Position numbers and translations under genes: made by a program. From IMG/VR virus record IMGVR_UViG_3300037852_000186, positions 1-64,000 of that record: 64,000 bases of DNA; one strand, written 5' to 3'. Every line of letters starts with the position of its first letter. The stretch's first letter is position 1. Positions 1 to 64,000 of the stretch are shown piece after piece. This DNA is from a virus. The notes under the pieces are model-generated. The model made no database searches, was not told where the DNA came from, and saw nothing but the letters and a program-made list of their open reading frames with translations.

Positions 1-10
1 TGACAGCCCG

Positions 11-1381
11 TCACGAATGTTCCGTGCTGATCGCTTGCGTTAAAGTGATCGCCGTACAGTTGGCCCAAGAACCCGCTGCCAACTGTGTATAGCTCGGCTG
101 TGTTAGTACTATATTATATACTCCAGGAACGCTTCCTATTGCCGCAACGATCTCGGCTGGCACTATATCCCTGGCGATCCTTGACCCGATATTCAGCGCA
201 AACTGCGTCGCCGCTGTATTCGCCGCCGACATCGTAGTCGCTGGGTCCGCGTCAGAATAAAGCGTCACGGTGCCGACGATGGCGTAATCCACTTCAGTTA
301 CCGCGAGTGCATTGACAGTGTCCGTGAGCGGTCGGATCGAGTCCGAGTTAACGATAGCAAAAACCTTGGCGAGTATCGCACCGCTGGCGATAGCCGAAGT
401 GTTCGGGTTGCTGAACGGCTGCACGATAGGCCCCATCAGCACGTACACGTTCACAGTCCCTGGCACTGGCGTCGTTATCAGCACATCGATGATTCCAGGG
501 TCCGCTGACCGCGCCCAGAATTGATAAGCGCCATTCGGCCCCGCCACGCTGAAACGATTAGGCGCGGCTCGGATGCGGTCGCGTAGGTGCGCGTCAGACT
601 CAGTTTGGTTGCCGCCGCTCGTCACGGTCGTGTTCGTCACCGCCGAAACTAGAGTATTCGGGTTAAGCTGGACGGTGAGTTGCCCGATGGCGTAATTGTT
701 CGCGGTCGGCCCCGGCGTCGTGCAAACCGCGTTGATTACGCCGGTCGTGTTGCCGGCTGGAATCGTGAGGTCGCCGAGCGTGGCGAACGAAAACACGCCG
801 TCCTGGGTGCCTACAAGCGTTGCTGACGGCACCACGAAGGGAAGTGTCTGTGCTGCCCCAAGCGCGAATTGCAGAGTGCAGGAGGCGCCTACGGCTGGCA
901 ACCGCGTGACGCCGACCAGTTGCCCGAGATAGTCGAGCATCGGGTAAGCAGAAAACGCCACGAGGCATTGCATGGCCGCGTACTGAATCGCGTTGCGGAC
1001 GAGGGACTCGCGATAGGCATAGAGGTCGATCAGCAGGCGCTCGACTTGCGCTGGGTAAAGCGTGCGGCCGGCTAGGGCTTGGAAGGAGGCGATCATATCG
1101 TTGAGTATCGCGCCGGGGTCTAATCCATCCGCATCGTTAACGAAATTCGGGATCGGAAGAGAAACGATGCCCGTGGGAAGAGATACTACCTGCAAAACTG
1201 CCACACATGACCAGCCGCCCGTGCCATCAGTAGTGAAGGAACCGAGCACAGCTCCCCATGTTGGCGGTATTGGACCAGTAGACCCCGACAACGATGACCA
1301 CTGCTGAATATTTCCTGAGGGGTCCACGATAATTTTTCCAGCCGCTACACTGGAATTTGGCGCCCATGCGGGATTTGGCAT
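11..1381 (-). CDS. gpJ: Baseplate J/gp47 family protein with an extra N-terminal Trp-rich module
   Basis: LDYLG..GVTRL, ESDAHLRDRI, AGP.GAY.FWA, PGTV.VY and IRPLTD.V motifs of Baseplate_J. Confidence 0.92.
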   Translation of the reverse strand: MPNPAWAPNSSVAAGKIIVDPSGNIQQWSSLSGSTGPIPPTWGAVLGSFTTDGTGGWSCVAVLQVVSLPTGIVSLPIPNFVNDADGLDPGAILNDMIASFQALAGRTLYPAQVERLLIDLYAYRESLVRNAIQYAAMQCLVAFSAYPMLDYLGQLVGVTRLPAVGASCTLQFALGAAQTLPFVVPSATLVGTQDGVFSFATLGDLTIPAGNTTGVINAVCTTPGPTANNYAIGQLTVQLNPNTLVSAVTNTTVTSGGNQTESDAHLRDRIRAAPNRFSVAGPNGAYQFWARSADPGIIDVLITTPVPGTVNVYVLMGPIVQPFSNPNTSAIASGAILAKVFAIVNSDSIRPLTDTVNALAVTEVDYAIVGTVTLYSDADPATTMSAANTAATQFALNIGSRIARDIVPAEIVAAIGSVPGVYNIVLTQPSYTQLAAGSWANCTAITLTQAISTEHS

Positions 1382-2043
1382 TACAAGAGCAAGCCCAATT
1401 TGCGAGCAAACTTTTCAGGTGGAAGATTCTTTTTTTTGAGATTGCACGGCGGACAGAGAAGCTGGATATTGCGAATAGTGTTAGAGCCTCGTCGCTCCCC
1501 TGCTTGCGGTGTTAGTGGAACGATATGGTCGATGTGATATCCATCTTTAAGTTTCGCAGGGCAGTAAGCACAGCGATAGTGCTGTCTCCGTTTTAGAGTC
1601 TCAATCTGCTGGGCAGTGAATTTTCCGCCCGCTGCTTTTTTATTGGCTCGTCGTCGTGCAACACGCGCTCGGTCATATTCCGGCGTGGCGGACAAGCCGT
1701 GTTTATAATAATGTTGTCCTATTTGAGCTCGGCGTCTCGCCGCGCAAGATCCGGAACAGCATATGATTTGGACTTGTCGAAGTCGGTAAGCGTTGACCGT
1801 AAAGGTTGCATCGCAGATTGGGCATGTTAGCTGAATCCGTCCACCCTGATAGTGGGGATTTTTGTCACCTGTGCGGCTTTTCCCTAGACAGAAACGGGAG
1901 CAGAAGCGCCCATCTCCGCGTTTTACTGTTGACGATTTGGGCGTGAACACACCCCCACAAATAATGCACGCCTGAAGGATTCTACCCGACAGTTCTGGAC
2001 GATAGGAGGTCTTGGTGGTGGTAGACAAAAGTGTATTTTGCAC
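1381..2043 (-). CDS. HNH endonuclease with N-terminal Cys (zinc) repeats
   Basis: CxxC..F..FCS..C repeats; HIDHIVPL...NIQLLCPPCN. Confidence 0.88.
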   Translation of the reverse strand: MQNTLLSTTTKTSYRPELSGRILQACIICGGVFTPKSSTVKRGDGRFCSRFCLGKSRTGDKNPHYQGGRIQLTCPICDATFTVNAYRLRQVQIICCSGSCAARRRAQIGQHYYKHGLSATPEYDRARVARRRANKKAAGGKFTAQQIETLKRRQHYRCAYCPAKLKDGYHIDHIVPLTPQAGERRGSNTIRNIQLLCPPCNLKKKNLPPEKFARKLGLLL

Positions 2044-2049
2044 GATGGC

Positions 2050-2496
2050 TTAGGCTAAGCTCCGTGGAACCGTAATGGTGAGTTGCTGATTCCCTATATT
2101 AGCAACATCTAGAGCCAATTGCCAGACGATTGTAATCAATAAGTTAGCAAGGGTTCCGGGGACTAAATCGACGACCACGGAAAGGATCCGGACTCTCGGC
2201 TCGAATTTCAAGACACTCTCAACTATCTCGCGCACTAGCGCTGGTCGCGCCACATCAATCGGGGTGTCCAGTAAACTCCAAAGATCGCACGCAAACGTAG
2301 GCCGCAACGGGTCACTCCCTGGCGGCGTAGAAAGGATAATCCCGATGCACTGATTGACATCCGCTACTCCTTGCACCACTAGTCCAATCCCCGCCCCCGG
2401 CGTAACCGCCTGCAACTGAGTGCCGATAGAAGAATCAAGAGCCAGACTCCAATCTGCACTTTGAATATCGTCAAGTGTTACCGCGTTAGCACTCAT
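2050..2496 (-). CDS. gpW: Baseplate wedge protein GPW/gp25 family
   Basis: QCIGIILSTPPGSDPLRPTFACDL...FEPRVRI; position next to J. Confidence 0.9.
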   Translation of the reverse strand: MSANAVTLDDIQSADWSLALDSSIGTQLQAVTPGAGIGLVVQGVADVNQCIGIILSTPPGSDPLRPTFACDLWSLLDTPIDVARPALVREIVESVLKFEPRVRILSVVVDLVPGTLANLLITIVWQLALDVANIGNQQLTITVPRSLA

Positions 2497-2499
2497 TGT

Positions 2500-2811
2500 T
2501 CAGTGATTCCGGGCTATATCAACGTTGGTTAAAGTTCCGCCGAATCGCGTAGCTCCGGTTTGTGGACACGCACTCGCATCACCCGTCAGCGTGACTATTT
2601 CACTGGATGTTTGCGCGCTCGTAAGCATTGACACCAATTGATTATCGGCTGTGCTGAAGTAAATAATAGGCGCCGCCTTCGTGCCGACGGGCATTGTGGG
2701 CACCGGGCCTTGTATGCGGTCAATTGTGCCACGCACTACGCAGGCTGCGTTAGAAATCGCGGCGATAGCTGTAACACTTATCAGCACGATCATCGTTAGA
2801 AAGTGTTTCAC
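2500..2811 (-). CDS. Secreted hypothetical protein
   Basis: GTG at 2811 follows AGGAGAG; MKHFLTMIVLISVTAIAAISNA signal peptide. Confidence 0.65.
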   Translation of the reverse strand: MKHFLTMIVLISVTAIAAISNAACVVRGTIDRIQGPVPTMPVGTKAAPIIYFSTADNQLVSMLTSAQTSSEIVTLTGDASACPQTGATRFGGTLTNVDIARNH

Positions 2812-2850
2812 GTGAAACTCTCCTATGCCGTCGCCGCGCCAAAGACCCAA

Positions 2851-3186
2851 TCATGGGGCATTGTATACAAGAGTCAGCATGCCGTTATAAGGTCTGGCCC
2901 CAGTAGGTCTAAACCTGACAGATATACTACACGCTGCATGTGCGGCCAGCATTGCACCACAAGTATTTGTTTGCGAATATCCTGTCGGCGCTGTGATGCT
3001 ATTAATTCGCAGGGCTACATTCTGTCTATTATTTAAGATTGCTGTTTTGGCGGGGCTGGTTGTGTTTATTTTTTGATTGCCGAACGATAAGTTACCAGGG
3101 AATAGTGTTACAGATCGTGTCCAAATTGCCCGCGCAGTTCCCGTGATGGCTATGATAAATATTACGATGCCGAGTTGTCGTTTCAT
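2851..3186 (-). CDS. Secreted Ig-like (choice-of-anchor D/ASH-like) domain protein, ending before the usual last strand
   Basis: Signal peptide; LSFGNQ..TTSPAKT...NTCGA.LA..A.CSISVRF.PT. Confidence 0.8.
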   Translation of the reverse strand: MKRQLGIVIFIIAITGTARAIWTRSVTLFPGNLSFGNQKINTTSPAKTAILNNRQNVALRINSITAPTGYSQTNTCGAMLAAHAACSISVRFRPTGARPYNGMLTLVYNAP

Positions 3187-3188
3187 AT

Positions 3189-6100
3189 TTATGCTGCTGC
3201 TGCGTCCGCTGCGACTACGTCAAACACCACTTCGCTCGAATAGACCGGACCGACTGGTCCAGGGAACATCAGGGCTACTGCCGCGTGCCAGCGTCCTATT
3301 GCGAAATCGCCAGGTACAACCGAGTATTCCCACTGCTGAGTGATTGTGTTCCAAGTCAGAGGGCGGGTCGTAAGATTATGGTTTTGGTCGCGAAGACAAA
3401 GGGTTGCGACAACCCCAGTGAAATCGTTGTAGCCACGGTTTACTGGCGAGAGTGGAAATCCCAGCACCTTGCCATTGTCCGCGAGCGTGACCGTGAAATA
3501 GCGATTGAAGCCTGTGCGTTCCCCTAGCATTGCGAAAACTGGCGCTCTGTAACCAAGGAGGCTCGCTATCGTGGTTTGGAGAGCGCTGAGTACGCTTTGG
3601 GCGAATTGTCTGATTGCTTGAATTGTAGTCACAACGGGCGCCATTAAGGTCATCGCGCCTTGGGCAATGAATGGTCCAATTCCGCTGAGCCCGAGCGCCG
3701 TGAGCTGCATGGTTACTTGTGCTGGCAACTTGCCCGCGAGGTTGGCGAGTACGGTTACGGTCTGATGAGTTACCGAGACTGCGGTAGCGACAAGCGCCTT
3801 GGTGGTGGAGTTTATCGCAAGTCCGATAATGGTCACTGCAATGATAGGCTTTCGGACTAGAACTCCCAGACTCGCCAATCGTGATGTGGAAATGGATGCA
3901 GCAATGCGGGCAATTAGTCGCGCGCTAGGAGTGAGGGCTTGATTAAGGATTGCACCAGCCGCCGAGATCCTAACCTTGACGGCCGCGATAACGTTTATGG
4001 CTTGGCTGATCGTCGCAAACGCCACATTGCGCGAGACTCGGAATAGAGAGATAAAGCTGGCAGCTACTGCGGGCGACAATATAACGAGCAGGGGTTTGCT
4101 GACGAATCTGGCGGCTGGAGTTACGGCTCGTCCAATTATTGCGTATGCTAAGGTCGCTGCGGTTTTAACTGGCGCCGCCGCGAGCAGCGCAATCGCCGCA
4201 ATCGATGCTGTTGCTTTGCCAATAAACCGGGCCGTAGCGCCTAGTGCCCGCGCGGTGATGGTCACGCTTGCTTTCGCCAGAAACCGCGCCGCCGACGTGA
4301 ATGCCTTGGCGGTTATCGCGTAGGTAGAAATCGCGCCAAGCTTGATCGTCTGAACCGTGGTCGCTGCTTGGCTTACTACGAGAAAAACTACTTGCTTGGT
4401 CATGCTCGTGCTGGCGGTCGCGGCAGCGACGAGCTTGGTGAGTGTGGCAGCGAGTTGGGCTGTAGGTATCAACCGAGAGGCTACGGCAAATGCTCGGCTA
4501 AGAATTGTATAGGTGGCCGTTACGGAGGTCTTGATTGCCGTTAACAGTGTGAGTGCTTGGGTGGAGATTGCTGCGGAAGCGTGTCCGATGAACCGAGATG
4601 CTGGGGTGAAGGCTTTGGCCGCGATGCTCGCGGATGCCTTACCGATGAACCGCGCTGTCACCGCGACGAGCGGGCTGGTCGCTGCATAAATTATTGTGGC
4701 GGTGGTCTTGATGGCCCCTGCTGCATTCAGTGCTTGCGCGCTGATGGCTGCGATGCTCTTGGTGAGAAACGAAGCCTTGGGAGCAAGGGCTTGCGCGAGC
4801 ACGGCGAAGCTTCTGCTCACGGCGGTCTTTACTGATTCGCTAGCGTTGACTGCGCGGTTCGCAATAGCTATCGCAACTGGCCCGAGGAAGCGCGCCGCTG
4901 GTGTAAGTGCCTGAATTGTAATTGCGAGCGCTATACTTGCTGCTGTTTTGATTGTGCCGCTGACATTGAGCGCTCGATTCGATACAGCAAGCGACACTTT
5001 GCCAAGAAGGCGCGAGGCTACTGTCAAGGCTTGGGAGGCTACGGTTAGGATCGCAACTCCCGTGGTTTTGACCGACCCAGCAGGGCTAAATGCCTTCGTT
5101 CCAATGATGACGGTTGCAGTTCCCGCGAACCTCGCGACTGGTGTGAGTGCGTCCGCCGATATTATGAGAATCGCGCTGAGAGTAGACTTTAGAAATTTGG
5201 CGAGATTGTGGGCACGTGGAATTCTTGTTCTCTGCGGTACGGCGTAACGACGCCTCGGGCGCATGCGCCGTGCGGTAGCGTAAATAAATCGCGCGGGCCT
5301 GATTCCGAACCGTCGCTTAATTGGTTGCACAGTAACAACCCGCCTTTTGCGTGTGAGTGCGTGGCGCGCTATTACCAGAAAGCCATTGAGTCGGGGAGCT
5401 GTTCGGCGTTTGAAATTGACAGTGGGAGATAGGAGCTTTTTGCGTTTAACGGCTCGCGCAACCCTGACGAACGGCATTCCGATGGCGTAAGTAAGGTGGT
5501 GTGCAATCCGATTACGGCGTGGCCGTTGCACCGCGCTAGGCCGCTTGCGTATTTGCGCTCGCCTGATTGTGGCCAGAAGCGGCGCGAATCGTCGCTCAGC
5601 TCGGCGCCTTGCCGCTGCCGCTGCAACTCGCGTCATCTTTCGCTTGATCCCGTGCGCGACACGAATGAACGGCATTCCGATGGGATAATAAAGATGTCTC
5701 GCGATTCGAGATCGCCGACGCTGTGCCGCTGCTGGCATGGCCGGTCGAACTCGCAAGCGGAGCGCTGCGTGAGCGGTATGAACTATAAACGTATGGACGT
5801 GCGGCGTAGGACGGAATCGTCGTGGTTGAGGTTGTGGTTGGGATAGGGCGTAACGGCGGCGGGGAGCGTGAGGTCGAGCGCTGCCGACAATCGCTGCTAT
5901 CGCCTGAAGAGCGATAATGATCGCTCCGCCATTGGTATTCCCACCGGCAGTAGCTTGAAATCCGTATGTGCCCGTTGCCGTGACGATCTGATAGGCCGAA
6001 TTAAATCCGTATCCATTGCCATTTACGACAGTTAATGCAGTAAACGTCCCACCCGTCGCGCCATAATCACTAAGTGTTGGCGTAAAGGTGCTACTATTGA

Positions 6101-6578
6101 CAGCCGTCCCAACCAATAGGTCATTGGCGTTAGTTGTGGTAATCGTGCCACTTTGCACATTCGCCGAAACGTTAGCATCAGTTCCGACACTTGACTTATC
6201 TACGGCCGCAGTAGTCGCCACACCGGAATAAGTAGATAGATTCGCCGCTATCCCATTGCCCGTCGAACCGGGGAATGTGCATGCTAACGTTACAATGGTC
6301 GCGCCTGATGGATGATTCAGTGAATAATGAATATCTACCTGAATACCCACAGAAGGAAACGCTGAAACCGGGCAAGACGTTAATTCAGTCCATACAGCGG
6401 AGCCTTGGTTATTATCAGAGACAGAAAATGTACCGAGAGATGTAAATCCCGTGTTTGGTTGCGATGATGAAGCTAGGACAAGACAATTTTCTCCAGCCGC
6501 TAACGTCAATGAGGGGAGAATCAGCGAACTACCGGACCCATTGTTGCCGCTAGTCTGCTGTTTAAAGACAATCGCCAC
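3189..6578 (-). CDS. Giant putative fibre protein: N-terminal beta domain, Arg-rich linker, Ala/Thr/Ile repeats, C-terminal BppU-like domain
   Basis: 1129-aa ORF tightly packed with neighbours; ALTPAARF/ALNAAGAIKT repeats; C-terminus paralogous to 11811..12113. Confidence 0.7.
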   Translation of the reverse strand: MAIVFKQQTSGNNGSGSSLILPSLTLAAGENCLVLASSSQPNTGFTSLGTFSVSDNNQGSAVWTELTSCPVSAFPSVGIQVDIHYSLNHPSGATIVTLACTFPGSTGNGIAANLSTYSGVATTAAVDKSSVGTDANVSANVQSGTITTTNANDLLVGTAVNSSTFTPTLSDYGATGGTFTALTVVNGNGYGFNSAYQIVTATGTYGFQATAGGNTNGGAIIIALQAIAAIVGSARPHAPRRRYALSQPQPQPRRFRPTPHVHTFIVHTAHAALRLRVRPAMPAAAQRRRSRIARHLYYPIGMPFIRVAHGIKRKMTRVAAAAARRRAERRFAPLLATIRRAQIRKRPSAVQRPRRNRIAHHLTYAIGMPFVRVARAVKRKKLLSPTVNFKRRTAPRLNGFLVIARHALTRKRRVVTVQPIKRRFGIRPARFIYATARRMRPRRRYAVPQRTRIPRAHNLAKFLKSTLSAILIISADALTPVARFAGTATVIIGTKAFSPAGSVKTTGVAILTVASQALTVASRLLGKVSLAVSNRALNVSGTIKTAASIALAITIQALTPAARFLGPVAIAIANRAVNASESVKTAVSRSFAVLAQALAPKASFLTKSIAAISAQALNAAGAIKTTATIIYAATSPLVAVTARFIGKASASIAAKAFTPASRFIGHASAAISTQALTLLTAIKTSVTATYTILSRAFAVASRLIPTAQLAATLTKLVAAATASTSMTKQVVFLVVSQAATTVQTIKLGAISTYAITAKAFTSAARFLAKASVTITARALGATARFIGKATASIAAIALLAAAPVKTAATLAYAIIGRAVTPAARFVSKPLLVILSPAVAASFISLFRVSRNVAFATISQAINVIAAVKVRISAAGAILNQALTPSARLIARIAASISTSRLASLGVLVRKPIIAVTIIGLAINSTTKALVATAVSVTHQTVTVLANLAGKLPAQVTMQLTALGLSGIGPFIAQGAMTLMAPVVTTIQAIRQFAQSVLSALQTTIASLLGYRAPVFAMLGERTGFNRYFTVTLADNGKVLGFPLSPVNRGYNDFTGVVATLCLRDQNHNLTTRPLTWNTITQQWEYSVVPGDFAIGRWHAAVALMFPGPVGPVYSSEVVFDVVAADAAAA

Positions 6579-7178
6579 TTAACTATCGCTTTGTATCGTG
6601 GAGGCGTGGAATACTATTGCGGGAGAAGTACCAGGAAAGTCTAACTCGAACGTTGCTAAGGGCGTCAAGAGTCCTGCCGTGAATGTTACCAACGAATTTG
6701 CTGTCGCTGTTACGACCGTCAGAGATGGGGCATGCGTGCCTACTCCCGTCGCATTAATAACTAACGGTGGCGGTGTTTCTGGTACGGGCGGTGGCATGGT
6801 TATAGGCAATACGAACTGCTGACTCAAAGTCGAGAAACAACCCACAACGATCAATGGTGCCGTACTATTGCTGACTGTCAATGGCTTCGTTGCCACGGCT
6901 GACGGGGAAATTGAGATCGCGCCCGTAACAGATGTCGCACCGCGCACTCCGAGTACAAGGCATGCCACGTAAGCGCTCGTCGAGAACGGAAACGCAAATA
7001 TGCGCCCGGCATCGCCGCTAGCTACTGTATAAGATAGAATTGTGATAGGGGCAGTATGGGCGACGAGATTCCAGCCACCGACTACTCCAAGTACGGGGCC
7101 GACGATACCGACTATATAGATATCGCCGACTTGTGCGTCGTTCTGGACAGCAACGTTATATCCGGTGGCATAAGACAT
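6579..7178 (-). CDS. Hypothetical beta-rich virion-associated protein
   Basis: GD(I/L)...GW motif resembles the N-terminal domain of 12113..15814; ATG 7178 avoids overlap with the upstream gene. Confidence 0.55.
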   Translation of the reverse strand: MSYATGYNVAVQNDAQVGDIYIVGIVGPVLGVVGGWNLVAHTAPITILSYTVASGDAGRIFAFPFSTSAYVACLVLGVRGATSVTGAISISPSAVATKPLTVSNSTAPLIVVGCFSTLSQQFVLPITMPPPVPETPPPLVINATGVGTHAPSLTVVTATANSLVTFTAGLLTPLATFELDFPGTSPAIVFHASTIQSDS

Positions 7179-7209
7179 GACATTAGTACGCTTAACGCAT
7201 TCGATGATA

Positions 7210-9825
7210 TCAAGGTCCGCAGCCGCTGGCGCCCGCCTTGCACACAGTAAGGAAAGTACCGCCGCTGCTGTTGCATGTGACAGCATTATGAATAAGATGG
7301 ACATCTGTCACGCCAGCAGGTAATACGAAGTCTGGTGTCGATGATTGTTCTATCCCACCCGGTCGAAACAACGCATATTGAGCGAGAATCTGTGCATCGT
7401 GCGTTCCATCAAATAGCCCGTTGGGATTATCGTTGCTCATTACATTGTTCGCTCCTGGTTGACCCCACCAATTCATATACGTAGAAATCCCACTTCCAGA
7501 AGAACCATAGTTGATAGTGCCCGAAAACGTGCTAGCGAAACCATTGTCATTCACGAGCACTTTTGAAGGGCCGCTGATATTAACCGTGCCAGAGCCTGGT
7601 CCAAATGACTGCCCGAGGTGAGTAAGAGTATATGTGACATTAGCGCCACCGTTGATCGTGATAAATGGATTCGAGTTAGGATTCGCCATCCCTATGTCAC
7701 TTACGATCACAGATCCCGAGTTGCCAGTATCCGCATAAAGGATTGGGTTATTCCCGCCAGCGAGGTTGAGTTCATCCCAATTATGCTCCGCAACAACGTG
7801 CCCTTGATTGGTCACGCTTGCTACAGGCCCGATATTGTCATTGTATTCCCATACACGCAGCGCCGATGGGGACGCGAAATTGCCATCGCCATTAGCCGTG
7901 TATGACGATGTTAAGCAGGGGCACGTCCTCCAATAATCGCCAGCCGATGATCCACCATTCCAATCTACTATAGTATTAGTTAGCCCGGTGGTTTCAACAT
8001 TAAATGCGAGATTGCCATTGACTATGGCCAGATGCTGCCATGCAGTCACGCGAGCAGCGCCGACATTTCCCGGACCTGTAGCCGCACTATCTTCTGAATC
8101 TACTTGAACAATTACGGACTCGCTCGTCCCGCCTAAGTTCATATATTCCAGGCTAGCCTTACCTGGAGATTGTATCTGTATCATTGGCGTAATAGTGGAA
8201 TTTGTAGTGAGATATGTCGGCCCTGAAAAATACGCTCCCTCCCCTACGATATGTACATCGCAATGACCGGGAATAACCAATGTCGCATTTAAAGTGTGCG
8301 TGCCCGACGTTAGGTGAATTTGTGGGTGATTGCCGCCTTGGTATCCACTCGGACAAGCAGCGTTGACATCGCCTTGAATGTTACTACCTGCCTCGTCGCT
8401 ACCCGCTGAACCGCACTGCGCCGACGATCCACCGTTGAAATAGCATAGGCGATGTGGATTCCCTGATCCAGAATCTATTCCGGTGTTTGGTGGCGTCGGG
8501 TAACAACTAGATAAGTCTGTACTGGTGCTTCCCGAGATAGTCGGACAGGCGGTGCTGATACCAGTAACGCCATAGGTGTCGTTAATCTCTTTCAAACGAG
8601 GATTGCTACCGAGATTAAAACCTCCCGAACCTACGCTGAATTGATTGCCGATGGCCATAGCCGAACCTTGGTTAGCATTGCCGGTGAATGGAGTGCCGCT
8701 ACTTACAATTTGATTATCGAGTGCTAGATATCCAGTCTCACCAGCCATATTTACTGCGTTGCCGCTAGTTGGATTGAGAATGCGGTTGCCACGTAAGGTG
8801 ACGCCCGTGTCTCTACCGTCATTGTTCTGATAAAACCTACCAGAGCCAGAGCTTACATTATTGACCATCGAGAACGAGATGTAGTTACCTGATTGAGTAT
8901 CTATATCGTATGTGTTCGAGTGTATAAATACAGATCCTACGGAGTACCAGCCGCCAAAGGCGTTGGCGTAAATGCTTATATTGTTATTGATGAACGTGTC
9001 AAACATGGACGAGTTATTTTGATTATTGCCGCCCGACGTGATAGGGCCACAGGGGTCACCAGCGCCGTTGTCACCTTCGTAGATTGCGCAAGTAAAGTTA
9101 TAGAAGCGCCCGCGTATAATTTGGGTGTCAGGCGGCTGTAGATTAAGTCCTACGCCACCCTGTGCGCAAGGAAATGATGGGGGATTCAAAGAGGTGGGAG
9201 CACATCGTTCAAACGTGACATCCGTGATTGCTCCTTGCCAGCCCCCAACGGAGACACTGCCAGATTCCAGGAATTGCATACCCACCGATGCGGTAGCATT
9301 CAGATTCCAAGTCAACCTGTGAATATCCAGGAGAGACACGTCATAACCGGCCGGACTGGAGAACATCGGCGATACGCTACCACTATTCCATTTAAGTATG
9401 GTATCCGTGGGGCTGTGACCATACATGCGCGGTGGATAATATATAGCGGAATAGCCCGCACAGCCAGAGTTAGTACTGTTGCAAGCCGTCCATGTCAGAG
9501 TGCTGCCGAGCAGATACGTTCCAGCGGGGAAATAGAGTGCGCCGCCGTTATGTTGCTCGTAGGTGATACAGGATTGCAACGCAGCATCCACATTACCCGT
9601 CAAGCTCGTACCCGTGCCGGTACATACCGCACCCCCTCCACCGACCGGAGCCCCCGTCTGAACATTAATCCATGAAGCGTAGGGACCAGCGAATTCATCC
9701 TCGGGGGTGTTGGCCGACACTACAGTTCCCGTTCCGCTTAGATTCACGGTTCTAGTCGCGGCAATCGCGGACGTAACGCTGAAGTTGAGTAGAATGAGAA
9801 ATATGAGAAATAGTTTACGGACCAT
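7210..9825 (-). CDS. Secreted pectin-lyase-fold (parallel beta-helix) protein, tailspike/depolymerase-like
   Basis: Signal peptide MVRKLFLIFLILLNFSVTSAIA; D.ALQ.CI...GALYFPAGTYLL cap motif, and a second cap (AAC...IHLTSGTHTL). Confidence 0.75.
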   Translation of the reverse strand: MVRKLFLIFLILLNFSVTSAIAATRTVNLSGTGTVVSANTPEDEFAGPYASWINVQTGAPVGGGGAVCTGTGTSLTGNVDAALQSCITYEQHNGGALYFPAGTYLLGSTLTWTACNSTNSGCAGYSAIYYPPRMYGHSPTDTILKWNSGSVSPMFSSPAGYDVSLLDIHRLTWNLNATASVGMQFLESGSVSVGGWQGAITDVTFERCAPTSLNPPSFPCAQGGVGLNLQPPDTQIIRGRFYNFTCAIYEGDNGAGDPCGPITSGGNNQNNSSMFDTFINNNISIYANAFGGWYSVGSVFIHSNTYDIDTQSGNYISFSMVNNVSSGSGRFYQNNDGRDTGVTLRGNRILNPTSGNAVNMAGETGYLALDNQIVSSGTPFTGNANQGSAMAIGNQFSVGSGGFNLGSNPRLKEINDTYGVTGISTACPTISGSTSTDLSSCYPTPPNTGIDSGSGNPHRLCYFNGGSSAQCGSAGSDEAGSNIQGDVNAACPSGYQGGNHPQIHLTSGTHTLNATLVIPGHCDVHIVGEGAYFSGPTYLTTNSTITPMIQIQSPGKASLEYMNLGGTSESVIVQVDSEDSAATGPGNVGAARVTAWQHLAIVNGNLAFNVETTGLTNTIVDWNGGSSAGDYWRTCPCLTSSYTANGDGNFASPSALRVWEYNDNIGPVASVTNQGHVVAEHNWDELNLAGGNNPILYADTGNSGSVIVSDIGMANPNSNPFITINGGANVTYTLTHLGQSFGPGSGTVNISGPSKVLVNDNGFASTFSGTINYGSSGSGISTYMNWWGQPGANNVMSNDNPNGLFDGTHDAQILAQYALFRPGGIEQSSTPDFVLPAGVTDVHLIHNAVTCNSSGGTFLTVCKAGASGCGP

Positions 9826-10867
9826 TGTCAACTACCGTGAGTGAACCGTTTACAGTTGTTTGGCTAGCGGGCGTGAAAGTTACGGACACTGAGCAATTGG
9901 CGCCAGCGCCTATTGATGCGCCGCAAGTGTTAGCCGAGATCGCATAACTAGCGGGCGATATAGTGATGCTGGTAAAGTTCAGCGGTACGGCTTGCACATT
10001 GCTGATGGTGACGGACTGCGCCGCACTGGTTTGTCCTACCGTTACGCTGCCGAAGGCTAGAGTGTTCGGAACGACTGAGACATGAGGCACGCTCGGCGCC
10101 AGGGCCACAATACCGCCGCAAAAATTACCGGTTGGGGTGAAAGCGCGTTGGAGGCTGGTATTTTGAGAGACGACAGCAGGTTCGGTTGCTGCCCCGATTG
10201 CTATGAAAGCATTAGAACCGATAGGGCCAAGGTCTGTGGGCGTGCCCGCGCCGACATTATTAGAAGATGCACCAGAAAATGCAGGACTGGTCGCTTCGGT
10301 GTAGAATAAACCAAAGAGTGTGTCGTTGGGCAAGGTAGCCGCGTTGGTGCCAGTAATTGCGGTTGCGCCTGCCGTGTATGGAGTGCCCGTACCGTTGTCG
10401 ATTAGCCCTAGATTATTGACCGTGCATAGGTATGCACCGTTGTTGCTTCCTTGATTGGGTTCGTGTGCGGTTACAGTGTCGGCACCTGTGAGGGGTGCGA
10501 GTACGTACTCGAAATTAATACAGTTATTAGATACCGCACCGACATTAGAAATAGTTGCCCAAGTATTGCCTTGGGTGTCAGTAACTGCGGGGTCGCCTGT
10601 TTGACCTTTATGGAATATTACCAACGATTGGCCAGCGGTCACGGTAACTGGTGCTAACACTACGTCATCGGCGCCCGCTGTGGCCCCGCCCGACGCCACG
10701 CCAGCAACGCAAGTACCAATAGTGGGAGCGTTGGAGACTACGACTGGGGAGCCTGCACTTGTGCCGATGAAGAAGATTCCCGTCGCGTTCGCAGGAGATG
10801 CGCGTGTACCGAGTATTGTACAGAGGCAAATAAGGATAGATATTCGCACGAGGCGTGAATGGTTCAT
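9815..10867 (-). CDS. Secreted protein: beta-sandwich domain plus C-terminal Ig-like (choice-of-anchor D/ASH-like) domain lacking its last strand
   Basis: Signal peptide; PNTLAFGSVTVGQTSAAQSVTISN...NTCGASIGAGANCSVSVTFTP; stops at LTVVDNGP. Confidence 0.78.
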   Translation of the reverse strand: MNHSRLVRISILICLCTILGTRASPANATGIFFIGTSAGSPVVVSNAPTIGTCVAGVASGGATAGADDVVLAPVTVTAGQSLVIFHKGQTGDPAVTDTQGNTWATISNVGAVSNNCINFEYVLAPLTGADTVTAHEPNQGSNNGAYLCTVNNLGLIDNGTGTPYTAGATAITGTNAATLPNDTLFGLFYTEATSPAFSGASSNNVGAGTPTDLGPIGSNAFIAIGAATEPAVVSQNTSLQRAFTPTGNFCGGIVALAPSVPHVSVVPNTLAFGSVTVGQTSAAQSVTISNVQAVPLNFTSITISPASYAISANTCGASIGAGANCSVSVTFTPASQTTVNGSLTVVDNGP

Positions 10868-10898
10868 TTAATTTGCGATGGCCGAGGCTTAGGCCAAA

Positions 10899-11432
10899 TT
10901 AGGCGATGGTCTGAGTTATTGCAGCGTAATATAGAATGTTGTGCGATTGCGTAGCGTCGAGCGCTTGTCCCTGCATGTTTATGGTGCCGATGCCGAACTG
11001 AAGGGGAGGATTCAGGCCACCGGCGTTGAAAGCCTGCGAGATGTTGAACGACTGTATACCTACTGCGGTCGCCAAGGGTAATCCACGCATTGGCACTTTA
11101 CAGCCAAAGACCAACTCCGTTCCCGGCAGGACATCGCCGTAACGCATAGCATCCAATCCTGTGTATGCAGCGCGCGGTAACGTGGTTATGGCAAGATTGG
11201 AGCCTGTGGCCGGATAAGAATAGTTATTTCCATCATAGCTGTAGAGGACTATATACATATCGCCAGTTGCAACAGCGGCGCCAACTGTCAAAAGGCCGGA
11301 TATTTGATAGTCAAGTGCCAGCGTTACCGCATTCGTGATAACCGCAGATAAATAAATACTTTGATCCGCTTGGCTGACATTCGTAATCGCAAACGAAGTG
11401 ACGCTCCCATATTTGGTATTAGCGGTAGCCAT
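10899..11432 (-). CDS. Hypothetical phage structural-type protein
   Basis: Beta-rich 177-aa ORF in the fibre cluster. Confidence 0.6.
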   Translation of the reverse strand: MATANTKYGSVTSFAITNVSQADQSIYLSAVITNAVTLALDYQISGLLTVGAAVATGDMYIVLYSYDGNNYSYPATGSNLAITTLPRAAYTGLDAMRYGDVLPGTELVFGCKVPMRGLPLATAVGIQSFNISQAFNAGGLNPPLQFGIGTINMQGQALDATQSHNILYYAAITQTIA

Positions 11433-11433
11433 G

Positions 11434-11787
11434 TTACTTCATTACCTCCTGGCAAGCGGCAATCATTCCATTGAGTCGCGACATTAATTCACCCCATGAT
11501 AGGGACCCATGCGTTCCGTCGGCTATCCATTTAAGGAGCTGATATCCGCCTGCTTGCTGGGCTAGAAGCTCATAAGGAATTTCAGCCACCTTATCCTTGA
11601 ACAGTTTTTTCCCAGCTTCATTTTGCGACAGATCCGCTAACTCCATGAGTTGGCGGTACTCAGCCAGTTTGACATGACATTCATCGAAACTATGTGCGCC
11701 AGATTTAGCTGCACAGGTATCTAGGGTGGTGGTGAGTGTCTGGGTCGCTTCGACCAGTTCCTTCATCTGTTCTTCGAGACTAGGCAT
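11434..11787 (-). CDS. Hypothetical helical protein
   Basis: GAGG-type RBS upstream; tight packing. Confidence 0.6.
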   Translation of the reverse strand: MPSLEEQMKELVEATQTLTTTLDTCAAKSGAHSFDECHVKLAEYRQLMELADLSQNEAGKKLFKDKVAEIPYELLAQQAGGYQLLKWIADGTHGSLSWGELMSRLNGMIAACQEVMK

Positions 11788-11810
11788 TTCATTTCCTCAT
11801 GCGCATATTG

Positions 11811-12113
11811 TTAATCCGGTGGTAGCACGTCAAAAATAACTTCACTCGAATATATCGGCCCGCGAGGACCAGGAAACGTTACCGCGACTTCTGCCCAATA
11901 GCGTCCCGCTGGAAACTCCCCAGCAAAGACCGCATATTCCCATTCGATAGTTATCGTGTTCCACGCCATAGTGCGCGTGCGCAGCAGGTTGCCTTGGTCG
12001 CGGATATTGAGTACGGCGGACGCTCCGGTGAAATCATTAGGATCGCCCGAATGCTTGCGGAGCGGAAAGCCGAGCACTTTGCCGTTGTCTGCTGTCGTGA
12101 ATGATGGATACAT
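11811..12113 (-). CDS. Stand-alone BppU-N-like (Ig-fold adaptor) protein
   Basis: DFTGASA.L.IRD, WEY.V..G.F..G.Y.AEV.VTFP; TAATG overlap with the upstream gene. Confidence 0.7.
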   Translation of the reverse strand: MYPSFTTADNGKVLGFPLRKHSGDPNDFTGASAVLNIRDQGNLLRTRTMAWNTITIEWEYAVFAGEFPAGRYWAEVAVTFPGPRGPIYSSEVIFDVLPPD

Positions 12114-15100
12114 TACAGCGTTGCATCGAAAGCAATGACCGCATCTAGCTCCGCGTCAAATACGATAACGACAGGCGGTGATGCGTGCGCAAATGGGAAT
12201 TGTTGGGCCAGCAGAGATAATCGAGCGTAGAAGGCTGCTGCGATTTGCCTGACGCCTCCACCCAATATAAAGCCACCACCCCAGGCCAAGTTACGTATAT
12301 TAAACGCCGCCGCGAACGATCCTTTAATTGTTGTCAGTGTAGAAAATGCGGTTCCAACAATCGCGAATATACGGTTCGCGGCCAATCGTAGAGATGAGGT
12401 AACCGCGCTGACACCTACCGCGAGTGTGCCCAATACGCGGGTTCTAGTTATTGCTGTCGTTGTGAAGCGTGGAAGATGTAGCGCAAACGCCACGGCGGCG
12501 CCAGCCAATTGTGAGCTTAGGGTAATGAAGATAGTGAGCGGGGTCCGAATTGCGACGATTACGCTGGTCGCTTTCTTTACTAGGCTGATGTTTGAAAAAG
12601 ATGTTGCCGTAGCCGAGAGTAAAGTAGAGATTCGGGTAATGATTCGCGTGGTAGTAGTTAGAGCTTGTGTGATGATGGCAAAAGCGGTCAGTGGCAGAGG
12701 TCGAACCTTGGCTAAGTTAGTAAAGCTGGGAAGTTGCGCGACCAACGTAGAGACTGTTTGTTGAAAACGCGTGCCGCCTGCTGCTAAGACTCGGGGCGAT
12801 GCCAATATCGTTATTGTGGTGGTGGCAACGGTTTTAATAGTAGCAAGTCGCGATAACGCAGTGGTTAGGGCGCTGAGTCCTACTCTTGTGGTTAGCCGTG
12901 CTGAAGCGGTGAGTGCCCGAGCGGTGAGTGTGAAAATTGCCGTTGTTGCTGTTTTGATAGTCGGCGAGATGCCGAGTGCGGAACTGAGGATTGACGTGTT
13001 TGCAGTAAGAACATCAATAATTCTGCTGAATACATAGCCTGCCGCCAGCGCTGGTTGCGAAATGCTAAACGGCAATACCCGCGAAATTCGTACAGACATT
13101 ACCGCGCCGAGGGCGCGGTTTATAATTGAGTAGGTAACGTTAGGTCGAAGCTTGAATATCGTCAGCGCGGTTACCGCGCGGTTGATGATGGTCACCGCCA
13201 CAGCCACGGGCATTTTCATGACTGCGGCGGGCGTAAAAGACTGCGTCAAAATAAGAAACGATCCGGAAATATTGCGAATTGTAGTCGCGATGGACGCGGC
13301 GGCACCCAATGCGTCCGTCAGAATAGTGCTAGTGGCTTTCGCCATGAGCCTAGCGGACGGTGCTAGGGCTTTCGTTGTAATGCTGAGGGTCGTAACGGTG
13401 GAGGTGCGAATCAAACCCGCAGCGTTGAGGACGCGGCCTAGCAATACGAGACTGGCGCTTGTAGCGGTTCTGATGAGCGATGTTGGAGTTAGTGCTTGAG
13501 TCAGGATTCCGAGCACTACATTGGCGCCATAGCGGGGGGTTTTAAGCAGTGTACCCGCACCGAGAATTGGAGTTAATATGGCCGCGAAGATTGTGCGAGC
13601 AAGGCGCGGCGCGGTGACTACGCGTGGAGAAAGTGCGGTTAGTGCTGAGCGTCCAATAAAGCGTGCGCTCGTCTTCGCTGCGGTTATCGCTGCGCTTAAT
13701 GAAACTTTAGTTGCTAGACGTGAAGCAGGCGTGAGAGCTTGCGCGATGATCGCTATTGCCGCAGTCGGAATACTCTTGACTGCGCCCGTCGTCCCGAGGG
13801 TTCTATTGATAATAGTAGATGTTGTTTTGGAGATTAGGCGAGCGACGATGTTTGCTTTAGACTGTAAGAGCGGAAAAGTGAGTCTAGTAATTAATTGCGC
13901 GCCGGTTCCGAGAACTTGGGTCAGCAAGCTAAAAGTTGGTCTGGAAAGAAAGCGGCTTGCAGCTCCGAGCGTATCTGCCAAGATTGCCACAGTTTGGTTT
14001 GCGACTTTCTTGATGGCTCCCGTTGCATTCAAAGCCTTAGCAATTAAGGCTAAAGTGGCTGTAGGCACGTAGCGCAGACCAGATATGGAATTAAGGACCG
14101 TTGTCAACGCGGGCACAAGCACGCCGAGTATTATTTTCGGTCGAATCGTCAGCGCTTGAGCATTGATAGGAAGTGTTGATTTACTAAGAAGTAGCGCGCG
14201 CGCGGTGACTGCACGTCCCAATCGCAAGGGCTGCCAAGGCACGGCGAAGGCCCATCTGGAAAATTTAGCCGCAAAGTTAACCGTGGCTGCTAGGATAAAG
14301 TGTTGCGTAACGACCGTGGTCAGCGTAGTGGTCGGATGCCCAAGCCGTATAGGTTGCCATGGTAATGCAAATACCCATTTGCTGAATCGGGTAGAGATAG
14401 GTATGCGCGCAAGCGCCACGAGGCGCGGAAGTGCGGCCGCTGGAGTAAGTGCTTGAACATTGATCGGTGTACTTACTCGGTCGGTCAATCGAGACGCGGG
14501 CAACAGGGTGCTCGCGGGTATTGTCACCGCCGCGATAGGGGTAGCTCCTTGTTTAAAGACGACCAGAGCTGTAGCCCAGTTACCAGAACCCGCAGTCATT
14601 CCTGTTGCGTATGTGCTAGTTGCCGTGACAGTGAGGTCGCTGAGGGCGTATCCAAGTGGTCCGCCTAAATCATTTCCCGCTCCAGCCCCAACCCCACCAG
14701 TAGCAAACTCTGAAATAAATGAATTAGTAGGTACGGTCGGCGTTGTTTGTATATCGCTGGCCACGCCAAATACTAACAAGTCATTCGCGTGAGTAGTAAT
14801 CGCATTGCCACTAATCGGTGCGGCACTCGTCCCTGAGTTGACAGCGGAGGGGAGAGCATCGATACCCTCGCCGTAGGTCGCGTATTCGGCGACTATGCTG
14901 CCCACTGTGATATGGCTGGTTCCTGTCTGACCGTTGAACAACGGATTTATTGTAGCTCCCGCCGTTACGCATACCGCCGACCATATCTCTATTCGCGCGC
15001 CCGCAACGCCGCTTCCGTTTGAGCGAGCCGCTCGCAGATTCCACAGTGCTCCCAGGCCAACTATAGTCGAAATCGTCGGCGAAGGATTATTCACCGATCC

Positions 15101-15814
15101 ATTAAGCGCGAAGATGCCGACTACCAAGTGGCCCACAGCCACATTGCCACCAAAGGTGATGACATCGCCACCGAGAGTCCCGGTAAATACGTGATGCCCG
15201 ACTTGAACGGGAATCGGGGCGGCTGGAGCAATAGCGATAGTTACTGTCGTCCATCGGCATGCAACGCTTTCCGTAGCTAGTTGCGTGGAGGACGAGTTGG
15301 TCGCCAGCGCTAAATGCCCGGTCATCAGGCCATAGGTCGAACCGTATGGTAGATTCTGATCAATGGTTAAAGAACCGTTCTCCGAACAAGTAGGGCTGCC
15401 ACTCGCAAAACTGCCGTTATTGTAGACTCCGATTAGCAAATCGGAATTACTTGATAACGGTCCAGCGAGCGCGGGGATATTGAAAGTGAGAGCTGTATTT
15501 GTACTGCTGTCGGTGAACAGTATTGCGTCTGGAGTAGTGCTTGGATTGGCCCCTTGAATGGCATACATCACAGAGCCCGGACCGCCTCCCACTCCGCTAA
15601 CCGTATACGAAGCTGGCTCACTGCTTGCGATACGAGCAGCCACCCACGTTACACTGGTAACTTGAAGGTGGTAGCCAATTTGCGTCCAACCAACAGAGCT
15701 GGGAGTAGCGCTACTATCTGTGACCAGTATTAGCAGCAGCAGATCGCCATCAACGTGCGTAGGAACATTGATGGTAGCAGTGCCGTTGGTCGAAGCCCGG
15801 ACTGAAGGAGCCAT
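12113..15814 (-). CDS. Giant putative fibre protein: two N-terminal beta domains plus Ala/Thr/Ile/Arg repeats
   Basis: 1233-aa ORF; QALTPA.R repeats; TTHANDLLV domain shared with 3189..6578. Confidence 0.7.
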   Translation of the reverse strand: MAPSVRASTNGTATINVPTHVDGDLLLLILVTDSSATPSSVGWTQIGYHLQVTSVTWVAARIASSEPASYTVSGVGGGPGSVMYAIQGANPSTTPDAILFTDSSTNTALTFNIPALAGPLSSNSDLLIGVYNNGSFASGSPTCSENGSLTIDQNLPYGSTYGLMTGHLALATNSSSTQLATESVACRWTTVTIAIAPAAPIPVQVGHHVFTGTLGGDVITFGGNVAVGHLVVGIFALNGSVNNPSPTISTIVGLGALWNLRAARSNGSGVAGARIEIWSAVCVTAGATINPLFNGQTGTSHITVGSIVAEYATYGEGIDALPSAVNSGTSAAPISGNAITTHANDLLVFGVASDIQTTPTVPTNSFISEFATGGVGAGAGNDLGGPLGYALSDLTVTATSTYATGMTAGSGNWATALVVFKQGATPIAAVTIPASTLLPASRLTDRVSTPINVQALTPAAALPRLVALARIPISTRFSKWVFALPWQPIRLGHPTTTLTTVVTQHFILAATVNFAAKFSRWAFAVPWQPLRLGRAVTARALLLSKSTLPINAQALTIRPKIILGVLVPALTTVLNSISGLRYVPTATLALIAKALNATGAIKKVANQTVAILADTLGAASRFLSRPTFSLLTQVLGTGAQLITRLTFPLLQSKANIVARLISKTTSTIINRTLGTTGAVKSIPTAAIAIIAQALTPASRLATKVSLSAAITAAKTSARFIGRSALTALSPRVVTAPRLARTIFAAILTPILGAGTLLKTPRYGANVVLGILTQALTPTSLIRTATSASLVLLGRVLNAAGLIRTSTVTTLSITTKALAPSARLMAKATSTILTDALGAAASIATTIRNISGSFLILTQSFTPAAVMKMPVAVAVTIINRAVTALTIFKLRPNVTYSIINRALGAVMSVRISRVLPFSISQPALAAGYVFSRIIDVLTANTSILSSALGISPTIKTATTAIFTLTARALTASARLTTRVGLSALTTALSRLATIKTVATTTITILASPRVLAAGGTRFQQTVSTLVAQLPSFTNLAKVRPLPLTAFAIITQALTTTTRIITRISTLLSATATSFSNISLVKKATSVIVAIRTPLTIFITLSSQLAGAAVAFALHLPRFTTTAITRTRVLGTLAVGVSAVTSSLRLAANRIFAIVGTAFSTLTTIKGSFAAAFNIRNLAWGGGFILGGGVRQIAAAFYARLSLLAQQFPFAHASPPVVIVFDAELDAVIAFDATL

Positions 15815-15820
15815 AAACCG

Positions 15821-16102
15821 CTATGCTTTGTGGCCAGTCACCATCTTCCAACGCTTTAAAGCATGGGGGCTAATGGCTGCTGCCTTCTCTTCGCTTTCCC
15901 AATGCTCCTGCGCATGTTTGAGGAGGTCGGTAGACTTCGGTTTGCCGTCTAGGGGTTTACCGCAACCGCCGCAAAATGCGTGACCTTGCGGATTGAAGCG
16001 ACCGCAAACGCATACACCAGCTAGGTGCATGCGACACTCCGGACAGATAGATCGCGCGATGTCCGCTTCGTCCATAGCAATCTGTTCAGGGGTTAGGGGC
16101 AT
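15821..16102 (-). CDS. Small Cys-rich (zinc-ribbon) protein
   Basis: CPEC, CVCG and FCGGCG motifs; AAGGAG RBS. Confidence 0.6.
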   Translation of the reverse strand: MPLTPEQIAMDEADIARSICPECRMHLAGVCVCGRFNPQGHAFCGGCGKPLDGKPKSTDLLKHAQEHWESEEKAAAISPHALKRWKMVTGHKA

Positions 16103-16916
16103 GGTCGTCGTTCTCCTTTAGTTCTGTATTGCGAAAGTGAATTATTTTGCCGTCGATTCCGGTGATGTTGATCGCTTCTGCGAGGGTGGGTCCTTGGGTG
16201 TCGTGGTCTTGTCCGAATGGATAATCATTCGGCCATATCCCGCCGCCGTAATGATCAACCGCAAGTGTGCGCGTGACGAATATGCTGGCGCCAAGGGCGC
16301 GCGCTTGCCGTGAGAAACCCCAGTCTTCGGGGATTGTCAGCGGTATCCAGTTGCCATCTTGGTCGCGCACGATGCGGTCTTCGATGTGGAAACAGATTTC
16401 TTCGACCCAAGGCTTACGAAGGTCTATGAGCAGAAGGCCAGTATTGACGAGAAGCTTGTCCGAGGTCCAGGTGGCTGGCAGATCGTAGAGTTCTTTCATC
16501 GTAAACCGCATCGGATGCCAGGGATCGGTATCTAGCGCGGTCGATGTCAATCCTGTCGGTTCGTGAAACGGAATGGCTACACTGAGCACGTCCGCCTTCA
16601 TCGCCACCATTTCACGCATTAGGACTTGGAACCAATCATCGCCGCGCGGTTTCACGTCCGCATGCATCATAAGGAAGTGAGTAAATCCGAGCTTCTCACG
16701 ACCAGTAAGCGCTGCGCACCAACAGGTATTGAAGCCGCGAGTTAACAGGGAAGATGTAGCCTCGAATAAGTAGACTTCAAGACCTTGGATTAACGGAAGG
16801 TGAAAGATCGCTGCGCCACCGACCCAGCCAGATTGATAGGAGGGGATCGCGACCATGAGTTTGACTTTTGGTCGGCTTCCGTTAGTGGAGGTAAGTCGTT
16901 CGGGGATTATGGGCAT
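16086..16916 (-). CDS. GT-A fold (GT2-like) glycosyltransferase
   Basis: VAIPSY, THFLMMHADV (DxD-like), NTGLLLIDL, PEDWGFSR...H. Confidence 0.75.
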   Translation of the reverse strand: MPIIPERLTSTNGSRPKVKLMVAIPSYQSGWVGGAAIFHLPLIQGLEVYLFEATSSLLTRGFNTCWCAALTGREKLGFTHFLMMHADVKPRGDDWFQVLMREMVAMKADVLSVAIPFHEPTGLTSTALDTDPWHPMRFTMKELYDLPATWTSDKLLVNTGLLLIDLRKPWVEEICFHIEDRIVRDQDGNWIPLTIPEDWGFSRQARALGASIFVTRTLAVDHYGGGIWPNDYPFGQDHDTQGPTLAEAINITGIDGKIIHFRNTELKENDDHAPNP

Positions 16917-16971
16917 TTCGACCGGTCGTTCTCTTGAGACTTATTAGTAGTTCTATGAAGTTATTAGGCGT

Positions 16972-17607
16972 TTATCCAGCGGTCGCGCTCAAAGTCGCCT
17001 GTACGTCCACCTCATAGCCAAGTTGAACTGCTAATGCAGTGCCGTAGTGAGTCATGCCGTATAAGATATCGCCGGTGTAACCCGCGCTGGTTCCAGCGGA
17101 GCTGACACTGAACAATTGCAGTCCGTAGACGGTGATCGACCCTTGGTGATTGAACACAGCTTTGAGTGCGGAGTTATCTACTGAGGTTAAATCGGCGCCC
17201 GTCGAGATTGCTCCAAGAGTAAGTGTCGGTCGCACGGTTTGATTGACATCGCCTGAGTTGTAAGTAATTTCGGTACCCGTTGGAGTGGTAGCGGTTGCTG
17301 TGGTAGTTTCGCCAGTATTGGTCGTCTTGTACTGCGTAACATACCAAGTCGTTTTTTGTGCCGCGCCAGTGCCGCCCTTGAAGCCTACATTGAGCAAATA
17401 ACCCAAGCCTTCTCGCGTGACGAGGTTATCGGCTGCGCGAAAATCGACCAGCTTGGCATCGGAATAAAGACAGCGGGGTTTATCGAACACCTCTACGTCA
17501 TAATGCCACTTCGGAGCAGCCGATATGATTTGCGCATTCGTGGGTCGGACTATCTTTCCCGACTTGTTCATTTTGAAGAAGCTGGAAAAGGGCATTGTGT
17601 CTGGCAT
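16972..17607 (-). CDS. Phage structural protein (fibre/filament subunit-like)
   Basis: NLVT.EGL.YLL.V...TWYV pattern typical of small virion proteins found upstream of long repeat proteins; AAGGAG before ATG 17607. Confidence 0.6.
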   Translation of the reverse strand: MPDTMPFSSFFKMNKSGKIVRPTNAQIISAAPKWHYDVEVFDKPRCLYSDAKLVDFRAADNLVTREGLGYLLNVGFKGGTGAAQKTTWYVTQYKTTNTGETTTATATTPTGTEITYNSGDVNQTVRPTLTLGAISTGADLTSVDNSALKAVFNHQGSITVYGLQLFSVSSAGTSAGYTGDILYGMTHYGTALAVQLGYEVDVQATLSATAG

Positions 17608-17633
17608 TAGAGTGGTTCTCCTTTTGTTGTTGG

Positions 17634-18056
17634 TTAGAGCGGTCCCGCTGCTGACCCAGTTAAATAGGCGTGAGTTATTGAATCGTAGGTAAGGCTGAAA
17701 TCGCCGCATTTACTGGCCGTGGTCGTAAAGGTTGGGAAGGTGCCCACGATGGTCAGGCCAGCAATTGGGGTAAAGGTTGGAGTAAAGCCGCCCGTGCCAT
17801 TTTGGCAGACTATCGCGTTCAACACTTGGCCAGTGAAATTAGCTTGAGGAATAGTCACCGCTGCTGTCGCGGAGAACGTGAATATCTCAGTAGTGACTAT
17901 GGATGGTTGAAGTATTTCTGTCGCGCCCGACGCTATCGTTCGAGCGTGGATAAGATTGGTCGGCCAGACGTAGGGGGGGCTTTGTACGCCAGCGAATGCC
18001 GTACCTACGAGCGCAAGAAAAATTAGCGAGAATATGGCTTTACGTACCAACCGCAT
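17634..18056 (-). CDS. Secreted protein with a tail-fibre-type QxGTGG domain
   Basis: Signal peptide ending AFA; GQ.LN.IVCQNGTGGFT...PTFTTTA....F...YD. Confidence 0.65.
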   Translation of the reverse strand: MRLVRKAIFSLIFLALVGTAFAGVQSPPYVWPTNLIHARTIASGATEILQPSIVTTEIFTFSATAAVTIPQANFTGQVLNAIVCQNGTGGFTPTFTPIAGLTIVGTFPTFTTTASKCGDFSLTYDSITHAYLTGSAAGPL

Positions 18057-18504
18057 AGAACTCTACCGTGCCTGTCATGTCTGTATTTGCCGTTGCTGTG
18101 AATTGGCCCCCGGTTGTGGATATCGCTACCCAGATGCCAGATGATACGTAACGCGGAGTTGCTGGGCTAAGAGACCACGGTTGATCGACGCCGCCAGTAG
18201 CAGGGCCAACGGGCGTGGAATAAAGAGGGACCGTACCGTTGCCCGGTGCTGTGGTGGAATTAAACACCATAATCCAGGCCGCCACTGCGCCTTTGTAAGC
18301 GCCGAGTCCGCCCTTGAACCAGCCAGCCGCCCCTAGCGCTTGCGCGCCGAAGTGATATCCCAGAGCATTGCCCGCAGCGCCGCCGATAGCGAAGGTGTTG
18401 ATGGTCGCGAAGGCGTACCACGCGCTTAGTATGGGGTCCCATACCTGCGGTATCGGATTGCCATTCGGATCTACTAGTAGGGCAGTGCTGGTCGGAGTCG
18501 CCAT
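18040..18504 (-). CDS. Hypothetical beta-sandwich structural protein
   Basis: WIMVFNSTTAP.NGTVP...GIWVAISTT pattern. Confidence 0.6.
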   Translation of the reverse strand: MATPTSTALLVDPNGNPIPQVWDPILSAWYAFATINTFAIGGAAGNALGYHFGAQALGAAGWFKGGLGAYKGAVAAWIMVFNSTTAPGNGTVPLYSTPVGPATGGVDQPWSLSPATPRYVSSGIWVAISTTGGQFTATANTDMTGTVEFYAVGT

Positions 18505-18516
18505 TAATTATTATCC

Positions 18517-19098
18517 TTAAGGCATCAACTGACCAGGAATCGTTGTGTTGCCTTCGCTCGGGTCGCCGTGGGTGTGAGAATCGTAAGTATCGATCATGGT
18601 ATTAACCGAATCTGTATGTTCGTTGGTATGGAACGTGATATCTCCATTCGGCGCTGCAAGATTAAGATTGCCGCCATTCGCTGTGATGTTGGCGCTTCCA
18701 CCATTGACCGTGATGTTAATGGTCCCTGTTGTAACGACGTTTACCGCGAGCGTATGAGTACTGCGGTCATACTCGAACGTGCTGCCGTCTTTCATGGTCG
18801 CGTGCCACTTGTCCGCCGACTGCACGGGCGTAGTATCTGCGCTCGAATAGATCGCGCCGAGCACCGCGCCGTCTTCGTCATGCGAGTCCATTAAGCAGAC
18901 GACTTGCTCGCCGAGATCCGGGATGTTGTAAATCTTGTCGTTTTGTGTTTTGCCCATAACGACCGGCAGCCACCACGACACGAGTTGGTTGCGGTCGGGG
19001 AAGGTTACTCGCACTCGGCAATTCTGTATGTCCTGCGCTTGGACTAAGCCCACGCGAAAGACTGAGGTTGTGGTGCGTTCTGGTTCGCGATCTTCCAT
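18517..19098 (-). CDS. gpV: Baseplate spike protein V
   Basis: RVRV.FPD..LVSWWLP, PDLGEQVVCL...GAVLGAIY, DGSTFEYDR, C-terminal HTH metal-binding tip motif. Confidence 0.92.
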   Translation of the reverse strand: MEDREPERTTTSVFRVGLVQAQDIQNCRVRVTFPDRNQLVSWWLPVVMGKTQNDKIYNIPDLGEQVVCLMDSHDEDGAVLGAIYSSADTTPVQSADKWHATMKDGSTFEYDRSTHTLAVNVVTTGTINITVNGGSANITANGGNLNLAAPNGDITFHTNEHTDSVNTMIDTYDSHTHGDPSEGNTTIPGQLMP

Positions 19099-19100
19099 AT

Positions 19101-21050
19101 TTAGGGCGTAGCCGATCCGTTCGGGTCTTGCGGTGTTGCGATGGCCGTTCCGTTGCCCTGCCACCAGGTCCAATTATTTGAAACGACCGCGTTGTTGCCT
19201 GAAGCCGTTGCCCACGACCAGTTGTTTTGACTCTTGTCAGCCGGACTAACAAAGGTCCAAGCGTTGTGATCGAAAAAAGCTGGTACGCAGAGAGGCCCAG
19301 TGCCGTTGCCGGTGCAACAATTCATGGTTATGCCAGAAGGCCCAACATTTGCGGAAGTGCAATCCTGCACGGGATGGAACATATGAAAGACTAGGCTGCT
19401 GTTGCTACTCGCCCCCGATGGCTGTCCGGTATTACCTCGCATAGTGATGTTGTTGTATTGTACCTTATCTGCGTAGACTTCGTTTCTGCTGCCCTGATTA
19501 AGTATTATTGCGCCGCAATGTGTATCGATGGAGTTGGAATGTTGGAACTCGCCGAGCAAAGTATTCGATGAGTTATTCAAATTCACTTCCCAATATTGAC
19601 CGGGAAAACAAGCTGTTCCGCACGTACCAGTTTGAAAGCCTGTACAACAATCAGGATTGAGACGCGGCACGTGATTTCCGAGGCAGGCGAGATTGTTCCA
19701 CTGCGCGTCGTTTGTGAGAGTATTGTCCTCGATGATGGATGGCGCTTGCGCGCCACTCACGCGTGGTGAGTCGCCGCTGATTTCCTCTACTATGCCGTCA
19801 AGAAGATTATCGTGGACGATGTTGAAGGTATCGCGGACGGTAATACTGTGTGAATCGTGCCAGATGCCATGAGAGTTGTTATACTGAATGGTGTTATTGG
19901 TAACGGTGAGCCCCGTGTCGGCGTTAAATTTGTCGCCGACTTCGGTGCCGTAGCCCGTTGAATCAACATTCAGATATTCTGCCACGTTATTGGAAAAAGT
20001 ATCATTCGTGCCCGCGCCAGAACATAAACCGCCTTGTCCCATCTGCGCCACTTCGTTGCTGTCAACTAGAATACCGGATGCCCCGGTTTTAGCTTTGATG
20101 GCTTCTCCGTGGCTACGCCAAACAAGGTTATTTCTGATTTGGTTGTTAGTTCCTTGCGGTATGATGACCGCCGATTGATTGGGCGCGGCAAAATATTGGA
20201 ACGTCAGATTCTTGAATACCCAGTTTGGATTTCCGCTGACTACTGCATTTTGTACTACAGCTAGATTAACTGTGTGTGGGCCAGTAGGATCGCACGCCAT
20301 ATAGACGGTGTTGGCCCCGTGCCCGCCGACGTTCGCGTAATCCATGTACCAGTAGCAGGCCGGACTTGAGGGTGGGGGATAAGTCAAAGTGCGATTGACG
20401 AGTAAGCCGTCGTACCACAAATCCTGATGGTAAGTGCAAGCTGCGTTAGAAGCATCGTTGCAGGTCCCGTTTGTACCACCAACGGCATAGGTTGCGCCGA
20501 CGGTGTTGTACCATAGATGTGCGGATGCTTGATGCCAAGCATTATCTGGGCTATCGGTCGGAATAATTATCGAGCCATCGATGACCGCGCAGGGAGTATT
20601 GGTCCAATGGTCGGATGCGATAACGTGAGTACCCGCATCGCGTGGTGAATATAGTCCGCCCTGATTCTGATTGGTCGTTCCAACGCCAATAAATTGTTGG
20701 CCACCAGAAGAATCGCCTTTGGGGACTATAGCGGCCAACGATCCACTGTCATCTAGAGCCATCTTGTAGAAACCGCAAGCCAAAATAAACACTTTATGAT
20801 TGGTCACATCCCCACTGGCAGTAGTCACTAAATTGGTACGCGCGGCGATATTGGGTGTAGGTCCAGATGTCGGAGTTGGCGTAGGTGTAGGAGTGGGCGT
20901 TGGTGAGGCCGTGGGCATACCACCATTGAACGGCCCGCCGAAAAAATCTGGTTGCTGCGTGTAGGGTAAAACCTGCGGTTCCGCATAAAGTCGATGCAAC
21001 ACGAATAGCATATAGGCAAAGACTATAATTATGGGAATCGCGCGAGACAT
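19101..21050 (-). CDS. Secreted right-handed beta-helix protein with a PT linker
   Basis: Signal peptide; (PT)n; Asn-ladder repeats (NNTIQYNNSHGIWHD); two CCTG.xTG motifs. Confidence 0.75.
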   Translation of the reverse strand: MSRAIPIIIVFAYMLFVLHRLYAEPQVLPYTQQPDFFGGPFNGGMPTASPTPTPTPTPTPTSGPTPNIAARTNLVTTASGDVTNHKVFILACGFYKMALDDSGSLAAIVPKGDSSGGQQFIGVGTTNQNQGGLYSPRDAGTHVIASDHWTNTPCAVIDGSIIIPTDSPDNAWHQASAHLWYNTVGATYAVGGTNGTCNDASNAACTYHQDLWYDGLLVNRTLTYPPPSSPACYWYMDYANVGGHGANTVYMACDPTGPHTVNLAVVQNAVVSGNPNWVFKNLTFQYFAAPNQSAVIIPQGTNNQIRNNLVWRSHGEAIKAKTGASGILVDSNEVAQMGQGGLCSGAGTNDTFSNNVAEYLNVDSTGYGTEVGDKFNADTGLTVTNNTIQYNNSHGIWHDSHSITVRDTFNIVHDNLLDGIVEEISGDSPRVSGAQAPSIIEDNTLTNDAQWNNLACLGNHVPRLNPDCCTGFQTGTCGTACFPGQYWEVNLNNSSNTLLGEFQHSNSIDTHCGAIILNQGSRNEVYADKVQYNNITMRGNTGQPSGASSNSSLVFHMFHPVQDCTSANVGPSGITMNCCTGNGTGPLCVPAFFDHNAWTFVSPADKSQNNWSWATASGNNAVVSNNWTWWQGNGTAIATPQDPNGSATP

Positions 21051-24000
21051 TTAATTCAAAGTGTACTTAGCTGACCAACCATCGCAGCCGTTACCACCTT
21101 GTCCCGCCGAGCCGGTCGCGCCCGTTCCGCCCGCCCCTTTGGTGATCGTGATGGTTGGGGTATCCGCAACATAGGTGTGGGCAGCGCGAAGAAAGAACCC
21201 GCCACCACCTCCACCGCAGGCCCCGTTACCGGCGCTACCACTTGCACCAGCCCCACCACTTACGTTTATGGTTCCAGTAAGATTGATGTTGTTACAGATC
21301 AGTATAACGGCCCCTCCAGCCGCCCCCTTGGTGCATCCATTTGCGCCGCCGCCAGGACCGCCACCCAAACGACCGGGCATGTTAGCGAGGTTGGCCGCAA
21401 CAAAGTTTTTAGTCGCTGTGGTTAGTCCAGCGGGACAGTTGCCGCCATTGTTGGCGCCGAGGGCTCCGAGACTGCCAAATCCTGATAGTTGTTGTACGGC
21501 TGTACCACCGGGCCAAAGCCCAGCCGACCCAGCGGTGCCCGCAAGGGCAGAACTCCCACCGCCTCCACCGCCAGCAGATCCGCCGTCGCCGATTGCGGGG
21601 CCTTGAATAATGGCAGCAGCATTTATAGTGCCGGCAATTGTGCAAGTACCGGGTGAGACAACAACTAGCGCATCCTCTGGCATGTCTGCCGATGCTCCGC
21701 CCGTCTGCGGTTGGTCAGTTACGGATAGAGTGCCAGATGCTTCTACCGTAAAATTCGCGTAGTAGTGCGTCCCGACGATGGTTTGAGCAGCGGTAGTGCA
21801 GGGACCAACATTTCCGACGCATGGGTCGGCTTCTGCGCCTGTTCCTAGATAGTGCATCCACACTGGGGCGTCTTGCAGGGGTTGTCCCGCGCTAGTTAGA
21901 TTGCCCCAACTGTTTGAAATTCGATCCCAAGCATGCGCTCCCGCCGCGCCCTCACGTATATGCAGTAAGCCATTGGTATTGTTTATGACAATGTCTGTAC
22001 TCGATCCGTCGATGGTATCAGGGGCGGTCTGGTCGGGATGAATGATGCAGACGTGACCGTTGGTTGATTTATTCTTGATTAGATAGTCGCGTTTTTGTGT
22101 CTGTCCAGCGACAGGCAGGTTGACAGTGATATCGATTGTCGAACTAGAGCAATCGATATTCTGATCGTAGCTGAGTGGAACGTAAGGACTAGTGGTAAGT
22201 GTGGTGAGGTTAGTTGACGACGCAACCGTTGGGACAAACTGTCCGCAGTTAACTGTCCAATATGGAGTCGCCCCCGCCGTGAACGTATAATATCGTTCTT
22301 CTTGGTTGCCGGCAGCTAAGCCGAGATTTGGACACGCTGTACCTTTGATGCCGCCCGCCGCCGATGTCACGAAATTAGCGTCGGTGATTGCGTGTGTCGA
22401 GTCTTGAATAACTAGAAAGGCAATCCCGCTTCCATCAACGCAAGTCTGCCCCGCGGTTACTCCATCAGGTAGTGTCCAGGTTGGACTGACCCCAGAGAGA
22501 GTGCCTGCGTATCTATCCCATGCGGGGTAGTTACCGGTCGCATTGGAAGTACAAGAGACGGTCGCTGAGGTGGTTGGTAAGGTATGGTTTATTGTTTGTT
22601 CGAGTGATGAAAAATTCCCCGGTGCTCCAATTGTCGGAAGGCTAGAAGTGCCAGCGCTTCCTATTCCCAGATTGGCTAAAACGGGATTGGGATTCCCCGC
22701 AAACTCATTTAGATTATTCGCCGTGAGCAGTCCGCCGCCCGCGCCAATCACGGCTGATGTCACCGGTGCCCCGTTCTGGCACTCCGTTAGCCATTGCGAT
22801 TGTTGCGCATTCCATTGGAATTCCCAGGTCTCTGTGTTGCCGGCGACGAGGCCGAGAGCTGGACAGGTTGGACCAACGATGGTAGCGCCGCCAGCAGCGA
22901 CGAAAGTCACTGTGTTAGTCGCGTTCTGAACTGCCTTGACACCAATGGTGGCCGCGTCTACACAGCCCGAGGCTGGTAGGGTAAACGTGACAGACCCAGC
23001 GAGAGTGCCGCTATACCAATGTGTGTCGGGATAAACCCCATTCGATCCGCTGAGACAAGCGAGAGTTGAGGTTCCTGGTAACGGATCGACTTTGGTTTGC
23101 ATCAGCGGCGCAAAGTTGCCCGGTGTTCCCGCTGTCGGTAAAGGTTCGATTGCTGTCGCTGTTAACCCGAAATTGGTTCGCGCTCCCGCAGCCGTGCTAG
23201 CATTCGTAAATCCTTGCGCGATGGGTCCGGGCACCGAGAGATGTGTGCTAATGATCGTTGGCGCCGCATTTGTTCCACCGATATCGTTAGCAACTTGAAC
23301 CCCCCCGCTAGCTGCGGATGCAGCATTGCCAGCGGGCATCCAAACCGTACCATTCCAAGTTCCCGCACAACCCGCCCCGCTGCCAGCCACGGCCGTTTGC
23401 GCTGTGCATGTTCCATCCGTAAACCAACAAGTCTCACCAACGACTGGTGATGGATCTCTACTAGCGTAAGTTCCGGGAGGTACTTGGCATGCAGTGCCGC
23501 CAGCGGCGAGTCCAAGCGAGACAGCGGGAACTGGAACGCCGCAACTCCGTACCCATGAAGTTCGCGCGGCGTTATATTGAAATATCCAAGTTTGTTGATT
23601 GCCTGCGGTTGTTCCTAGGGTTGAGCAAGCTGTTCCTTCAAAGCCGCCAGCAGCCGTGGTAGAGAATCCAACGGTGTGTGCGGCGTCCTGAACCGCTGTA
23701 ACGATTATCTGGGCGCGGTCTACGCAGTTCGTTGCTGAGAGCGGATAGGTGACATTCCCAGAGAGGGTGCCCGAATAATAATGAATATCCGGGTACGTGC
23801 CCGTTGGATTTAGACAAGTGAGGGTTGTGGTAGTTACAGGTAAAGTGCTGAGTTGCGTTTGTTCAAGTGGAGAAAATGCGCCTGGTACGCCCGCTGTCGG
23901 TAGGGGCTGCTGTCCAGCGGCCATGCCGCCGAGCCCGCCCCACGTGACGTTAGCTCCATTATTACCGCTGATTCCGCCGCCGCCGATAGATTGCGCGAAC

Positions 24001-24101
24001 GCTGCCGGAATGGCGAGCAGAAGAAGCGTTATGAGAGTTAGGAGCGGCCGACAGAGGGCTGAAACCTCGTAGTGCCGGTCGCCCCACTTAGGGACGATCA
24101 T
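21051..24101 (-). CDS. Secreted Gly/Cys-rich fibre-like protein with three internal repeats
   Basis: Signal peptide ending AFA-Q; 3x LPT.G.PG.F..L.QT...YP....YxGTL.G...C..LG..AGN repeats; GGGGGG-rich C-terminus. Confidence 0.72.
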   Translation of the reverse strand: MIVPKWGDRHYEVSALCRPLLTLITLLLLAIPAAFAQSIGGGGISGNNGANVTWGGLGGMAAGQQPLPTAGVPGAFSPLEQTQLSTLPVTTTTLTCLNPTGTYPDIHYYSGTLSGNVTYPLSATNCVDRAQIIVTAVQDAAHTVGFSTTAAGGFEGTACSTLGTTAGNQQTWIFQYNAARTSWVRSCGVPVPAVSLGLAAGGTACQVPPGTYASRDPSPVVGETCWFTDGTCTAQTAVAGSGAGCAGTWNGTVWMPAGNAASAASGGVQVANDIGGTNAAPTIISTHLSVPGPIAQGFTNASTAAGARTNFGLTATAIEPLPTAGTPGNFAPLMQTKVDPLPGTSTLACLSGSNGVYPDTHWYSGTLAGSVTFTLPASGCVDAATIGVKAVQNATNTVTFVAAGGATIVGPTCPALGLVAGNTETWEFQWNAQQSQWLTECQNGAPVTSAVIGAGGGLLTANNLNEFAGNPNPVLANLGIGSAGTSSLPTIGAPGNFSSLEQTINHTLPTTSATVSCTSNATGNYPAWDRYAGTLSGVSPTWTLPDGVTAGQTCVDGSGIAFLVIQDSTHAITDANFVTSAAGGIKGTACPNLGLAAGNQEERYYTFTAGATPYWTVNCGQFVPTVASSTNLTTLTTSPYVPLSYDQNIDCSSSTIDITVNLPVAGQTQKRDYLIKNKSTNGHVCIIHPDQTAPDTIDGSSTDIVINNTNGLLHIREGAAGAHAWDRISNSWGNLTSAGQPLQDAPVWMHYLGTGAEADPCVGNVGPCTTAAQTIVGTHYYANFTVEASGTLSVTDQPQTGGASADMPEDALVVVSPGTCTIAGTINAAAIIQGPAIGDGGSAGGGGGGSSALAGTAGSAGLWPGGTAVQQLSGFGSLGALGANNGGNCPAGLTTATKNFVAANLANMPGRLGGGPGGGANGCTKGAAGGAVILICNNINLTGTINVSGGAGASGSAGNGACGGGGGGFFLRAAHTYVADTPTITITKGAGGTGATGSAGQGGNGCDGWSAKYTLN

Positions 24102-24104
24102 GCT

Positions 24105-24692
24105 TTATCCAGCTTTCTTACGGTACGTACCAAAATATTCACGAAAATAAGCACTTCGATCTGGACGAGTTTGCTCCGCTGCCGCTGAGTGTTTCGCCCT
24201 GCATGCCCGACAATGTCTCCGTTCGCGCCATAAATAAGTATTGTCGGGAGTGAATTCGTGCCCTTGTTCGCAATGCGTTTGGGCCATCTTGCTTGCTACT
24301 AGACCTTGCCCTCGTCGAAGATTTTCACGTCGCGTCACTGGCTCGAGATGACTCGGTCTAATGCAAGGATGCACCCTACAGAGATGGTCAGGTTCCAGCC
24401 CTTCGGGTATTGGGCCGACTCCAGTTTCGTAAGCGTAACGATGGGCAAGAACCTTAGAACCATTTGCGTAAAATTGTCCGTAATCATGCGCATCTCGGCT
24501 ACCAGTCCATATCCAGCATGGGCCTAAGTCTGGTCTGTATGTAGGAACAGGGCCATTTTTATCTACCTTCGTCCAAAAACGTTCATTGGGTGGCTTCTTT
24601 CTGCCTATTTCGTAGCACGCCCGCGAACAGAATTTCTGGTGCCTTCCTGAGTGTTCGAACGATTGGTGACAATATGTGCATACGTCTATCAT
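24105..24692 (-). CDS. HNH endonuclease (HNH_3 type)
   Basis: RFW.KVDK...CWIWTG...YG.F...AHR.AYE...DHLC...C..PSHLEPVT..EN..RG; THC..GH. Confidence 0.92.
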   Translation of the reverse strand: MIDVCTYCHQSFEHSGRHQKFCSRACYEIGRKKPPNERFWTKVDKNGPVPTYRPDLGPCWIWTGSRDAHDYGQFYANGSKVLAHRYAYETGVGPIPEGLEPDHLCRVHPCIRPSHLEPVTRRENLRRGQGLVASKMAQTHCEQGHEFTPDNTYLWRERRHCRACRAKHSAAAEQTRPDRSAYFREYFGTYRKKAG

Positions 24693-24698
24693 ACAAAC

Positions 24699-24727
24699 AG
24701 TCTACACCATCATGCTACCAATCGCAA
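24699..24727 (-). promoter_or_regulatory. Sigma70-like promoter giving a leaderless transcript of the HNH gene
   Basis: TTGCGA-17 bp-TAGACT-6 bp-ATG(24692); no Shine-Dalgarno. Confidence 0.55.
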
Positions 24728-24741
24728 GTTAGCACCCGTAG

Positions 24742-25089
24742 TCACCAATCGCAGAAGGAATAAGTCGTACCGCTCGCACTAATCACCGCTACGTCGCCCC
24801 CCGGTAGCATCTTCGGTCCAATGGCCGTCATTACCCAACTCGCTCCGGGCGCAAGGTAAGTATCCGCCGCTGTTGCCGCGTTGCCTGAGCCAATTGCCAC
24901 GTTCATCGCGTTCGTAACGCCTGTATTCTGAATTAGAAAGTAGTGTCGGCCAGTGAGTCCAGCCAGATCGTTCGCGCCGACAACTGCACTTGATGATGCT
25001 GTGACAGTCCCGTGCTGCGAGCAGACGGCAAAGGCCGGACGTGCGCATCCAAGCAGCGCCAATAGAATTAAGACTCTACTTTTGAACAT
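24742..25089 (-). CDS. Secreted small beta-sandwich protein, paralogue of 43863..44150
   Basis: Signal peptide ending AFA; ANDL..GRHY..QNTG.TN.MN.AIG. Confidence 0.72.
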   Translation of the reverse strand: MFKSRVLILLALLGCARPAFAVCSQHGTVTASSSAVVGANDLAGLTGRHYFLIQNTGVTNAMNVAIGSGNAATAADTYLAPGASWVMTAIGPKMLPGGDVAVISASGTTYSFCDW

Positions 25090-25522
25090 ACGTGATGAAT
25101 CCAAGTGCGGTTGGAGTAGTGCCGCCCAACTTTAAGCAGAGTTGTTTCGCGGCTGGCGCCGTAAAATAATCTACAGATCCCGTCATCCAGTTTGGCGTTG
25201 CTACCATTGCTCCAGTAAGCGCGGTGGGCGCGGTATCGCAAGCGGTTGAGACCGCTGTGCCGTAGTCAAATTCAGCACTAGGTGTAGTGCCCGCTAATTC
25301 GAGACGGTAAGAACATACTTGAATGGTCTGCCCAGCGACCGCGTCAACTAATAGATGCTCTCCCGCACCGCTGGTCGTGATTGAGATGGCAGCACTTTGC
25401 TTCGCCGGATTCGGCCCTTGGCAGAAATCCGCGCCCGTCATTTGCGCACTTGCACTTACGGCGATCAGCGCGAGATATAGAAAGACCGCGAGAGTGAATA
25501 AATCTGGGCGTAACCGTTTCAC
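25076..25522 (-). CDS. Secreted Cys-containing hypothetical protein
   Basis: GTG 25522; signal peptide ending ASA-Q; 4 Cys. Confidence 0.65.
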   Translation of the reverse strand: MKRLRPDLFTLAVFLYLALIAVSASAQMTGADFCQGPNPAKQSAAISITTSGAGEHLLVDAVAGQTIQVCSYRLELAGTTPSAEFDYGTAVSTACDTAPTALTGAMVATPNWMTGSVDYFTAPAAKQLCLKLGGTTPTALGFITYVQK

Positions 25523-25667
25523 GATTTCCCTATTTTCGGGTTTTGTGGTGCAGACACCGCGCCCGCCGGTTGTGATATACACTTGTATCCGATTCTTGTC
25601 AGCTCGCCCACCAACACACCTGCGCTGCTACATATCCACCAAAATAATATCCACAGAATAAGTCGCG

Positions 25668-26711
25668 TCACAGTTTTCTAATCTCGACTTCAGTCGTGTA
25701 TCCGCTACTCCGCTCCAGCCGATGTTTGCTGGACTCGATATGGTACTTGCCGTCGAACGCCTTGAATCCGCTGATGTCGATGTTTATGCCAGCAACCAGC
25801 AGCACGGTTCCTTCCAGGTTGATCGTACCGGTGGTCTGCCACATGTTAGCGTCGTGCAGGGCGCTATCTGCCTTGAGTTGTGCCTGTTGCGGAGTCTCGA
25901 CGCGATGGATGATGTTCAAATCGTCGCCGGTTGGGGAACTCGAATCGGTTGCGGTCTTGGTAATTAGCTGCTTGGTCGCCGGATTCTGATAGCTAACGGT
26001 CGCGCTTTTATAGATTTTCTGTGTCCCGGTTTTAAATTCTGCTGACTTACATTGTGTGCGTATAATTTGCAGCACGGTTGCGGCTTGCTCCAGCGCGGCC
26101 TTTGCGTAAAAGGTCAGTTGCGAGCCGTGGATTGTGAAATCATAGCCGTGCGCAAGCGCGAGGTTACGTAGAAAGTTAAGGTCTGTTTCGTGTCGCTGGC
26201 TCAATCGCTGCCACATCACATTGATGTTGGCTGGCGCGTTGAGCACCGTCATGCCGTGGCGACTTGCAATCTTTTGTGCAACTTGAATCAAGGTCGCATT
26301 CTCGTAGCGGTCGCTTCGATGCGTACGCAGCGACGGCTTGATACCCGCCGCAATGCACTTCATGTGGAAGGTGTCGCCGCTACTTGCGTCAGTTTTTAGC
26401 TCCAGTTCGTCAACCTCGAAATCGCCGCAGTCGAGCATCTTTTCGCCGTCATAGCCCATCCATAACTCAACAAAATCGCCGCGCTGCGGAATCCAAGGCC
26501 CCTGCCATCTGCGGTCGCGGTCTTCAAGGGTCACTTCTATCTCGTCGCTCTCGGCACCTATGGTTTGATGATCGTGTGTATGGTGCGCCTTACCTTCTGT
26601 GTAAGTAATTTCGACCACCATTCTAGAGATGTCGGCGCTCCAATCTTTGCCAGTGTACTTGAGCTTCCAGCGGGGATGGCGGACTGGTAAGGATTTGGGG
26701 GCTGCGGCCAT
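25668..26711 (-). CDS. gpD: Baseplate hub / phage late control D family protein
   Basis: SDEIEVTLED, G.FEVDE, Q..ETDLNFL..LA...G, L.AG..I.ISGF..FDGKY.I...HRL..SGYTT. Confidence 0.92.
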   Translation of the reverse strand: MAAAPKSLPVRHPRWKLKYTGKDWSADISRMVVEITYTEGKAHHTHDHQTIGAESDEIEVTLEDRDRRWQGPWIPQRGDFVELWMGYDGEKMLDCGDFEVDELELKTDASSGDTFHMKCIAAGIKPSLRTHRSDRYENATLIQVAQKIASRHGMTVLNAPANINVMWQRLSQRHETDLNFLRNLALAHGYDFTIHGSQLTFYAKAALEQAATVLQIIRTQCKSAEFKTGTQKIYKSATVSYQNPATKQLITKTATDSSSPTGDDLNIIHRVETPQQAQLKADSALHDANMWQTTGTINLEGTVLLVAGINIDISGFKAFDGKYHIESSKHRLERSSGYTTEVEIRKL

Positions 26712-26718
26712 TTAATGT

Positions 26719-26991
26719 TCAGCAATATCGCTGTTTTAGTTGCGCGCGATATCGCGCTAGTGTTTCGTCTGAGGCGTTCAGCTCGATAGTTAGTCCTGTA
26801 AGATTCTCGATACGTTCAAGATCCCCAGGAGCCAACGCACCGTTCGCGTCGCGGCCTACCGGTATTAATTCAACCCAGCCTTCCTCGTCGTCTGCTGCTT
26901 GAACGAAGTCGAGCATGATATTGTTAAGCCGCACGATAGTTTTTTGCCAGCCTGGTGTTTGTTCTGCGATTACTCTCATTGCTATATCCAC
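26719..26991 (-). CDS. Hypothetical protein
   Basis: ORF packing only. Confidence 0.45.
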   Translation of the reverse strand: MDIAMRVIAEQTPGWQKTIVRLNNIMLDFVQAADDEEGWVELIPVGRDANGALAPGDLERIENLTGLTIELNASDETLARYRAQLKQRYC

Positions 26992-27197
26992 GGCGTGCGG
27001 GACAATAAACGCCCACGCACTGCACGATTAATGTATTCAAGTAACCACTGAAATTCCTGGTCTGACATCTTATCGAGAAGAGTACACAGTACAGCGATAC
27101 GGCCGGCAATAGGACTGGTTGTGCTGTTCGCTAACAAATCGCTGCGAAAGCGATCGAGCGCATCAATAATATTTGCTGGGTCGTCTTGTATTGACAT
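26982..27197 (-). CDS. Hypothetical protein
   Basis: TAATG overlap with the tail X stop. Confidence 0.45.
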   Translation of the reverse strand: MSIQDDPANIIDALDRFRSDLLANSTTSPIAGRIAVLCTLLDKMSDQEFQWLLEYINRAVRGRLLSRTPWI

Positions 27198-27424
27198 TAT
27201 CGCTTCCAAGGCGGCAAGTCCGCCGCATCCTGAATACTTGGATCAACCATCAACAACGGCACTCCAATCACCAAGCCAGCCTCGAACACGGCCTCAATTG
27301 GGATTTGTGGATTCGTCTGTATGATCGGGCTGAACAAAGTTGCGTCGCCGTAATATTGCCAGGCCAACAAGTCCCACCTTTCGCCGGCAGAAGTCACGTG
27401 AGTGATAAAGGCGCCGGTCGCCAT
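27197..27424 (-). CDS. gpX: Tail protein X (LysM-like)
   Basis: GERWDLLAWQYYGD...II.TNP...G..I.VP...LPPWKR. Confidence 0.92.
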   Translation of the reverse strand: MATGAFITHVTSAGERWDLLAWQYYGDATLFSPIIQTNPQIPIEAVFEAGLVIGVPLLMVDPSIQDAADLPPWKR

Positions 27425-27595
27425 TATTTCAGGAAAGCTTGATAGAGTTCGTTCAATAGCCTATCCCGTTCGCTTTGAACTACGCCGCTATCTGCTGCTG
27501 TTACGTTGAGAAGTTCTGCAAGCTTTGCCGTTGCTGAAGATGTTCCATCATGGTCGGCCATCGACCGCCCGATCACGATGCCCAAGGCCATATCT

Positions 27596-27796
27596 TTAGT
27601 CATGTTGCCAGCCTCCGAACCACGACCAGCTATCGTTGCCGGGGTAGTAGGGGCGAAATAGCACAGTTAAATCGATACCAGCTTCTACGAGAGTCGCGAG
27701 ATCCCATTCCTTCTTCGGCTCATGTTCTAGGCCGCATCGCAAACATTGCTTGGGATTCTTCGGGTCCGGGCTGAATCGAAAACAAGGCTCACTCAC
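27596..27796 (-). CDS. Small Cys-containing hypothetical protein
   Basis: GTGA overlap; CLRCG motif. Confidence 0.4.
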   Translation of the reverse strand: MSEPCFRFSPDPKNPKQCLRCGLEHEPKKEWDLATLVEAGIDLTVLFRPYYPGNDSWSWFGGWQHD

Positions 27797-28299
27797 AGCA
27801 GTATCACGTCCTTAGCTTCGACCATCGGTATAGCCGCCTTAACGTACCCATCTTGAATTTCGGGATGTCCAGGGACAAGGAGTGATGGGCTATTTGGATT
27901 GTTCGTGTCGCCGCCGCCGCCGCTTGGACCAGCCACATAAAGGTCGCCAGTCGAGAGCCGAAATAGTGGCGGCGTCCCTGGATAAGCACTGGGAATGGTA
28001 ACATACGCAAAACTGTGCTGCTGGTCGGTCATTAACGCCACCGCGCGCGCTTCGAGTGTCGGCGGTACCTTGGGAATAGGCACTCGCGTCATTCGATCTT
28101 TAGATTCTGGCATTTCATCTCCGCTTAACCGCTGCATGAACTTCATCAGGCAGATTGATTCTTTTGAATCAGCGGGGTAGGTCAGGATGTCTTTGTCGAG
28201 CATCCGAGTAATCACGTTGACGGTGTCTATGTCGATTCTCGGCGGTTTATCCATCAGCGCTTTCGCGAGGTCGGATTTATGCTTGCGATGTTTGCCCAT
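27793..28299 (-). CDS. Hypothetical protein
   Basis: 168-aa ORF within the operon. Confidence 0.5.
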   Translation of the reverse strand: MGKHRKHKSDLAKALMDKPPRIDIDTVNVITRMLDKDILTYPADSKESICLMKFMQRLSGDEMPESKDRMTRVPIPKVPPTLEARAVALMTDQQHSFAYVTIPSAYPGTPPLFRLSTGDLYVAGPSGGGGDTNNPNSPSLLVPGHPEIQDGYVKAAIPMVEAKDVILL

Positions 28300-28306
28300 T
28301 TAGAAG

Positions 28307-28684
28307 TTATAAGTTCGTGTCTGGCGAAGGCTCTGATTGTGGCACCGCTTCACTGCTCGGGGCTGGTTCGACGTAAACTTTAGGCGGTGGTATTTTAGCC
28401 GCAACCATAGGCGCTATCATCGCTGCGAGCGCCATCAAGTCCATGCCGCTCACGAGCACGGTATTGCCGCCTCCAGGTATTTCAGCGCACGTCACCGTGG
28501 TTGTGCCGAATAGCCCGAGTCCTTTATAGGAAACGTTGCTTACCTTGTCTGGGCAGAGCATTGAAGCGTTAATGCAGCCAGTCAGCAGGAATACAATGAC
28601 CATGACAAGCCAAACCATCGCTAGAAACCCGTGGCTTATCGTGTTAGCCCACCAAGCTTGATCGTACTCAGTATTGAGTTTCAC
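28307..28684 (-). CDS. Putative lipoprotein
   Basis: Hydrophobic stretch ending in LLTGC lipobox; Pro-rich tail. Confidence 0.5.
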   Translation of the reverse strand: MKLNTEYDQAWWANTISHGFLAMVWLVMVIVFLLTGCINASMLCPDKVSNVSYKGLGLFGTTTVTCAEIPGGGNTVLVSGMDLMALAAMIAPMVAAKIPPPKVYVEPAPSSEAVPQSEPSPDTNL

Positions 28685-29415
28685 CCTGCCCTCGTGATTG
28701 TCGCGGTAGAAACGTTGCCGATATTCCCCGGTGGTGCCGCCGTTGGACCGCTGCCTACCAACGCACTAACGCCCGGTCGTGAATACGGTGTGGGGCTATA
28801 CATAACGCCTGCCGTCACGCCTGCGTTGTTGAGTCCAGTGATAACATTCGCTGGTGCAAGGTTGTGCGGCCCTATTGGTAGATTAGGATTGTAGACAGTT
28901 GGACTACCTACAGTCGTGGTTGTGACGTTGCCGACGTGAGTAACGGTCGTGAGGTTTGCGCCCGTGCCTGTGGTTCGCACAATTCCTGGCGGCGGTGTAG
29001 CGCGGCGCGGCGGTGCTAGCGGGTCGAACTCCGCTCCTTGCACCCATTCGGCCAATTCAATCTTTGCCGATATCGCGATAAAGCTGCCGTCGCCCGCAAG
29101 TTGCTGATGCGTTTCTTCGATGCTCTCGATCACGAAATAGCCGCGATGCACTCCGTTGCCGAACACGAGCGCCCGAGCTTGATGATCTTCTGCCGCTTTG
29201 CGGAGGCGGTTCATCTGTGTTGCGGGATTCGTGAACTTGATGTGAAAGCCCAGCTCAAGCGATATTTTCTGTAACTCAAGCGCCATCCACTGTAAGCGGG
29301 GCCGCGCCTCAACAACCTTATGCTCGGCGTAGTGGTAATCCGTCATTGAGCGGAACGACTCGGGCGAAGTAAGCACCTCAAATACAATCTCGCCTAAGAT
29401 GGCAAAAGTGGACAT
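28681..29415 (-). CDS. gpU: P2 GpU-family tail tube initiator with a C-terminal extension
   Basis: FAILGEIVF, YAEH.V....PRLQW, LVFGNG...GYFVIESI. Confidence 0.88.
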   Translation of the reverse strand: MSTFAILGEIVFEVLTSPESFRSMTDYHYAEHKVVEARPRLQWMALELQKISLELGFHIKFTNPATQMNRLRKAAEDHQARALVFGNGVHRGYFVIESIEETHQQLAGDGSFIAISAKIELAEWVQGAEFDPLAPPRRATPPPGIVRTTGTGANLTTVTHVGNVTTTTVGSPTVYNPNLPIGPHNLAPANVITGLNNAGVTAGVMYSPTPYSRPGVSALVGSGPTAAPPGNIGNVSTATITRAG

Positions 29416-29421
29416 TGATAC

Positions 29422-29904
29422 TTAGAGCCTATTCGATCTAACGCAATGGTTGTTACGTCGTCTTCGTCGATTCTCGGTAATAGAGCGACGTATGTCGGAC
29501 GCGTGCCGCACGATGTTGAATTGGCTTAGCCCAGATATGCCATCTTGAGGCAGCTTGCGAAGCTCCGTGCGAATCCAATTAGGTTCCAGTGAACTACCGT
29601 CAGCATGACATAAGTAGTCGCATACTTGTTCTAAGCTGAACGGGGATTCGTAGTTGCCGAATAGCCACTTATTGGCTTCGACTTGTAGTCGGACTCGATG
29701 CGCGACTGTCCACGTTCCCTTGCCGATCCAGCATCGCAAAGCGTCTTCCAACAGCGCGGCCATCAGTTTGTGTTCAGGCGTAGGTTCGTGCGACCGCAAC
29801 ACAATGTCGTAAAATTGCGAGGGTAGAAGCGCGTCGTTGGCCATCATTGGATTGTGGTCCAGTGATAGGTAGGGCGCTCCTTCCGCGTATCCAATATCAG
29901 TCAT
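29422..29904 (-). CDS. Hypothetical protein (LLPSQF...PE..LM.A.LEDA family)
   Basis: LLPSQFY, PEHKLMAALLEDALRC, WLF...PFSLEQVCDYL. Confidence 0.65.
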   Translation of the reverse strand: MTDIGYAEGAPYLSLDHNPMMANDALLPSQFYDIVLRSHEPTPEHKLMAALLEDALRCWIGKGTWTVAHRVRLQVEANKWLFGNYESPFSLEQVCDYLCHADGSSLEPNWIRTELRKLPQDGISGLSQFNIVRHASDIRRSITENRRRRRNNHCVRSNRL

Positions 29905-32299
29905 AACGCAACCGCGCCTCTCGGCCTAACTTGTTCTTAACGATTCTAACAATGTGATCCGCGTGTTTATTAAGATCCTCGGGGGTGGCGCCGTGAATGG
30001 TCGGAGCGTAGTGGAGATTGATAGTGACGCCAGCACTGCCCGCAGCGCTCGCTGGCGTGTGACGCATGACGCTGTTGACGTAGTCGCTATCAACGCCGTG
30101 GCTGCGGACCCAGCCTTCGCCCTGATGCCAAGCAGAAAGCGCTTTATTGATGTCTCCACCGAACTCGGGCATGTACTTGCCAAAAATTACCCTGTTGGCG
30201 ACATCGGTGCTCGTCCCCATCGACATCGCTTGCTCAGGTGTCACACCCCAGGTCTGGCGGAAGCCGCGAGTCATCTGAAAGGGGCCGATGGCGCTACTCG
30301 CAGGGTTAGTTAGCATCTTGCCGTAGCTGCTTTCGGTGCCCATCAGACCGTGGAGAATTCTGTCGGCACCAACCCCCGCAAAGGATTTGATTGATTGCCA
30401 AGCTTGGTGCATAGATCCACCAAGCGTTTTTGATAGAGCGTTACCTAGCAGCGAAGACGAACGCAGAATCGCCTCAGCGATAGTCTCGACAATTGTTATA
30501 TTCTCAAGGTCTTGTAGTGGTCCTTCCTTTACTGGCGAGTGCGGGAAGAAGCCCATGATCTTCTTCCCTACCGCCTTGAGAACATCGGAGAGATTGAATT
30601 CGACGGCGTGAAGGATTCCGCGTCCCAACTCTGTTATTATCCGCCCGCCGAAATGATACATCTCTGGGATGAAATCAAGAATTACGTAACGTATTGATTT
30701 TGTGATGCCTTCTACTGCTGTGCCCAAAAAAGATAGTGCATTGTGAGTTTCTACGATGGCAAGCGAAGATGTGCCACCCGCAGCGTCGGGAGCTTTGATG
30801 CTTGCCCAGAGAGATTTAATATCAGCCCAGTGTTCGTAGATTTCATACGAGGCAACTACGATTCCCGCAATGATAGCGACTGGCCAAGCGATAGTAAGGA
30901 GCGCGGCGCTAAATCCCTCGGTGGCTACTGTCAGGCCCTCCGTAGCCCCGGTGGTGATAACTTCGGCGGTTCTCATCCACTCGATGATTTTGCCGGTGAG
31001 CTTTATTGCTTCCCCACCGAGAATCATGGTAGCGCCAAGAGCGTTCATGGCTTGCATGGCGCGATACAGGCCGGACCCCAAGAGTTGGATACTACCAGTA
31101 GCAAGGCCAGCTACTATTGAATGGTGCTCGGTAGCGCCCGTAAGGCGTGTTATCGCTTTGGTGAGTTCATCGGTTAAGTAGGTTTCCGTAGGAAGGGCTG
31201 GGGTTGTCAGAGCATCGCCGAAGTTGCTCCACGCTTGGTGAAGCTTCGTGGTGGCGTCCTTCATGTTGTCTGTGGCAGTAGTATATTTCTTTTGCAACGT
31301 GCCTGACGAATCAGCAACTTGCCCTTGAGATTTAACCATCTCGTCGTAATGAGCGAGCAGGTTAACCATTGCCACGGGGTTGCTAATGCCTAGAGCTGCT
31401 GCTCGTTGAATTTCGTCTCCGCTCAGTTGTTGCAGCATCTCGTCTTGCTTTTTAGCAGACAGATGGTAGAAGTTTTCGGGGAGGATTACGTTGCCACCAA
31501 TTTGATCTTTTAACTGTTTAAGTGCGGAGAACAAACCGTGCGTGAAATCAAGAGCTACTTTGCCCTGTTCCGATGCCTTGATGAGTTGAGGAATCATGGC
31601 ATTGAGCATCATCGTGCCACGCCCGCCCCCCATCAGTCGCGATGCTTCACCAGTCAACGCAATAGTTTCCGAGAGCGGAGAATTAGATAGTGCTGCGCTT
31701 GCCCCTAGCTTGGCCACGGCCATAGAAAATTGGCCGACTTTGTCTGGTGCAATAGCGTAGACTTCAACTGCTTTAGCAATTTCGTCGCCCGTAGTCTTTG
31801 CATCAGTACGTTGATTAGACCAGGAGACTTGCATGAGATTGGTAACAGCGTCGGTCGCGATCCCTAATCGGCCTAGCTCTGCCGCGATGTCCTCCGCTTG
31901 CATAGCTTTGGCCGTATCATGGTAAACTCCCTGGAAACGAGTAAAGCCCGCGATCCATTCTTCCGCTGTAGTGCCTGGATGTGTATCTGAAAATGCTATT
32001 GCAGCTTCTTTTAGCTTGGTAAGTTGCTCGCCTGCGAGTCTAGTAGTTGCAGCCATGGTCGCCATCGCATGCTCCATATCGATGGCGGGTTCCGTGATGC
32101 TTGCTCCCAGTTCACGGAGTTGCGAAATCCCTTCTGAGGCGAGTCCGCTTGCCAGCGCCAGTCTCTCACCCGCGTTGATTAAAGCTTCGCCGGTTCCCTT
32201 GACTCGCTCGGTCAGCGTATTAAAGCGTTTGCCGATATTATCGACAGTGCCGCTAAGGCTGTCGATTGCTTTAAATACTACTGCGAACGGGAGTTCCAT
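29897..32299 (-). CDS. Tail tape measure protein with C-terminal lytic transglycosylase (SLT-like) domain
   Basis: Helical Ala-rich 800-aa ORF after the chaperone; TESS...SSAIGPFQM...FGGDINKALSAWHQG. Confidence 0.88.
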   Translation of the reverse strand: MELPFAVVFKAIDSLSGTVDNIGKRFNTLTERVKGTGEALINAGERLALASGLASEGISQLRELGASITEPAIDMEHAMATMAATTRLAGEQLTKLKEAAIAFSDTHPGTTAEEWIAGFTRFQGVYHDTAKAMQAEDIAAELGRLGIATDAVTNLMQVSWSNQRTDAKTTGDEIAKAVEVYAIAPDKVGQFSMAVAKLGASAALSNSPLSETIALTGEASRLMGGGRGTMMLNAMIPQLIKASEQGKVALDFTHGLFSALKQLKDQIGGNVILPENFYHLSAKKQDEMLQQLSGDEIQRAAALGISNPVAMVNLLAHYDEMVKSQGQVADSSGTLQKKYTTATDNMKDATTKLHQAWSNFGDALTTPALPTETYLTDELTKAITRLTGATEHHSIVAGLATGSIQLLGSGLYRAMQAMNALGATMILGGEAIKLTGKIIEWMRTAEVITTGATEGLTVATEGFSAALLTIAWPVAIIAGIVVASYEIYEHWADIKSLWASIKAPDAAGGTSSLAIVETHNALSFLGTAVEGITKSIRYVILDFIPEMYHFGGRIITELGRGILHAVEFNLSDVLKAVGKKIMGFFPHSPVKEGPLQDLENITIVETIAEAILRSSSLLGNALSKTLGGSMHQAWQSIKSFAGVGADRILHGLMGTESSYGKMLTNPASSAIGPFQMTRGFRQTWGVTPEQAMSMGTSTDVANRVIFGKYMPEFGGDINKALSAWHQGEGWVRSHGVDSDYVNSVMRHTPASAAGSAGVTINLHYAPTIHGATPEDLNKHADHIVRIVKNKLGREARLRYD

Positions 32300-32328
32300 T
32301 AGACAAACACGCGGATATGTGTTATCGT
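32300..32328 (+). promoter_or_regulatory. Sigma70-like promoter for an antisense moron gene
   Basis: TAGACA-17 bp-TATCGT with TG extension, 9 bp before ATG 32338. Confidence 0.45.
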
Positions 32329-32337
32329 GCAGCTATA

Positions 32338-32523
32338 ATGAAACTTGAAAAATGCAAAACCTGCGGCGGGCAAGTTGGCGGCATGTCGTTAACGTGTCCG
32401 CACTGCGGAGAGTTACACCCCACTCTTACGTTTTGGCAGGCGATTAAAACGTTGGCAACGCTCGGGGCGATTGTTGTAGTTCTTGGGGGCTTGTTCATAG
32501 GTTGTTGCTTACTGTTGCCCTGA
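32338..32523 (+). CDS. Zinc-ribbon membrane protein (moron)
   Basis: CKTCG..CPHCG plus C-terminal TM helix. Confidence 0.65.
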   Translation: MKLEKCKTCGGQVGGMSLTCPHCGELHPTLTFWQAIKTLATLGAIVVVLGGLFIGCCLLLP

Positions 32524-32597
32524 TCGCGTTAAGATTTCCTGCATTCTGGCCTTGAACGCCTCAATGGCTCCACTAAATCCCGGCCACGGTTCTTCTC

Positions 32598-32758
32598 TCA
32601 ACTGCTCTTGCGTAGGTGCTCCGCTCTCACCTGATGAATCTTGCTGATCGTCTCGAACCACGATTTAAGCTCACTGGTCGTCATTTCGTAGAGTTCGGAA
32701 TAGTGGAAACCCCATTCAATGAGGAGGGCGAAGGCTGTTCGGTCAAGGGCAAAAAACC
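32598..32758 (-). other. Programmed -1 frameshift site (T TTT TTG) and E' extension
   Basis: GGT TTT TTG at 32750-32758; -1 frame reads FALDRTAFALLIEWGFHYSELYEMTTSELKSWFETISKIHQVRAEHLRKSS, stop at 32598. Confidence 0.8.
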
Positions 32759-33013
32759 TTCTTCCGCTGTCGCCTCCTTAGAGAGCTTGTCGATGTCCAA
32801 CGACCACAGCTCTTCGATGTCTTCCATCACGCAGGGCTCGCCATCCAGCTCGGTTATTTGCGCGAGCATGGCGCATACGTACTTGAATCTGTTCGTGGTG
32901 GTCGCGATATCTTCCGCTCGAATCAGGTGGCCGCCGCGAGGGCGATGAATGGTGGCGACTGTGCCGTCACTGAGCGTGATGGTTTTTACTTGATCTGGTG
33001 CTCTGCGTTTCAT
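32681..33013 (-). CDS. gpE: Tail assembly chaperone (P2 gpE/FluMu gp41-like)
   Basis: Between tube and tape measure; RPRG.HL..A, EDIEEL...D..KL. Confidence 0.82.
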   Translation of the reverse strand: MKRRAPDQVKTITLSDGTVATIHRPRGGHLIRAEDIATTTNRFKYVCAMLAQITELDGEPCVMEDIEELWSLDIDKLSKEATAEEGFLPLTEQPSPSSLNGVSTIPNSTK

Positions 33014-33022
33014 GATGTTGTT

Positions 33023-33544
33023 CTAGATCGCGCCGACATTCGCTTTAAAACCGAATAAGCGGTCTGTCCCCGCAACGGTATAGATGTTAGCAAACACGTC
33101 GTACAGGAGATGTTGGACGCCAGCTATGATGTATTCGCAGTGGTACACAATTAGAGTACTCGGGAAATCGACGTTCTCGTGTTGCTTGAAATTGAGCGGC
33201 CCGCCGTCTTTGAACTGCGCCGTCATCAGACCAATGAATGGCACTTCCTGTGTGCGTCCTTGTGAAGTGTATACTTCTTTGGATGCGCGAATTTGAAATT
33301 GATGCGAGTCGAAGATACTCATGGAATTGAGCACTTCACCGTATATCGAGATCCATTTGATCTTCGCTTCGAGCTTGTCGATACCTACGGGTATCTCGGC
33401 AGTGCCAGCCATGCCGAGCCCCTTGTGGTCGATAGTCTTGGCTTTGGGCCACGCGAGTTCTACTTCTTCGGCGCGACCTAACAGGGAAGTGCCATCAAGG
33501 TAAATATTCGCGTTGTGGACCGACGAGACATTAATCAGGGCCAC
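33023..33544 (-). CDS. Major tail tube protein (P2 FII-type)
   Basis: NANIYLDG.SLLGRAEEVEL, GIDKLEAKI.W, DVFANIY.V.G.D. Confidence 0.92.
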   Translation of the reverse strand: MALINVSSVHNANIYLDGTSLLGRAEEVELAWPKAKTIDHKGLGMAGTAEIPVGIDKLEAKIKWISIYGEVLNSMSIFDSHQFQIRASKEVYTSQGRTQEVPFIGLMTAQFKDGGPLNFKQHENVDFPSTLIVYHCEYIIAGVQHLLYDVFANIYTVAGTDRLFGFKANVGAI

Positions 33545-33558
33545 GACCGTTTCTCCTT

Positions 33559-35718
33559 TTACTGTGCTGCGGTAGTAGCCGCCCCAGTTAATTGCGCCAG
33601 CAGGTTCTGGTCAATAAAGACGTTGAAGGTGAGCCGTTCAGCGGGGGGTGGCGGCATACAGTCTATATCGAAAACCAAATGGCCGGCCGCGGTTTCGGAA
33701 GGGGGATTTTCGGCGGGATTATATGTAGCAGTACCAGCGACCAGCGCTCCGCGTCCAATTAAGGTACGCAGAAAGCTATTGGCGCTGGCAAGAATGGTGG
33801 TGATGAGGGAGTTACTAATCGGCTGATCCAAAAATTGCATCATCGACAGCATCACGCTCTGTTCGATGACATCCATAGTGCGGCGAATCGGGATAAATAC
33901 GTCAGGCGTGGTGTTGGATGGGAAGCCCGCGCTGCGATTGCCCCACACGCGCAGACCGGTGCCGAAGGCTTGGAACGCTGTCACGATGCCCTGTGAGTTA
34001 AGCACGTTGGTATCGCTGGCCGCGTCGATGAAGCTCGCGTAAATGTTCGTGTCTGGTCCGAGCATGCCGAATATCTGCGTGTTCGACGGCGACCACCAGT
34101 AGCCTTGTGCGAGGTCTTTTGCAGAGGTCGCGCCAGCTACCCAAGGGCTGAAAGGTCCGCTGTGCGTTACGTTCGCGATGGTCGCTACTGCATTGCCGCT
34201 GATTGGGTCGATGCCTATGCTGTTCGGTACGACGCCGCTGTCGAGAAATAGTTCTTGTGGGCCGCAGAGGATCGCGCGCTTGTCGCTGGTATTAAACGAA
34301 TTGCCAGAGGCCCCGCGATTACTGAGCAACGTGGCTGGTGCTGTAAGGGGTGGGCAATCGACGAAGTACATTGCGCGCATTGCAAAAGCGACAGTTGCCA
34401 TTCCAGCGGATACGGTTGCATCTTGAGACCCTACGGTTTGTCCAGTCGGGATATAGGTTCCGAAACTCGGGGCAATTAGGAGTTTCGGGAAGAAACCCAT
34501 CAGATTGTAGCTGAGCTTCCACGCCTGCATTCCTGTGTAGACGTTGCTGGCGACGGAGCCGACGAGGTCAGAGTCCACCAGCTTACTTGGATCGGTGTAA
34601 TTGCATGTGATTTTGATTGTTTGGCCTGCCACAAGCAGCCCGCCACCAATAGCTTTGACAATTCCGTTAACTCTATCGACGGTAAAATCCGCACCTTCAA
34701 CATAGGTAGTAGAGACCGCACTATTTGTAATCTTGATCGTGGACAGCCCCATGTGGCCGACGTTGATCGCTTGAGAGCCCGAGGCCGGGAAGGTATAAGA
34801 CACAGCCGTAAGCGTTGAAAAATGTTTGGTTTGGTCGAAGACATTGACCGCGATCACTTGCCCTGCGCCCTGTGCAAAGACTTGATTAAGCGCATAGGGA
34901 ATCGTGAAACCCTGAATCATCGGGCCGAAGGTGCCGGATTGGCCGGGTGCTAAGGAGTTCGGATTCGAGCCGGCGACGAGCATTGGCGTTTGAAGGTTCG
35001 CGATTGGTCCTTTCGCGGTTAAGGTCCAGGTAACCGTTCCGGTAGCCGTCGCAATCGTGTCCGCTGTGGTGGCGCCGACAGTAGTTGCCCAGCTTGGCGC
35101 GGCTGTGGCGCTCGTTATGGCCGCCTTGCCTATCGCGACTAGCGTCCAGATGACTCCATTGTCGGTAGGCGAGGCTGTGCCGAGTGTGGTTGCCCAAACT
35201 GGAGGTGCACCGCCCGAGGTGCCAGCAGTCGTGCAGCGCTGGGTATTTCCATTCGAATCTAAGACTAAATAGCCAACAACGTATGATGTGCCGAGTACCC
35301 AGACTGGTAGCACGATTCCGGTCGCGGTCTGAATATTGCCATTCGCGTCAATGCACTGCTGACCAGCCGCCGCGCCGATTGCCGAGAGAGTCCAGACTAC
35401 AGAACCGTCACTAACAGTAGAACCGATCGTGCGGCCCCAGGCTGGCGTTGCGCCGTTCGTGGTGCCAGGGGTGGTACATTTCTGAGTGTTGCCGTTTGAG
35501 TCGAGGAGAAGATTGCCGACTACTTGCGCGGTGTTGGGACTCCATGCGGCGGCGGCTTGCACTAACCACGAAAGATCCCAAAGTGGTATCGCACCGGGGA
35601 CGGCGAAGAGCGGAGCAGAGCCGACTAGCCCGATGACTGCGCTGTTAACGACGGTTATCGGCGTTGGACCTATCGCGAATTCAAATGTCTCTACGCCATG
35701 AAGGAAACTAGCAGGCAT
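33559..35718 (-). CDS. Tail sheath protein (P2 FI-type) with inserted accessory domains
   Basis: MPASFLHGVET, SAVIGLVG.AP, GYWWSPSN, LN..GI, G.R.WGNRS, PPPPAERL.F. Confidence 0.95.
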   Translation of the reverse strand: MPASFLHGVETFEFAIGPTPITVVNSAVIGLVGSAPLFAVPGAIPLWDLSWLVQAAAAWSPNTAQVVGNLLLDSNGNTQKCTTPGTTNGATPAWGRTIGSTVSDGSVVWTLSAIGAAAGQQCIDANGNIQTATGIVLPVWVLGTSYVVGYLVLDSNGNTQRCTTAGTSGGAPPVWATTLGTASPTDNGVIWTLVAIGKAAITSATAAPSWATTVGATTADTIATATGTVTWTLTAKGPIANLQTPMLVAGSNPNSLAPGQSGTFGPMIQGFTIPYALNQVFAQGAGQVIAVNVFDQTKHFSTLTAVSYTFPASGSQAINVGHMGLSTIKITNSAVSTTYVEGADFTVDRVNGIVKAIGGGLLVAGQTIKITCNYTDPSKLVDSDLVGSVASNVYTGMQAWKLSYNLMGFFPKLLIAPSFGTYIPTGQTVGSQDATVSAGMATVAFAMRAMYFVDCPPLTAPATLLSNRGASGNSFNTSDKRAILCGPQELFLDSGVVPNSIGIDPISGNAVATIANVTHSGPFSPWVAGATSAKDLAQGYWWSPSNTQIFGMLGPDTNIYASFIDAASDTNVLNSQGIVTAFQAFGTGLRVWGNRSAGFPSNTTPDVFIPIRRTMDVIEQSVMLSMMQFLDQPISNSLITTILASANSFLRTLIGRGALVAGTATYNPAENPPSETAAGHLVFDIDCMPPPPAERLTFNVFIDQNLLAQLTGAATTAAQ

Positions 35719-35745
35719 TAGTATGTACTCCCATTGACTAAGTGC

Positions 35746-35774
35746 TTGACGGCGCGTCGATACCGTGCAAGACT
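35746..35774 (+). promoter_or_regulatory. Possible promoter for the antisense HNH gene
   Basis: TTGACG-17 bp-AAGACT (TG-extended), 9 bp before ATG 35784. Confidence 0.4.
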
Positions 35775-35783
35775 GTCGGTAGA

Positions 35784-36446
35784 ATGAACACATGCGCTGC
35801 CTGCCATCAAGAGAAACCCATCGTCGCTAAAGGTCTCTGCAAGCGCTGCTACAGCGCGCAATGGCGTGCTGAGCACCTTAACGCGGCTCGTGCCTATGCC
35901 GCCTCGTACCAGCGCGAATGGCGCGCTAAGCATCCTGAAGAGTACGCGGAAGCGGAACGCGCTCGGCACGCCCGTCGAGTTGCCGCCGATCCCGAAGGGA
36001 TGAAAGCTGCCGCTAAAGAGCGCAGCCACAAGCATTATTTGAATAACAAGGAAGACGTGAAAGAACGCGCCCGTCTTTGGCATTTGGCCAATATCGAAAA
36101 AGCCAGAGAAGCCTGTCGCCGCTGGCGCGCTGCTCATGGTCGTGAATGGTATTTGAAATGGAAAGCAGAGCATCCAGAAGAATACCAACAACACTCCAGC
36201 GCTCATCGCCTTCGTATGCGAATCGCCGAAGGGCATTTCACGGTCACAGATATCCAACGCATCTTCGTGGAACAAGGCGGTTTTTGCGCTAATCCAGCGT
36301 GCGACGAGTCGCTTGAAGCTGAGTACGATATCGACCACAAGATTCCGCTCAGTCAGCCAGGGACTAGCAACTGGCCGCACAACATTCAGCTTCTCTGTCC
36401 GCCCTGCAATGGTCATAAGGGAAATCGCATCGACCTCGGCTATTAA
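35784..36446 (+). CDS. HNH endonuclease (antisense to the late operon)
   Basis: GLCKRCY; helical basic repeats; DIDHKIPL...NIQLLCPPCN..KG. Confidence 0.88.
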   Translation: MNTCAACHQEKPIVAKGLCKRCYSAQWRAEHLNAARAYAASYQREWRAKHPEEYAEAERARHARRVAADPEGMKAAAKERSHKHYLNNKEDVKERARLWHLANIEKAREACRRWRAAHGREWYLKWKAEHPEEYQQHSSAHRLRMRIAEGHFTVTDIQRIFVEQGGFCANPACDESLEAEYDIDHKIPLSQPGTSNWPHNIQLLCPPCNGHKGNRIDLGY

Positions 36447-36639
36447 TCGTCATCCATGCCGTATCGAAGTGCTGCAGCGGGTTTAAGAATAATATCTACA
36501 AGCGCAGAGCTAACCTTTGAGTGAGTTAGGATTTGATAAATACTCGTCGCCGCCCGTGACAGTCTGCTCGGATGAGCGTTCGGATAACCTGCCTCCAGCG
36601 CGATAACGATATCGCTAAGTCTCAGCTTGTTTTTCATTG

Positions 36640-36870
36640 CTAATACCGCCAGCCGTATCCGTGTCCAGGTGCTCCACCAAATCCCGCGAGTATGCCAGTG
36701 CAATTCAAAAACCATAACAACACGAGTAACCCGACCAGCAGCTTAATCAGCACCCACACCTGCGGCGGCAAAACCAGCATGGAGCTAAACGCCACCTGAA
36801 TAATGTAGAAGACGATTGCCAAGACAATTGCGATGATGATTAGACCAATCAGGCAGGGTATCAAGGCCAT
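36640..36870 (-). CDS. Small two-TM membrane protein (holin candidate)
   Basis: Two hydrophobic helices; adjacent to the lysozyme-like gene. Confidence 0.55.
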   Translation of the reverse strand: MALIPCLIGLIIIAIVLAIVFYIIQVAFSSMLVLPPQVWVLIKLLVGLLVLLWFLNCTGILAGFGGAPGHGYGWRY

Positions 36871-36875
36871 GCTCT

Positions 36876-37310
36876 TTACATCTCCTCTATGGCGGTAGTT
36901 TTTGCCTCAATCTCTGTCCAGCGCGCCGCATAGGGTATATCCCAACCAGTCCCGCGAATCTGGCCGTGAAGGTGGTAATCCATAGCGATAGCGATATCTG
37001 TGACTGCAGGATGCCTTACTAAGTAAGCGCGGACAAACTTGCGCACAGCAATCTCGTAAGCTTTATCCCACGTTAATTCCAGATACTTATCGTCATGGAT
37101 TAACGTACTAGGATCGACATTTGAGTCAGTGCCGTACACTAAGCAAACAAAATCACCAACAGTCGGCCCCCAGCTCAAATAGAATGAAGGGTGTTGTTGC
37201 CAGCGTCCGCAGGCGCAGCCGTGATCGCCCCATGCGTAAGGGTTGTTGGTACTCTCCACCTCCGCGAGAATGAGGACGAAGCGGTCTTCTCTGGACATCG
37301 TCATGGTCAT
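36876..37310 (-). CDS. Lysozyme-fold protein (endolysin candidate)
   Basis: VES...AWGD.G.A.G.WQ catalytic-Glu motif; exact start uncertain (37310/37304/37298). Confidence 0.6.
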   Translation of the reverse strand: MTMTMSREDRFVLILAEVESTNNPYAWGDHGCACGRWQQHPSFYLSWGPTVGDFVCLVYGTDSNVDPSTLIHDDKYLELTWDKAYEIAVRKFVRAYLVRHPAVTDIAIAMDYHLHGQIRGTGWDIPYAARWTEIEAKTTAIEEM

Positions 37311-37579
37311 CGACTTAGTCGCAGCAGGAGTGTATGTACCCGCAGCGCTCGCAAATGTGCTTGCCTCCGCTGCTTTTGCGCATCGCAGCCGCACACCACG
37401 GACAAGTCATGCGCGCCAGGGCCTCGTTCCCACCATTCGCTTGCGCATGGGCAATACGTTCGCCCGCTTCTTTTGTCGCCGTCTCTGCTTCCACACTTCA
37501 ATCGCGTAGCACAGCGCGTAGCCAATACTGATAGCGACGAGCATGATGCCAACGCCGATGCCCATTAGGAAGTCGGTGT

Positions 37580-37918
37580 TCATCGAACTGTAATCGCATG
37601 CGCCGTCCGAAAGAATGCGGCATAGTCAAGCACAAGCGGGTCGTCTTCGGGGACGGTCGTCTGAGTGCCGGGAATGATTGCGCGCCACGAAGCCGAGTAC
37701 GCTTTGCGGTAGCCCATACCGTTGGCGTTAGCGACTGGCCCGAGATAGAGTGTATCTGGCGAATAAGGTGGTAATGGCAAAGCGTGGACGGCAACGCTCA
37801 ACCAGAAGTCTTTATTCATCGACGGTACGCAATATAGATCGCGGCTCTGCGAGTAGAGGATCGTAACGAGCCGCTTGCCTTCGGGCTCTTTCTCTTCGTC
37901 GGGCTTTAGTTCATCCAC
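37580..37918 (-). CDS. Hypothetical protein, tandem paralogue of 37911..38336
   Basis: ILYS.S.D.Y, WLSVA.H.LP.PP, DD.LV.DY; start uncertain. Confidence 0.55.
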   Translation of the reverse strand: MDELKPDEEKEPEGKRLVTILYSQSRDLYCVPSMNKDFWLSVAVHALPLPPYSPDTLYLGPVANANGMGYRKAYSASWRAIIPGTQTTVPEDDPLVLDYAAFFRTAHAITVR

Positions 37919-38336
37919 GAGTGCTCGCCCCCTTTTGTGGCGCGTTCTGCGGCGCCGCAGGGCCACTTCTCGGAGTATGAAAAGCATCAACGCGAAGTTT
38001 GGTGGCCTCGCAGAGCGCTTCGTTGAGTCCTTGAATCTCTGTCCACGCTTCTTCTAATGACGGCGTCCACCACGCTGCTTCGCGATAATCTTTGACTAAC
38101 TCATCGTCCGCGCTGATGAATTTAGGCTGTGTGCCGTTTTGCGGCGTAACCGTACAAACGCGGTAATAGTCTCGGCCGCGAATGAGGCAGGCCATCGCCA
38201 CGCCAGGTCGATGCCATTCAGGCGGCACGGGCAGGGGATGCTTCGCGATGCTCAGCCAGATACCGCATTCGCGCACGCCGATGACGGCGTAGAAGTCGCC
38301 GCTTGAGCTGTAGACGATTTGTGTTTCTGCGCTCAT
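37911..38336 (-). CDS. Hypothetical protein
   Basis: IVYS.S.D.Y, WLSIA.H.LP.PP, DD.LV.DY; ATGA overlap. Confidence 0.6.
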   Translation of the reverse strand: MSAETQIVYSSSGDFYAVIGVRECGIWLSIAKHPLPVPPEWHRPGVAMACLIRGRDYYRVCTVTPQNGTQPKFISADDELVKDYREAAWWTPSLEEAWTEIQGLNEALCEATKLRVDAFHTPRSGPAAPQNAPQKGASTRG

Positions 38337-38647
38337 GGTTTGATTTGAATTATCTCTGGCCCTTCTTGCGCCAACATCTTGAGAAGGTCCGTGGCTAGCA
38401 CTCTCGCAACATCAAGGTTCGGTACGGTCAACGTCAAAGTACCGCCAACACCAGGCATGCCCGCCAAGCGCGGATATGAGACGTTGATCTGCATGTCGGC
38501 TGTCGGCGGGTCAGCTAGCGGCACGTGAACAGCATGCAGAGTGAAACGCTTCCAACTGTTATTTAAGTCTTCGCGAGGCTGGCGAGAGACGGCAATCATA
38601 ACAGCGCGAGGTGCTAGTTGGCCGTTACGATGAATATCAAGACTCAT
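38333..38647 (-). CDS. Hypothetical protein
   Basis: Tight packing. Confidence 0.5.
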   Translation of the reverse strand: MSLDIHRNGQLAPRAVMIAVSRQPREDLNNSWKRFTLHAVHVPLADPPTADMQINVSYPRLAGMPGVGGTLTLTVPNLDVARVLATDLLKMLAQEGPEIIQIKP

Positions 38648-39190
38648 TTATTCTTTGCCTTTGGTATCGAGCGGTACGGCGGAATCTACATTCCACTTTT
38701 TCCAGGCTTCGTTAAGGTGCTTCGCGCAAATTGGCGTCTCGCGCGGTCTGTCAGTGAAACGTCCTCGCCCCTTCACGCTGTAGACTCGATCTTCCGATCC
38801 GCACTGCCGCGTAGACGATGCGCCTTGTGAGTGCTCGGTAATCGGCCAGCCGCAAGAAGGTCGTTTATCTTCTCGTTCTGATTCGACGCCTGAGATGATT
38901 GGATCGCCGTGCATATACTTGATGTTCAAGCCCGCCCGCTTCGCGACATAGCGTGCTAGCAAATAACTTGGGTTGGCTGCACCGCCTTCCGCGCGAAATT
39001 GTTCCGACTCTTGCGGGTCTAGTATCAACATCTGAAAGTTCTTACAGGGGCAGTAAGTGACGGTGCATGCGCCTAATGGATAATTAGTTTCATCGCCGGC
39101 AAGGAACGTTTGCCACACGGTCCTTCTTGGCGAGCCCGCCCGATGTTCGTCCATTGAGTGTACGCACTCACACATCCAAGGGAATTTCAT
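38648..39190 (-). CDS. Cys/His-rich hypothetical protein
   Basis: CEC.H...H, C....CPC..F and further Cys pairs. Confidence 0.5.
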   Translation of the reverse strand: MKFPWMCECVHSMDEHRAGSPRRTVWQTFLAGDETNYPLGACTVTYCPCKNFQMLILDPQESEQFRAEGGAANPSYLLARYVAKRAGLNIKYMHGDPIISGVESEREDKRPSCGWPITEHSQGASSTRQCGSEDRVYSVKGRGRFTDRPRETPICAKHLNEAWKKWNVDSAVPLDTKGKE

Positions 39191-39191
39191 G

Positions 39192-39422
39192 TTAACTTAC
39201 GCGCTCCGCAGAGTAGGCGCCGATTTGTTCGTCGAGCTTCAATCTGTAACCCTGTGCTTTAAGAAGGGCGCATACTTTCTTGACTTCATTAATTGGCCGC
39301 CATCCAGTCTCAGAGCGGATCGCTGCGATCAGTTCACCAGCCATCAGAGCGAGTACTATTTCTTGGGTTGGCACAACCCTAAGCTCAGATAAGTCGAAAG
39401 TGCTCGTCATTCGCAGCGCCAT
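39192..39422 (-). CDS. Hypothetical protein
   Basis: Tight packing. Confidence 0.45.
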   Translation of the reverse strand: MALRMTSTFDLSELRVVPTQEIVLALMAGELIAAIRSETGWRPINEVKKVCALLKAQGYRLKLDEQIGAYSAERVS

Positions 39423-39428
39423 ATTTAA

Positions 39429-39725
39429 TTATTCCGGATGTACGTTTCCCGGCTCGCGTTCATTGCCCCGATGCTTGGAATCGCGGTCGTCTTTCCATCG
39501 GGGGAAATGTCGCTTGGCTTCACTCGGACGATTATCCGCCCACCAGTATGAATCGTGATATTGGCCAGATTCGTCAGCACACCATTTATTCTGGATACAC
39601 TTGGCATGATGCGGGGCTGGGTGGTGATAGTAATGATGCTGGGCGTACGCGGGAGCCGAAGTACTTGCGCTTACACAGCCGGTTAGAAGAATCAGAGTGA
39701 GTATTGCGGTTAGTCGGTTTGCCAT
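39429..39725 (-). CDS. Putative His-rich lipoprotein
   Basis: MANRLTAILTLILLTGC lipobox; AAGGGA RBS. Confidence 0.6.
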   Translation of the reverse strand: MANRLTAILTLILLTGCVSASTSAPAYAQHHYYHHPAPHHAKCIQNKWCADESGQYHDSYWWADNRPSEAKRHFPRWKDDRDSKHRGNEREPGNVHPE

Positions 39726-39732
39726 AGTTCCC

Positions 39733-40593
39733 TTAGTTGTTTGGATAAAACGGTACGTTGCCACCACTCGCCAGTGCGGTCACGATATCCGAATACGTAT
39801 AGCTGACCGCCACTGTTGCTCCACTCGCAATCCCGCCTCCGTTTACTCGCGTGATTATTCCGTTGACGTTGTCGAGTAAGTAGTCGGTTTGCGCGAGATA
39901 GGTGGTGGTCAACGCTTGATTCTTGATTATGAGGTCTGTGATATTGCCTTGCGGCAGTGCAATCGTGTCCGACGCGAAGGTCAGCAACTCCACACCTATT
40001 TTCGTCGCGGTAACTCGCAATGCAGATTCCTCTAATACCTTGCCTTGCACGAAAGGAGGGAACGTCGGCGTTTGGAAGTTCTCAATAACAACAGTGCGAG
40101 TACTGAAGGTTGACTCGTAGACCCAGACACCACCTTGCTTATCGCGGTCGATGAAGCGTTCGCGAATTGCTTTCATGGGTGTGCAGCCTGTGTTGGCTTG
40201 AAAGCCCAGCAGAGCAAGGCGCACAGCTTCAATTATTTGGTAAGCCCCTGGACTCGTGCCGCTCGGCGGTCCGCCGAATGCCCAGCCTAAATCGCGTATG
40301 CGGAGGCCAACAGCAAATTCTAGTGTACGTTCCTGTGCGACATGGCCGATATCTTCGATGACGCCAAAGTCTGAGCCCATGAAAATAACCATCGCTACTC
40401 CGATGCGATGGCGCATTTCGTAAGCCTCGGGCTTGTCGGGGAAGTGTGTAACTTCTATCATCTGTGGGCCGAGCGCAGCGCCGAGATAAGTCTGTAGCTG
40501 TCGAACTATCGCCGCCTCGATGGTTGCGATACCCAGATCTGTGGGCGGGTTGAATGTTTGTCCGGTCCAAGGACTATCTAGAAACGCCGCCAC
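39733..40593 (-). CDS. Mu Gp37-family tail terminator/neck protein with an extra C-terminal domain
   Basis: IE.AIV..L, FPDKPE.Y, Q.RT..F, GAY..IE.VR.ALLGF; GTG start at 40593. Confidence 0.8.
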   Translation of the reverse strand: MAAFLDSPWTGQTFNPPTDLGIATIEAAIVRQLQTYLGAALGPQMIEVTHFPDKPEAYEMRHRIGVAMVIFMGSDFGVIEDIGHVAQERTLEFAVGLRIRDLGWAFGGPPSGTSPGAYQIIEAVRLALLGFQANTGCTPMKAIRERFIDRDKQGGVWVYESTFSTRTVVIENFQTPTFPPFVQGKVLEESALRVTATKIGVELLTFASDTIALPQGNITDLIIKNQALTTTYLAQTDYLLDNVNGIITRVNGGGIASGATVAVSYTYSDIVTALASGGNVPFYPNN

Positions 40594-40595
40594 GT

Positions 40596-41075
40596 TTATT
40601 GTCCTATAGTACCTACAACCGTCTGGCCCACAATCCAATGACCATCGCCGTCATTAAGATCGACCGCTGTCCCTACGAAAGGGTTAGGCCGCGTCGGCAC
40701 GATACTCGCCGAATAGTAATTGAAGCTGATTGATCCGCCGACGTTGTTCACGGAATGTTCCGGTTCCGTCGCGCGATAACAGCGGTCGCCCGAACTTACC
40801 GTTAGTGTCAGTGTTTTGGGATTTCCTAGGCCGAAGTGCAAATCATTTGGGTTGGTAAATACACAAACGATGCCATCGCGCGGGTCGTCGCTATCCTGAT
40901 AGGAAAGTGTGATGTTCAACGTCTCATGATCGCCGAACCCTCCCGCTATTCCAATCGTGCCGTGATCATTGTGAGTGTCGCTGGCGCCGCCAAAACCTGA
41001 GATATTCGCAGCGTTTGCCGCTGTCGCAAACGAGAACGCGATGCCTAATGCTATTAGCGTGTGGCGTCGTATCAT
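40596..41075 (-). CDS. Secreted hypothetical protein between gp36 and gp37
   Basis: Signal peptide ending ANA; 2 Cys. Confidence 0.65.
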   Translation of the reverse strand: MIRRHTLIALGIAFSFATAANAANISGFGGASDTHNDHGTIGIAGGFGDHETLNITLSYQDSDDPRDGIVCVFTNPNDLHFGLGNPKTLTLTVSSGDRCYRATEPEHSVNNVGGSISFNYYSASIVPTRPNPFVGTAVDLNDGDGHWIVGQTVVGTIGQ

Positions 41076-41081
41076 TGATAG

Positions 41082-41549
41082 TTAGAAACCCTTCATCGTG
41101 CTGCGTCTAAAAATGCGCTGCGGCAAACATGGGTCGCCGCCGAAATTCACGTCCATTACAACTGCTGGCACTGACGGATCTGCCGGTTCTGTGCCTGTTG
41201 CTGTATTGAGTCCGAGGGTTAGTTGCCCTTCGCTCACTTCGTCGAGGAACTTGCAATTCTTCTCGTAAATTAGCTTGGCGTATTCGAGGTCGTGGATTGG
41301 CCGCAAAGCTTGCAAGTGAAACATCGCAATCTCGCAGCACACGCGAGTCAAGATCGACGGGGGGTTTATTAGCGGGAGCGCGAAGCGAGCTTCGATGTAG
41401 GAATCGATCTCATCCGAAGCGTCGTCAAGGAAGGTCTGGAGATAAGTAGCATTGATGGTGGTGACGGTCGGGTCCTCGTTGGTCAACTGGACCAGATCGC
41501 GATTGGGGTAGCGCAAGGCCATGTCGTTTGTAGTAGCGTATCCCATCAC
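41082..41549 (-). CDS. Mu gp36/DUF1320 head-tail adaptor
   Basis: YAT..D...RY...L.QLT, DAS.EIDSY...R..LPL..P..L...CCEIA. Confidence 0.9.
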   Translation of the reverse strand: MMGYATTNDMALRYPNRDLVQLTNEDPTVTTINATYLQTFLDDASDEIDSYIEARFALPLINPPSILTRVCCEIAMFHLQALRPIHDLEYAKLIYEKNCKFLDEVSEGQLTLGLNTATGTEPADPSVPAVVMDVNFGGDPCLPQRIFRRSTMKGF

Positions 41550-41713
41550 TTATACCGTCACCGTCCACGATCCGCTAATCCATTCGTACTCTTGACAACG
41601 GCACAATCCGACCATCCTTGCGTACCACCCACTCGCTGCCATCGTTAAATGCAATAACCCAATAGTGCAGGCCAAGAGTTAAACGCTTCCGCCAAGCGCG
41701 CTTGATATTGAAA

Positions 41714-42682
41714 TTAATTAGCATCAAGAATATTTTGGATATCCGTTTTCATCGCGGCTTCGTCCATGTACTTATTCGCCTCGTCCGCCTTCATCGCCAT
41801 ACCCACGAGGAACCGCAACTCTTTCTTAGAAATGCGCACTGCGGGCGGCTTAGGGGGCGGGGGCCCTGGTACTGGGGGTGGAATCGGCGGCGGGGGCGAA
41901 GTGTCGATAACAGCAGTAAGGTCGCGCTCAAGCTCGGGTAGATTTATTCCGCTTGGCGCCTTTTGTACCGCGTTGACCCAATCGAAGGCTAACTCTGCAT
42001 GCGCCTCTTCGATGTAGGGCGTGCCGTCTTCGTAGTGCGCAGTCATGAACGCTTGAGTAATTGGCTGGAGTTTGCCCCAAGTGACGATGTAGAACATGCC
42101 CGCGCCGTCGTACTGAACGACCGGGACATCGTGTCCGCCCGCGAGCGGCGAACCGGGTATATAGTCCCACGGCTTGCCCGCGTTGAACTGGTCAACCGCG
42201 CTGTTCGGGAGATTGACTCCGAGCCGACAAGCTCCGAATAGACATATCACCCACTTGATTTGGTCGATGTGCTTAGGATCGAGATTGGCTGAGGCGTCGA
42301 GCTTACGTCCCAGCCAGCCGTTCGCGGTTAGATACTGAATCACCGTTAGCTCGTCCGCGCCCGTGTCGGTATTCGGATTGGTGGAGTCGAAGCCGCAAAC
42401 TGCGGTGTAGAGGGCCAGCACATCGGCCGTGGAGGGAATTGAGATGTTACCGACATTCGCAGTGCGCAGCATTTCTTGATGCGCGCAATCACTGAAGACA
42501 CAACAGCCATACAGATCGTTGCCGTCCATCCCCCAGCCGTGGGGCGACTGCTGCATTACTGCTGCCACCCAATCAGGAGACTGCGGCGGCGGCGGCCCTA
42601 GCGCGCTCAGATGGCTCGCGAGAATGGATTGACGAACGCGGCTATAGCGCGTATGCCGTGCTGGTTTGCGGCCAAATTTCAA
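41714..42682 (-). CDS. Papain-like cysteine peptidase-fold protein
   Basis: GND.YGCC (Cys), GGH.V..V.YD (His), VTWG. Confidence 0.6.
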   Translation of the reverse strand: MKFGRKPARHTRYSRVRQSILASHLSALGPPPPQSPDWVAAVMQQSPHGWGMDGNDLYGCCVFSDCAHQEMLRTANVGNISIPSTADVLALYTAVCGFDSTNPNTDTGADELTVIQYLTANGWLGRKLDASANLDPKHIDQIKWVICLFGACRLGVNLPNSAVDQFNAGKPWDYIPGSPLAGGHDVPVVQYDGAGMFYIVTWGKLQPITQAFMTAHYEDGTPYIEEAHAELAFDWVNAVQKAPSGINLPELERDLTAVIDTSPPPPIPPPVPGPPPPKPPAVRISKKELRFLVGMAMKADEANKYMDEAAMKTDIQNILDAN

Positions 42683-42791
42683 AGGCTACTCCTTGGATGC
42701 TTTGCTGAGTATGGTTCGCCGTGTCGCAACCAGCACCACGCATAGGCAGGATGACGTATTGCCCAAGCAATAGTCTGCAACTTCAACTTCA

Positions 42792-43133
42792 TTAGTTGTG
42801 GACCGGAACCCCGAACTTCATGTCGATTGCGCTAAGAGCGCCAGCGCCGACAGTTACGTCGCCGCCCACACCGGTATATGGCGAATGCGGATCACCGGGC
42901 ACGGTCACTTGCAGCATGACGCTCGCGACTCCGAGTTTGCCAGTCGAAGTGACGAGCGCGGTCATTCCGGTCGCGTCAGCCGGATCTGGAACAACGGTGA
43001 TAACTGTTGCGTCGGACGAGGACCAAACCGCTGCGGCGCCAGCCGGCGCGGGAACCACATTGGGCGGAACCGCATCGTCTACGAATTCAATCGTTGCGGA
43101 TACGTGTGAATCGTCGGGTAGAGCGAAAGGCAT
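42792..43133 (-). CDS. Small Ig-like (Big_2-like) protein
   Basis: WSSSDATV.TV, G..GVA.V; AAGGAG RBS. Confidence 0.7.
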   Translation of the reverse strand: MPFALPDDSHVSATIEFVDDAVPPNVVPAPAGAAAVWSSSDATVITVVPDPADATGMTALVTSTGKLGVASVMLQVTVPGDPHSPYTGVGGDVTVGAGALSAIDMKFGVPVHN

Positions 43134-43145
43134 TAAATCATCTCC

Positions 43146-43378
43146 TTACTTGTGGTGAACCACTCCAAACTTTATCGCGACGTGGTCCAGTTGTGGCGTC
43201 AGCGTCTTTATGATTGTGTCAAGTTTCGTTCCGAGTGCTGTTACGCGGAGCGTCAGCGCCAAGAACCCCGCATCAAGCTTCGCGCCGTTCGCGGCCAATT
43301 CGGTAGTTTGCTTCTGTAGCAACACGGTCTGCTTTTGAAGCTCCGCGAGGATTTGGCCGAAGATCCACGTCTCGTCCA
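43146..43378 (-). CDS. Short coiled-coil protein
   Basis: Heptads LQKQT.LLQKQT...KLD; ATG directly after the upstream stop. Confidence 0.6.
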
Positions 43379-43858
43379 TTATGGACAGCTCAGCATCGCC
43401 GAACAAGAATATCTCGGAACGGTACAAGTGCCGGGAGTGCCAGTCTGAGCAAGGCCAATTATGTTGCCCGCCGTGACAGCCAAGGTTTCAGCAGAGCTAG
43501 CTACGGTTGCTACTGTTGTCGTTGGACTTACCGCTGTTCCTACTGTTGAGCCAGTGATGTTTGTGATGTTTACTGTCGGTCCAGTTGTGCAGGCTCCGGT
43601 CAATGTGGCCGTACACATCAGACTGATGAACTTGCCAGTGCATGGAGCTTTCTGCGGAGCAACTGCCGTTGCGGGTAGAGTGCCCAAGTCGCCGCTCCAG
43701 TAGATAGGATAATATTGAGTTACTGGCGGTAGTATTGTACCGTGTTGAGTTCCGGATGACTGCCCGATTGCAGCGTATACATAACTCGCAGGACTTGGAG
43801 CATATATGCCCAAGCCGACAACAAGCATTAGGAGAACGGCAAATTTAATAACCTTCAC
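43379..43858 (-). CDS. Secreted Cys-rich protein downstream of the capsid gene
   Basis: Signal peptide; 6 Cys; AGNII.L...GT pattern. Confidence 0.65.
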   Translation of the reverse strand: MKVIKFAVLLMLVVGLGIYAPSPASYVYAAIGQSSGTQHGTILPPVTQYYPIYWSGDLGTLPATAVAPQKAPCTGKFISLMCTATLTGACTTGPTVNITNITGSTVGTAVSPTTTVATVASSAETLAVTAGNIIGLAQTGTPGTCTVPRYSCSAMLSCP

Positions 43859-43862
43859 GGCT

Positions 43863-44150
43863 CTAGTAACTCACCCAAGCGCACGTGGTGCCGCTCGCGC
43901 TGATGGCGCTGATATAGCCGCCTGGAGCTAACCCGCCCGTTTCGGCCCTCACGACCCACGAATCGCCAGGACCTAGATAGATCGAGGCTGAAGTCGCGGT
44001 TTTTCCAATCGCTAAGTTCATCGGATTGGTCGTGCCCGTATTTTGCACCATCAGATAATGGCGCCCGTCGGGGGGACTGCCAAGGTCGTTGGCGGCTATG
44101 ATGGTAGCCGCCGTGGACGTAAGTGTTGTGTCGCCGTAGGTATATGCCAT
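43863..44150 (-). CDS. Small beta-sandwich protein (head decoration-like), no signal peptide
   Basis: Directly after the MCP; paralogue of 24742..25089. Confidence 0.7.
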   Translation of the reverse strand: MAYTYGDTTLTSTAATIIAANDLGSPPDGRHYLMVQNTGTTNPMNLAIGKTATSASIYLGPGDSWVVRAETGGLAPGGYISAISASGTTCAWVSY

Positions 44151-44162
44151 CTGACCCGTTAC

Positions 44163-45146
44163 CTACGCCAGCCAGGGGCTGACTATCAATGTTGCGTCAT
44201 TCAGATAGATGTTGGACATCGGAATTGTGCTTATCGTTCCCGCCCCGAAGTTGCCATGCAGGAGTTGTGTCGCTACTTGCCTCAGCGATGGAGGCACAAC
44301 CAAGAATCGTGTATTGGGCGGCCCGCTCCACGCGCCGAACGGAATACCCGCATCAGTCTTAAACCCTTCTAATGCCGCAACGGCCTTTCCGTAGTTGACT
44401 GGATTGGTAAGGTCCTGATTGCTTGCGTAAGTCAACTGCCATAGTCCGACGCCGGCGTTGTAACGACCATCGACACCGTAGCGAAAGGTACGTTGATTAT
44501 AAACCGCCTCGTCAGTCAGGGCGTTCATATGAGTTACTGCGAACTCGCGGCGCTTCTGGAGAATGAACGAGCGAATAGGGCGATGGGCGTCTACCAGATA
44601 CCAATATACTCCGCTTCCGCCAGAGTCGATGTTGGAGACGGGGGTTGTCGGTCCAGTTGCGCTGGTTTGCCCCAGAAGCCCTACGGGATGGTTGGCGGAG
44701 TAGAGGTTCTGGCCGTCGTAACCAATAGGCACCGGAACGGTGATGTGGCCGATGGTTTGCGGAGCGTTAGAACTCGCTGCCTTCATCATGCCAAAGATTA
44801 GCTGATTCGGAAATAACTTCGCGTCCCAGCCGAGATTACGGATTGCCGGCCCGTAGACTTCGTATTCGTCGTCTTCGATTTTTTCACGCTCGATGGCAAT
44901 GGAATTTTCCCAGGTCTTATTGACGATGGTATAGGCTGTGGCTTCGAGTGCCTGATGCACGCGGTCGCCGATCCATTCACGAAAGCCAGTCGTCATCTTC
45001 AGCCAAGGATACATCTGTTGACCACTGCCGCTGGGCGCTATTGTAGTTAGGGGCTCATAGTCGGACGGCGCCATCTCGTAGCCTTGCTGGAAGATGGGGT
45101 CAAACGTGGTGAATAGAATGGTGAGGTTTTGAGCCGAAATTTGCAT
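44163..45146 (-). CDS. gpT: Mu-like major capsid protein
   Basis: Y.WL....FREWIGDR, Y.I.NK.WE..I.I.R..IEDD, YDGQ.....HP, RYGVD.R.N.G.G.WQL, LVVPPSL. Confidence 0.95.
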   Translation of the reverse strand: MQISAQNLTILFTTFDPIFQQGYEMAPSDYEPLTTIAPSGSGQQMYPWLKMTTGFREWIGDRVHQALEATAYTIVNKTWENSIAIEREKIEDDEYEVYGPAIRNLGWDAKLFPNQLIFGMMKAASSNAPQTIGHITVPVPIGYDGQNLYSANHPVGLLGQTSATGPTTPVSNIDSGGSGVYWYLVDAHRPIRSFILQKRREFAVTHMNALTDEAVYNQRTFRYGVDGRYNAGVGLWQLTYASNQDLTNPVNYGKAVAALEGFKTDAGIPFGAWSGPPNTRFLVVPPSLRQVATQLLHGNFGAGTISTIPMSNIYLNDATLIVSPWLA

Positions 45147-45158
45147 AGCAGTAGTTCC

Positions 45159-45356
45159 CTAACTCGGAGTGCCTATTCCTTTGATTTCTGTGATCGCTAC
45201 GTAGCGACCGTATATTGCACCGAGCGCACCAATGAGTGCTGTTATGTTGGCTGGATTCGCCCCGCCGTTAATAAACATATCGCCGACGGCCCCAACGACC
45301 GCGACAATGCCGCAGATGATTGCTTTGCTTGTGTACCAATGCTTATTAGCTGGCAC
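45159..45356 (-). CDS. Small two-TM protein (holin-like)
   Basis: KHWYTSK.I start, two hydrophobic segments, AIYGR. Confidence 0.6.
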   Translation of the reverse strand: MPANKHWYTSKAIICGIVAVVGAVGDMFINGGANPANITALIGALGAIYGRYVAITEIKGIGTPS

Positions 45357-46125
45357 TGGCTTCGCTCGCGATCACTGTCGGTTGAAAAAGAATCGTTGCG
45401 CCGGTTGTGTCGGTTATTTGGATGTCGAAGGCGCGCACTGAGTCGTTGTCAGTCTCGATGCCCCAAGCTGGATTGTTGGAGTAGATGCTGATGCCCGAAT
45501 GTTCGACGCCGACCGCGCGAGTAACGAAAAGCCGAAGCCCTCGGGCACTACATTGGCGCGAGAAGTTCCAGTCTTCGGATTGATGATAGGCGGTAAATGT
45601 GCCCGCCACGTACTCAATTCGGTCATTGACCATAAAGTACGGAAGGTGTGTTGCACGATTGGAGATCGCAGCTAGATCAATTAATAGCAGCCCGGTATTT
45701 AATAATAGATTGTTGGCAGTCCACGTAACTGGCAAAGCCTTGGCTTCTCGGAGAGTTAACCGCTGCGGCAACCACTCATCTGTATCGATTGCTGTTGAGG
45801 TTAGACCGAGCGGATTCTTAATAGGAATAAAGCAACCGAGCGCGTCCGCCCTTGCGTTCTGCATCTCAGTGATGAGCACTTCGATCCAATGTGGATGCTG
45901 AGGTTTGATGTCGGAGTGCAGAAGCAGGAGATGAGAGAGCCGACCAGCACGATATTCATTGAGTCCCCAACACAAACACTTATTGTGACTAAGCGTAAGC
46001 ATGGAGCTGGTATACTCGAAGAAAGCGAAGTTGCCTTCGACCAGCGGACACGTATTGATATGTAGCAACGCGGAGGTTGCTATGTTGCCACGTGCATGGC
46101 TGGGTATAGCTACTCCGAGACGCAT
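45346..46125 (-). CDS. GT-A fold (GT2-like) glycosyltransferase, paralogue of 16086..16916
   Basis: VAIPS, SHLLLLHSDI, GLTSTAIDTD, NTGLLLIDL, SEDWNFSRQ. Confidence 0.75.
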   Translation of the reverse strand: MRLGVAIPSHARGNIATSALLHINTCPLVEGNFAFFEYTSSMLTLSHNKCLCWGLNEYRAGRLSHLLLLHSDIKPQHPHWIEVLITEMQNARADALGCFIPIKNPLGLTSTAIDTDEWLPQRLTLREAKALPVTWTANNLLLNTGLLLIDLAAISNRATHLPYFMVNDRIEYVAGTFTAYHQSEDWNFSRQCSARGLRLFVTRAVGVEHSGISIYSNNPAWGIETDNDSVRAFDIQITDTTGATILFQPTVIASEASAS

Positions 46126-46131
46126 CGTGCT

Positions 46132-46896
46132 TTAGAGCACCACGGCCTTATCTGCGAAGTTCACATAAGCAAGCCCGTTCTCGATGGAGACAATGCGGCC
46201 CGCTATCGGAAATGTGCTGTGGTAGTAAGAGACGAAGAACGCGGCATTTGCATTGGCCAGTGCGCCGCCTGCAACTGCTTCGACTAAGCCCGTGTTGTAA
46301 TCAACTGTGAAATCAACGCCTTCGGCGTAGTGCGTGCCAGTTCCGCCTGTATTCTGATAAGCGTTGAACGAGCCTGGCGTAATATTCGGTAACAGTTGTA
46401 CTTCAAACGGCGCGGCAGCGGACATTGCTGCTGCTGTGGAGTTAGGAACAAGAGTTCCGAGACTTACAGTATGATCGTCTGCGGCAAAGCACAGAGATCC
46501 GATCTGTGTCGTTATCGTACTGTCGATATCCATGCCGAATGTGCCGACTGCTACGATAATAGAGATAGCGCCCGCCGTGCCGAGCGTTGCGGTCGCTCCA
46601 GGGAAGAACCCGCCATTACCGGTTTGATTGAGCGCATTGATACCAGGAGGAACGGCGCCGCCTGCGTAAACGGATTCGCAGATACCGACGCACATGAGCT
46701 TATCGAGCGGCGCCGTGCCTATGGCTTGGGCTTTGACGGCGCGATAGTTGCCGTTCAGGCAAACCATACCGCCGATGAAGATTGAGGATGCTGCTTCAAC
46801 TGGAACACCAGCGCCAGCAACACCAGCGCCGCCGTAATGAAATCGGTTAGAGCTGTTCCATTCTGGGGTGTTGCGTGATGTGGTGAGTGCCGCCAT
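46132..46896 (-). CDS. Head decoration (cement) protein with an inserted domain
   Basis: MAALTT.RNTP, IF.G.MV.L, IG..CFAADDHTV, AGRIV; Mu-like position between protease and MCP. Confidence 0.75.
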   Translation of the reverse strand: MAALTTSRNTPEWNSSNRFHYGGAGVAGAGVPVEAASSIFIGGMVCLNGNYRAVKAQAIGTAPLDKLMCVGICESVYAGGAVPPGINALNQTGNGGFFPGATATLGTAGAISIIVAVGTFGMDIDSTITTQIGSLCFAADDHTVSLGTLVPNSTAAAMSAAAPFEVQLLPNITPGSFNAYQNTGGTGTHYAEGVDFTVDYNTGLVEAVAGGALANANAAFFVSYYHSTFPIAGRIVSIENGLAYVNFADKAVVL

Positions 46897-48714
46897 TTAC
46901 TGATCCTCCCCGGCGAGATAGGTTTCGACCGAGCGCGCCTTTTTGGCCGCGGCGAATTGCTCTACGGTAACTCCCAGCTTTCGAGTGACCATCAACTCCT
47001 GATGAGTTACGGCATTTTCGGGGGCTTCGCCGATTTGCCCCGTGAATTTGCCGTCAGCGCCGGCCGTGATAATTCTGGGTGCTTTATCAATGAAGGTTTT
47101 GAAGGCATCGGGATTTGTGGTGCAAAGAGTGATGCCCCAATCGCGCAACGAAGGTATCAATCGACCTTCGCGAATGCCTGCATCCACTTTTTGGATGGCC
47201 GCATCCTTTGCCCTTTCTGCCCGCAGATTATTTATTTCGGCCATCGCCTCGATCATTTGTGGGTCTTGCGCGACCAGTGCTGAAATTTCTGCCTTCGTCA
47301 TTTCCTTTTCTCGTTTGGGCACTCGGAGAAACTCACGCTTCATGGATTCTGGAAGCACAGCCACTGGTTTCTTCTCGGGCTCTTTGGTCATTTGCTGCGG
47401 TGGAGGCTTGCTAGCCATTTCTGCTCGTTTAGCGAATCGTTCTTTCTCGGCTGCGTGGCGAGATGTACAGGCGGCTTTTTCGTCGTCTGATGCGCACCGG
47501 GCCATTTCATCAGCCTGTCTCGCAGCCATCGCGTCTGCGCTTTCGTTGGCATAGGGATCTGCCCCTGGATTGGGTGCGGGCGCGGCGTACTGCGCCGCGT
47601 GCTCATCACCGTCTGGCTCCGCGTGTCCGTCGCCTTCGTCGCCGTCGGGCTCGCCATCAGGGTCAGGCTCCATCTCCATGAGGACGTGCTTCATGATTTG
47701 ATGATGCTCGGCGCCAGGCATAGCAGCCTCGAATCGTTTGACGATGTCGGATAGCTCTTCTTTCTTGCCACCTTCGGCCATTGTTGAATAAACCTCCGCA
47801 GCGGCTATCGCCGGCAGGCTCACGAGAGCGGGATTATTGGTGAGGGCCGCGCGCAAGATGCGCTCGACCTTGCCGTCTTTGTCGTGCTCGAAAACCGGCG
47901 AGATGTACCGGTAAAGCTTTTCTTTCAGCCCCTCGGCGGCCGCTTTGGTCCACTCGATGCGCGCAAAAATAGCCCCCGCCTCGACCTTGAAACCTTTTAT
48001 CCAACCAGCCGCAGGCGCAGGCCGGCCCTCGGGGGCAGCTAGATCGGTGGAGTGATCATAGTCAAGGACCAGCCCGACCTGTGGCATTTTCGCGATTGAG
48101 GCGGCGACGGTGCGAAAGGGATTGTCATTCTCGAAGGGGCCACGACCATCAACGGCGGAGAACTTGCCAGCGGGGATTATCTCTATCCACTCGGGCGCGT
48201 CGTCGCCGGGAATGGCGATGGTACACATCGCGATGCCAGCGCCGTTCTGAGTGAACCTTGGGGAGTGGATATAACAATTTTCAATAGGACAGGTAGTCAA
48301 TAAGGCGCTCGCTGGTTCCGCCGTCACCTTCGGAGTAGGCATCGGTCCTTCGTGCTTGATACCGAAGCGCTTTGCAGCGCTAATAATTTTGCTCCACGCG
48401 GACTTGGCCGCGCCTTCAGACGTGAAGTGAGTCTGCCCGAATCGAGCAAGCGCGTTGCGGACGTGCGCTGCGTCGCCTATCGGCAAGTGTTTTCCACCCT
48501 TTGGATCGGTCCAAGCATAGCTGCTTGTGCCGCTGCCTTCGGCGAAACGTGAGATGAGCCGTCTGACTGCTGCCGCCTCGCGCATGCGGCCAAAAATGTG
48601 CATGACCAGGGCGTAGAAGGAATCCCCTTTGAGATGAGGCGATGATTTGCGAGCGAGCTTCTTAGCACGTTGCCATTTACGCTCATCAGATGGAGTTTTG
48701 ACGACACCCGGCAC
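46897..48714 (-). CDS. Mu-like prohead protease I / scaffold with N-terminal extra domains
   Basis: PEWIE..PAG, DGRGP, LVLDYDH, APAAGWI, YRYISPVF, AALTNNPAL; helical scaffold C-terminus. Confidence 0.92.
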   Translation of the reverse strand: MPGVVKTPSDERKWQRAKKLARKSSPHLKGDSFYALVMHIFGRMREAAAVRRLISRFAEGSGTSSYAWTDPKGGKHLPIGDAAHVRNALARFGQTHFTSEGAAKSAWSKIISAAKRFGIKHEGPMPTPKVTAEPASALLTTCPIENCYIHSPRFTQNGAGIAMCTIAIPGDDAPEWIEIIPAGKFSAVDGRGPFENDNPFRTVAASIAKMPQVGLVLDYDHSTDLAAPEGRPAPAAGWIKGFKVEAGAIFARIEWTKAAAEGLKEKLYRYISPVFEHDKDGKVERILRAALTNNPALVSLPAIAAAEVYSTMAEGGKKEELSDIVKRFEAAMPGAEHHQIMKHVLMEMEPDPDGEPDGDEGDGHAEPDGDEHAAQYAAPAPNPGADPYANESADAMAARQADEMARCASDDEKAACTSRHAAEKERFAKRAEMASKPPPQQMTKEPEKKPVAVLPESMKREFLRVPKREKEMTKAEISALVAQDPQMIEAMAEINNLRAERAKDAAIQKVDAGIREGRLIPSLRDWGITLCTTNPDAFKTFIDKAPRIITAGADGKFTGQIGEAPENAVTHQELMVTRKLGVTVEQFAAAKKARSVETYLAGEDQ

Positions 48715-48970
48715 ACTAGCTACTCACCTTTAAATTCTGGTAGAATAGAGAGCGATGGCTATCAGAAAGAACAATGTCCGCGTTAGCTCTCGCCCATTTT
48801 TTTTCGTCGGCTGGCGACTTGACGTTTCCAGGCAATTCACTTACTCGCCTTCATGCTCAGAGGCCGCGTTCATCTTTTTATAGATCAGGTATCCAATTCC
48901 GCAGGACCATCCGCCAATAAAACCGACTGCAAGTCCAAGAATGAATGCGGCGTATACCCAAGAGTCCACG

Positions 48971-49201
48971 CTAGTCGCTCACTCTTTTGACGCTGCCTGG
49001 CTCGCTGTAGCACTTTTCGGTAGCGTGGATCGCTTTCAGCATTTCTAGAAACTCGGGACGAAGTCGCCGTAGAAGTTGTCGCGCGTCGAGTAATTCAGCG
49101 GCTATCGAGTTGACTTGATCGTCATCGGGTCCAGATATGAACGCGGCCGAATTTGGATCGCGCCATACTCGTAACTGGTCATCTGTGGGCCTGTCGATCA
49201 C
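48971..49201 (-). CDS. Hypothetical protein
   Basis: GTGA overlap with the upstream gene. Confidence 0.45.
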   Translation of the reverse strand: MIDRPTDDQLRVWRDPNSAAFISGPDDDQVNSIAAELLDARQLLRRLRPEFLEMLKAIHATEKCYSEPGSVKRVSD

Positions 49202-49791
49202 GCCGCCGCCTTCCCCTGAAACAGCGTCACCATCGCGTTATACATCCGGTCTTGAAAAATCGGCCCAACTTCTTCCATCGCGGGCCGCGCATAGGGGCGT
49301 TCGGGGATGCGAACGGATTTCTTCAGCGCGAACAGCGGCTGGTAACTGCCATCATCGTGTTTACCGAAGATGACGTTTTGTGCGGAGAACGTTCCACTAA
49401 ACCCGTAGCTTTCGGGAGACGAGATGACATCGCGCGCTGTTCCACGTGAAACACCGCGTCCAGTCAGCATCGCGGGCAGCGGAATCGTCAGGTTCGCAAC
49501 GTTCTTCGCGTTGACGGTGCCGCCGAATTCGTGAATCTGGGCGTAGGGTGCCGGCGAGCCGACCTTGCCCTCCATCGCGCCACCAGTCTCAACGACTGGC
49601 TCCATGACGATGTTTTCCAGGAGGCCCGTGCGGCGGGTAAACTGGCGGCTGATGTTCTCCTTCATGGCGCTGCGCAACAGCAACATCGCCGAGTTCAGCT
49701 CGCGACGCATGACGCGGCGCACTTCGGGGCTCGTCACAAAGTGGCCCTTGAGACGACTGCTGGCGACTATGGTGAGTGTCAGGTCTGCCAT
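49198..49791 (-). CDS. Phage virion morphogenesis protein (Mu gpG / HK97 gp10-like)
   Basis: RTG.L, VGS..PYA.IHEFGG, IPERPY.RP. Confidence 0.85.
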   Translation of the reverse strand: MADLTLTIVASSRLKGHFVTSPEVRRVMRRELNSAMLLLRSAMKENISRQFTRRTGLLENIVMEPVVETGGAMEGKVGSPAPYAQIHEFGGTVNAKNVANLTIPLPAMLTGRGVSRGTARDVISSPESYGFSGTFSAQNVIFGKHDDGSYQPLFALKKSVRIPERPYARPAMEEVGPIFQDRMYNAMVTLFQGKAAA

Positions 49792-49945
49792 TAAGTAAGA
49801 TTCATCTGGTTCATTCTTCGGGCGTCCGCACGTCCCTTGAGTCCAGATTCATGTTGAACAGCGAAAACAACACGTGTAAACTGAGCGAACGAAGATTGCA
49901 CATTGTTGATATGTATTGACGAATCGTTATAGCGGGGAGCGAGCT

Positions 49946-50119
49946 ATGCCGAGAGGAGAGGAAGGGCGGTGGCTATCGTTGAAAGAGGCCGCCGTGAAAT
50001 CGGACGTGTCGGTGGGTACGATGCGACGATGGATTAAACGTCAGGAGATTAAGGCGCGGAAGGTGGGCGGACTGTGGCGGATTCGGCCCGAGGATTTGGA
50101 GGCGAAGTGGAGGGAGTGA
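49946..50119 (+). CDS. Excisionase-like helix-turn-helix (HTH_17) protein
   Basis: WLSLKEAA...VS..T.RRWI...I.A.KVG..WRI..EDL; GGGGAG RBS. Confidence 0.85.
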   Translation: MPRGEEGRWLSLKEAAVKSDVSVGTMRRWIKRQEIKARKVGGLWRIRPEDLEAKWRE

Positions 50120-50433
50120 TGAATCCGATGCGAGCAACCGAAGCTGGTAGGGCATCAGACAGACGAGATAACGCACGCCGAAGGGCTGCGTTAAGTTCCG
50201 AACAGGCAACGCTGACAGCCGCCGAATGGACAGACATCCGCGAACGCCACAAATATCGCTGCCATTGGTGTAAGAAAAAGTTCAAACGCCTGACTCAAGA
50301 CCACGTTATCCCTTTGAGTAAAGGAGGGTTGCACGTTAAGGAAAACGTGGTTCCGTCGTGTCTTTCTTGTAATTCTGCGCGAGGTAATCGGCTACTACAC
50401 ATCAAGACTGGTCAATACTTACTCGCAGTCTAG
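50119..50433 (+). CDS. HNH endonuclease
   Basis: TGATG coupling to the HTH gene; CHWC...LT.DHVIPLSKGG.H...N.V.SC..CN. Confidence 0.88.
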   Translation: MNPMRATEAGRASDRRDNARRRAALSSEQATLTAAEWTDIRERHKYRCHWCKKKFKRLTQDHVIPLSKGGLHVKENVVPSCLSCNSARGNRLLHIKTGQYLLAV

Positions 50434-52058
50434 AACGTGCCGTGCTTTGGTAGCCCGTGTCCCCTCCGCCCGCTACTTCCCCACGCCCGTTCGCTGCCAC
50501 GATAGTCTTCCTCTAAGTCGCGCTGGCGCTGGGGATCATAAGCAACGGGGATTTGACTACCGGGGGTGATGTAGGCGTATTCCTGGCGCTGCCCTTGGTA
50601 GCTGGCATAAAGCGCGAGCGCGCCAGCAATCGCTGAGTCACCGTGGCGCATTCCGGCGCCGCTAGTTTCCTTCGACCTTGATTCTGGCACGCGAGCAACG
50701 CCCTTCTCCATGCGCAGCATCCGATGGTCTGCCAGTATATCGGCGTCCTTTGGCAGCGTTATCATGTCGTCCTCGAAGGCCGCCTTGTACTTCGGCATTT
50801 GTTCGCGATACCACTCGATGTTCATAACGACCGGCGTAATCAGCCCTGGCCGCTCCTTCGTACCGCCGTAGCGCAACCCCGCAACCTCTGCGAGAAACGC
50901 GCCGTTGCCCGAGGCGTCCATCGCGCCGCCAATGAAGCGCGTGCCGGCGCGCAGACGGTCTACTATCGTGAACAGAATCTCTTTCTGCTTCTCGTACTCC
51001 ACGTCGCGAAGCTCCACAACGAACGCCGTGCGCCGCTTCGTGTTCTGCTCAATCTGCAATACCCAAATAACCGTTAGGTCTCCGCTGCGACCGAAGTCAA
51101 CACCAAAAATCGACATTTGGTGAGGATGCAAAGTGCGCAGCGCCATATCCAGCCCCGGCCAGATTTGGTCTAACGCTGTGGGGCCTTTGCCGCGAAGTAC
51201 CGGGATGCCCTCGCGCATCTGGCGCTCGATTAGCGCGGCAGAGAGGAAGACACCGCCTGATTCGGATGGGATAACGAGAAGTTCTTCGTCCGCATTCTCT
51301 CGAAAGGTAGCGAACAGCTCCGCACGATACTGTGCTTCATTCTGAGAAGTCGGTTCTTCGTGACGAAGCGGCGCGGCCACACGCTGGTAGTATCCATCGG
51401 CTAAGGCATCGTCAATTGTGACCCTATGCAGCGAGTAGCTGTGCGACATTCGGCCAGCTCGGATATCTGTAACCAAAGTATTAAAAGGCGAGGTCGCGCC
51501 GTTGTGCGTAGAGATGATATGCACATGCCCACCAAGCTGAGTGAAAGCGAGAGCAGCTTTTAGTACGTCAGCTAAGCGGTCGTGAAATGCGGCCTCGTCG
51601 ATAATGACCAGCTCCCCAGGACGGCCCCGCGAACGGATAGAACGTGCGCGAGAAGTTAGACCATAGATTTTGTGCCCCGAAGCAAATTCAACATGGTATG
51701 CGTAGACCGACTCATGCGCCTCGTCGTCCTGCTCCCAAAGTGTCTGCCCAGCTTGGCGTGCCTGCGCGTTTAGAGTAATCGCCCATTCTTTAACGTCGTG
51801 GTCAATCCACGCACGGGCCGCCTCGAAGTTATAAACCATATAGAAAACATCAGCCCCATCTTGACCCGCAGCATTAAGGACTGCCCGCGCCGCTTCTGCC
51901 CAGCTTATTCCCACTCGGCGACTTTTTTCGCAGACAACGATAGGGTGATCGTCAGCAAGGAAGCGCTTCTGATAGTCAAGCAGGATGTTGCCCAAGGATG
52001 GGCTCGGTTGAGGAATAGGCGGTAACTGGACGAGCTTAGGGCTTGGCTTTGGCGGCAT
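50430..52058 (-). CDS. terL: Terminase large subunit (Mu gp28-like)
   Basis: LL.YQ, EKSRRVGISW (Walker A), VIIDEAAFH, ISTHNG, GVDFGRSGDL, MDASG.G, HGD.A.A. Confidence 0.95.
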   Translation of the reverse strand: MPPKPSPKLVQLPPIPQPSPSLGNILLDYQKRFLADDHPIVVCEKSRRVGISWAEAARAVLNAAGQDGADVFYMVYNFEAARAWIDHDVKEWAITLNAQARQAGQTLWEQDDEAHESVYAYHVEFASGHKIYGLTSRARSIRSRGRPGELVIIDEAAFHDRLADVLKAALAFTQLGGHVHIISTHNGATSPFNTLVTDIRAGRMSHSYSLHRVTIDDALADGYYQRVAAPLRHEEPTSQNEAQYRAELFATFRENADEELLVIPSESGGVFLSAALIERQMREGIPVLRGKGPTALDQIWPGLDMALRTLHPHQMSIFGVDFGRSGDLTVIWVLQIEQNTKRRTAFVVELRDVEYEKQKEILFTIVDRLRAGTRFIGGAMDASGNGAFLAEVAGLRYGGTKERPGLITPVVMNIEWYREQMPKYKAAFEDDMITLPKDADILADHRMLRMEKGVARVPESRSKETSGAGMRHGDSAIAGALALYASYQGQRQEYAYITPGSQIPVAYDPQRQRDLEEDYRGSERAWGSSGRRGHGLPKHGTF

Positions 52059-52170
52059 TCTTACGTCCGTTGGCCCGCGCCGTTTCGGCCTTACGCGGCG
52101 ACTTAACCTTCCCGCCGAGCCGCCCGAGGGCGATGGCGGCGGGGTTTTTTAGTTTAGTCGGAGTGGCCAA
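52036..52170 (-). CDS. 44-aa basic peptide (KNPAA.ALGRLGG family), not in the ORF track
   Basis: TTG start; MATPTKLKNPAAIALGRLGGKVKSPRKAETARANGRKNAAKAKP; overlaps the terL start. Confidence 0.55.
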   Translation of the reverse strand: MATPTKLKNPAAIALGRLGGKVKSPRKAETARANGRKNAAKAKP

Positions 52171-52411
52171 TCAATTCACCATCTTCGTCGTATTGATGGA
52201 TATCGCAGCCCGTCCATCCGAGGACTTCTACAATCTCGGGCGTCTCACCTATCGGCGAATTGTTGCACCTCATAACGACAGCCTCGCAACCGCATTTCAT
52301 CGTCGCGTATTGCTCGCCGTCGATGACATCGCGGGAATCGGGAATGCGCCCCGGCGCACTTTCAAAGCACTCTTTGGCTAGTCGATCTTGATCCATGAGC
52401 GCATCGTACAC
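52154..52411 (-). CDS. Hypothetical protein
   Basis: Acidic Cys-containing ORF. Confidence 0.4.
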   Translation of the reverse strand: MYDALMDQDRLAKECFESAPGRIPDSRDVIDGEQYATMKCGCEAVVMRCNNSPIGETPEIVEVLGWTGCDIHQYDEDGELIGHSD

Positions 52412-52575
52412 TCAAGCGCTTGGCATGTCCAGTGGAAGATGGCGTGTTCGATTTACGATCAGAATTGAGCTTGTTCGCGGGCGGGGTCGCGGATGTTAGG
52501 AGTCCGAGTCGTTGCTAGTGCCATCAGCTCGCCTATCGATACCCTTATGTGGATATCGGCATGGCCCCCGCAACG

Positions 52576-52766
52576 CTAAAGATATTCTGCCGCATATCGG
52601 ACCTTCGTAAGTAGTACCTGGCGGATCACGTCTTCAATCTGAAGCTTCGACATTCCATAGTCAGACGCCATTTGTTCCAAGGAATCTCTGCGCATGAATC
52701 GCGCAACGATGCGCGCATTGCGGTCCCGCAGGCGTTGGACCGTATCATCAGTCGTTGTGTTTACCA
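52576..52766 (-). CDS. Small HTH-like protein
   Basis: RN..I......SLE.MA..YGMS...I..VIR; GGGAGG RBS. Confidence 0.55.
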
Positions 52767-53263
52767 TTGCGTCCTCCCAGCAGCTCCGCGCGCTTATCAT
52801 TAATGGTCAGCGGCTCGCGGCGCACTGGCTGAACCTCGATAGAGCGCTCGTCGGTCGGTTGCGCCGCTTGCAATTGATTGAGCAGGGTCTGGCGGAGCAA
52901 CGAGACGAGGTCGGAGGATAGACCAGCTTGGCGTATCGTTTGGCTCGGGGTTTCGGACTCGGAGGGCTTCGTCCAGCCGCACCGCCGTTCGAGAAAGAAA
53001 GCTTTGTCAGGGAATGAACCGGCCAAGGCGTCTTGAACTAAACGGTCTGATACTAGAGATTCAATCTCGGCTTTTCCTTTTTGTAAGGCTTCCGCAAAAT
53101 GCGCATAATCACGTTTCCGTTGATAGAGAGTCGTAAGAGAAATATCAAGCACACTAGCGATTTTCTCTTGGGTCAGCCCCCGCCCAGCAAGCGTCCTTAC
53201 TTGCGCTAGATCGGGGGGTTCCCATCGCGGTCTGCCTCTTGGGCGTTTAACTTCAGTATCCAT
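52748..53263 (-). CDS. Terminase small subunit-like HTH protein
   Basis: GRP, LA..GLT...IA..L.IS..TLY, F.EAL.KGK, FFLERR.GW; upstream of terL. Confidence 0.75.
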   Translation of the reverse strand: MDTEVKRPRGRPRWEPPDLAQVRTLAGRGLTQEKIASVLDISLTTLYQRKRDYAHFAEALQKGKAEIESLVSDRLVQDALAGSFPDKAFFLERRCGWTKPSESETPSQTIRQAGLSSDLVSLLRQTLLNQLQAAQPTDERSIEVQPVRREPLTINDKRAELLGGRNGKHND

Positions 53264-53327
53264 AATAAAAGCCGCCGCCCCTTACCGTAGCACGGGCGCG
53301 GTGTCGGCCCAATAGACAGGTGGGTGG

Positions 53328-53357
53328 TTGACAAACGTCGTCAGTGTGTGCAAGTAT
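53328..53357 (+). promoter_or_regulatory. Possible leaderless promoter for the Arc-like gene
   Basis: TTGACA-18 bp-AAGTAT (TG-extended)-6 bp-ATG 53364. Confidence 0.45.
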
Positions 53358-53363
53358 GCAGTT

Positions 53364-53537
53364 ATGCAAGCACAAAGCATTATGAACGTTCAGATAAGAA
53401 TGTCGCCAGAGCTGCGAGTAGAGCTGGGACAACTTGCACTTTCACGTAACGCCAGCCTAAACGCCACGATTTGTGAACTACTCGAACGGGCCGTTAAGGT
53501 CCTCAACGCTACTAGCCCTCGAAAGGGAACAGAATAA
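53364..53537 (+). CDS. Arc-like ribbon-helix-helix DNA-binding protein
   Basis: VQIRMSPELR..L...A..RN.SLN..I..LLE.A. Confidence 0.8.
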   Translation: MQAQSIMNVQIRMSPELRVELGQLALSRNASLNATICELLERAVKVLNATSPRKGTE

Positions 53538-53831
53538 ATGGCAATACCTTTAGTGCGAGAACAAGCGGGCTCCCTCTACGCCCGATTTCAAAGCAGCATG
53601 AATAATCCAACCCAAGCCTGCCAGCCAGCGAAAGGGAACAGAATGAGAACGACAAAGCCCAAGTTTGAAGTCTATCTCGGCGGCGAATGGTGCCGCACCA
53701 CGCAAGCCACCATTCAGTCTAGCGGCTGGCTCCATTACGAGTTGAGAGATCGAACCATCGGCCTCATGCCGCCTAAGAAGTGGCGCCTTGTCGAAGCCAA
53801 CGCTACTAACCGAACCAAGGAAACCACGTGA
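53538..53831 (+). CDS. Hypothetical protein
   Basis: Follows the Arc-like gene; start uncertain. Confidence 0.45.
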   Translation: MAIPLVREQAGSLYARFQSSMNNPTQACQPAKGNRMRTTKPKFEVYLGGEWCRTTQATIQSSGWLHYELRDRTIGLMPPKKWRLVEANATNRTKETT

Positions 53832-54112
53832 AAACGAATCTGAAACCATGTAGAAAATGCGGCAGAGAAGTCGCGATAGGCGCAACTATTTGCCCCGGTT
53901 GCGGAGTGCTGGGTCCCGCGCCCTGGATGCCCTTCTCACCGTGGTATGCAGTCGGCGGCTTTGTTGTTTTAGTTGTGTCGTTGGCGTCTGTTGGTCGGAT
54001 AAAAACACATTGCGAACTAACCGAAGGCTCAGCAATCACGCTGGGCCTTTTCATTTCCCTTCTGGCACCAGCTTCGCCAGCATCTCACGAATGTGCGCGT
54101 CAATCATCGTAA
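53828..54112 (+). CDS. Zinc-ribbon membrane protein
   Basis: CRKCG..CPGCG plus TM helix; GTGA overlap. Confidence 0.6.
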   Translation: MKTNLKPCRKCGREVAIGATICPGCGVLGPAPWMPFSPWYAVGGFVVLVVSLASVGRIKTHCELTEGSAITLGLFISLLAPASPASHECARQSS

Positions 54113-54260
54113 TCCGAATCCCCGAAGCGTGCAGATACTCGTAGAGGATTAGATGGTGGCAGCGCTCTTCCGGCGTTGAGTCCTCTACGAGCTTACGAAC
54201 GGCATCTTCTATCTTTTTCCGCTTCGCTAGGCGCTTCGCGACAGTGTCTGGCGATACCAT
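54051..54260 (-). CDS. Hypothetical protein
   Basis: TGATG coupling. Confidence 0.45.
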   Translation of the reverse strand: MVSPDTVAKRLAKRKKIEDAVRKLVEDSTPEERCHHLILYEYLHASGIRITMIDAHIREMLAKLVPEGK

Positions 54261-54751
54261 CAGTTCGGCAATTCCTTCTCTGCGTGCGCCGCCATCTCGT
54301 CGCCTGCCCGCAACTCCGCAATCAACTCGTCTTCGCTGGCGTAGGCATGCAAAGCGTGCGAGAAAATGCGGCCCGAGGGATCACGAAAGGCTACCCAAAG
54401 ATCGGCCATCGAAGAGAAGCCGTCGGGCGAAATGCCGATAACGTCGTCGCAGCCGACTGTCCCGTCGTCGTGCTCGGGACAGGGTTCGGTGGTGTGTTCA
54501 ACGCGCCATGCAATGATGCGAACGGAGAAGAGTTGACCGTCGAGCCAGCCGAGATTCCACCAGCCGTGTTCGCGGGGTAGGACGGTTGCGGGTTCTTTCT
54601 TTTTCAAAGCAGTTCTCCTTGTTGCGTTAGTGTCCCATTCCGCGCGATTGCCCGTACTCTCGGCTACGCCCATATTTATAATCATCGTCCTCGAAAGATC
54701 CCACTTTCGGGCTTCCGTCATGCTCGTATGTGGGCGTCGGCGTGAGGCCAA
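54260..54751 (-). CDS. Hypothetical protein (start uncertain, probably near 54630)
   Basis: 5' part overlaps the relaxase. Confidence 0.4.
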   Translation of the reverse strand: MASRRRPHTSMTEARKWDLSRTMIINMGVAESTGNRAEWDTNATRRTALKKKEPATVLPREHGWWNLGWLDGQLFSVRIIAWRVEHTTEPCPEHDDGTVGCDDVIGISPDGFSSMADLWVAFRDPSGRIFSHALHAYASEDELIAELRAGDEMAAHAEKELPN

Positions 54752-55577
54752 TTCCTAGCTGCAAGTCGCGTTCTTTCCATTGCTGTTTAAGATAATTCAT
54801 GTCGAAGGTTCCGCGCGCACGACGGTCAATGACCGATGCTAAGTTCGCCGCGTGTGGATGCCAACCGTGCGCTGAGATAATCTGCTCGATTTGTTCTTTA
54901 CGCTGCGAGAATGCACGGATATGAAGGCGGTCGTATCCAGCTAATTCCCATTCGCCTTTCGCGCTGGTGGTTTTGATGTCGTACCCCAATTGCTTAACGC
55001 GATACTGCATCTCCTCTCGATAGACGTTAGTGCCTTGCTGGCTGTGTCGAAAGATCTGGTATTTGTCGAGCGCTCGCCACTCACCATCCGGACGCTGCGT
55101 CATGTTCATTAGAACAACGTGCGTGTGAACTTGCGGATCGGGCAGTTGCAGACCAACTGGTCGTGCGAGCGTGTGCTGGAAGGATGCTGCCACGAGCTTG
55201 CCAGTAATCGTAGAGTATTGACCGTGATGACTCACCATCGCATAGCGTTCCATGTGGTAGAAGGCTGCTTCTGCTGCGGCAGCATGCGCTGGAATCAGCC
55301 GCTCGTCTCCGCGTACAAGGGCCTGAATCGAAATGGACTTGGGAGCAGAGTACCCTACTTGCCAGCCGGCGCGGTGTTCCGTCCCTTCGCGAGTCGCAAC
55401 AAGCAACCCCCCGAATGGACTATAGCCACGGAGCGCGCAGCCAAAATCAAATCCATTAGCACGCGCGTCGCCGATCAATCCGAGGCTCTCGGCACCATGT
55501 CCAATCCACTGACCGACTTCGTTGATGAAATATCTTTGCGTTCCCGTTGCGGTCAGTGGCACTGGCGAGATCGTCAT
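54627..55577 (-). CDS. trwC: MOB_F (TrwC/TraI-type) relaxase, relaxase domain only
   Basis: G.W.G.GA..LGL.G, SAPKS.S, FQH..AR...DPQVHTH.V..N, DG.WRAL, FSQR..QI; C-terminal RGMG tail. Confidence 0.92.
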   Translation of the reverse strand: MTISPVPLTATGTQRYFINEVGQWIGHGAESLGLIGDARANGFDFGCALRGYSPFGGLLVATREGTEHRAGWQVGYSAPKSISIQALVRGDERLIPAHAAAAEAAFYHMERYAMVSHHGQYSTITGKLVAASFQHTLARPVGLQLPDPQVHTHVVLMNMTQRPDGEWRALDKYQIFRHSQQGTNVYREEMQYRVKQLGYDIKTTSAKGEWELAGYDRLHIRAFSQRKEQIEQIISAHGWHPHAANLASVIDRRARGTFDMNYLKQQWKERDLQLGIGLTPTPTYEHDGSPKVGSFEDDDYKYGRSREYGQSRGMGH

Positions 55578-55595
55578 CAAGTGGGGCAACACCTC

Positions 55596-56183
55596 CTAGA
55601 ATAGAGTGATACGCCTAGAACCTTTCGCGGAATTGCAAGGCCGACAGGCAGCAACCACGTTTTCTTTAACGTGCAAACCACCCTTGCAAAGTGGAATTAC
55701 ATGGTCCATCGTAAGGCGTTTGCATTTTTTCTTGCACCAGTAACAGCGCCCCTTCGCTCGCGATAAAATCGCGCGCCATTCACTCCTAGCTAGAGTGGTT
55801 ACGGGGGTTGCATATTTTCTAGCTCGCCGCCGTTGGTCATCTATTACGCGTTGTTCTTTGTTACGATCCGAACTGCGATAAATCAGAGAGCGTAAGGAAT
55901 GCTTACGCCATGTATTGAAATATAATCGTCGCGGAGCGGTGGCGTTGTAATGTCGACGAGTGGATACGCCTTTTGGTGAAGACCTGTATCGTTTTCTGGT
56001 TAAGACTCCGCGTTGCGATTGACCGTATCGTTGCGCTGCACGAGCCCAGCTTTGCTTAGTCGCGATTATCTTACAGGCTGGACAAAATGCTGGTCTCCTA
56101 AGTCCTTTTGTAATGACGACTGCTGGAGCTTGGCATCGAGGACAATCTCTTAATAGACCTGGAAATATACTTTCACCTGGCAT
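55596..56183 (-). CDS. HNH endonuclease
   Basis: CYWCKKK.KRLT.DHVIPL.KGGLHVKENVV..C..CNS.KG. Confidence 0.88.
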   Translation of the reverse strand: MPGESIFPGLLRDCPRCQAPAVVITKGLRRPAFCPACKIIATKQSWARAAQRYGQSQRGVLTRKRYRSSPKGVSTRRHYNATAPRRLYFNTWRKHSLRSLIYRSSDRNKEQRVIDDQRRRARKYATPVTTLARSEWRAILSRAKGRCYWCKKKCKRLTMDHVIPLCKGGLHVKENVVAACRPCNSAKGSRRITLF

Positions 56184-56189
56184 ATTGTT

Positions 56190-57941
56190 TTATCGAGGCA
56201 AGAACCCCGCGATGTTTTGAATCATATGTGCCTCCTCGATCTTAATTGGCGCGCGGTCACGACCAGCGCAACAGAGATAGCCGTGGAAGCGTTCAAGGAG
56301 AAGCAATTCCGCTGGCGTAACCAAATGACGGCTGAGCCGATGCGGCGCGAGATTCAGCCCTTCCCGATAGTCGCTAACACCCGTGACCATCGTAGTATCG
56401 AAACGATCCGCTTCTTGGCTGTTTAATACTTTGCTCGCCCATTCTGCTGTTTCGGCTCCTCCACATTGCAAGATGACTTTAGTCGCCGCACCGTTGGTGA
56501 GCACGCTTGCTTCATCGCGTCCGTAAATTCGATTAAGCTGGGCGACATCCTGAAAGCCGAGGTATACAGCGATGCCCCTCTTTCGCCCCCGCGCGATAGC
56601 CTTCTCAACATTGCTCTGGTGACCGAGACTCGGAAGTTCGTCGAGCATAACATGAACCCGTTGAGTATAAGTTTCTTGAAACATTAGCCATCTAATCAGT
56701 GTGTCGATCCAAATGGCTTGCAGGGGAAAAAGGGCGTCCTTAGTGTCTTCACTAGAAGTGAGGAAAATCCATCCTTCTGGTTTAGCCGCCCATTCGCGAG
56801 CACTCCACGTGCGCGCGCCTTGTGTCGGTAAATGATAGAACGGTTTGAGTGCGTTCGACGCGGTCGCGACGATTCCAGAACCTTGGTCGTGTGCTTGCGG
56901 ATCGATTAGGTTATACGCAGCATCTGTGAGCACGCCTCGATTGGCTCGAAACTGTTTCTGCATCTCGATACGCGGCATCGCAAGAAATGAGTGCAAGGCT
57001 GGAATGTCCCTCGCTACTGCGAAGATACCTTCAATCAAAGTACGCGCTGATAGACGGAAGAATTCACCTGAGTCGCTAGCAGCTCCTCTCGGATTCGGTC
57101 GAACAAGAGAAGCAGCCATCGCTTGTACATCAACCTCGAACATGGTGGGCCGGAACTCGAACCAAGGCGTCCATCTCAGATCGTAACGCTGGTCGAATGG
57201 ATTGAGAATGATGTCGCTCGGCTTGTAGAACTCTTGAACAAATTCACAATCAGGATCGAAAATAACCGCGATTTCTCCACGCTGCCGAATCTGTCGGAGA
57301 AGATGACGAAGAATAGTAGACTTGCCCATGCCAGATTTGCCAGCGATAAGCATGTGCTCGGTTTCGATGTTAGGTTCTAGGGTGACATCACCGATACGCA
57401 GCCCGGTTGATACGGGCGCCTTGGGTGTGACGTACGGGCGGACTCGCTGCCAGTATGAACGCCATCCGTGTATCCGATAGTTAAGCGCGGACGCTGAAAT
57501 CATTTGAACTCCTCGAATGTGTTGCAGCTCCTTTGCGCTTCGTTGTGCGAAGAGTGCAACTCCAATGATTGCGATTGGCGGTAACAGTGGCCAGCCCCAA
57601 CAAGATTGTACACACCACGCCGGAAAGCTTTGATGATAGCCGGCTGGACCGGATAGCCATGCACTCAACGATCCAAGTTCATACCATTGTCTGTTGAAGG
57701 GGACGGGCGCATTGGTGAGGTATGTACCGACAAATGGAATATTCGCGATCAAGCTGTACGGCGCCCACGACCAGAAATATACATGATGTAACAGTGGATA
57801 AGTTCTTCGCCACACAACGATAAGCGTGCAAACTACCCAAGCCAGCAGCGCACCACGGAAGATTTTGCTCCATATACTGCTGGCCATCCGACCCATAATT
57901 CCGACGGCTTGTAGTCGCGCAATTCCAGCCGAATATGCCAT
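56190..57941 (-). CDS. traD: Type IV coupling protein (TraD/TrwB family)
   Basis: N-terminal TMs, H.RG, Walker A GKSGMGKS, FDP..EF, NPFD.R, Walker B LDELPSL, GRK.G, QL..IYG. Confidence 0.92.
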   Translation of the reverse strand: MAYSAGIARLQAVGIMGRMASSIWSKIFRGALLAWVVCTLIVVWRRTYPLLHHVYFWSWAPYSLIANIPFVGTYLTNAPVPFNRQWYELGSLSAWLSGPAGYHQSFPAWCVQSCWGWPLLPPIAIIGVALFAQRSAKELQHIRGVQMISASALNYRIHGWRSYWQRVRPYVTPKAPVSTGLRIGDVTLEPNIETEHMLIAGKSGMGKSTILRHLLRQIRQRGEIAVIFDPDCEFVQEFYKPSDIILNPFDQRYDLRWTPWFEFRPTMFEVDVQAMAASLVRPNPRGAASDSGEFFRLSARTLIEGIFAVARDIPALHSFLAMPRIEMQKQFRANRGVLTDAAYNLIDPQAHDQGSGIVATASNALKPFYHLPTQGARTWSAREWAAKPEGWIFLTSSEDTKDALFPLQAIWIDTLIRWLMFQETYTQRVHVMLDELPSLGHQSNVEKAIARGRKRGIAVYLGFQDVAQLNRIYGRDEASVLTNGAATKVILQCGGAETAEWASKVLNSQEADRFDTTMVTGVSDYREGLNLAPHRLSRHLVTPAELLLLERFHGYLCCAGRDRAPIKIEEAHMIQNIAGFLPR

Positions 57942-58149
57942 TTATAGTTTCGCCTTTTGTTTGTGAGGGTGGGTTAGACGCGAACGGATTCAGGCATAGT
58001 TCCTTGCCAACATAACGCTCCGTCATTCGCCTAACGAAGAGCTGTTTCGCAAGGACTATGACTGCACATCACCAATACTAATTGCCCCGACGTTAAGGGA
58101 TCTGTAATCGCGCCTTGGGGGAGGGTTTACAAAGTTGGCGCGTACCATT

Positions 58150-58557
58150 TCAGATAACCCCAGCAAAGGCCAAGCACACAATATTGACGAGAAACCAGCC
58201 GACAAAAAAACGAAGCGGCCAGTGTCCCTCGGCTCTGACGACGAGGTCAATTAGCAGTGCGGTAGGAATGATCGCCCAAGGTGGATGAGCCGTGCAAAGC
58301 CAGTACAACCAGACCGCAACCAATAGAATTCTGAGCTTGCCATAGAACGGATTGCCGTAGCGATCTCGGGTTATCCACCATCGTGGGAAGCGGTTTAGGA
58401 AGATGCTTGTCCATGAGTGAGATGCGATTTGGATGGTGGTTTTTCCCCGGTTCGGCAGCTTGTCCTGCTCGTTCCATTCATGGAGGCAGTCAGCCCATCC
58501 CTGCTCGTGACCACGGTAGTAGGATCGTTCGTCGGTATCCGTCCAGCTTGGGTTCAT
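58150..58557 (-). CDS. Hypothetical membrane protein
   Basis: C-terminal TM segments; ATGA overlap. Confidence 0.5.
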   Translation of the reverse strand: MNPSWTDTDERSYYRGHEQGWADCLHEWNEQDKLPNRGKTTIQIASHSWTSIFLNRFPRWWITRDRYGNPFYGKLRILLVAVWLYWLCTAHPPWAIIPTALLIDLVVRAEGHWPLRFFVGWFLVNIVCLAFAGVI

Positions 58558-59102
58558 TCGGGACTCCTAATGTGAGGAATTCGCAGCGCTTCCAAGTAAG
58601 TTTTCATGTAATCGGCGTCACGTTCGCTGAGGATTCGGATAGCTGCTTGAACGGGGCCGCCAAACAAAACAGCGACAACCGCGAGATGCCAGTTCAGGTT
58701 CATCAGGGCCCACAATCCTAAGAGCATGGTGATGCTGATATTGATCTGGGAGAGTTCCCGTTCGCCGCCCATGAGGAGCTTGTCTTTTTGCAGACAGGTA
58801 AAAACCCTATGTCCAGAGCCGCTGTGCCCACTGGTGGAAGGTGATGGCGTGCTGCCGATGGATGTTGCGAGCTTGCCCTTTGGGCGTTGGACGGGTGGTC
58901 CATACTGGCGTTTTTGAACTTGGGACTTTGTAGGTTCTGGAATCAATGCGCCAGTTGGAATGGCTGGTGGAGGACTAACCGCTGGTGCCGGCGCGAGTGG
59001 TCGCGGTCTCCCACCGGAGAGTTCCCAGTTGTCCGCTGGAATGCCATCCCCGCTGCTAGCCCATGCCTGATTTCCTAAGTAATGATCGCCTCTGTCGTAC
59101 AA
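58554..59102 (-). CDS. virB3: VirB3/TrbD-like protein with a Pro-rich N-terminal extension
   Basis: L....LLMGGEREL + two TMs + D..Y...Y; start uncertain. Confidence 0.72.
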   Translation of the reverse strand: MYDRGDHYLGNQAWASSGDGIPADNWELSGGRPRPLAPAPAVSPPPAIPTGALIPEPTKSQVQKRQYGPPVQRPKGKLATSIGSTPSPSTSGHSGSGHRVFTCLQKDKLLMGGERELSQINISITMLLGLWALMNLNWHLAVVAVLFGGPVQAAIRILSERDADYMKTYLEALRIPHIRSPE

Positions 59103-59122
59103 TGAGCGAGTCCCCCTATTTA

Positions 59123-59596
59123 TTAGCTGGCATTACCGATGTTGGCCTTGAGGCGATGATACCGTCGGTTCGCAGCAGCTCTGTGGCAAACGCTGCATCT
59201 TCGGTGTCCCGTTTTTTTGTTGACTATATCGAGCGGATGGCCATGTATGCAGAGGCCATTGCGTATAGGTCTTCGGCCAGCAATTTGTTCTTTCGGTGTT
59301 GCCCACCTACAATTTGACGGTTCATAGTTACCGTTCGGATCTGGATACCGGTCTAACGTCTTGCCTACTGGCCGTTCATTCATATCAGCTAGAAAGTTGG
59401 CAAAGTCGCTCCATCGTTCGCAGATAGTTATGCCCCTCCCTCCATAAAGATCGTAATGGACATGTTTAGGATTGAGACAACGTTCCCGCATGTGAACCCA
59501 GCTTCGATAAGTGGGTGTGTCTGTATGTCGATGTGTGCTACGGCCCATTATTACCCCTATCATGCGGCTTGTGGTTGCCCCCTGCCCGTAAGCCAC
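59123..59596 (-). CDS. HNH-type endonuclease (YGGRGI family)
   Basis: Y.SW..M..RC, YGGRGI.ICERW..F.NFLADM, TLDR...NGNYEP.NCRWAT. Confidence 0.9.
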   Translation of the reverse strand: MAYGQGATTSRMIGVIMGRSTHRHTDTPTYRSWVHMRERCLNPKHVHYDLYGGRGITICERWSDFANFLADMNERPVGKTLDRYPDPNGNYEPSNCRWATPKEQIAGRRPIRNGLCIHGHPLDIVNKKTGHRRCSVCHRAAANRRYHRLKANIGNAS

Positions 59597-61962
59597 ATCT
59601 CAAGAAAATCTCCGCCTTGCTCCAGCAGTTGCCGCGCCGCCTGTACGTCCTGATACCCCGTAGAAGCACAGATTTTCTGCCCAGTCGGCCCTAATGCTAA
59701 GGTGAACATTCGAGACCCGATAGACGACTTAAAGTAGTAATCCTGTCGCGCTACAGCGTTCCCTATACGATTAAGCTCATGATCGTTGAGACCTATCTGG
59801 GTGTAGGCTTCGCGCACATAGGTGCTACTACGCAGGGCCGAATTCGGCAGGAAAATTTGCGCTGGCGCACTCTCCAATAGCAACGGCCCAAAGGGGCTGT
59901 TCACTATTTCCCCGGCCGATTGGGTAGCGCCAACGAAGCCACAATTGCGCTTGCGCATGGTCCGTATGGAGTCGAAGAGCCATTCCGCTGAGACTTCATC
60001 TCCGAGCATGTTCCAGAATTCGTCAGCAAATATCCAAGCAGGGGACACGCCGTCTAATGATGAAACGATCGAGTGCAGGATGAGTTCGGTTGCGGGCGCC
60101 GAAGCCCGCTTACCGAGACCTTGAAGTCCGCGCATCTCGAATACACGGAGTTGAATGTCGGCGTCAGTTTGGGGCTCGCCGTTAAAAATGTGCTTCCAGT
60201 AAGTGGTGTAGTGTCGAAGGATTCGACGGATGCGTTGTTGTTCGCCAGGGATAATCGCGAACAGTCCGCTCATGGTCCGAATGCCTTGACGTTGTGCTTG
60301 GCGAAGTCGAGAGGCGAACTCTTCGGATTGGTATTCGTCGAGTTCAAATTTACCGACACCATAATCTCCCGGCCATCGAGCAAAAAGTCGTTCAAACCAA
60401 CCAAAGAGCCATTCGACGCCGTCTTCCTTGTCGAGCATGGCCAGTGGGCAGAGGGCTGGAGTATTCTGAGCGCCCATATCCCGGTAGTCTATCCCGAGTA
60501 GATGGGATAGCACGAAGGACGAGTAATCGAGGTCGAGCCATGCGATCCTGACTTTGGGTATTCCGAGGTAGGCGCAGACCATAGCGGCGATAAGTGAGCT
60601 TTTGCCACTACCCACGGGGCCCAGGATAAGCTGATTGGCGACTCCACCGATATGAGTTGGGAAATAAAAAGGTTCCGAGCCTGTGCCACCACAAACCAAT
60701 GGCGCTGGCGTTTGTGCAGGCAGCATAGGGCTGTGAATATAGGGAGTTCCTTCCCAATATTTTGCGGGTATCGCCAGGTCTGCGAAGTTCTCACCAGTGA
60801 GCGGAATCTTGTGGCGGTTGGCCTCGTGCTCGTCCGACCTCATCGTCAAATAACCTGGCAAAGTGGTCCTAATTGCTTTGGCCGCGCCGATGGTTTCTGG
60901 GCGACACATGACGCCCTTTCCTTGCAGGAGACCTATGAGGGTGTGCATGCGGTAGTCGGCCTCTGCGGGGTCGCGGTCGCGAACGATAGCAACACATCCT
61001 ACGGTGCCAAAGCTGGTGCCGTCCTTAGAAGCGTTGATAGCTTCTTGGATTTCCGCGATCTGCTCGTAGGCATGCTGAGTGTTTTCTTTCTTGGCGCCAA
61101 AGAAGGACTTGATGATTTCGATGAAGTCGCCGATGGCCGTTTGATTCCAAAACGGTTTTTCTTTTTCAAGCTTCTTTTGGGCATCGTAGGGGCTGAGGCA
61201 GCGGTAACGAATGCTGAGGGTGAGATAACCGGGATGCTGCAAGAGGATAGAGAGCATCTGGGGTAGGGTCTCGCTCGGGTATGCGGTAATGACGATGGGT
61301 CGAAGGTGCCAGCCGTTTATCACGGGATAGAGGCCGTTTACTTGCCATTCGCAGGCGATGGCCTGGTTGAGTCGGACGTGAGGCTCGGGAAGCACAGCGG
61401 GGTAATCGTGGTAGGTGACGAGATGGAGGAGATCGCGGAACATCTCAAGGTTCGACATGGGTTCGAGTCCGACAGCGCCCTTGACTGCGTCCTCGATAGC
61501 CTGAAAGCGGCCGAGCGCGTGCGCGCGAAGCAAGTCGTGGTTGCTCAAGTGCTGCGGCTCGTTTCCCCCGAGGAGGATAGCTCGAACCGTATTCTTGATG
61601 GGCGGCCCGAACTGATGGGAAAGATAGAGACGGGTCGGGGTAATCCAGTGTTCTTCGGCCGCGAACCGCTCGCGGATCTCGGCCATGACAAGCGCGGCGG
61701 CAGGACGCGCGTAGTGTAGGTCGGGCGGCAAGGGTGCTGGCTGACGGTCGAAGACGACTTGAATGGCGTCGCCGGTACGCAAGTGGACTGGTGACCTTCC
61801 GAATTGTTCGGCGCGAGCCAGAAGCTTGGCCGCGTCGTCCGAATCGGGCGATGGGCCGATGAGCCGATAGCCTTTGACGATGCCGTTATCGCGCTCGTCT
61901 ATCACGCCTTCGTGGCCTTTGAGGAATTGACGGTATGGAAGTGAGTCGGCTAGTGTGGCCAT
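59560..61962 (-). CDS. virB4: VirB4/TrbE ATPase
   Basis: L.D.LPY, GP..DS, Walker A GPVGSGKS, ADEFW, T.RK.N....ATQS, IFLPN; GAAGGTGA RBS. Confidence 0.93.
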   Translation of the reverse strand: MATLADSLPYRQFLKGHEGVIDERDNGIVKGYRLIGPSPDSDDAAKLLARAEQFGRSPVHLRTGDAIQVVFDRQPAPLPPDLHYARPAAALVMAEIRERFAAEEHWITPTRLYLSHQFGPPIKNTVRAILLGGNEPQHLSNHDLLRAHALGRFQAIEDAVKGAVGLEPMSNLEMFRDLLHLVTYHDYPAVLPEPHVRLNQAIACEWQVNGLYPVINGWHLRPIVITAYPSETLPQMLSILLQHPGYLTLSIRYRCLSPYDAQKKLEKEKPFWNQTAIGDFIEIIKSFFGAKKENTQHAYEQIAEIQEAINASKDGTSFGTVGCVAIVRDRDPAEADYRMHTLIGLLQGKGVMCRPETIGAAKAIRTTLPGYLTMRSDEHEANRHKIPLTGENFADLAIPAKYWEGTPYIHSPMLPAQTPAPLVCGGTGSEPFYFPTHIGGVANQLILGPVGSGKSSLIAAMVCAYLGIPKVRIAWLDLDYSSFVLSHLLGIDYRDMGAQNTPALCPLAMLDKEDGVEWLFGWFERLFARWPGDYGVGKFELDEYQSEEFASRLRQAQRQGIRTMSGLFAIIPGEQQRIRRILRHYTTYWKHIFNGEPQTDADIQLRVFEMRGLQGLGKRASAPATELILHSIVSSLDGVSPAWIFADEFWNMLGDEVSAEWLFDSIRTMRKRNCGFVGATQSAGEIVNSPFGPLLLESAPAQIFLPNSALRSSTYVREAYTQIGLNDHELNRIGNAVARQDYYFKSSIGSRMFTLALGPTGQKICASTGYQDVQAARQLLEQGGDFLEMWLTGRGQPQAA

Positions 61963-62387
61963 ATTTGAGTCACCTTCCCTGCTACAAGACTGAGCGGTAA
62001 CCAACATAAATACCGACTGTCCCAACTGTCTGGGTCGTTCGTACCCATACCGAGAAACATCTCAGGCGGTACGGTGTAGCTGCCGAATGGGCAGACCCGC
62101 GCGAGTCTGGGCTCCGGGGCGCTATTCGGTATCAGTTTGCCCTCGCGGTACACGCCTTCGGGCGCGAACCGCACGTGATCGCCCGGTAGGGCGAGCGCTC
62201 TTTTAATTGGCATCCGCAGCAGCACGAGGTCGCCATAGCGCACCTTGGCGATTGGCTTGATTCGATAGACGCCGACTGGGGTCGCGCTATCGGAGACGTT
62301 GAACGTAAGGTTCCCCATCAACAGAAGGACTAGGCCGCCAAACAGGACCAGGCGAGTTGGGAACCACTTGAGGAGCGTTGTAAACAT
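61950..62387 (-). CDS. traF: TraF-type S26 conjugative signal peptidase
   Basis: N.S.S.TP.G.Y (Ser), IKR..ALPGD (Lys), SWDSRY. Confidence 0.85.
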   Translation of the reverse strand: MFTTLLKWFPTRLVLFGGLVLLLMGNLTFNVSDSATPVGVYRIKPIAKVRYGDLVLLRMPIKRALALPGDHVRFAPEGVYREGKLIPNSAPEPRLARVCPFGSYTVPPEMFLGMGTNDPDSWDSRYLCWLPLSLVAGKVTQIWPH

Positions 62388-62739
62388 TTGGTTTCTCTTC
62401 CCGGTTGTCAGCGCCGGCCCCGGTACGAATAGCCGTTAGGTAGCGCTGTAGAACCTCATTTGCTGCCTCGATACAGGGCTGGCAGGGGGTTGGCTTCGCC
62501 TTGGGGGTTGGCGTGGCTTGTAGGGGCGTTATCGGCAGTATTTTGGTTAGCGAAGGCGTGGGGATAGGGCTTGGCGCCGCTTGGAAGTGCGTGACTGGCA
62601 CCTCGGGGATCGAGGCGTTGGCGTGCCAGAGATGCGGCCAAATGATGATGCCAAGGAATACGCTAATGATGAAGCCAATCCCGATTTTCGCAAGTCGCCG
62701 ACTAACTTTAGTGCCCGGTGCGTTAGTATTGGTGTTCAT
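62287..62739 (-). CDS. VirB10/TrbI-like N-terminal fragment (TM + Pro-rich linker + helix); no TrbI beta-barrel domain
   Basis: Position after VirB9 and architecture only; 3' end overlaps traF by about 100 nt. Confidence 0.45.
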   Translation of the reverse strand: MNTNTNAPGTKVSRRLAKIGIGFIISVFLGIIIWPHLWHANASIPEVPVTHFQAAPSPIPTPSLTKILPITPLQATPTPKAKPTPCQPCIEAANEVLQRYLTAIRTGAGADNREEKPNVYNAPQVVPNSPGPVWRPSPSVDGEPYVQRLR

Positions 62740-62948
62740 TGCGGCGCCACCGTTGCTAAACACTGAATGTAATAGTTGCCATTCGGCTCCTGCCGAAGTG
62801 TGCCGTAGCCGGATGGGCATTGCGGATAGGTTTGCACTTGTGCCTGCGGGTTGGCTTGGTTGTGGAAAGTCTGGACTTGGGAATATGTTGAGGTCCCTAA
62901 ACCAACCGCGCTAAGCAGCATGCCAAAAATGCTTATGATTGCACTCAC
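62736..62948 (-). CDS. Small exported Gln-rich protein
   Basis: Hydrophobic N-terminus, one Cys pair; GGAGGTGA RBS. Confidence 0.55.
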   Translation of the reverse strand: MSAIISIFGMLLSAVGLGTSTYSQVQTFHNQANPQAQVQTYPQCPSGYGTLRQEPNGNYYIQCLATVAPQ

Positions 62949-62959
62949 CGAATCACCTC

Positions 62960-63652
62960 CTACGGAGCTTGCTGTCCTGCTTTGATAGCCGCATCGCGCG
63001 CCGCCGCCTGCGCCTTAACCAAACCTGGGTAGTAGAATTCGATTGCTTGCGTGAAATTTTTCGTGCCTTTTATTTCCTTCACGGGATTAAATACGTAGTT
63101 ATTGCCAGCAGATGTCTGAATGGCCAAATTTGTAACCATGTCAGGCTCTGCCGGAATTCTGACTGGCGCACCGGGGACCGTGATAGCTGTAGTTGAGGCC
63201 AACGGAAAGACCAGTACGCTATGCTCCCCGACGATAGTGCCCCATCGTTCACGGTCACCGATTTTTACATTGTCCTTCGATGTAGTTTCATCGTCGCGCA
63301 GGCGGATTTGCGTTACGTGTAGCTTTTGGCAATTGAGCGGATATGCAACGTCGGGACTGTAGGGATAGATCACGGTTATCCCGTGCTGTAAAGTTGGGGT
63401 CTGATTGTGCTTGATTGCCTCCGCCACGTCCGACGATAGGGAAGCATACGGATCTGGGATCGGAACCGGCGTAGGCGCCGGCGTCGGGACTATGACTGGT
63501 GCTGGCGGTGGAGTAGCAGCGCACCCGGTAAACAGACCGACTCCTATAACCAACGCAGTAATTCCGAAAAGAAAAACAAGCGCAGCGCAAGCACGTTTGT
63601 TGATCACCGTTGAACCTCCCAAGCGTTCTGCTGTAGGAATTCTTGTTCTCAT
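62960..63652 (-). CDS. virB9: VirB9/TrbG family protein, N-terminal domain only
   Basis: YPY...Y..C....VT.I.L, IGD..RW, TNL.I.T, F.YP; lipobox-like FTGC; ends about 20 aa after FYYP. Confidence 0.78.
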   Translation of the reverse strand: MRTRIPTAERLGGSTVINKRACAALVFLFGITALVIGVGLFTGCAATPPPAPVIVPTPAPTPVPIPDPYASLSSDVAEAIKHNQTPTLQHGITVIYPYSPDVAYPLNCQKLHVTQIRLRDDETTSKDNVKIGDRERWGTIVGEHSVLVFPLASTTAITVPGAPVRIPAEPDMVTNLAIQTSAGNNYVFNPVKEIKGTKNFTQAIEFYYPGLVKAQAAARDAAIKAGQQAP

Positions 63653-64000
63653 TGGTGGACTTCGGCTAAGTCGATTTCGTCGACGAAAAGTCCTAAACTC
63701 TCCGGGTCCTTAGAGCGCGCCACTATCACATGTAAAACCGCGCGCCACTTTTGGGTGGTACGTGCTTGGTCGTTGCGATCGTGCGTGACAGTGTTCCAAT
63801 CGGCCTGGTAGGTGTCTTTTTCTGCTAGTTTGAGGGTGTCAGTGACCGATGTTTCTATCCAACTATAAGGCCCGATAGACTTCGGGTGGTGCTTGCCGCC
63901 ATCGCGGTTGTACCAGCCGTCGAGCTTTTGCGCGGCCTGCCCGGTGACCATCGCTTGGGTTTTGTTGTAGAGGTAGTCTTCCTCGTCGGAGTCGCGGTCA
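63649..64000 (-). CDS. virB8: VirB8/TrbF family protein (5' part outside the window)
   Basis: Frame open to the window edge; TYQ.DW, W.A, terminal LGLFVDEI (NPLG-like). Confidence 0.75.
   Translation of the reverse strand, partial: DRDSDEEDYLYNKTQAMVTGQAAQKLDGWYNRDGGKHHPKSIGPYSWIETSVTDTLKLAEKDTYQADWNTVTHDRNDQARTTQKWRAVLHVIVARSKDPESLGLFVDEIDLAEVHQ

Follow-up and report, generated by a model that had tools for sequence, protein, structure and literature searches.

The stretch of DNA analyzed here, referred to as the window, encompasses bases 1-64000 of a single IMG/VR virus contig of 99,974 bp, which is linear and probably incomplete. Its tailed-phage (Caudoviricetes) character is evident from genes for a terminase, capsid, protease, sheath, tape measure, and baseplate, and from synteny with related phages. 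The head and proximal tail genes extend from 33559 to 49791 on the minus strand and encode gpG/gp10-like, Mu protease I, decoration, Mu gpT capsid, adaptor, Gp37-like, and sheath proteins. They are collinear with those of three related phages (L062, L066, and L071), with amino acid sequence identities of 45-60%. The large terminase gene, terL (50430-52058, minus strand), is of the Mu gp28 type (phrog_2, 2e-30), and its product shows 45% identity to BcepMu gp28. The best TerL homologues, with identities of 50-54%, belong to Binataceae MAGs, and the host of the phage is probably an uncultured Binataceae-like bacterium. To the right of the window, the contig carries genes for a PrimPol (contig 67679-68548; Pfam, 4e-21) and a tyrosine integrase (contig 90872-92020; 3e-20). 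An ImmA-like regulator and a RecD-like protein are also encoded. Searches of the contig for RepA (with RPA as the Rep family covered), ParA, ParB, and serine recombinases gave no matches.

In 70 of 80 related phages the portal gene lies immediately after terL. Here that slot is occupied by an antisense, terminase-adjacent HNH endonuclease gene, designated HNH1 (50074-50433, plus strand; Pfam HNH, 5e-11), and by an HTH gene (49916-50119). Searches of the contig with PF06074, PF04860, BcepMu gp29, and the portal proteins of the closest relatives gave no matches. With a linear contig that is probably incomplete, the portal gene may lie beyond the ends; without a portal on the contig, the element itself may be incomplete or defective. 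The small terminase gene, terS, is located at 52748-53263 on the minus strand (phrog_309, 2.7e-17).

Positioned 1.36 kb upstream of terS-terL, in the same orientation and flanked on both sides by phage genes, is a conjugation operon of 11.7 kb. It lies between the replication/recombination genes and terS-terL and encodes VirB2-like, VirB5-like, VirB6, VirB8, VirB9, short VirB10-like, TraF, VirB4, VirB3, T4CP (type IV coupling protein), and TrwC relaxase proteins. All 14 of its ORFs are open, including those of 821 and 583 residues. The initial annotation had named the relaxase, T4CP, VirB3, VirB4, VirB8, VirB9, TraF, terS, and terL genes at these places, and Pfam and phrog searches bear each of them out, as they do the common orientation of the conjugation and terminase genes, all of which reside on the minus strand. 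It had also placed the relaxase about 1.4 kb from terS; the distance between the relaxase stop codon and the terS start codon is 1,364 bp. That interval is not empty, a point on which the earlier description is corrected. Within it is an antisense cassette of three genes with overlapping stop and start codons (53328-54112, plus strand), encoding an RHH-like protein of 69 residues, a protein of 97 residues with no assigned function, and a zinc-ribbon/TM protein of 94 residues whose zinc-ribbon Pfam matches are weak. The zinc-ribbon genes at 32317 and 53828 had been taken for paralogues, a relationship that was rejected inasmuch as the similarity amounts to 33% identity over 39 residues, mostly in CxxC motifs.

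Read from the terminase side, the operon comprises the relaxase gene (54627-55592; 321 residues; Pfam TrwC, 5e-57), followed by a second phage-type HNH endonuclease gene, HNH2 (55596-56183; Pfam HNH_5/HNH), and the gene for a T4CP of the TrwB/VirD4 type (56190-57941; 583 residues; TrwB_AAD_bind, 2e-75, and TraG-D_C, 2e-19). A membrane ORF of 135 residues with no Pfam match (58150-58557) occupies the slot in which the related conjugative elements carry RHH/NikA-like relaxosome accessory genes. The VirB3 protein is of the long form (58554-59102; 182 residues; Pfam VirB3, 9e-5; relatives' HMM, 3e-11), and indeed VirB3 lengths of 180-205 residues are seen across the subfamily. Between the VirB3 and VirB4 genes is a Cys/His-rich ORF of 157 residues with no Pfam match (59123-59596). 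By eye, its product is putatively nuclease-like. The VirB4 ATPase (59560-62025; 821 residues) displays 41% identity over 800 residues to the VirB4 of the related locus L003 and 61% to that of L170, a plasmid-like metagenomic contig (Ga0185299_10001721); its match to Pfam CagE_TrbE_VirB is only 8.5e-4, which is below the cut-off. Next are the genes for TraF, an S26-type peptidase of pilin maturation (61950-62387; Peptidase_S26, 1e-11; 74% identity to L170), the short VirB10-like protein (62287-62820; 65% identity to its L170 orthologue), a short VirB9 lipoprotein with only the N-terminal domain (62960-63652; CagX positions 4-108 of 198), and VirB8 (63649 to contig 64278, the window ending at 64000; Pfam, 6e-7; relatives' HMM, 1e-35). 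All of these are on the minus strand. The remaining virB genes, sought to the right, were found beyond the window at contig 64400-66289: VirB6 (64400-65311; TrbL/VirB6, 1e-9), VirB5-like (65312-65914; relatives' B5 HMM, 3e-12), and VirB2-like (65924-66289; relatives' B2 HMM, a weak 0.008). The GC content is 53-55% in all five parts of the contig and 54.0% in the operon, as compared to 58-64% in the relatives' modules.

The half of the operon that encodes the mating channel appears intact. Of the parts of a VirB/D4-type (MPF-T-like) conjugative T4SS, the operon supplies the VirB4 ATPase, a T4CP, and the inner-membrane and stalk proteins VirB3, VirB5, VirB6, and VirB8, with only a weak match for the VirB2 pilin. 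The Walker A and B motifs of VirB4 are invariant. The short VirB10-like protein consists of a TM segment, a Pro-rich stalk, and a conserved Cys motif, PCQxCIE, which is invariant in four elements; its family comprises 22 clusters, every one of which is 102-185 residues in length. No match to the TrbI domain of VirB10 was found in six frames, the VirB9 C-terminal domain is absent (the relatives' HMM is covered at 13-197 of 298), and the VirB11 family, PF00437, matches only the P-loop within the T4CP. The same state is encountered elsewhere: a short VirB9 of ∼220 residues is common to L170, L183, and L190, and VirB11 was likewise not found in the examined parts of L170, L183, L188, L190, and L199. 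The lack of VirB11 and of the outer-membrane domains of VirB9 and VirB10 is thus a trait of the subfamily rather than decay. The channel gene set is the full complement of a natural subfamily without O-layer domains and VirB11, one that is seen on a plasmid-like contig as well. In L170, L183, and L190, as in the phage, the genes occur in the same order, VirB9 is short, and a short VirB10-like protein bears the Cys motif. Between the phage and L170, the channel proteins are 61-76% identical, and dN/dS values of 0.08-0.24, with dS saturated, indicate at the sequence level that this half evolved under purifying selection. Judging from such conservation, the T4SS subfamily that lacks the O-layer is presumably functional. 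L170 differs from the phage in having RepA, ParA, and NikA-like genes, a 960-residue relaxase-helicase, and no phage genes. Additionally, its VirB4 and VirB3 genes overlap with no gene between them, at the point where the phage contains the 157-residue ORF, and its T4CP and relaxase are only ∼41% identical to those of the phage.

The DNA-processing half presents a different picture. In TrwC of R388, we take Tyr 18 and Tyr 26 to be the catalytic tyrosines and Asp 85 to be the conserved aspartate. The phage relaxase corresponds to the TrwC (MOBF) HUH nickase domain only. It aligns to TrwC residues 31-291 (PDB 1OMH) with the H...HxH residues kept and the first tyrosine aligned. A deletion of 14 residues removes the DDYY, or second-tyrosine, motif, and the equivalent of Asp 85 is a glutamine in a column that is aspartate in at least 90% of the relatives. 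The relaxases of the relatives are typically 900-940 residues in length with a helicase domain (∼30 relatives carry it); in the phage protein the C-terminal SF1B helicase is absent, and no remnant lies downstream. A NikA-like relaxosome accessory gene, which the relatives carry in the slot of the 135-residue ORF, has no match anywhere in the contig. The relatives' conserved hairpin and GCATACAC nick motif were not found on the contig; note that this motif is that of the relatives and may not be that of the present relaxase. The T4CP retains its Walker A and B motifs and all family-invariant columns. It is 40-46% identical to every relative, and the relatives are 51-80% identical among themselves, a long branch that could reflect relaxed constraint. 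Remodelling in the phage has affected this DNA-processing half, which has a nickase-only relaxase, no accessory gene, a long-branch T4CP, and two phage-type insertions. Compared with the Trw system of R388 (IncW), the protein families are the same (a TrwC domain with an E value of 7e-39 to PDB 2CDM/1OMH, TrwB_AAD_bind, and VirB2 to VirB10-type genes), but the phage version is without the relaxase helicase domain, the second tyrosine motif, Asp 85, the VirB9/VirB10 O-layer domains, and VirB11. Its gene order runs TraF-VirB4-VirB3, and its carrier is a phage rather than a plasmid.

These losses raise the question of whether the operon is a relic, one that entered by illegitimate recombination and is now being lost without moving DNA, in what may be an altogether defective prophage. 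A truncated relaxase from which conserved residues of the catalytic site have disappeared would be expected of such a relic, as would the failure to find either an oriT or an accessory gene, the long T4CP branch, the endonuclease genes inserted into the operon, and the absence of a portal from the contig. It is difficult, however, to reconcile decay with 14 of 14 open ORFs and preserved ATPase motifs, or with channel genes that retain such identity to those of the plasmid at such low dN/dS values. Moreover, a GC content matching that of the phage implies long residence without decay of the ORFs. On balance we regard a relic as unlikely.

Another explanation, which the initial annotation had offered as its alternative, is that the T4SS has been repurposed, whether for adhesion through a pilus, for delivering proteins, or for releasing or taking up DNA, with the nickase serving replication, for example through rolling-circle initiation feeding the adjacent terminase. 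The conservation of the channel half while the DNA-processing half diverges is consistent with such a change of role, as is the proximity of the nickase gene to terS (1.36 kb). In its favor, too, is the operon of the Bacillus phage 0305phi8-36, which encodes relaxase, VirD4-like ATPase, and VirB6-like proteins, can be dispensed with in the laboratory, and has no known role (Pathria et al. 2012, PMC3357382). That phage is likewise tailed and encodes these three kinds of protein, but its relaxase is of another (MobC-like) family, its host is monoderm, and it has no VirB4/B8/B9 channel set. Weighing against repurposing is the retention of an intact T4CP, the receptor for DNA substrates. No effector candidates were identified, and the proposed roles are hypothetical. 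Repurposing is given a small probability.

A third possibility is that there are two adjacent or nested elements, with an independent ICE or integrated plasmid in or next to a prophage. Composites of this type are common: Huang et al. (Sci Adv 2026, PMC13651849) describe 612 curated cases of phage-ICE tandems, some of them nested as ICE::Phage, and regard these as two elements "rather than a hybrid element". As in those, phage genes and genes for a relaxase, VirD4, and VirB4 are physically linked here and potentially co-transferred. Related operons occur in chromosomal ICE-like or plasmid-like elements, and the integrase, PrimPol, and ImmA-like regulator could belong to an ICE. In the composites, however, each element has its own integrase and att sites, and the present case is a bare tra operon with neither a recombinase nor att sites of its own, with phage-like composition, and invaded by a phage HNH paralogue. 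The only integrase on the contig, at 90.9-92.0 kb, is 25 kb from the operon, and the intervening DNA contains phage-type RecT, exonuclease, ERCC4, primase-helicase, and ThyX genes. No direct repeats of at least 17 nt, and thus no att-like repeats, occur anywhere on the contig; the ICE hallmark of transfer genes bounded by their own recombinase and att sites is absent. In keeping with this, the initial annotation had seen neither an integrase nor an att-like repeat at the junction. Homology to ICEs or plasmids is confined to the 11.7-kb tra operon, which has the GC content of the phage. HNH1 and HNH2 are paralogues, as had been proposed, with 55% identity over 92 residues (73% nucleotide identity over 136 nt), and the HNH2 slot is empty in all relatives, where the T4CP and relaxase genes abut. 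The 157-residue ORF is likewise not at its position in the relatives. Two separate elements are therefore highly unlikely.

Identical copies of the TerS, TerL, and T4CP proteins are each encoded on a Logan contig of 10,278 bp, which is long enough for the 50.4-57.9 kb region, and an independent Logan assembly thus probably spans the phage-conjugation junction. That the junction is an assembly chimera of phage and conjugative-element contigs, a concern with a single metagenomic assembly that has no sibling, can be virtually dismissed on the basis of these copies, the uniform GC and tetranucleotide composition along the contig, the HNH paralogues linking both sides, and the fact that two junctions would need to be false. 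The claim of a single element has accordingly held up, given the phage genes on both flanks, the lone integrase, the lack of att repeats, the uniform composition, the HNH paralogue, and the probable independent assembly. Relatives sharing the terminase-relaxase linkage were sought and not found: phage genes lie near none of the ∼140 conjugation loci related to the operon, conjugation genes are absent from all 80 related phages, and no sibling phage with a conjugation module was observed. In structural terms, the contig is with good confidence one element in which the operon has long resided. It represents a real phage-conjugation hybrid, with the operon a settled, plasmid-derived part of the phage genome. 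The phage-plasmid p1002-1, which is conjugative, similarly combines phage and conjugation genes on one replicon; it is a recent fusion of two recognizable plasmids of E. coli and lives as a plasmid (SegMantX preprint, 10.1101/2025.03.14.643293), whereas the present element has an integrase, no Rep/Par genes, and an old, diverged operon.

A captured and retained operon in a temperate phage is the explanation that we somewhat favor overall. The contig would reasonably be a fragment of a temperate phage that has a contractile tail, a Mu-type head, and a genome of at least 100 kb. This phage would have acquired its transfer operon from a conjugative plasmid or an ICE of the same host lineage and kept it in its own genome. 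In lysogens, a T4SS might be built from the operon, and the nickase and T4CP would hand phage DNA to it or, alternatively, to the complete channels of related ICEs, which are common in these hosts. A helicase would be needed from elsewhere, such as the phage RecD-like gene or the host. The original proposal that the element spreads both by particles and by cell contact fared less well, in light of a relaxase without the helicase, the second-tyrosine motif, or the aspartate, the accessory gene and oriT that were not found, the long T4CP branch, and the lack of a portal on the contig. We give little credence to its fullest form, a dual-mode element in which a minimized T4SS (no O-layer, no VirB11), the T4CP, and a helicase-less nickase conjugate out of lysogens that also yield infectious virions. 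Contact-dependent transfer or mobilization of some kind is put forward only tentatively. By such a route the prophage could move by cell contact besides virions, and it is possible that this phage uses both means of spread.

The element looks like the genome of a temperate phage in which a transfer operon derived from a plasmid or ICE is resident and has been assimilated in composition. The window covers bases 1-64000 of a single 99,974-bp contig, which IMG/VR lists as a linear virus record and CheckV estimates to be 100% complete. The contig carries neither a terminal direct or inverted repeat nor any tRNA gene, and almost every gene is encoded on the minus strand. Following transcription from high to low coordinates, an intein-containing MuF-type head protein (contig 97318-98769) is succeeded by a tyrosine integrase (contig 90.9-92.0 kb) and by an exonuclease, RecT, a RecD-like helicase (contig 85209-86924), an ERCC4 nuclease, a primase-helicase-like protein, ThyX, and PrimPol (contig 67.7-89.9 kb). 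The conjugation operon (contig 66.3-54.6 kb) precedes terS and terL, after which come a Mu-type protease, the gpT capsid, and a contractile tail comprising sheath, tube, tape measure, and baseplate. The terL product is a Mu gp28-type terminase with 45% identity to BcepMu gp28. The virion region is much enlarged relative to related 30-40-kb phages. It contains internal paralogue pairs (3189-6578 and 12113-15814; 16086-16916 and 45346-46125; 24742-25104 and 43863-44150), among them two giant ORFs of 1129 and 1233 amino acids that matched neither Pfam nor PHROG. An inverted repeat of 27 nt (96% match) at contig 68590-68615 and 72599-72625 (4590-4615 and 8599-8625 in L001) encloses a 4-kb block, possibly a transposon, that encodes an HTH-M78 (ImmA/IrrE-like) regulator, an IS1-like DDE transposase, and a 357-residue ORF. 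Two 'delta proteobacterium' MAGs (L013 and L053) contain copies of this transposase with 65-67% identity.

All of the genes named in the initial annotation are present where it placed them. The relaxase contains a Pfam TrwC domain (5e-57), the coupling protein (T4CP) is of the TrwB type (2e-75), and VirB8, VirB9/CagX, S26/TraF, and VirB6 pass the Pfam cut-offs; VirB3 and VirB4 gave weak Pfam matches, and both are clear against HMMs or alignments made from relatives. The remaining virB genes, sought to the right of the window, were located at contig 64.4-66.3 kb as VirB6, VirB5-like, and VirB2-like genes. The relaxase gene ends 1,364 bp from terS. Positioned between the two on the plus strand is an antisense cassette of three overlapping ORFs (53328-54112), of which one is RHH-like, one was not assigned a function, and one encodes a zinc-ribbon protein with a TM segment. 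This region holds three copies of a 32-nt direct repeat, at 53504, 53613, and 53798.

A typical relative of the operon is found in L003, an ICE-like element of the Binataceae MAG DATKML010000044.1, which encodes VirB11, VirB2, VirB3, VirB4, VirB5, VirB6, VirB8, TraF, the T4CP, and the relaxase, along with a full-length VirB9, a VirB10 with a TrbI domain, and two RHH/NikA-like genes. In the phage VirB11 is absent, VirB9 is without its C-terminal third, no TrbI domain is encoded in any frame, and the gene order is TraF-VirB4-VirB3. Decay or rearrangement specific to the phage was considered for these features and dropped, given that the plasmid-like metagenomic contig Ga0185299_10001721 (L170) and two further elements, L183 and L190, are alike. 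A metagenome scan revealed the TraF-VirB4-VirB3 order to be common to L170, L183, L185, L188, L190, and L199. L185, L188, and L199 match the phage in gene order only; L188 and L199 keep full-length VirB9 and VirB10, and in the examined parts of all three VirB11 is likewise missing.

A VirB9 of ∼220 residues and a VirB10-like protein of ∼170 residues are found in L170, L183, and L190. The latter is built from a TM segment, a proline-rich stalk, and an invariant PCQxCIE...RY...AI.xG motif, and the proteins at the VirB10 position are encoded at 62287-62820 of the window, L170 2370-2873, L183 5502-6032, and L190 2920-3444. Searched against 1.84 billion representatives, a profile of this protein retrieved 22 clusters (50% identity), each of 102-185 residues and none a full-length VirB10. 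In the elements examined it is always paired with a VirB9 that is without the C-terminal domain. L170 itself encodes RepA, ParA, TnpB, a NikA-like protein, and a 960-residue TrwC relaxase-helicase, and its channel proteins are 61-76% identical to those of the phage, with dN/dS values of 0.08-0.24 and saturated dS. On the basis of the likeness to L170, L183, and L190, the 22 short clusters, and the low dN/dS, the lack of the O-layer and of VirB11 is a conserved trait of a subfamily, and the phage holds the complete gene set of that subfamily. To judge solely from this conservation, a T4SS without an O-layer and VirB11 may work in a diderm cell.

The channel genes are intact and conserved, whereas the relaxase and T4CP have been remodelled. 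The phage relaxase is 321 residues long as compared to 900-940 residues, including a helicase domain, in ∼30 relatives, and no helicase remnant lies downstream of it. When aligned with the relatives and with TrwC (PDB 1OMH, 2CDM), it retains the histidine triad, and one tyrosine matches the first catalytic motif. The DDYY motif has been lost in a 14-residue deletion, and the equivalent of TrwC Asp 85, an aspartate in at least 90% of relatives, is a glutamine. In the TrwC literature these residues have catalytic roles. The contig encodes no NikA-like protein, and the phage lacks the conserved oriT-like motif of the relatives (a hairpin with GCATACAC after it). In one relaxase subclade this motif lies 5' of the RHH/T4CP genes and consists of a hairpin (TGACGTGC-loop-GCACG, with a variable loop), a T-run, and GCATACACnnCACgTATCCC; it is located at 9460-9510 in L003 and occurs also in L043, L056, L145, L147, L149, L152, L153, and L162. 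The L003 relaxase (11821-13626) is a 601-residue protein in which a TrwC nickase domain (7e-79) is joined to a tyrosine-recombinase domain (Phage_integrase, 6e-29), where a helicase would normally be found. The phage T4CP keeps its Walker motifs and all of the family-invariant columns. Its identity to each of the relatives is 40-46%, as compared to 51-80% among the relatives themselves, and judging from these values it lies on a long branch specific to the phage.

In the mechanism that we envisage, lysogens would build the T4SS, and the nickase and T4CP would couple phage DNA either to this apparatus or to the complete channels of related ICEs, which are abundant in the hosts, with a helicase supplied in trans. 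Contact-dependent transfer or mobilisation of this type is put forward tentatively. The proposal in the initial annotation that the element spreads both by particle and by cell contact is unproven, and the reduced relaxase counts against it. That the operon is a non-functional relic is rather unlikely. It is unlikely that the T4SS has been repurposed or that the nickase serves replication or packaging.

Six lines of evidence support the earlier reading of a single hybrid element. Both flanks of the operon are phage. The left is collinear with related phages at 45-60% amino acid identity (terS-terL-[portal]-protease-decoration-capsid-adaptor-Gp37-sheath-tube), and the right contains phage-type recombination, replication, and nucleotide-metabolism genes. 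The sole tyrosine integrase on the contig is separated from the operon by 25 kb, the contig encodes neither a serine recombinase nor ParA/ParB nor RepA, and self-BLAST revealed no att-like direct repeat of at least 17 nt. Homology to conjugative elements is limited to the 11.7-kb operon. Each of the five parts of the contig has a GC content of 53-55%, and the operon one of 54.0%, as compared to 58-64% in the module of every relative. Within the operon, an HNH gene (HNH2, 55596-56183, minus strand) separates the T4CP and relaxase genes, which abut or overlap in the relatives, and its closest kin is the HNH gene beside the terminase (HNH1, 50074-50433, plus strand). The paralogy of the two, claimed initially, is real (55% identity over 92 residues), and no other paralogue pair connects the operon with other parts of the contig; the second proposed bridge, between zinc-ribbon genes, was unconvincing. 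Likewise, a 157-residue ORF parts VirB4 from VirB3, which overlap in L170. Finally, an exact-sequence look-up identified proteins identical to TerS, TerL, and the T4CP in Logan assemblies, each on a 10,278-bp contig; a contig of that length could span 50.4-57.9 kb, which suggests an independent assembly of the junction. The transfer operon is without boundaries of its own and has acquired phage composition. Separate elements or an assembly artefact are improbable.

At least eight HNH-type or HNH-like genes are dispersed over the genome, some between essential genes, at window positions 1381-2043, 24105-24692, 50074-50433, and 55596-56183 and contig positions 76406-76936, 93986-94306, 98816-99247, and 99591-99935. 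Four were assigned by a Pfam HNH/HNH_5 match or by paralogy to such a gene, two by HNH_3, and the rest by eye.

The closest homologues of the T4CP, at 45% identity or less, occur in Candidatus Binataceae and 'delta proteobacterium' MAGs, and those of TerL (50-54%) are also from Binataceae; the phage and conjugation halves point to the same host lineage. The module was found at 58 loci in GTDB genomes, often several per genome. Terminase, capsid, or tail genes lie within 10 kb of none of these, nor of any of 80 metagenome loci (631 kb in total). Conversely, no conjugation gene lies within 10 kb of terL in the best 80 of 583 IMG/VR relatives. A single-protein search of IMG/VR yielded no close TerL relatives, and tblastn against 50,697 GenBank phage records no T4CP homologue. 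Scans of IMG/VR with the T4CP, a T4CP alignment, and a VirB4 alignment, which rest on short patterns and can miss relatives, returned no sibling phage with the module. With no phage genes near related modules and no conjugation genes in related phages, the linkage is unique within the data searched. As one incomplete metagenomic contig without a sibling, the case is a lead rather than a demonstration.

No portal homologue was found anywhere on the 100-kb contig. In 70 of the 80 related phages (the best 80 of the 583 IMG/VR terL relatives) a Mu-type portal gene lies directly 3' of terL. Here the slot for portal and MuF (48714-50433) is without both and is filled by an antisense HTH gene (49916-50119) and HNH1. 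The absent portal weakens the claim that the element still makes virions. Given that MuF has shifted to the far end of the contig and that the contig ends are assembly breaks, the portal may lie past the end.

Gene transfer is seen as taking two distinct routes, by phages and by conjugative elements, and to our knowledge the composites published are tandems or nests in which the two elements can be separated. Huang et al. (2026) described 612 phage-ICE tandems, including nested ICE::Phage arrangements, as interacting separate elements and not hybrids (PMC13651849). A conjugative phage-plasmid is reported to have arisen from the recent fusion of two plasmids (preprint 10.1101/2025.03.14.643293), and Bacillus phage 0305phi8-36 carries a dispensable relaxase/translocase/VirB6-like operon (PMC3357382). 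The present operon differs in that it is without its own boundaries, is old and diverged, encodes a diderm VirB-type system, and is carried by a Mu-head myophage. Its lost boundaries and phage composition make it a candidate for a genuine merger of phage and conjugative transfer, or for phage reuse of a T4SS. The short VirB9/VirB10 pair hints at a minimal T4SS core, previously undescribed, in a diderm lineage, and a conserved subfamily without the VirB9/VirB10 outer-membrane cap and VirB11 bears on what constitutes a minimal working diderm T4SS.
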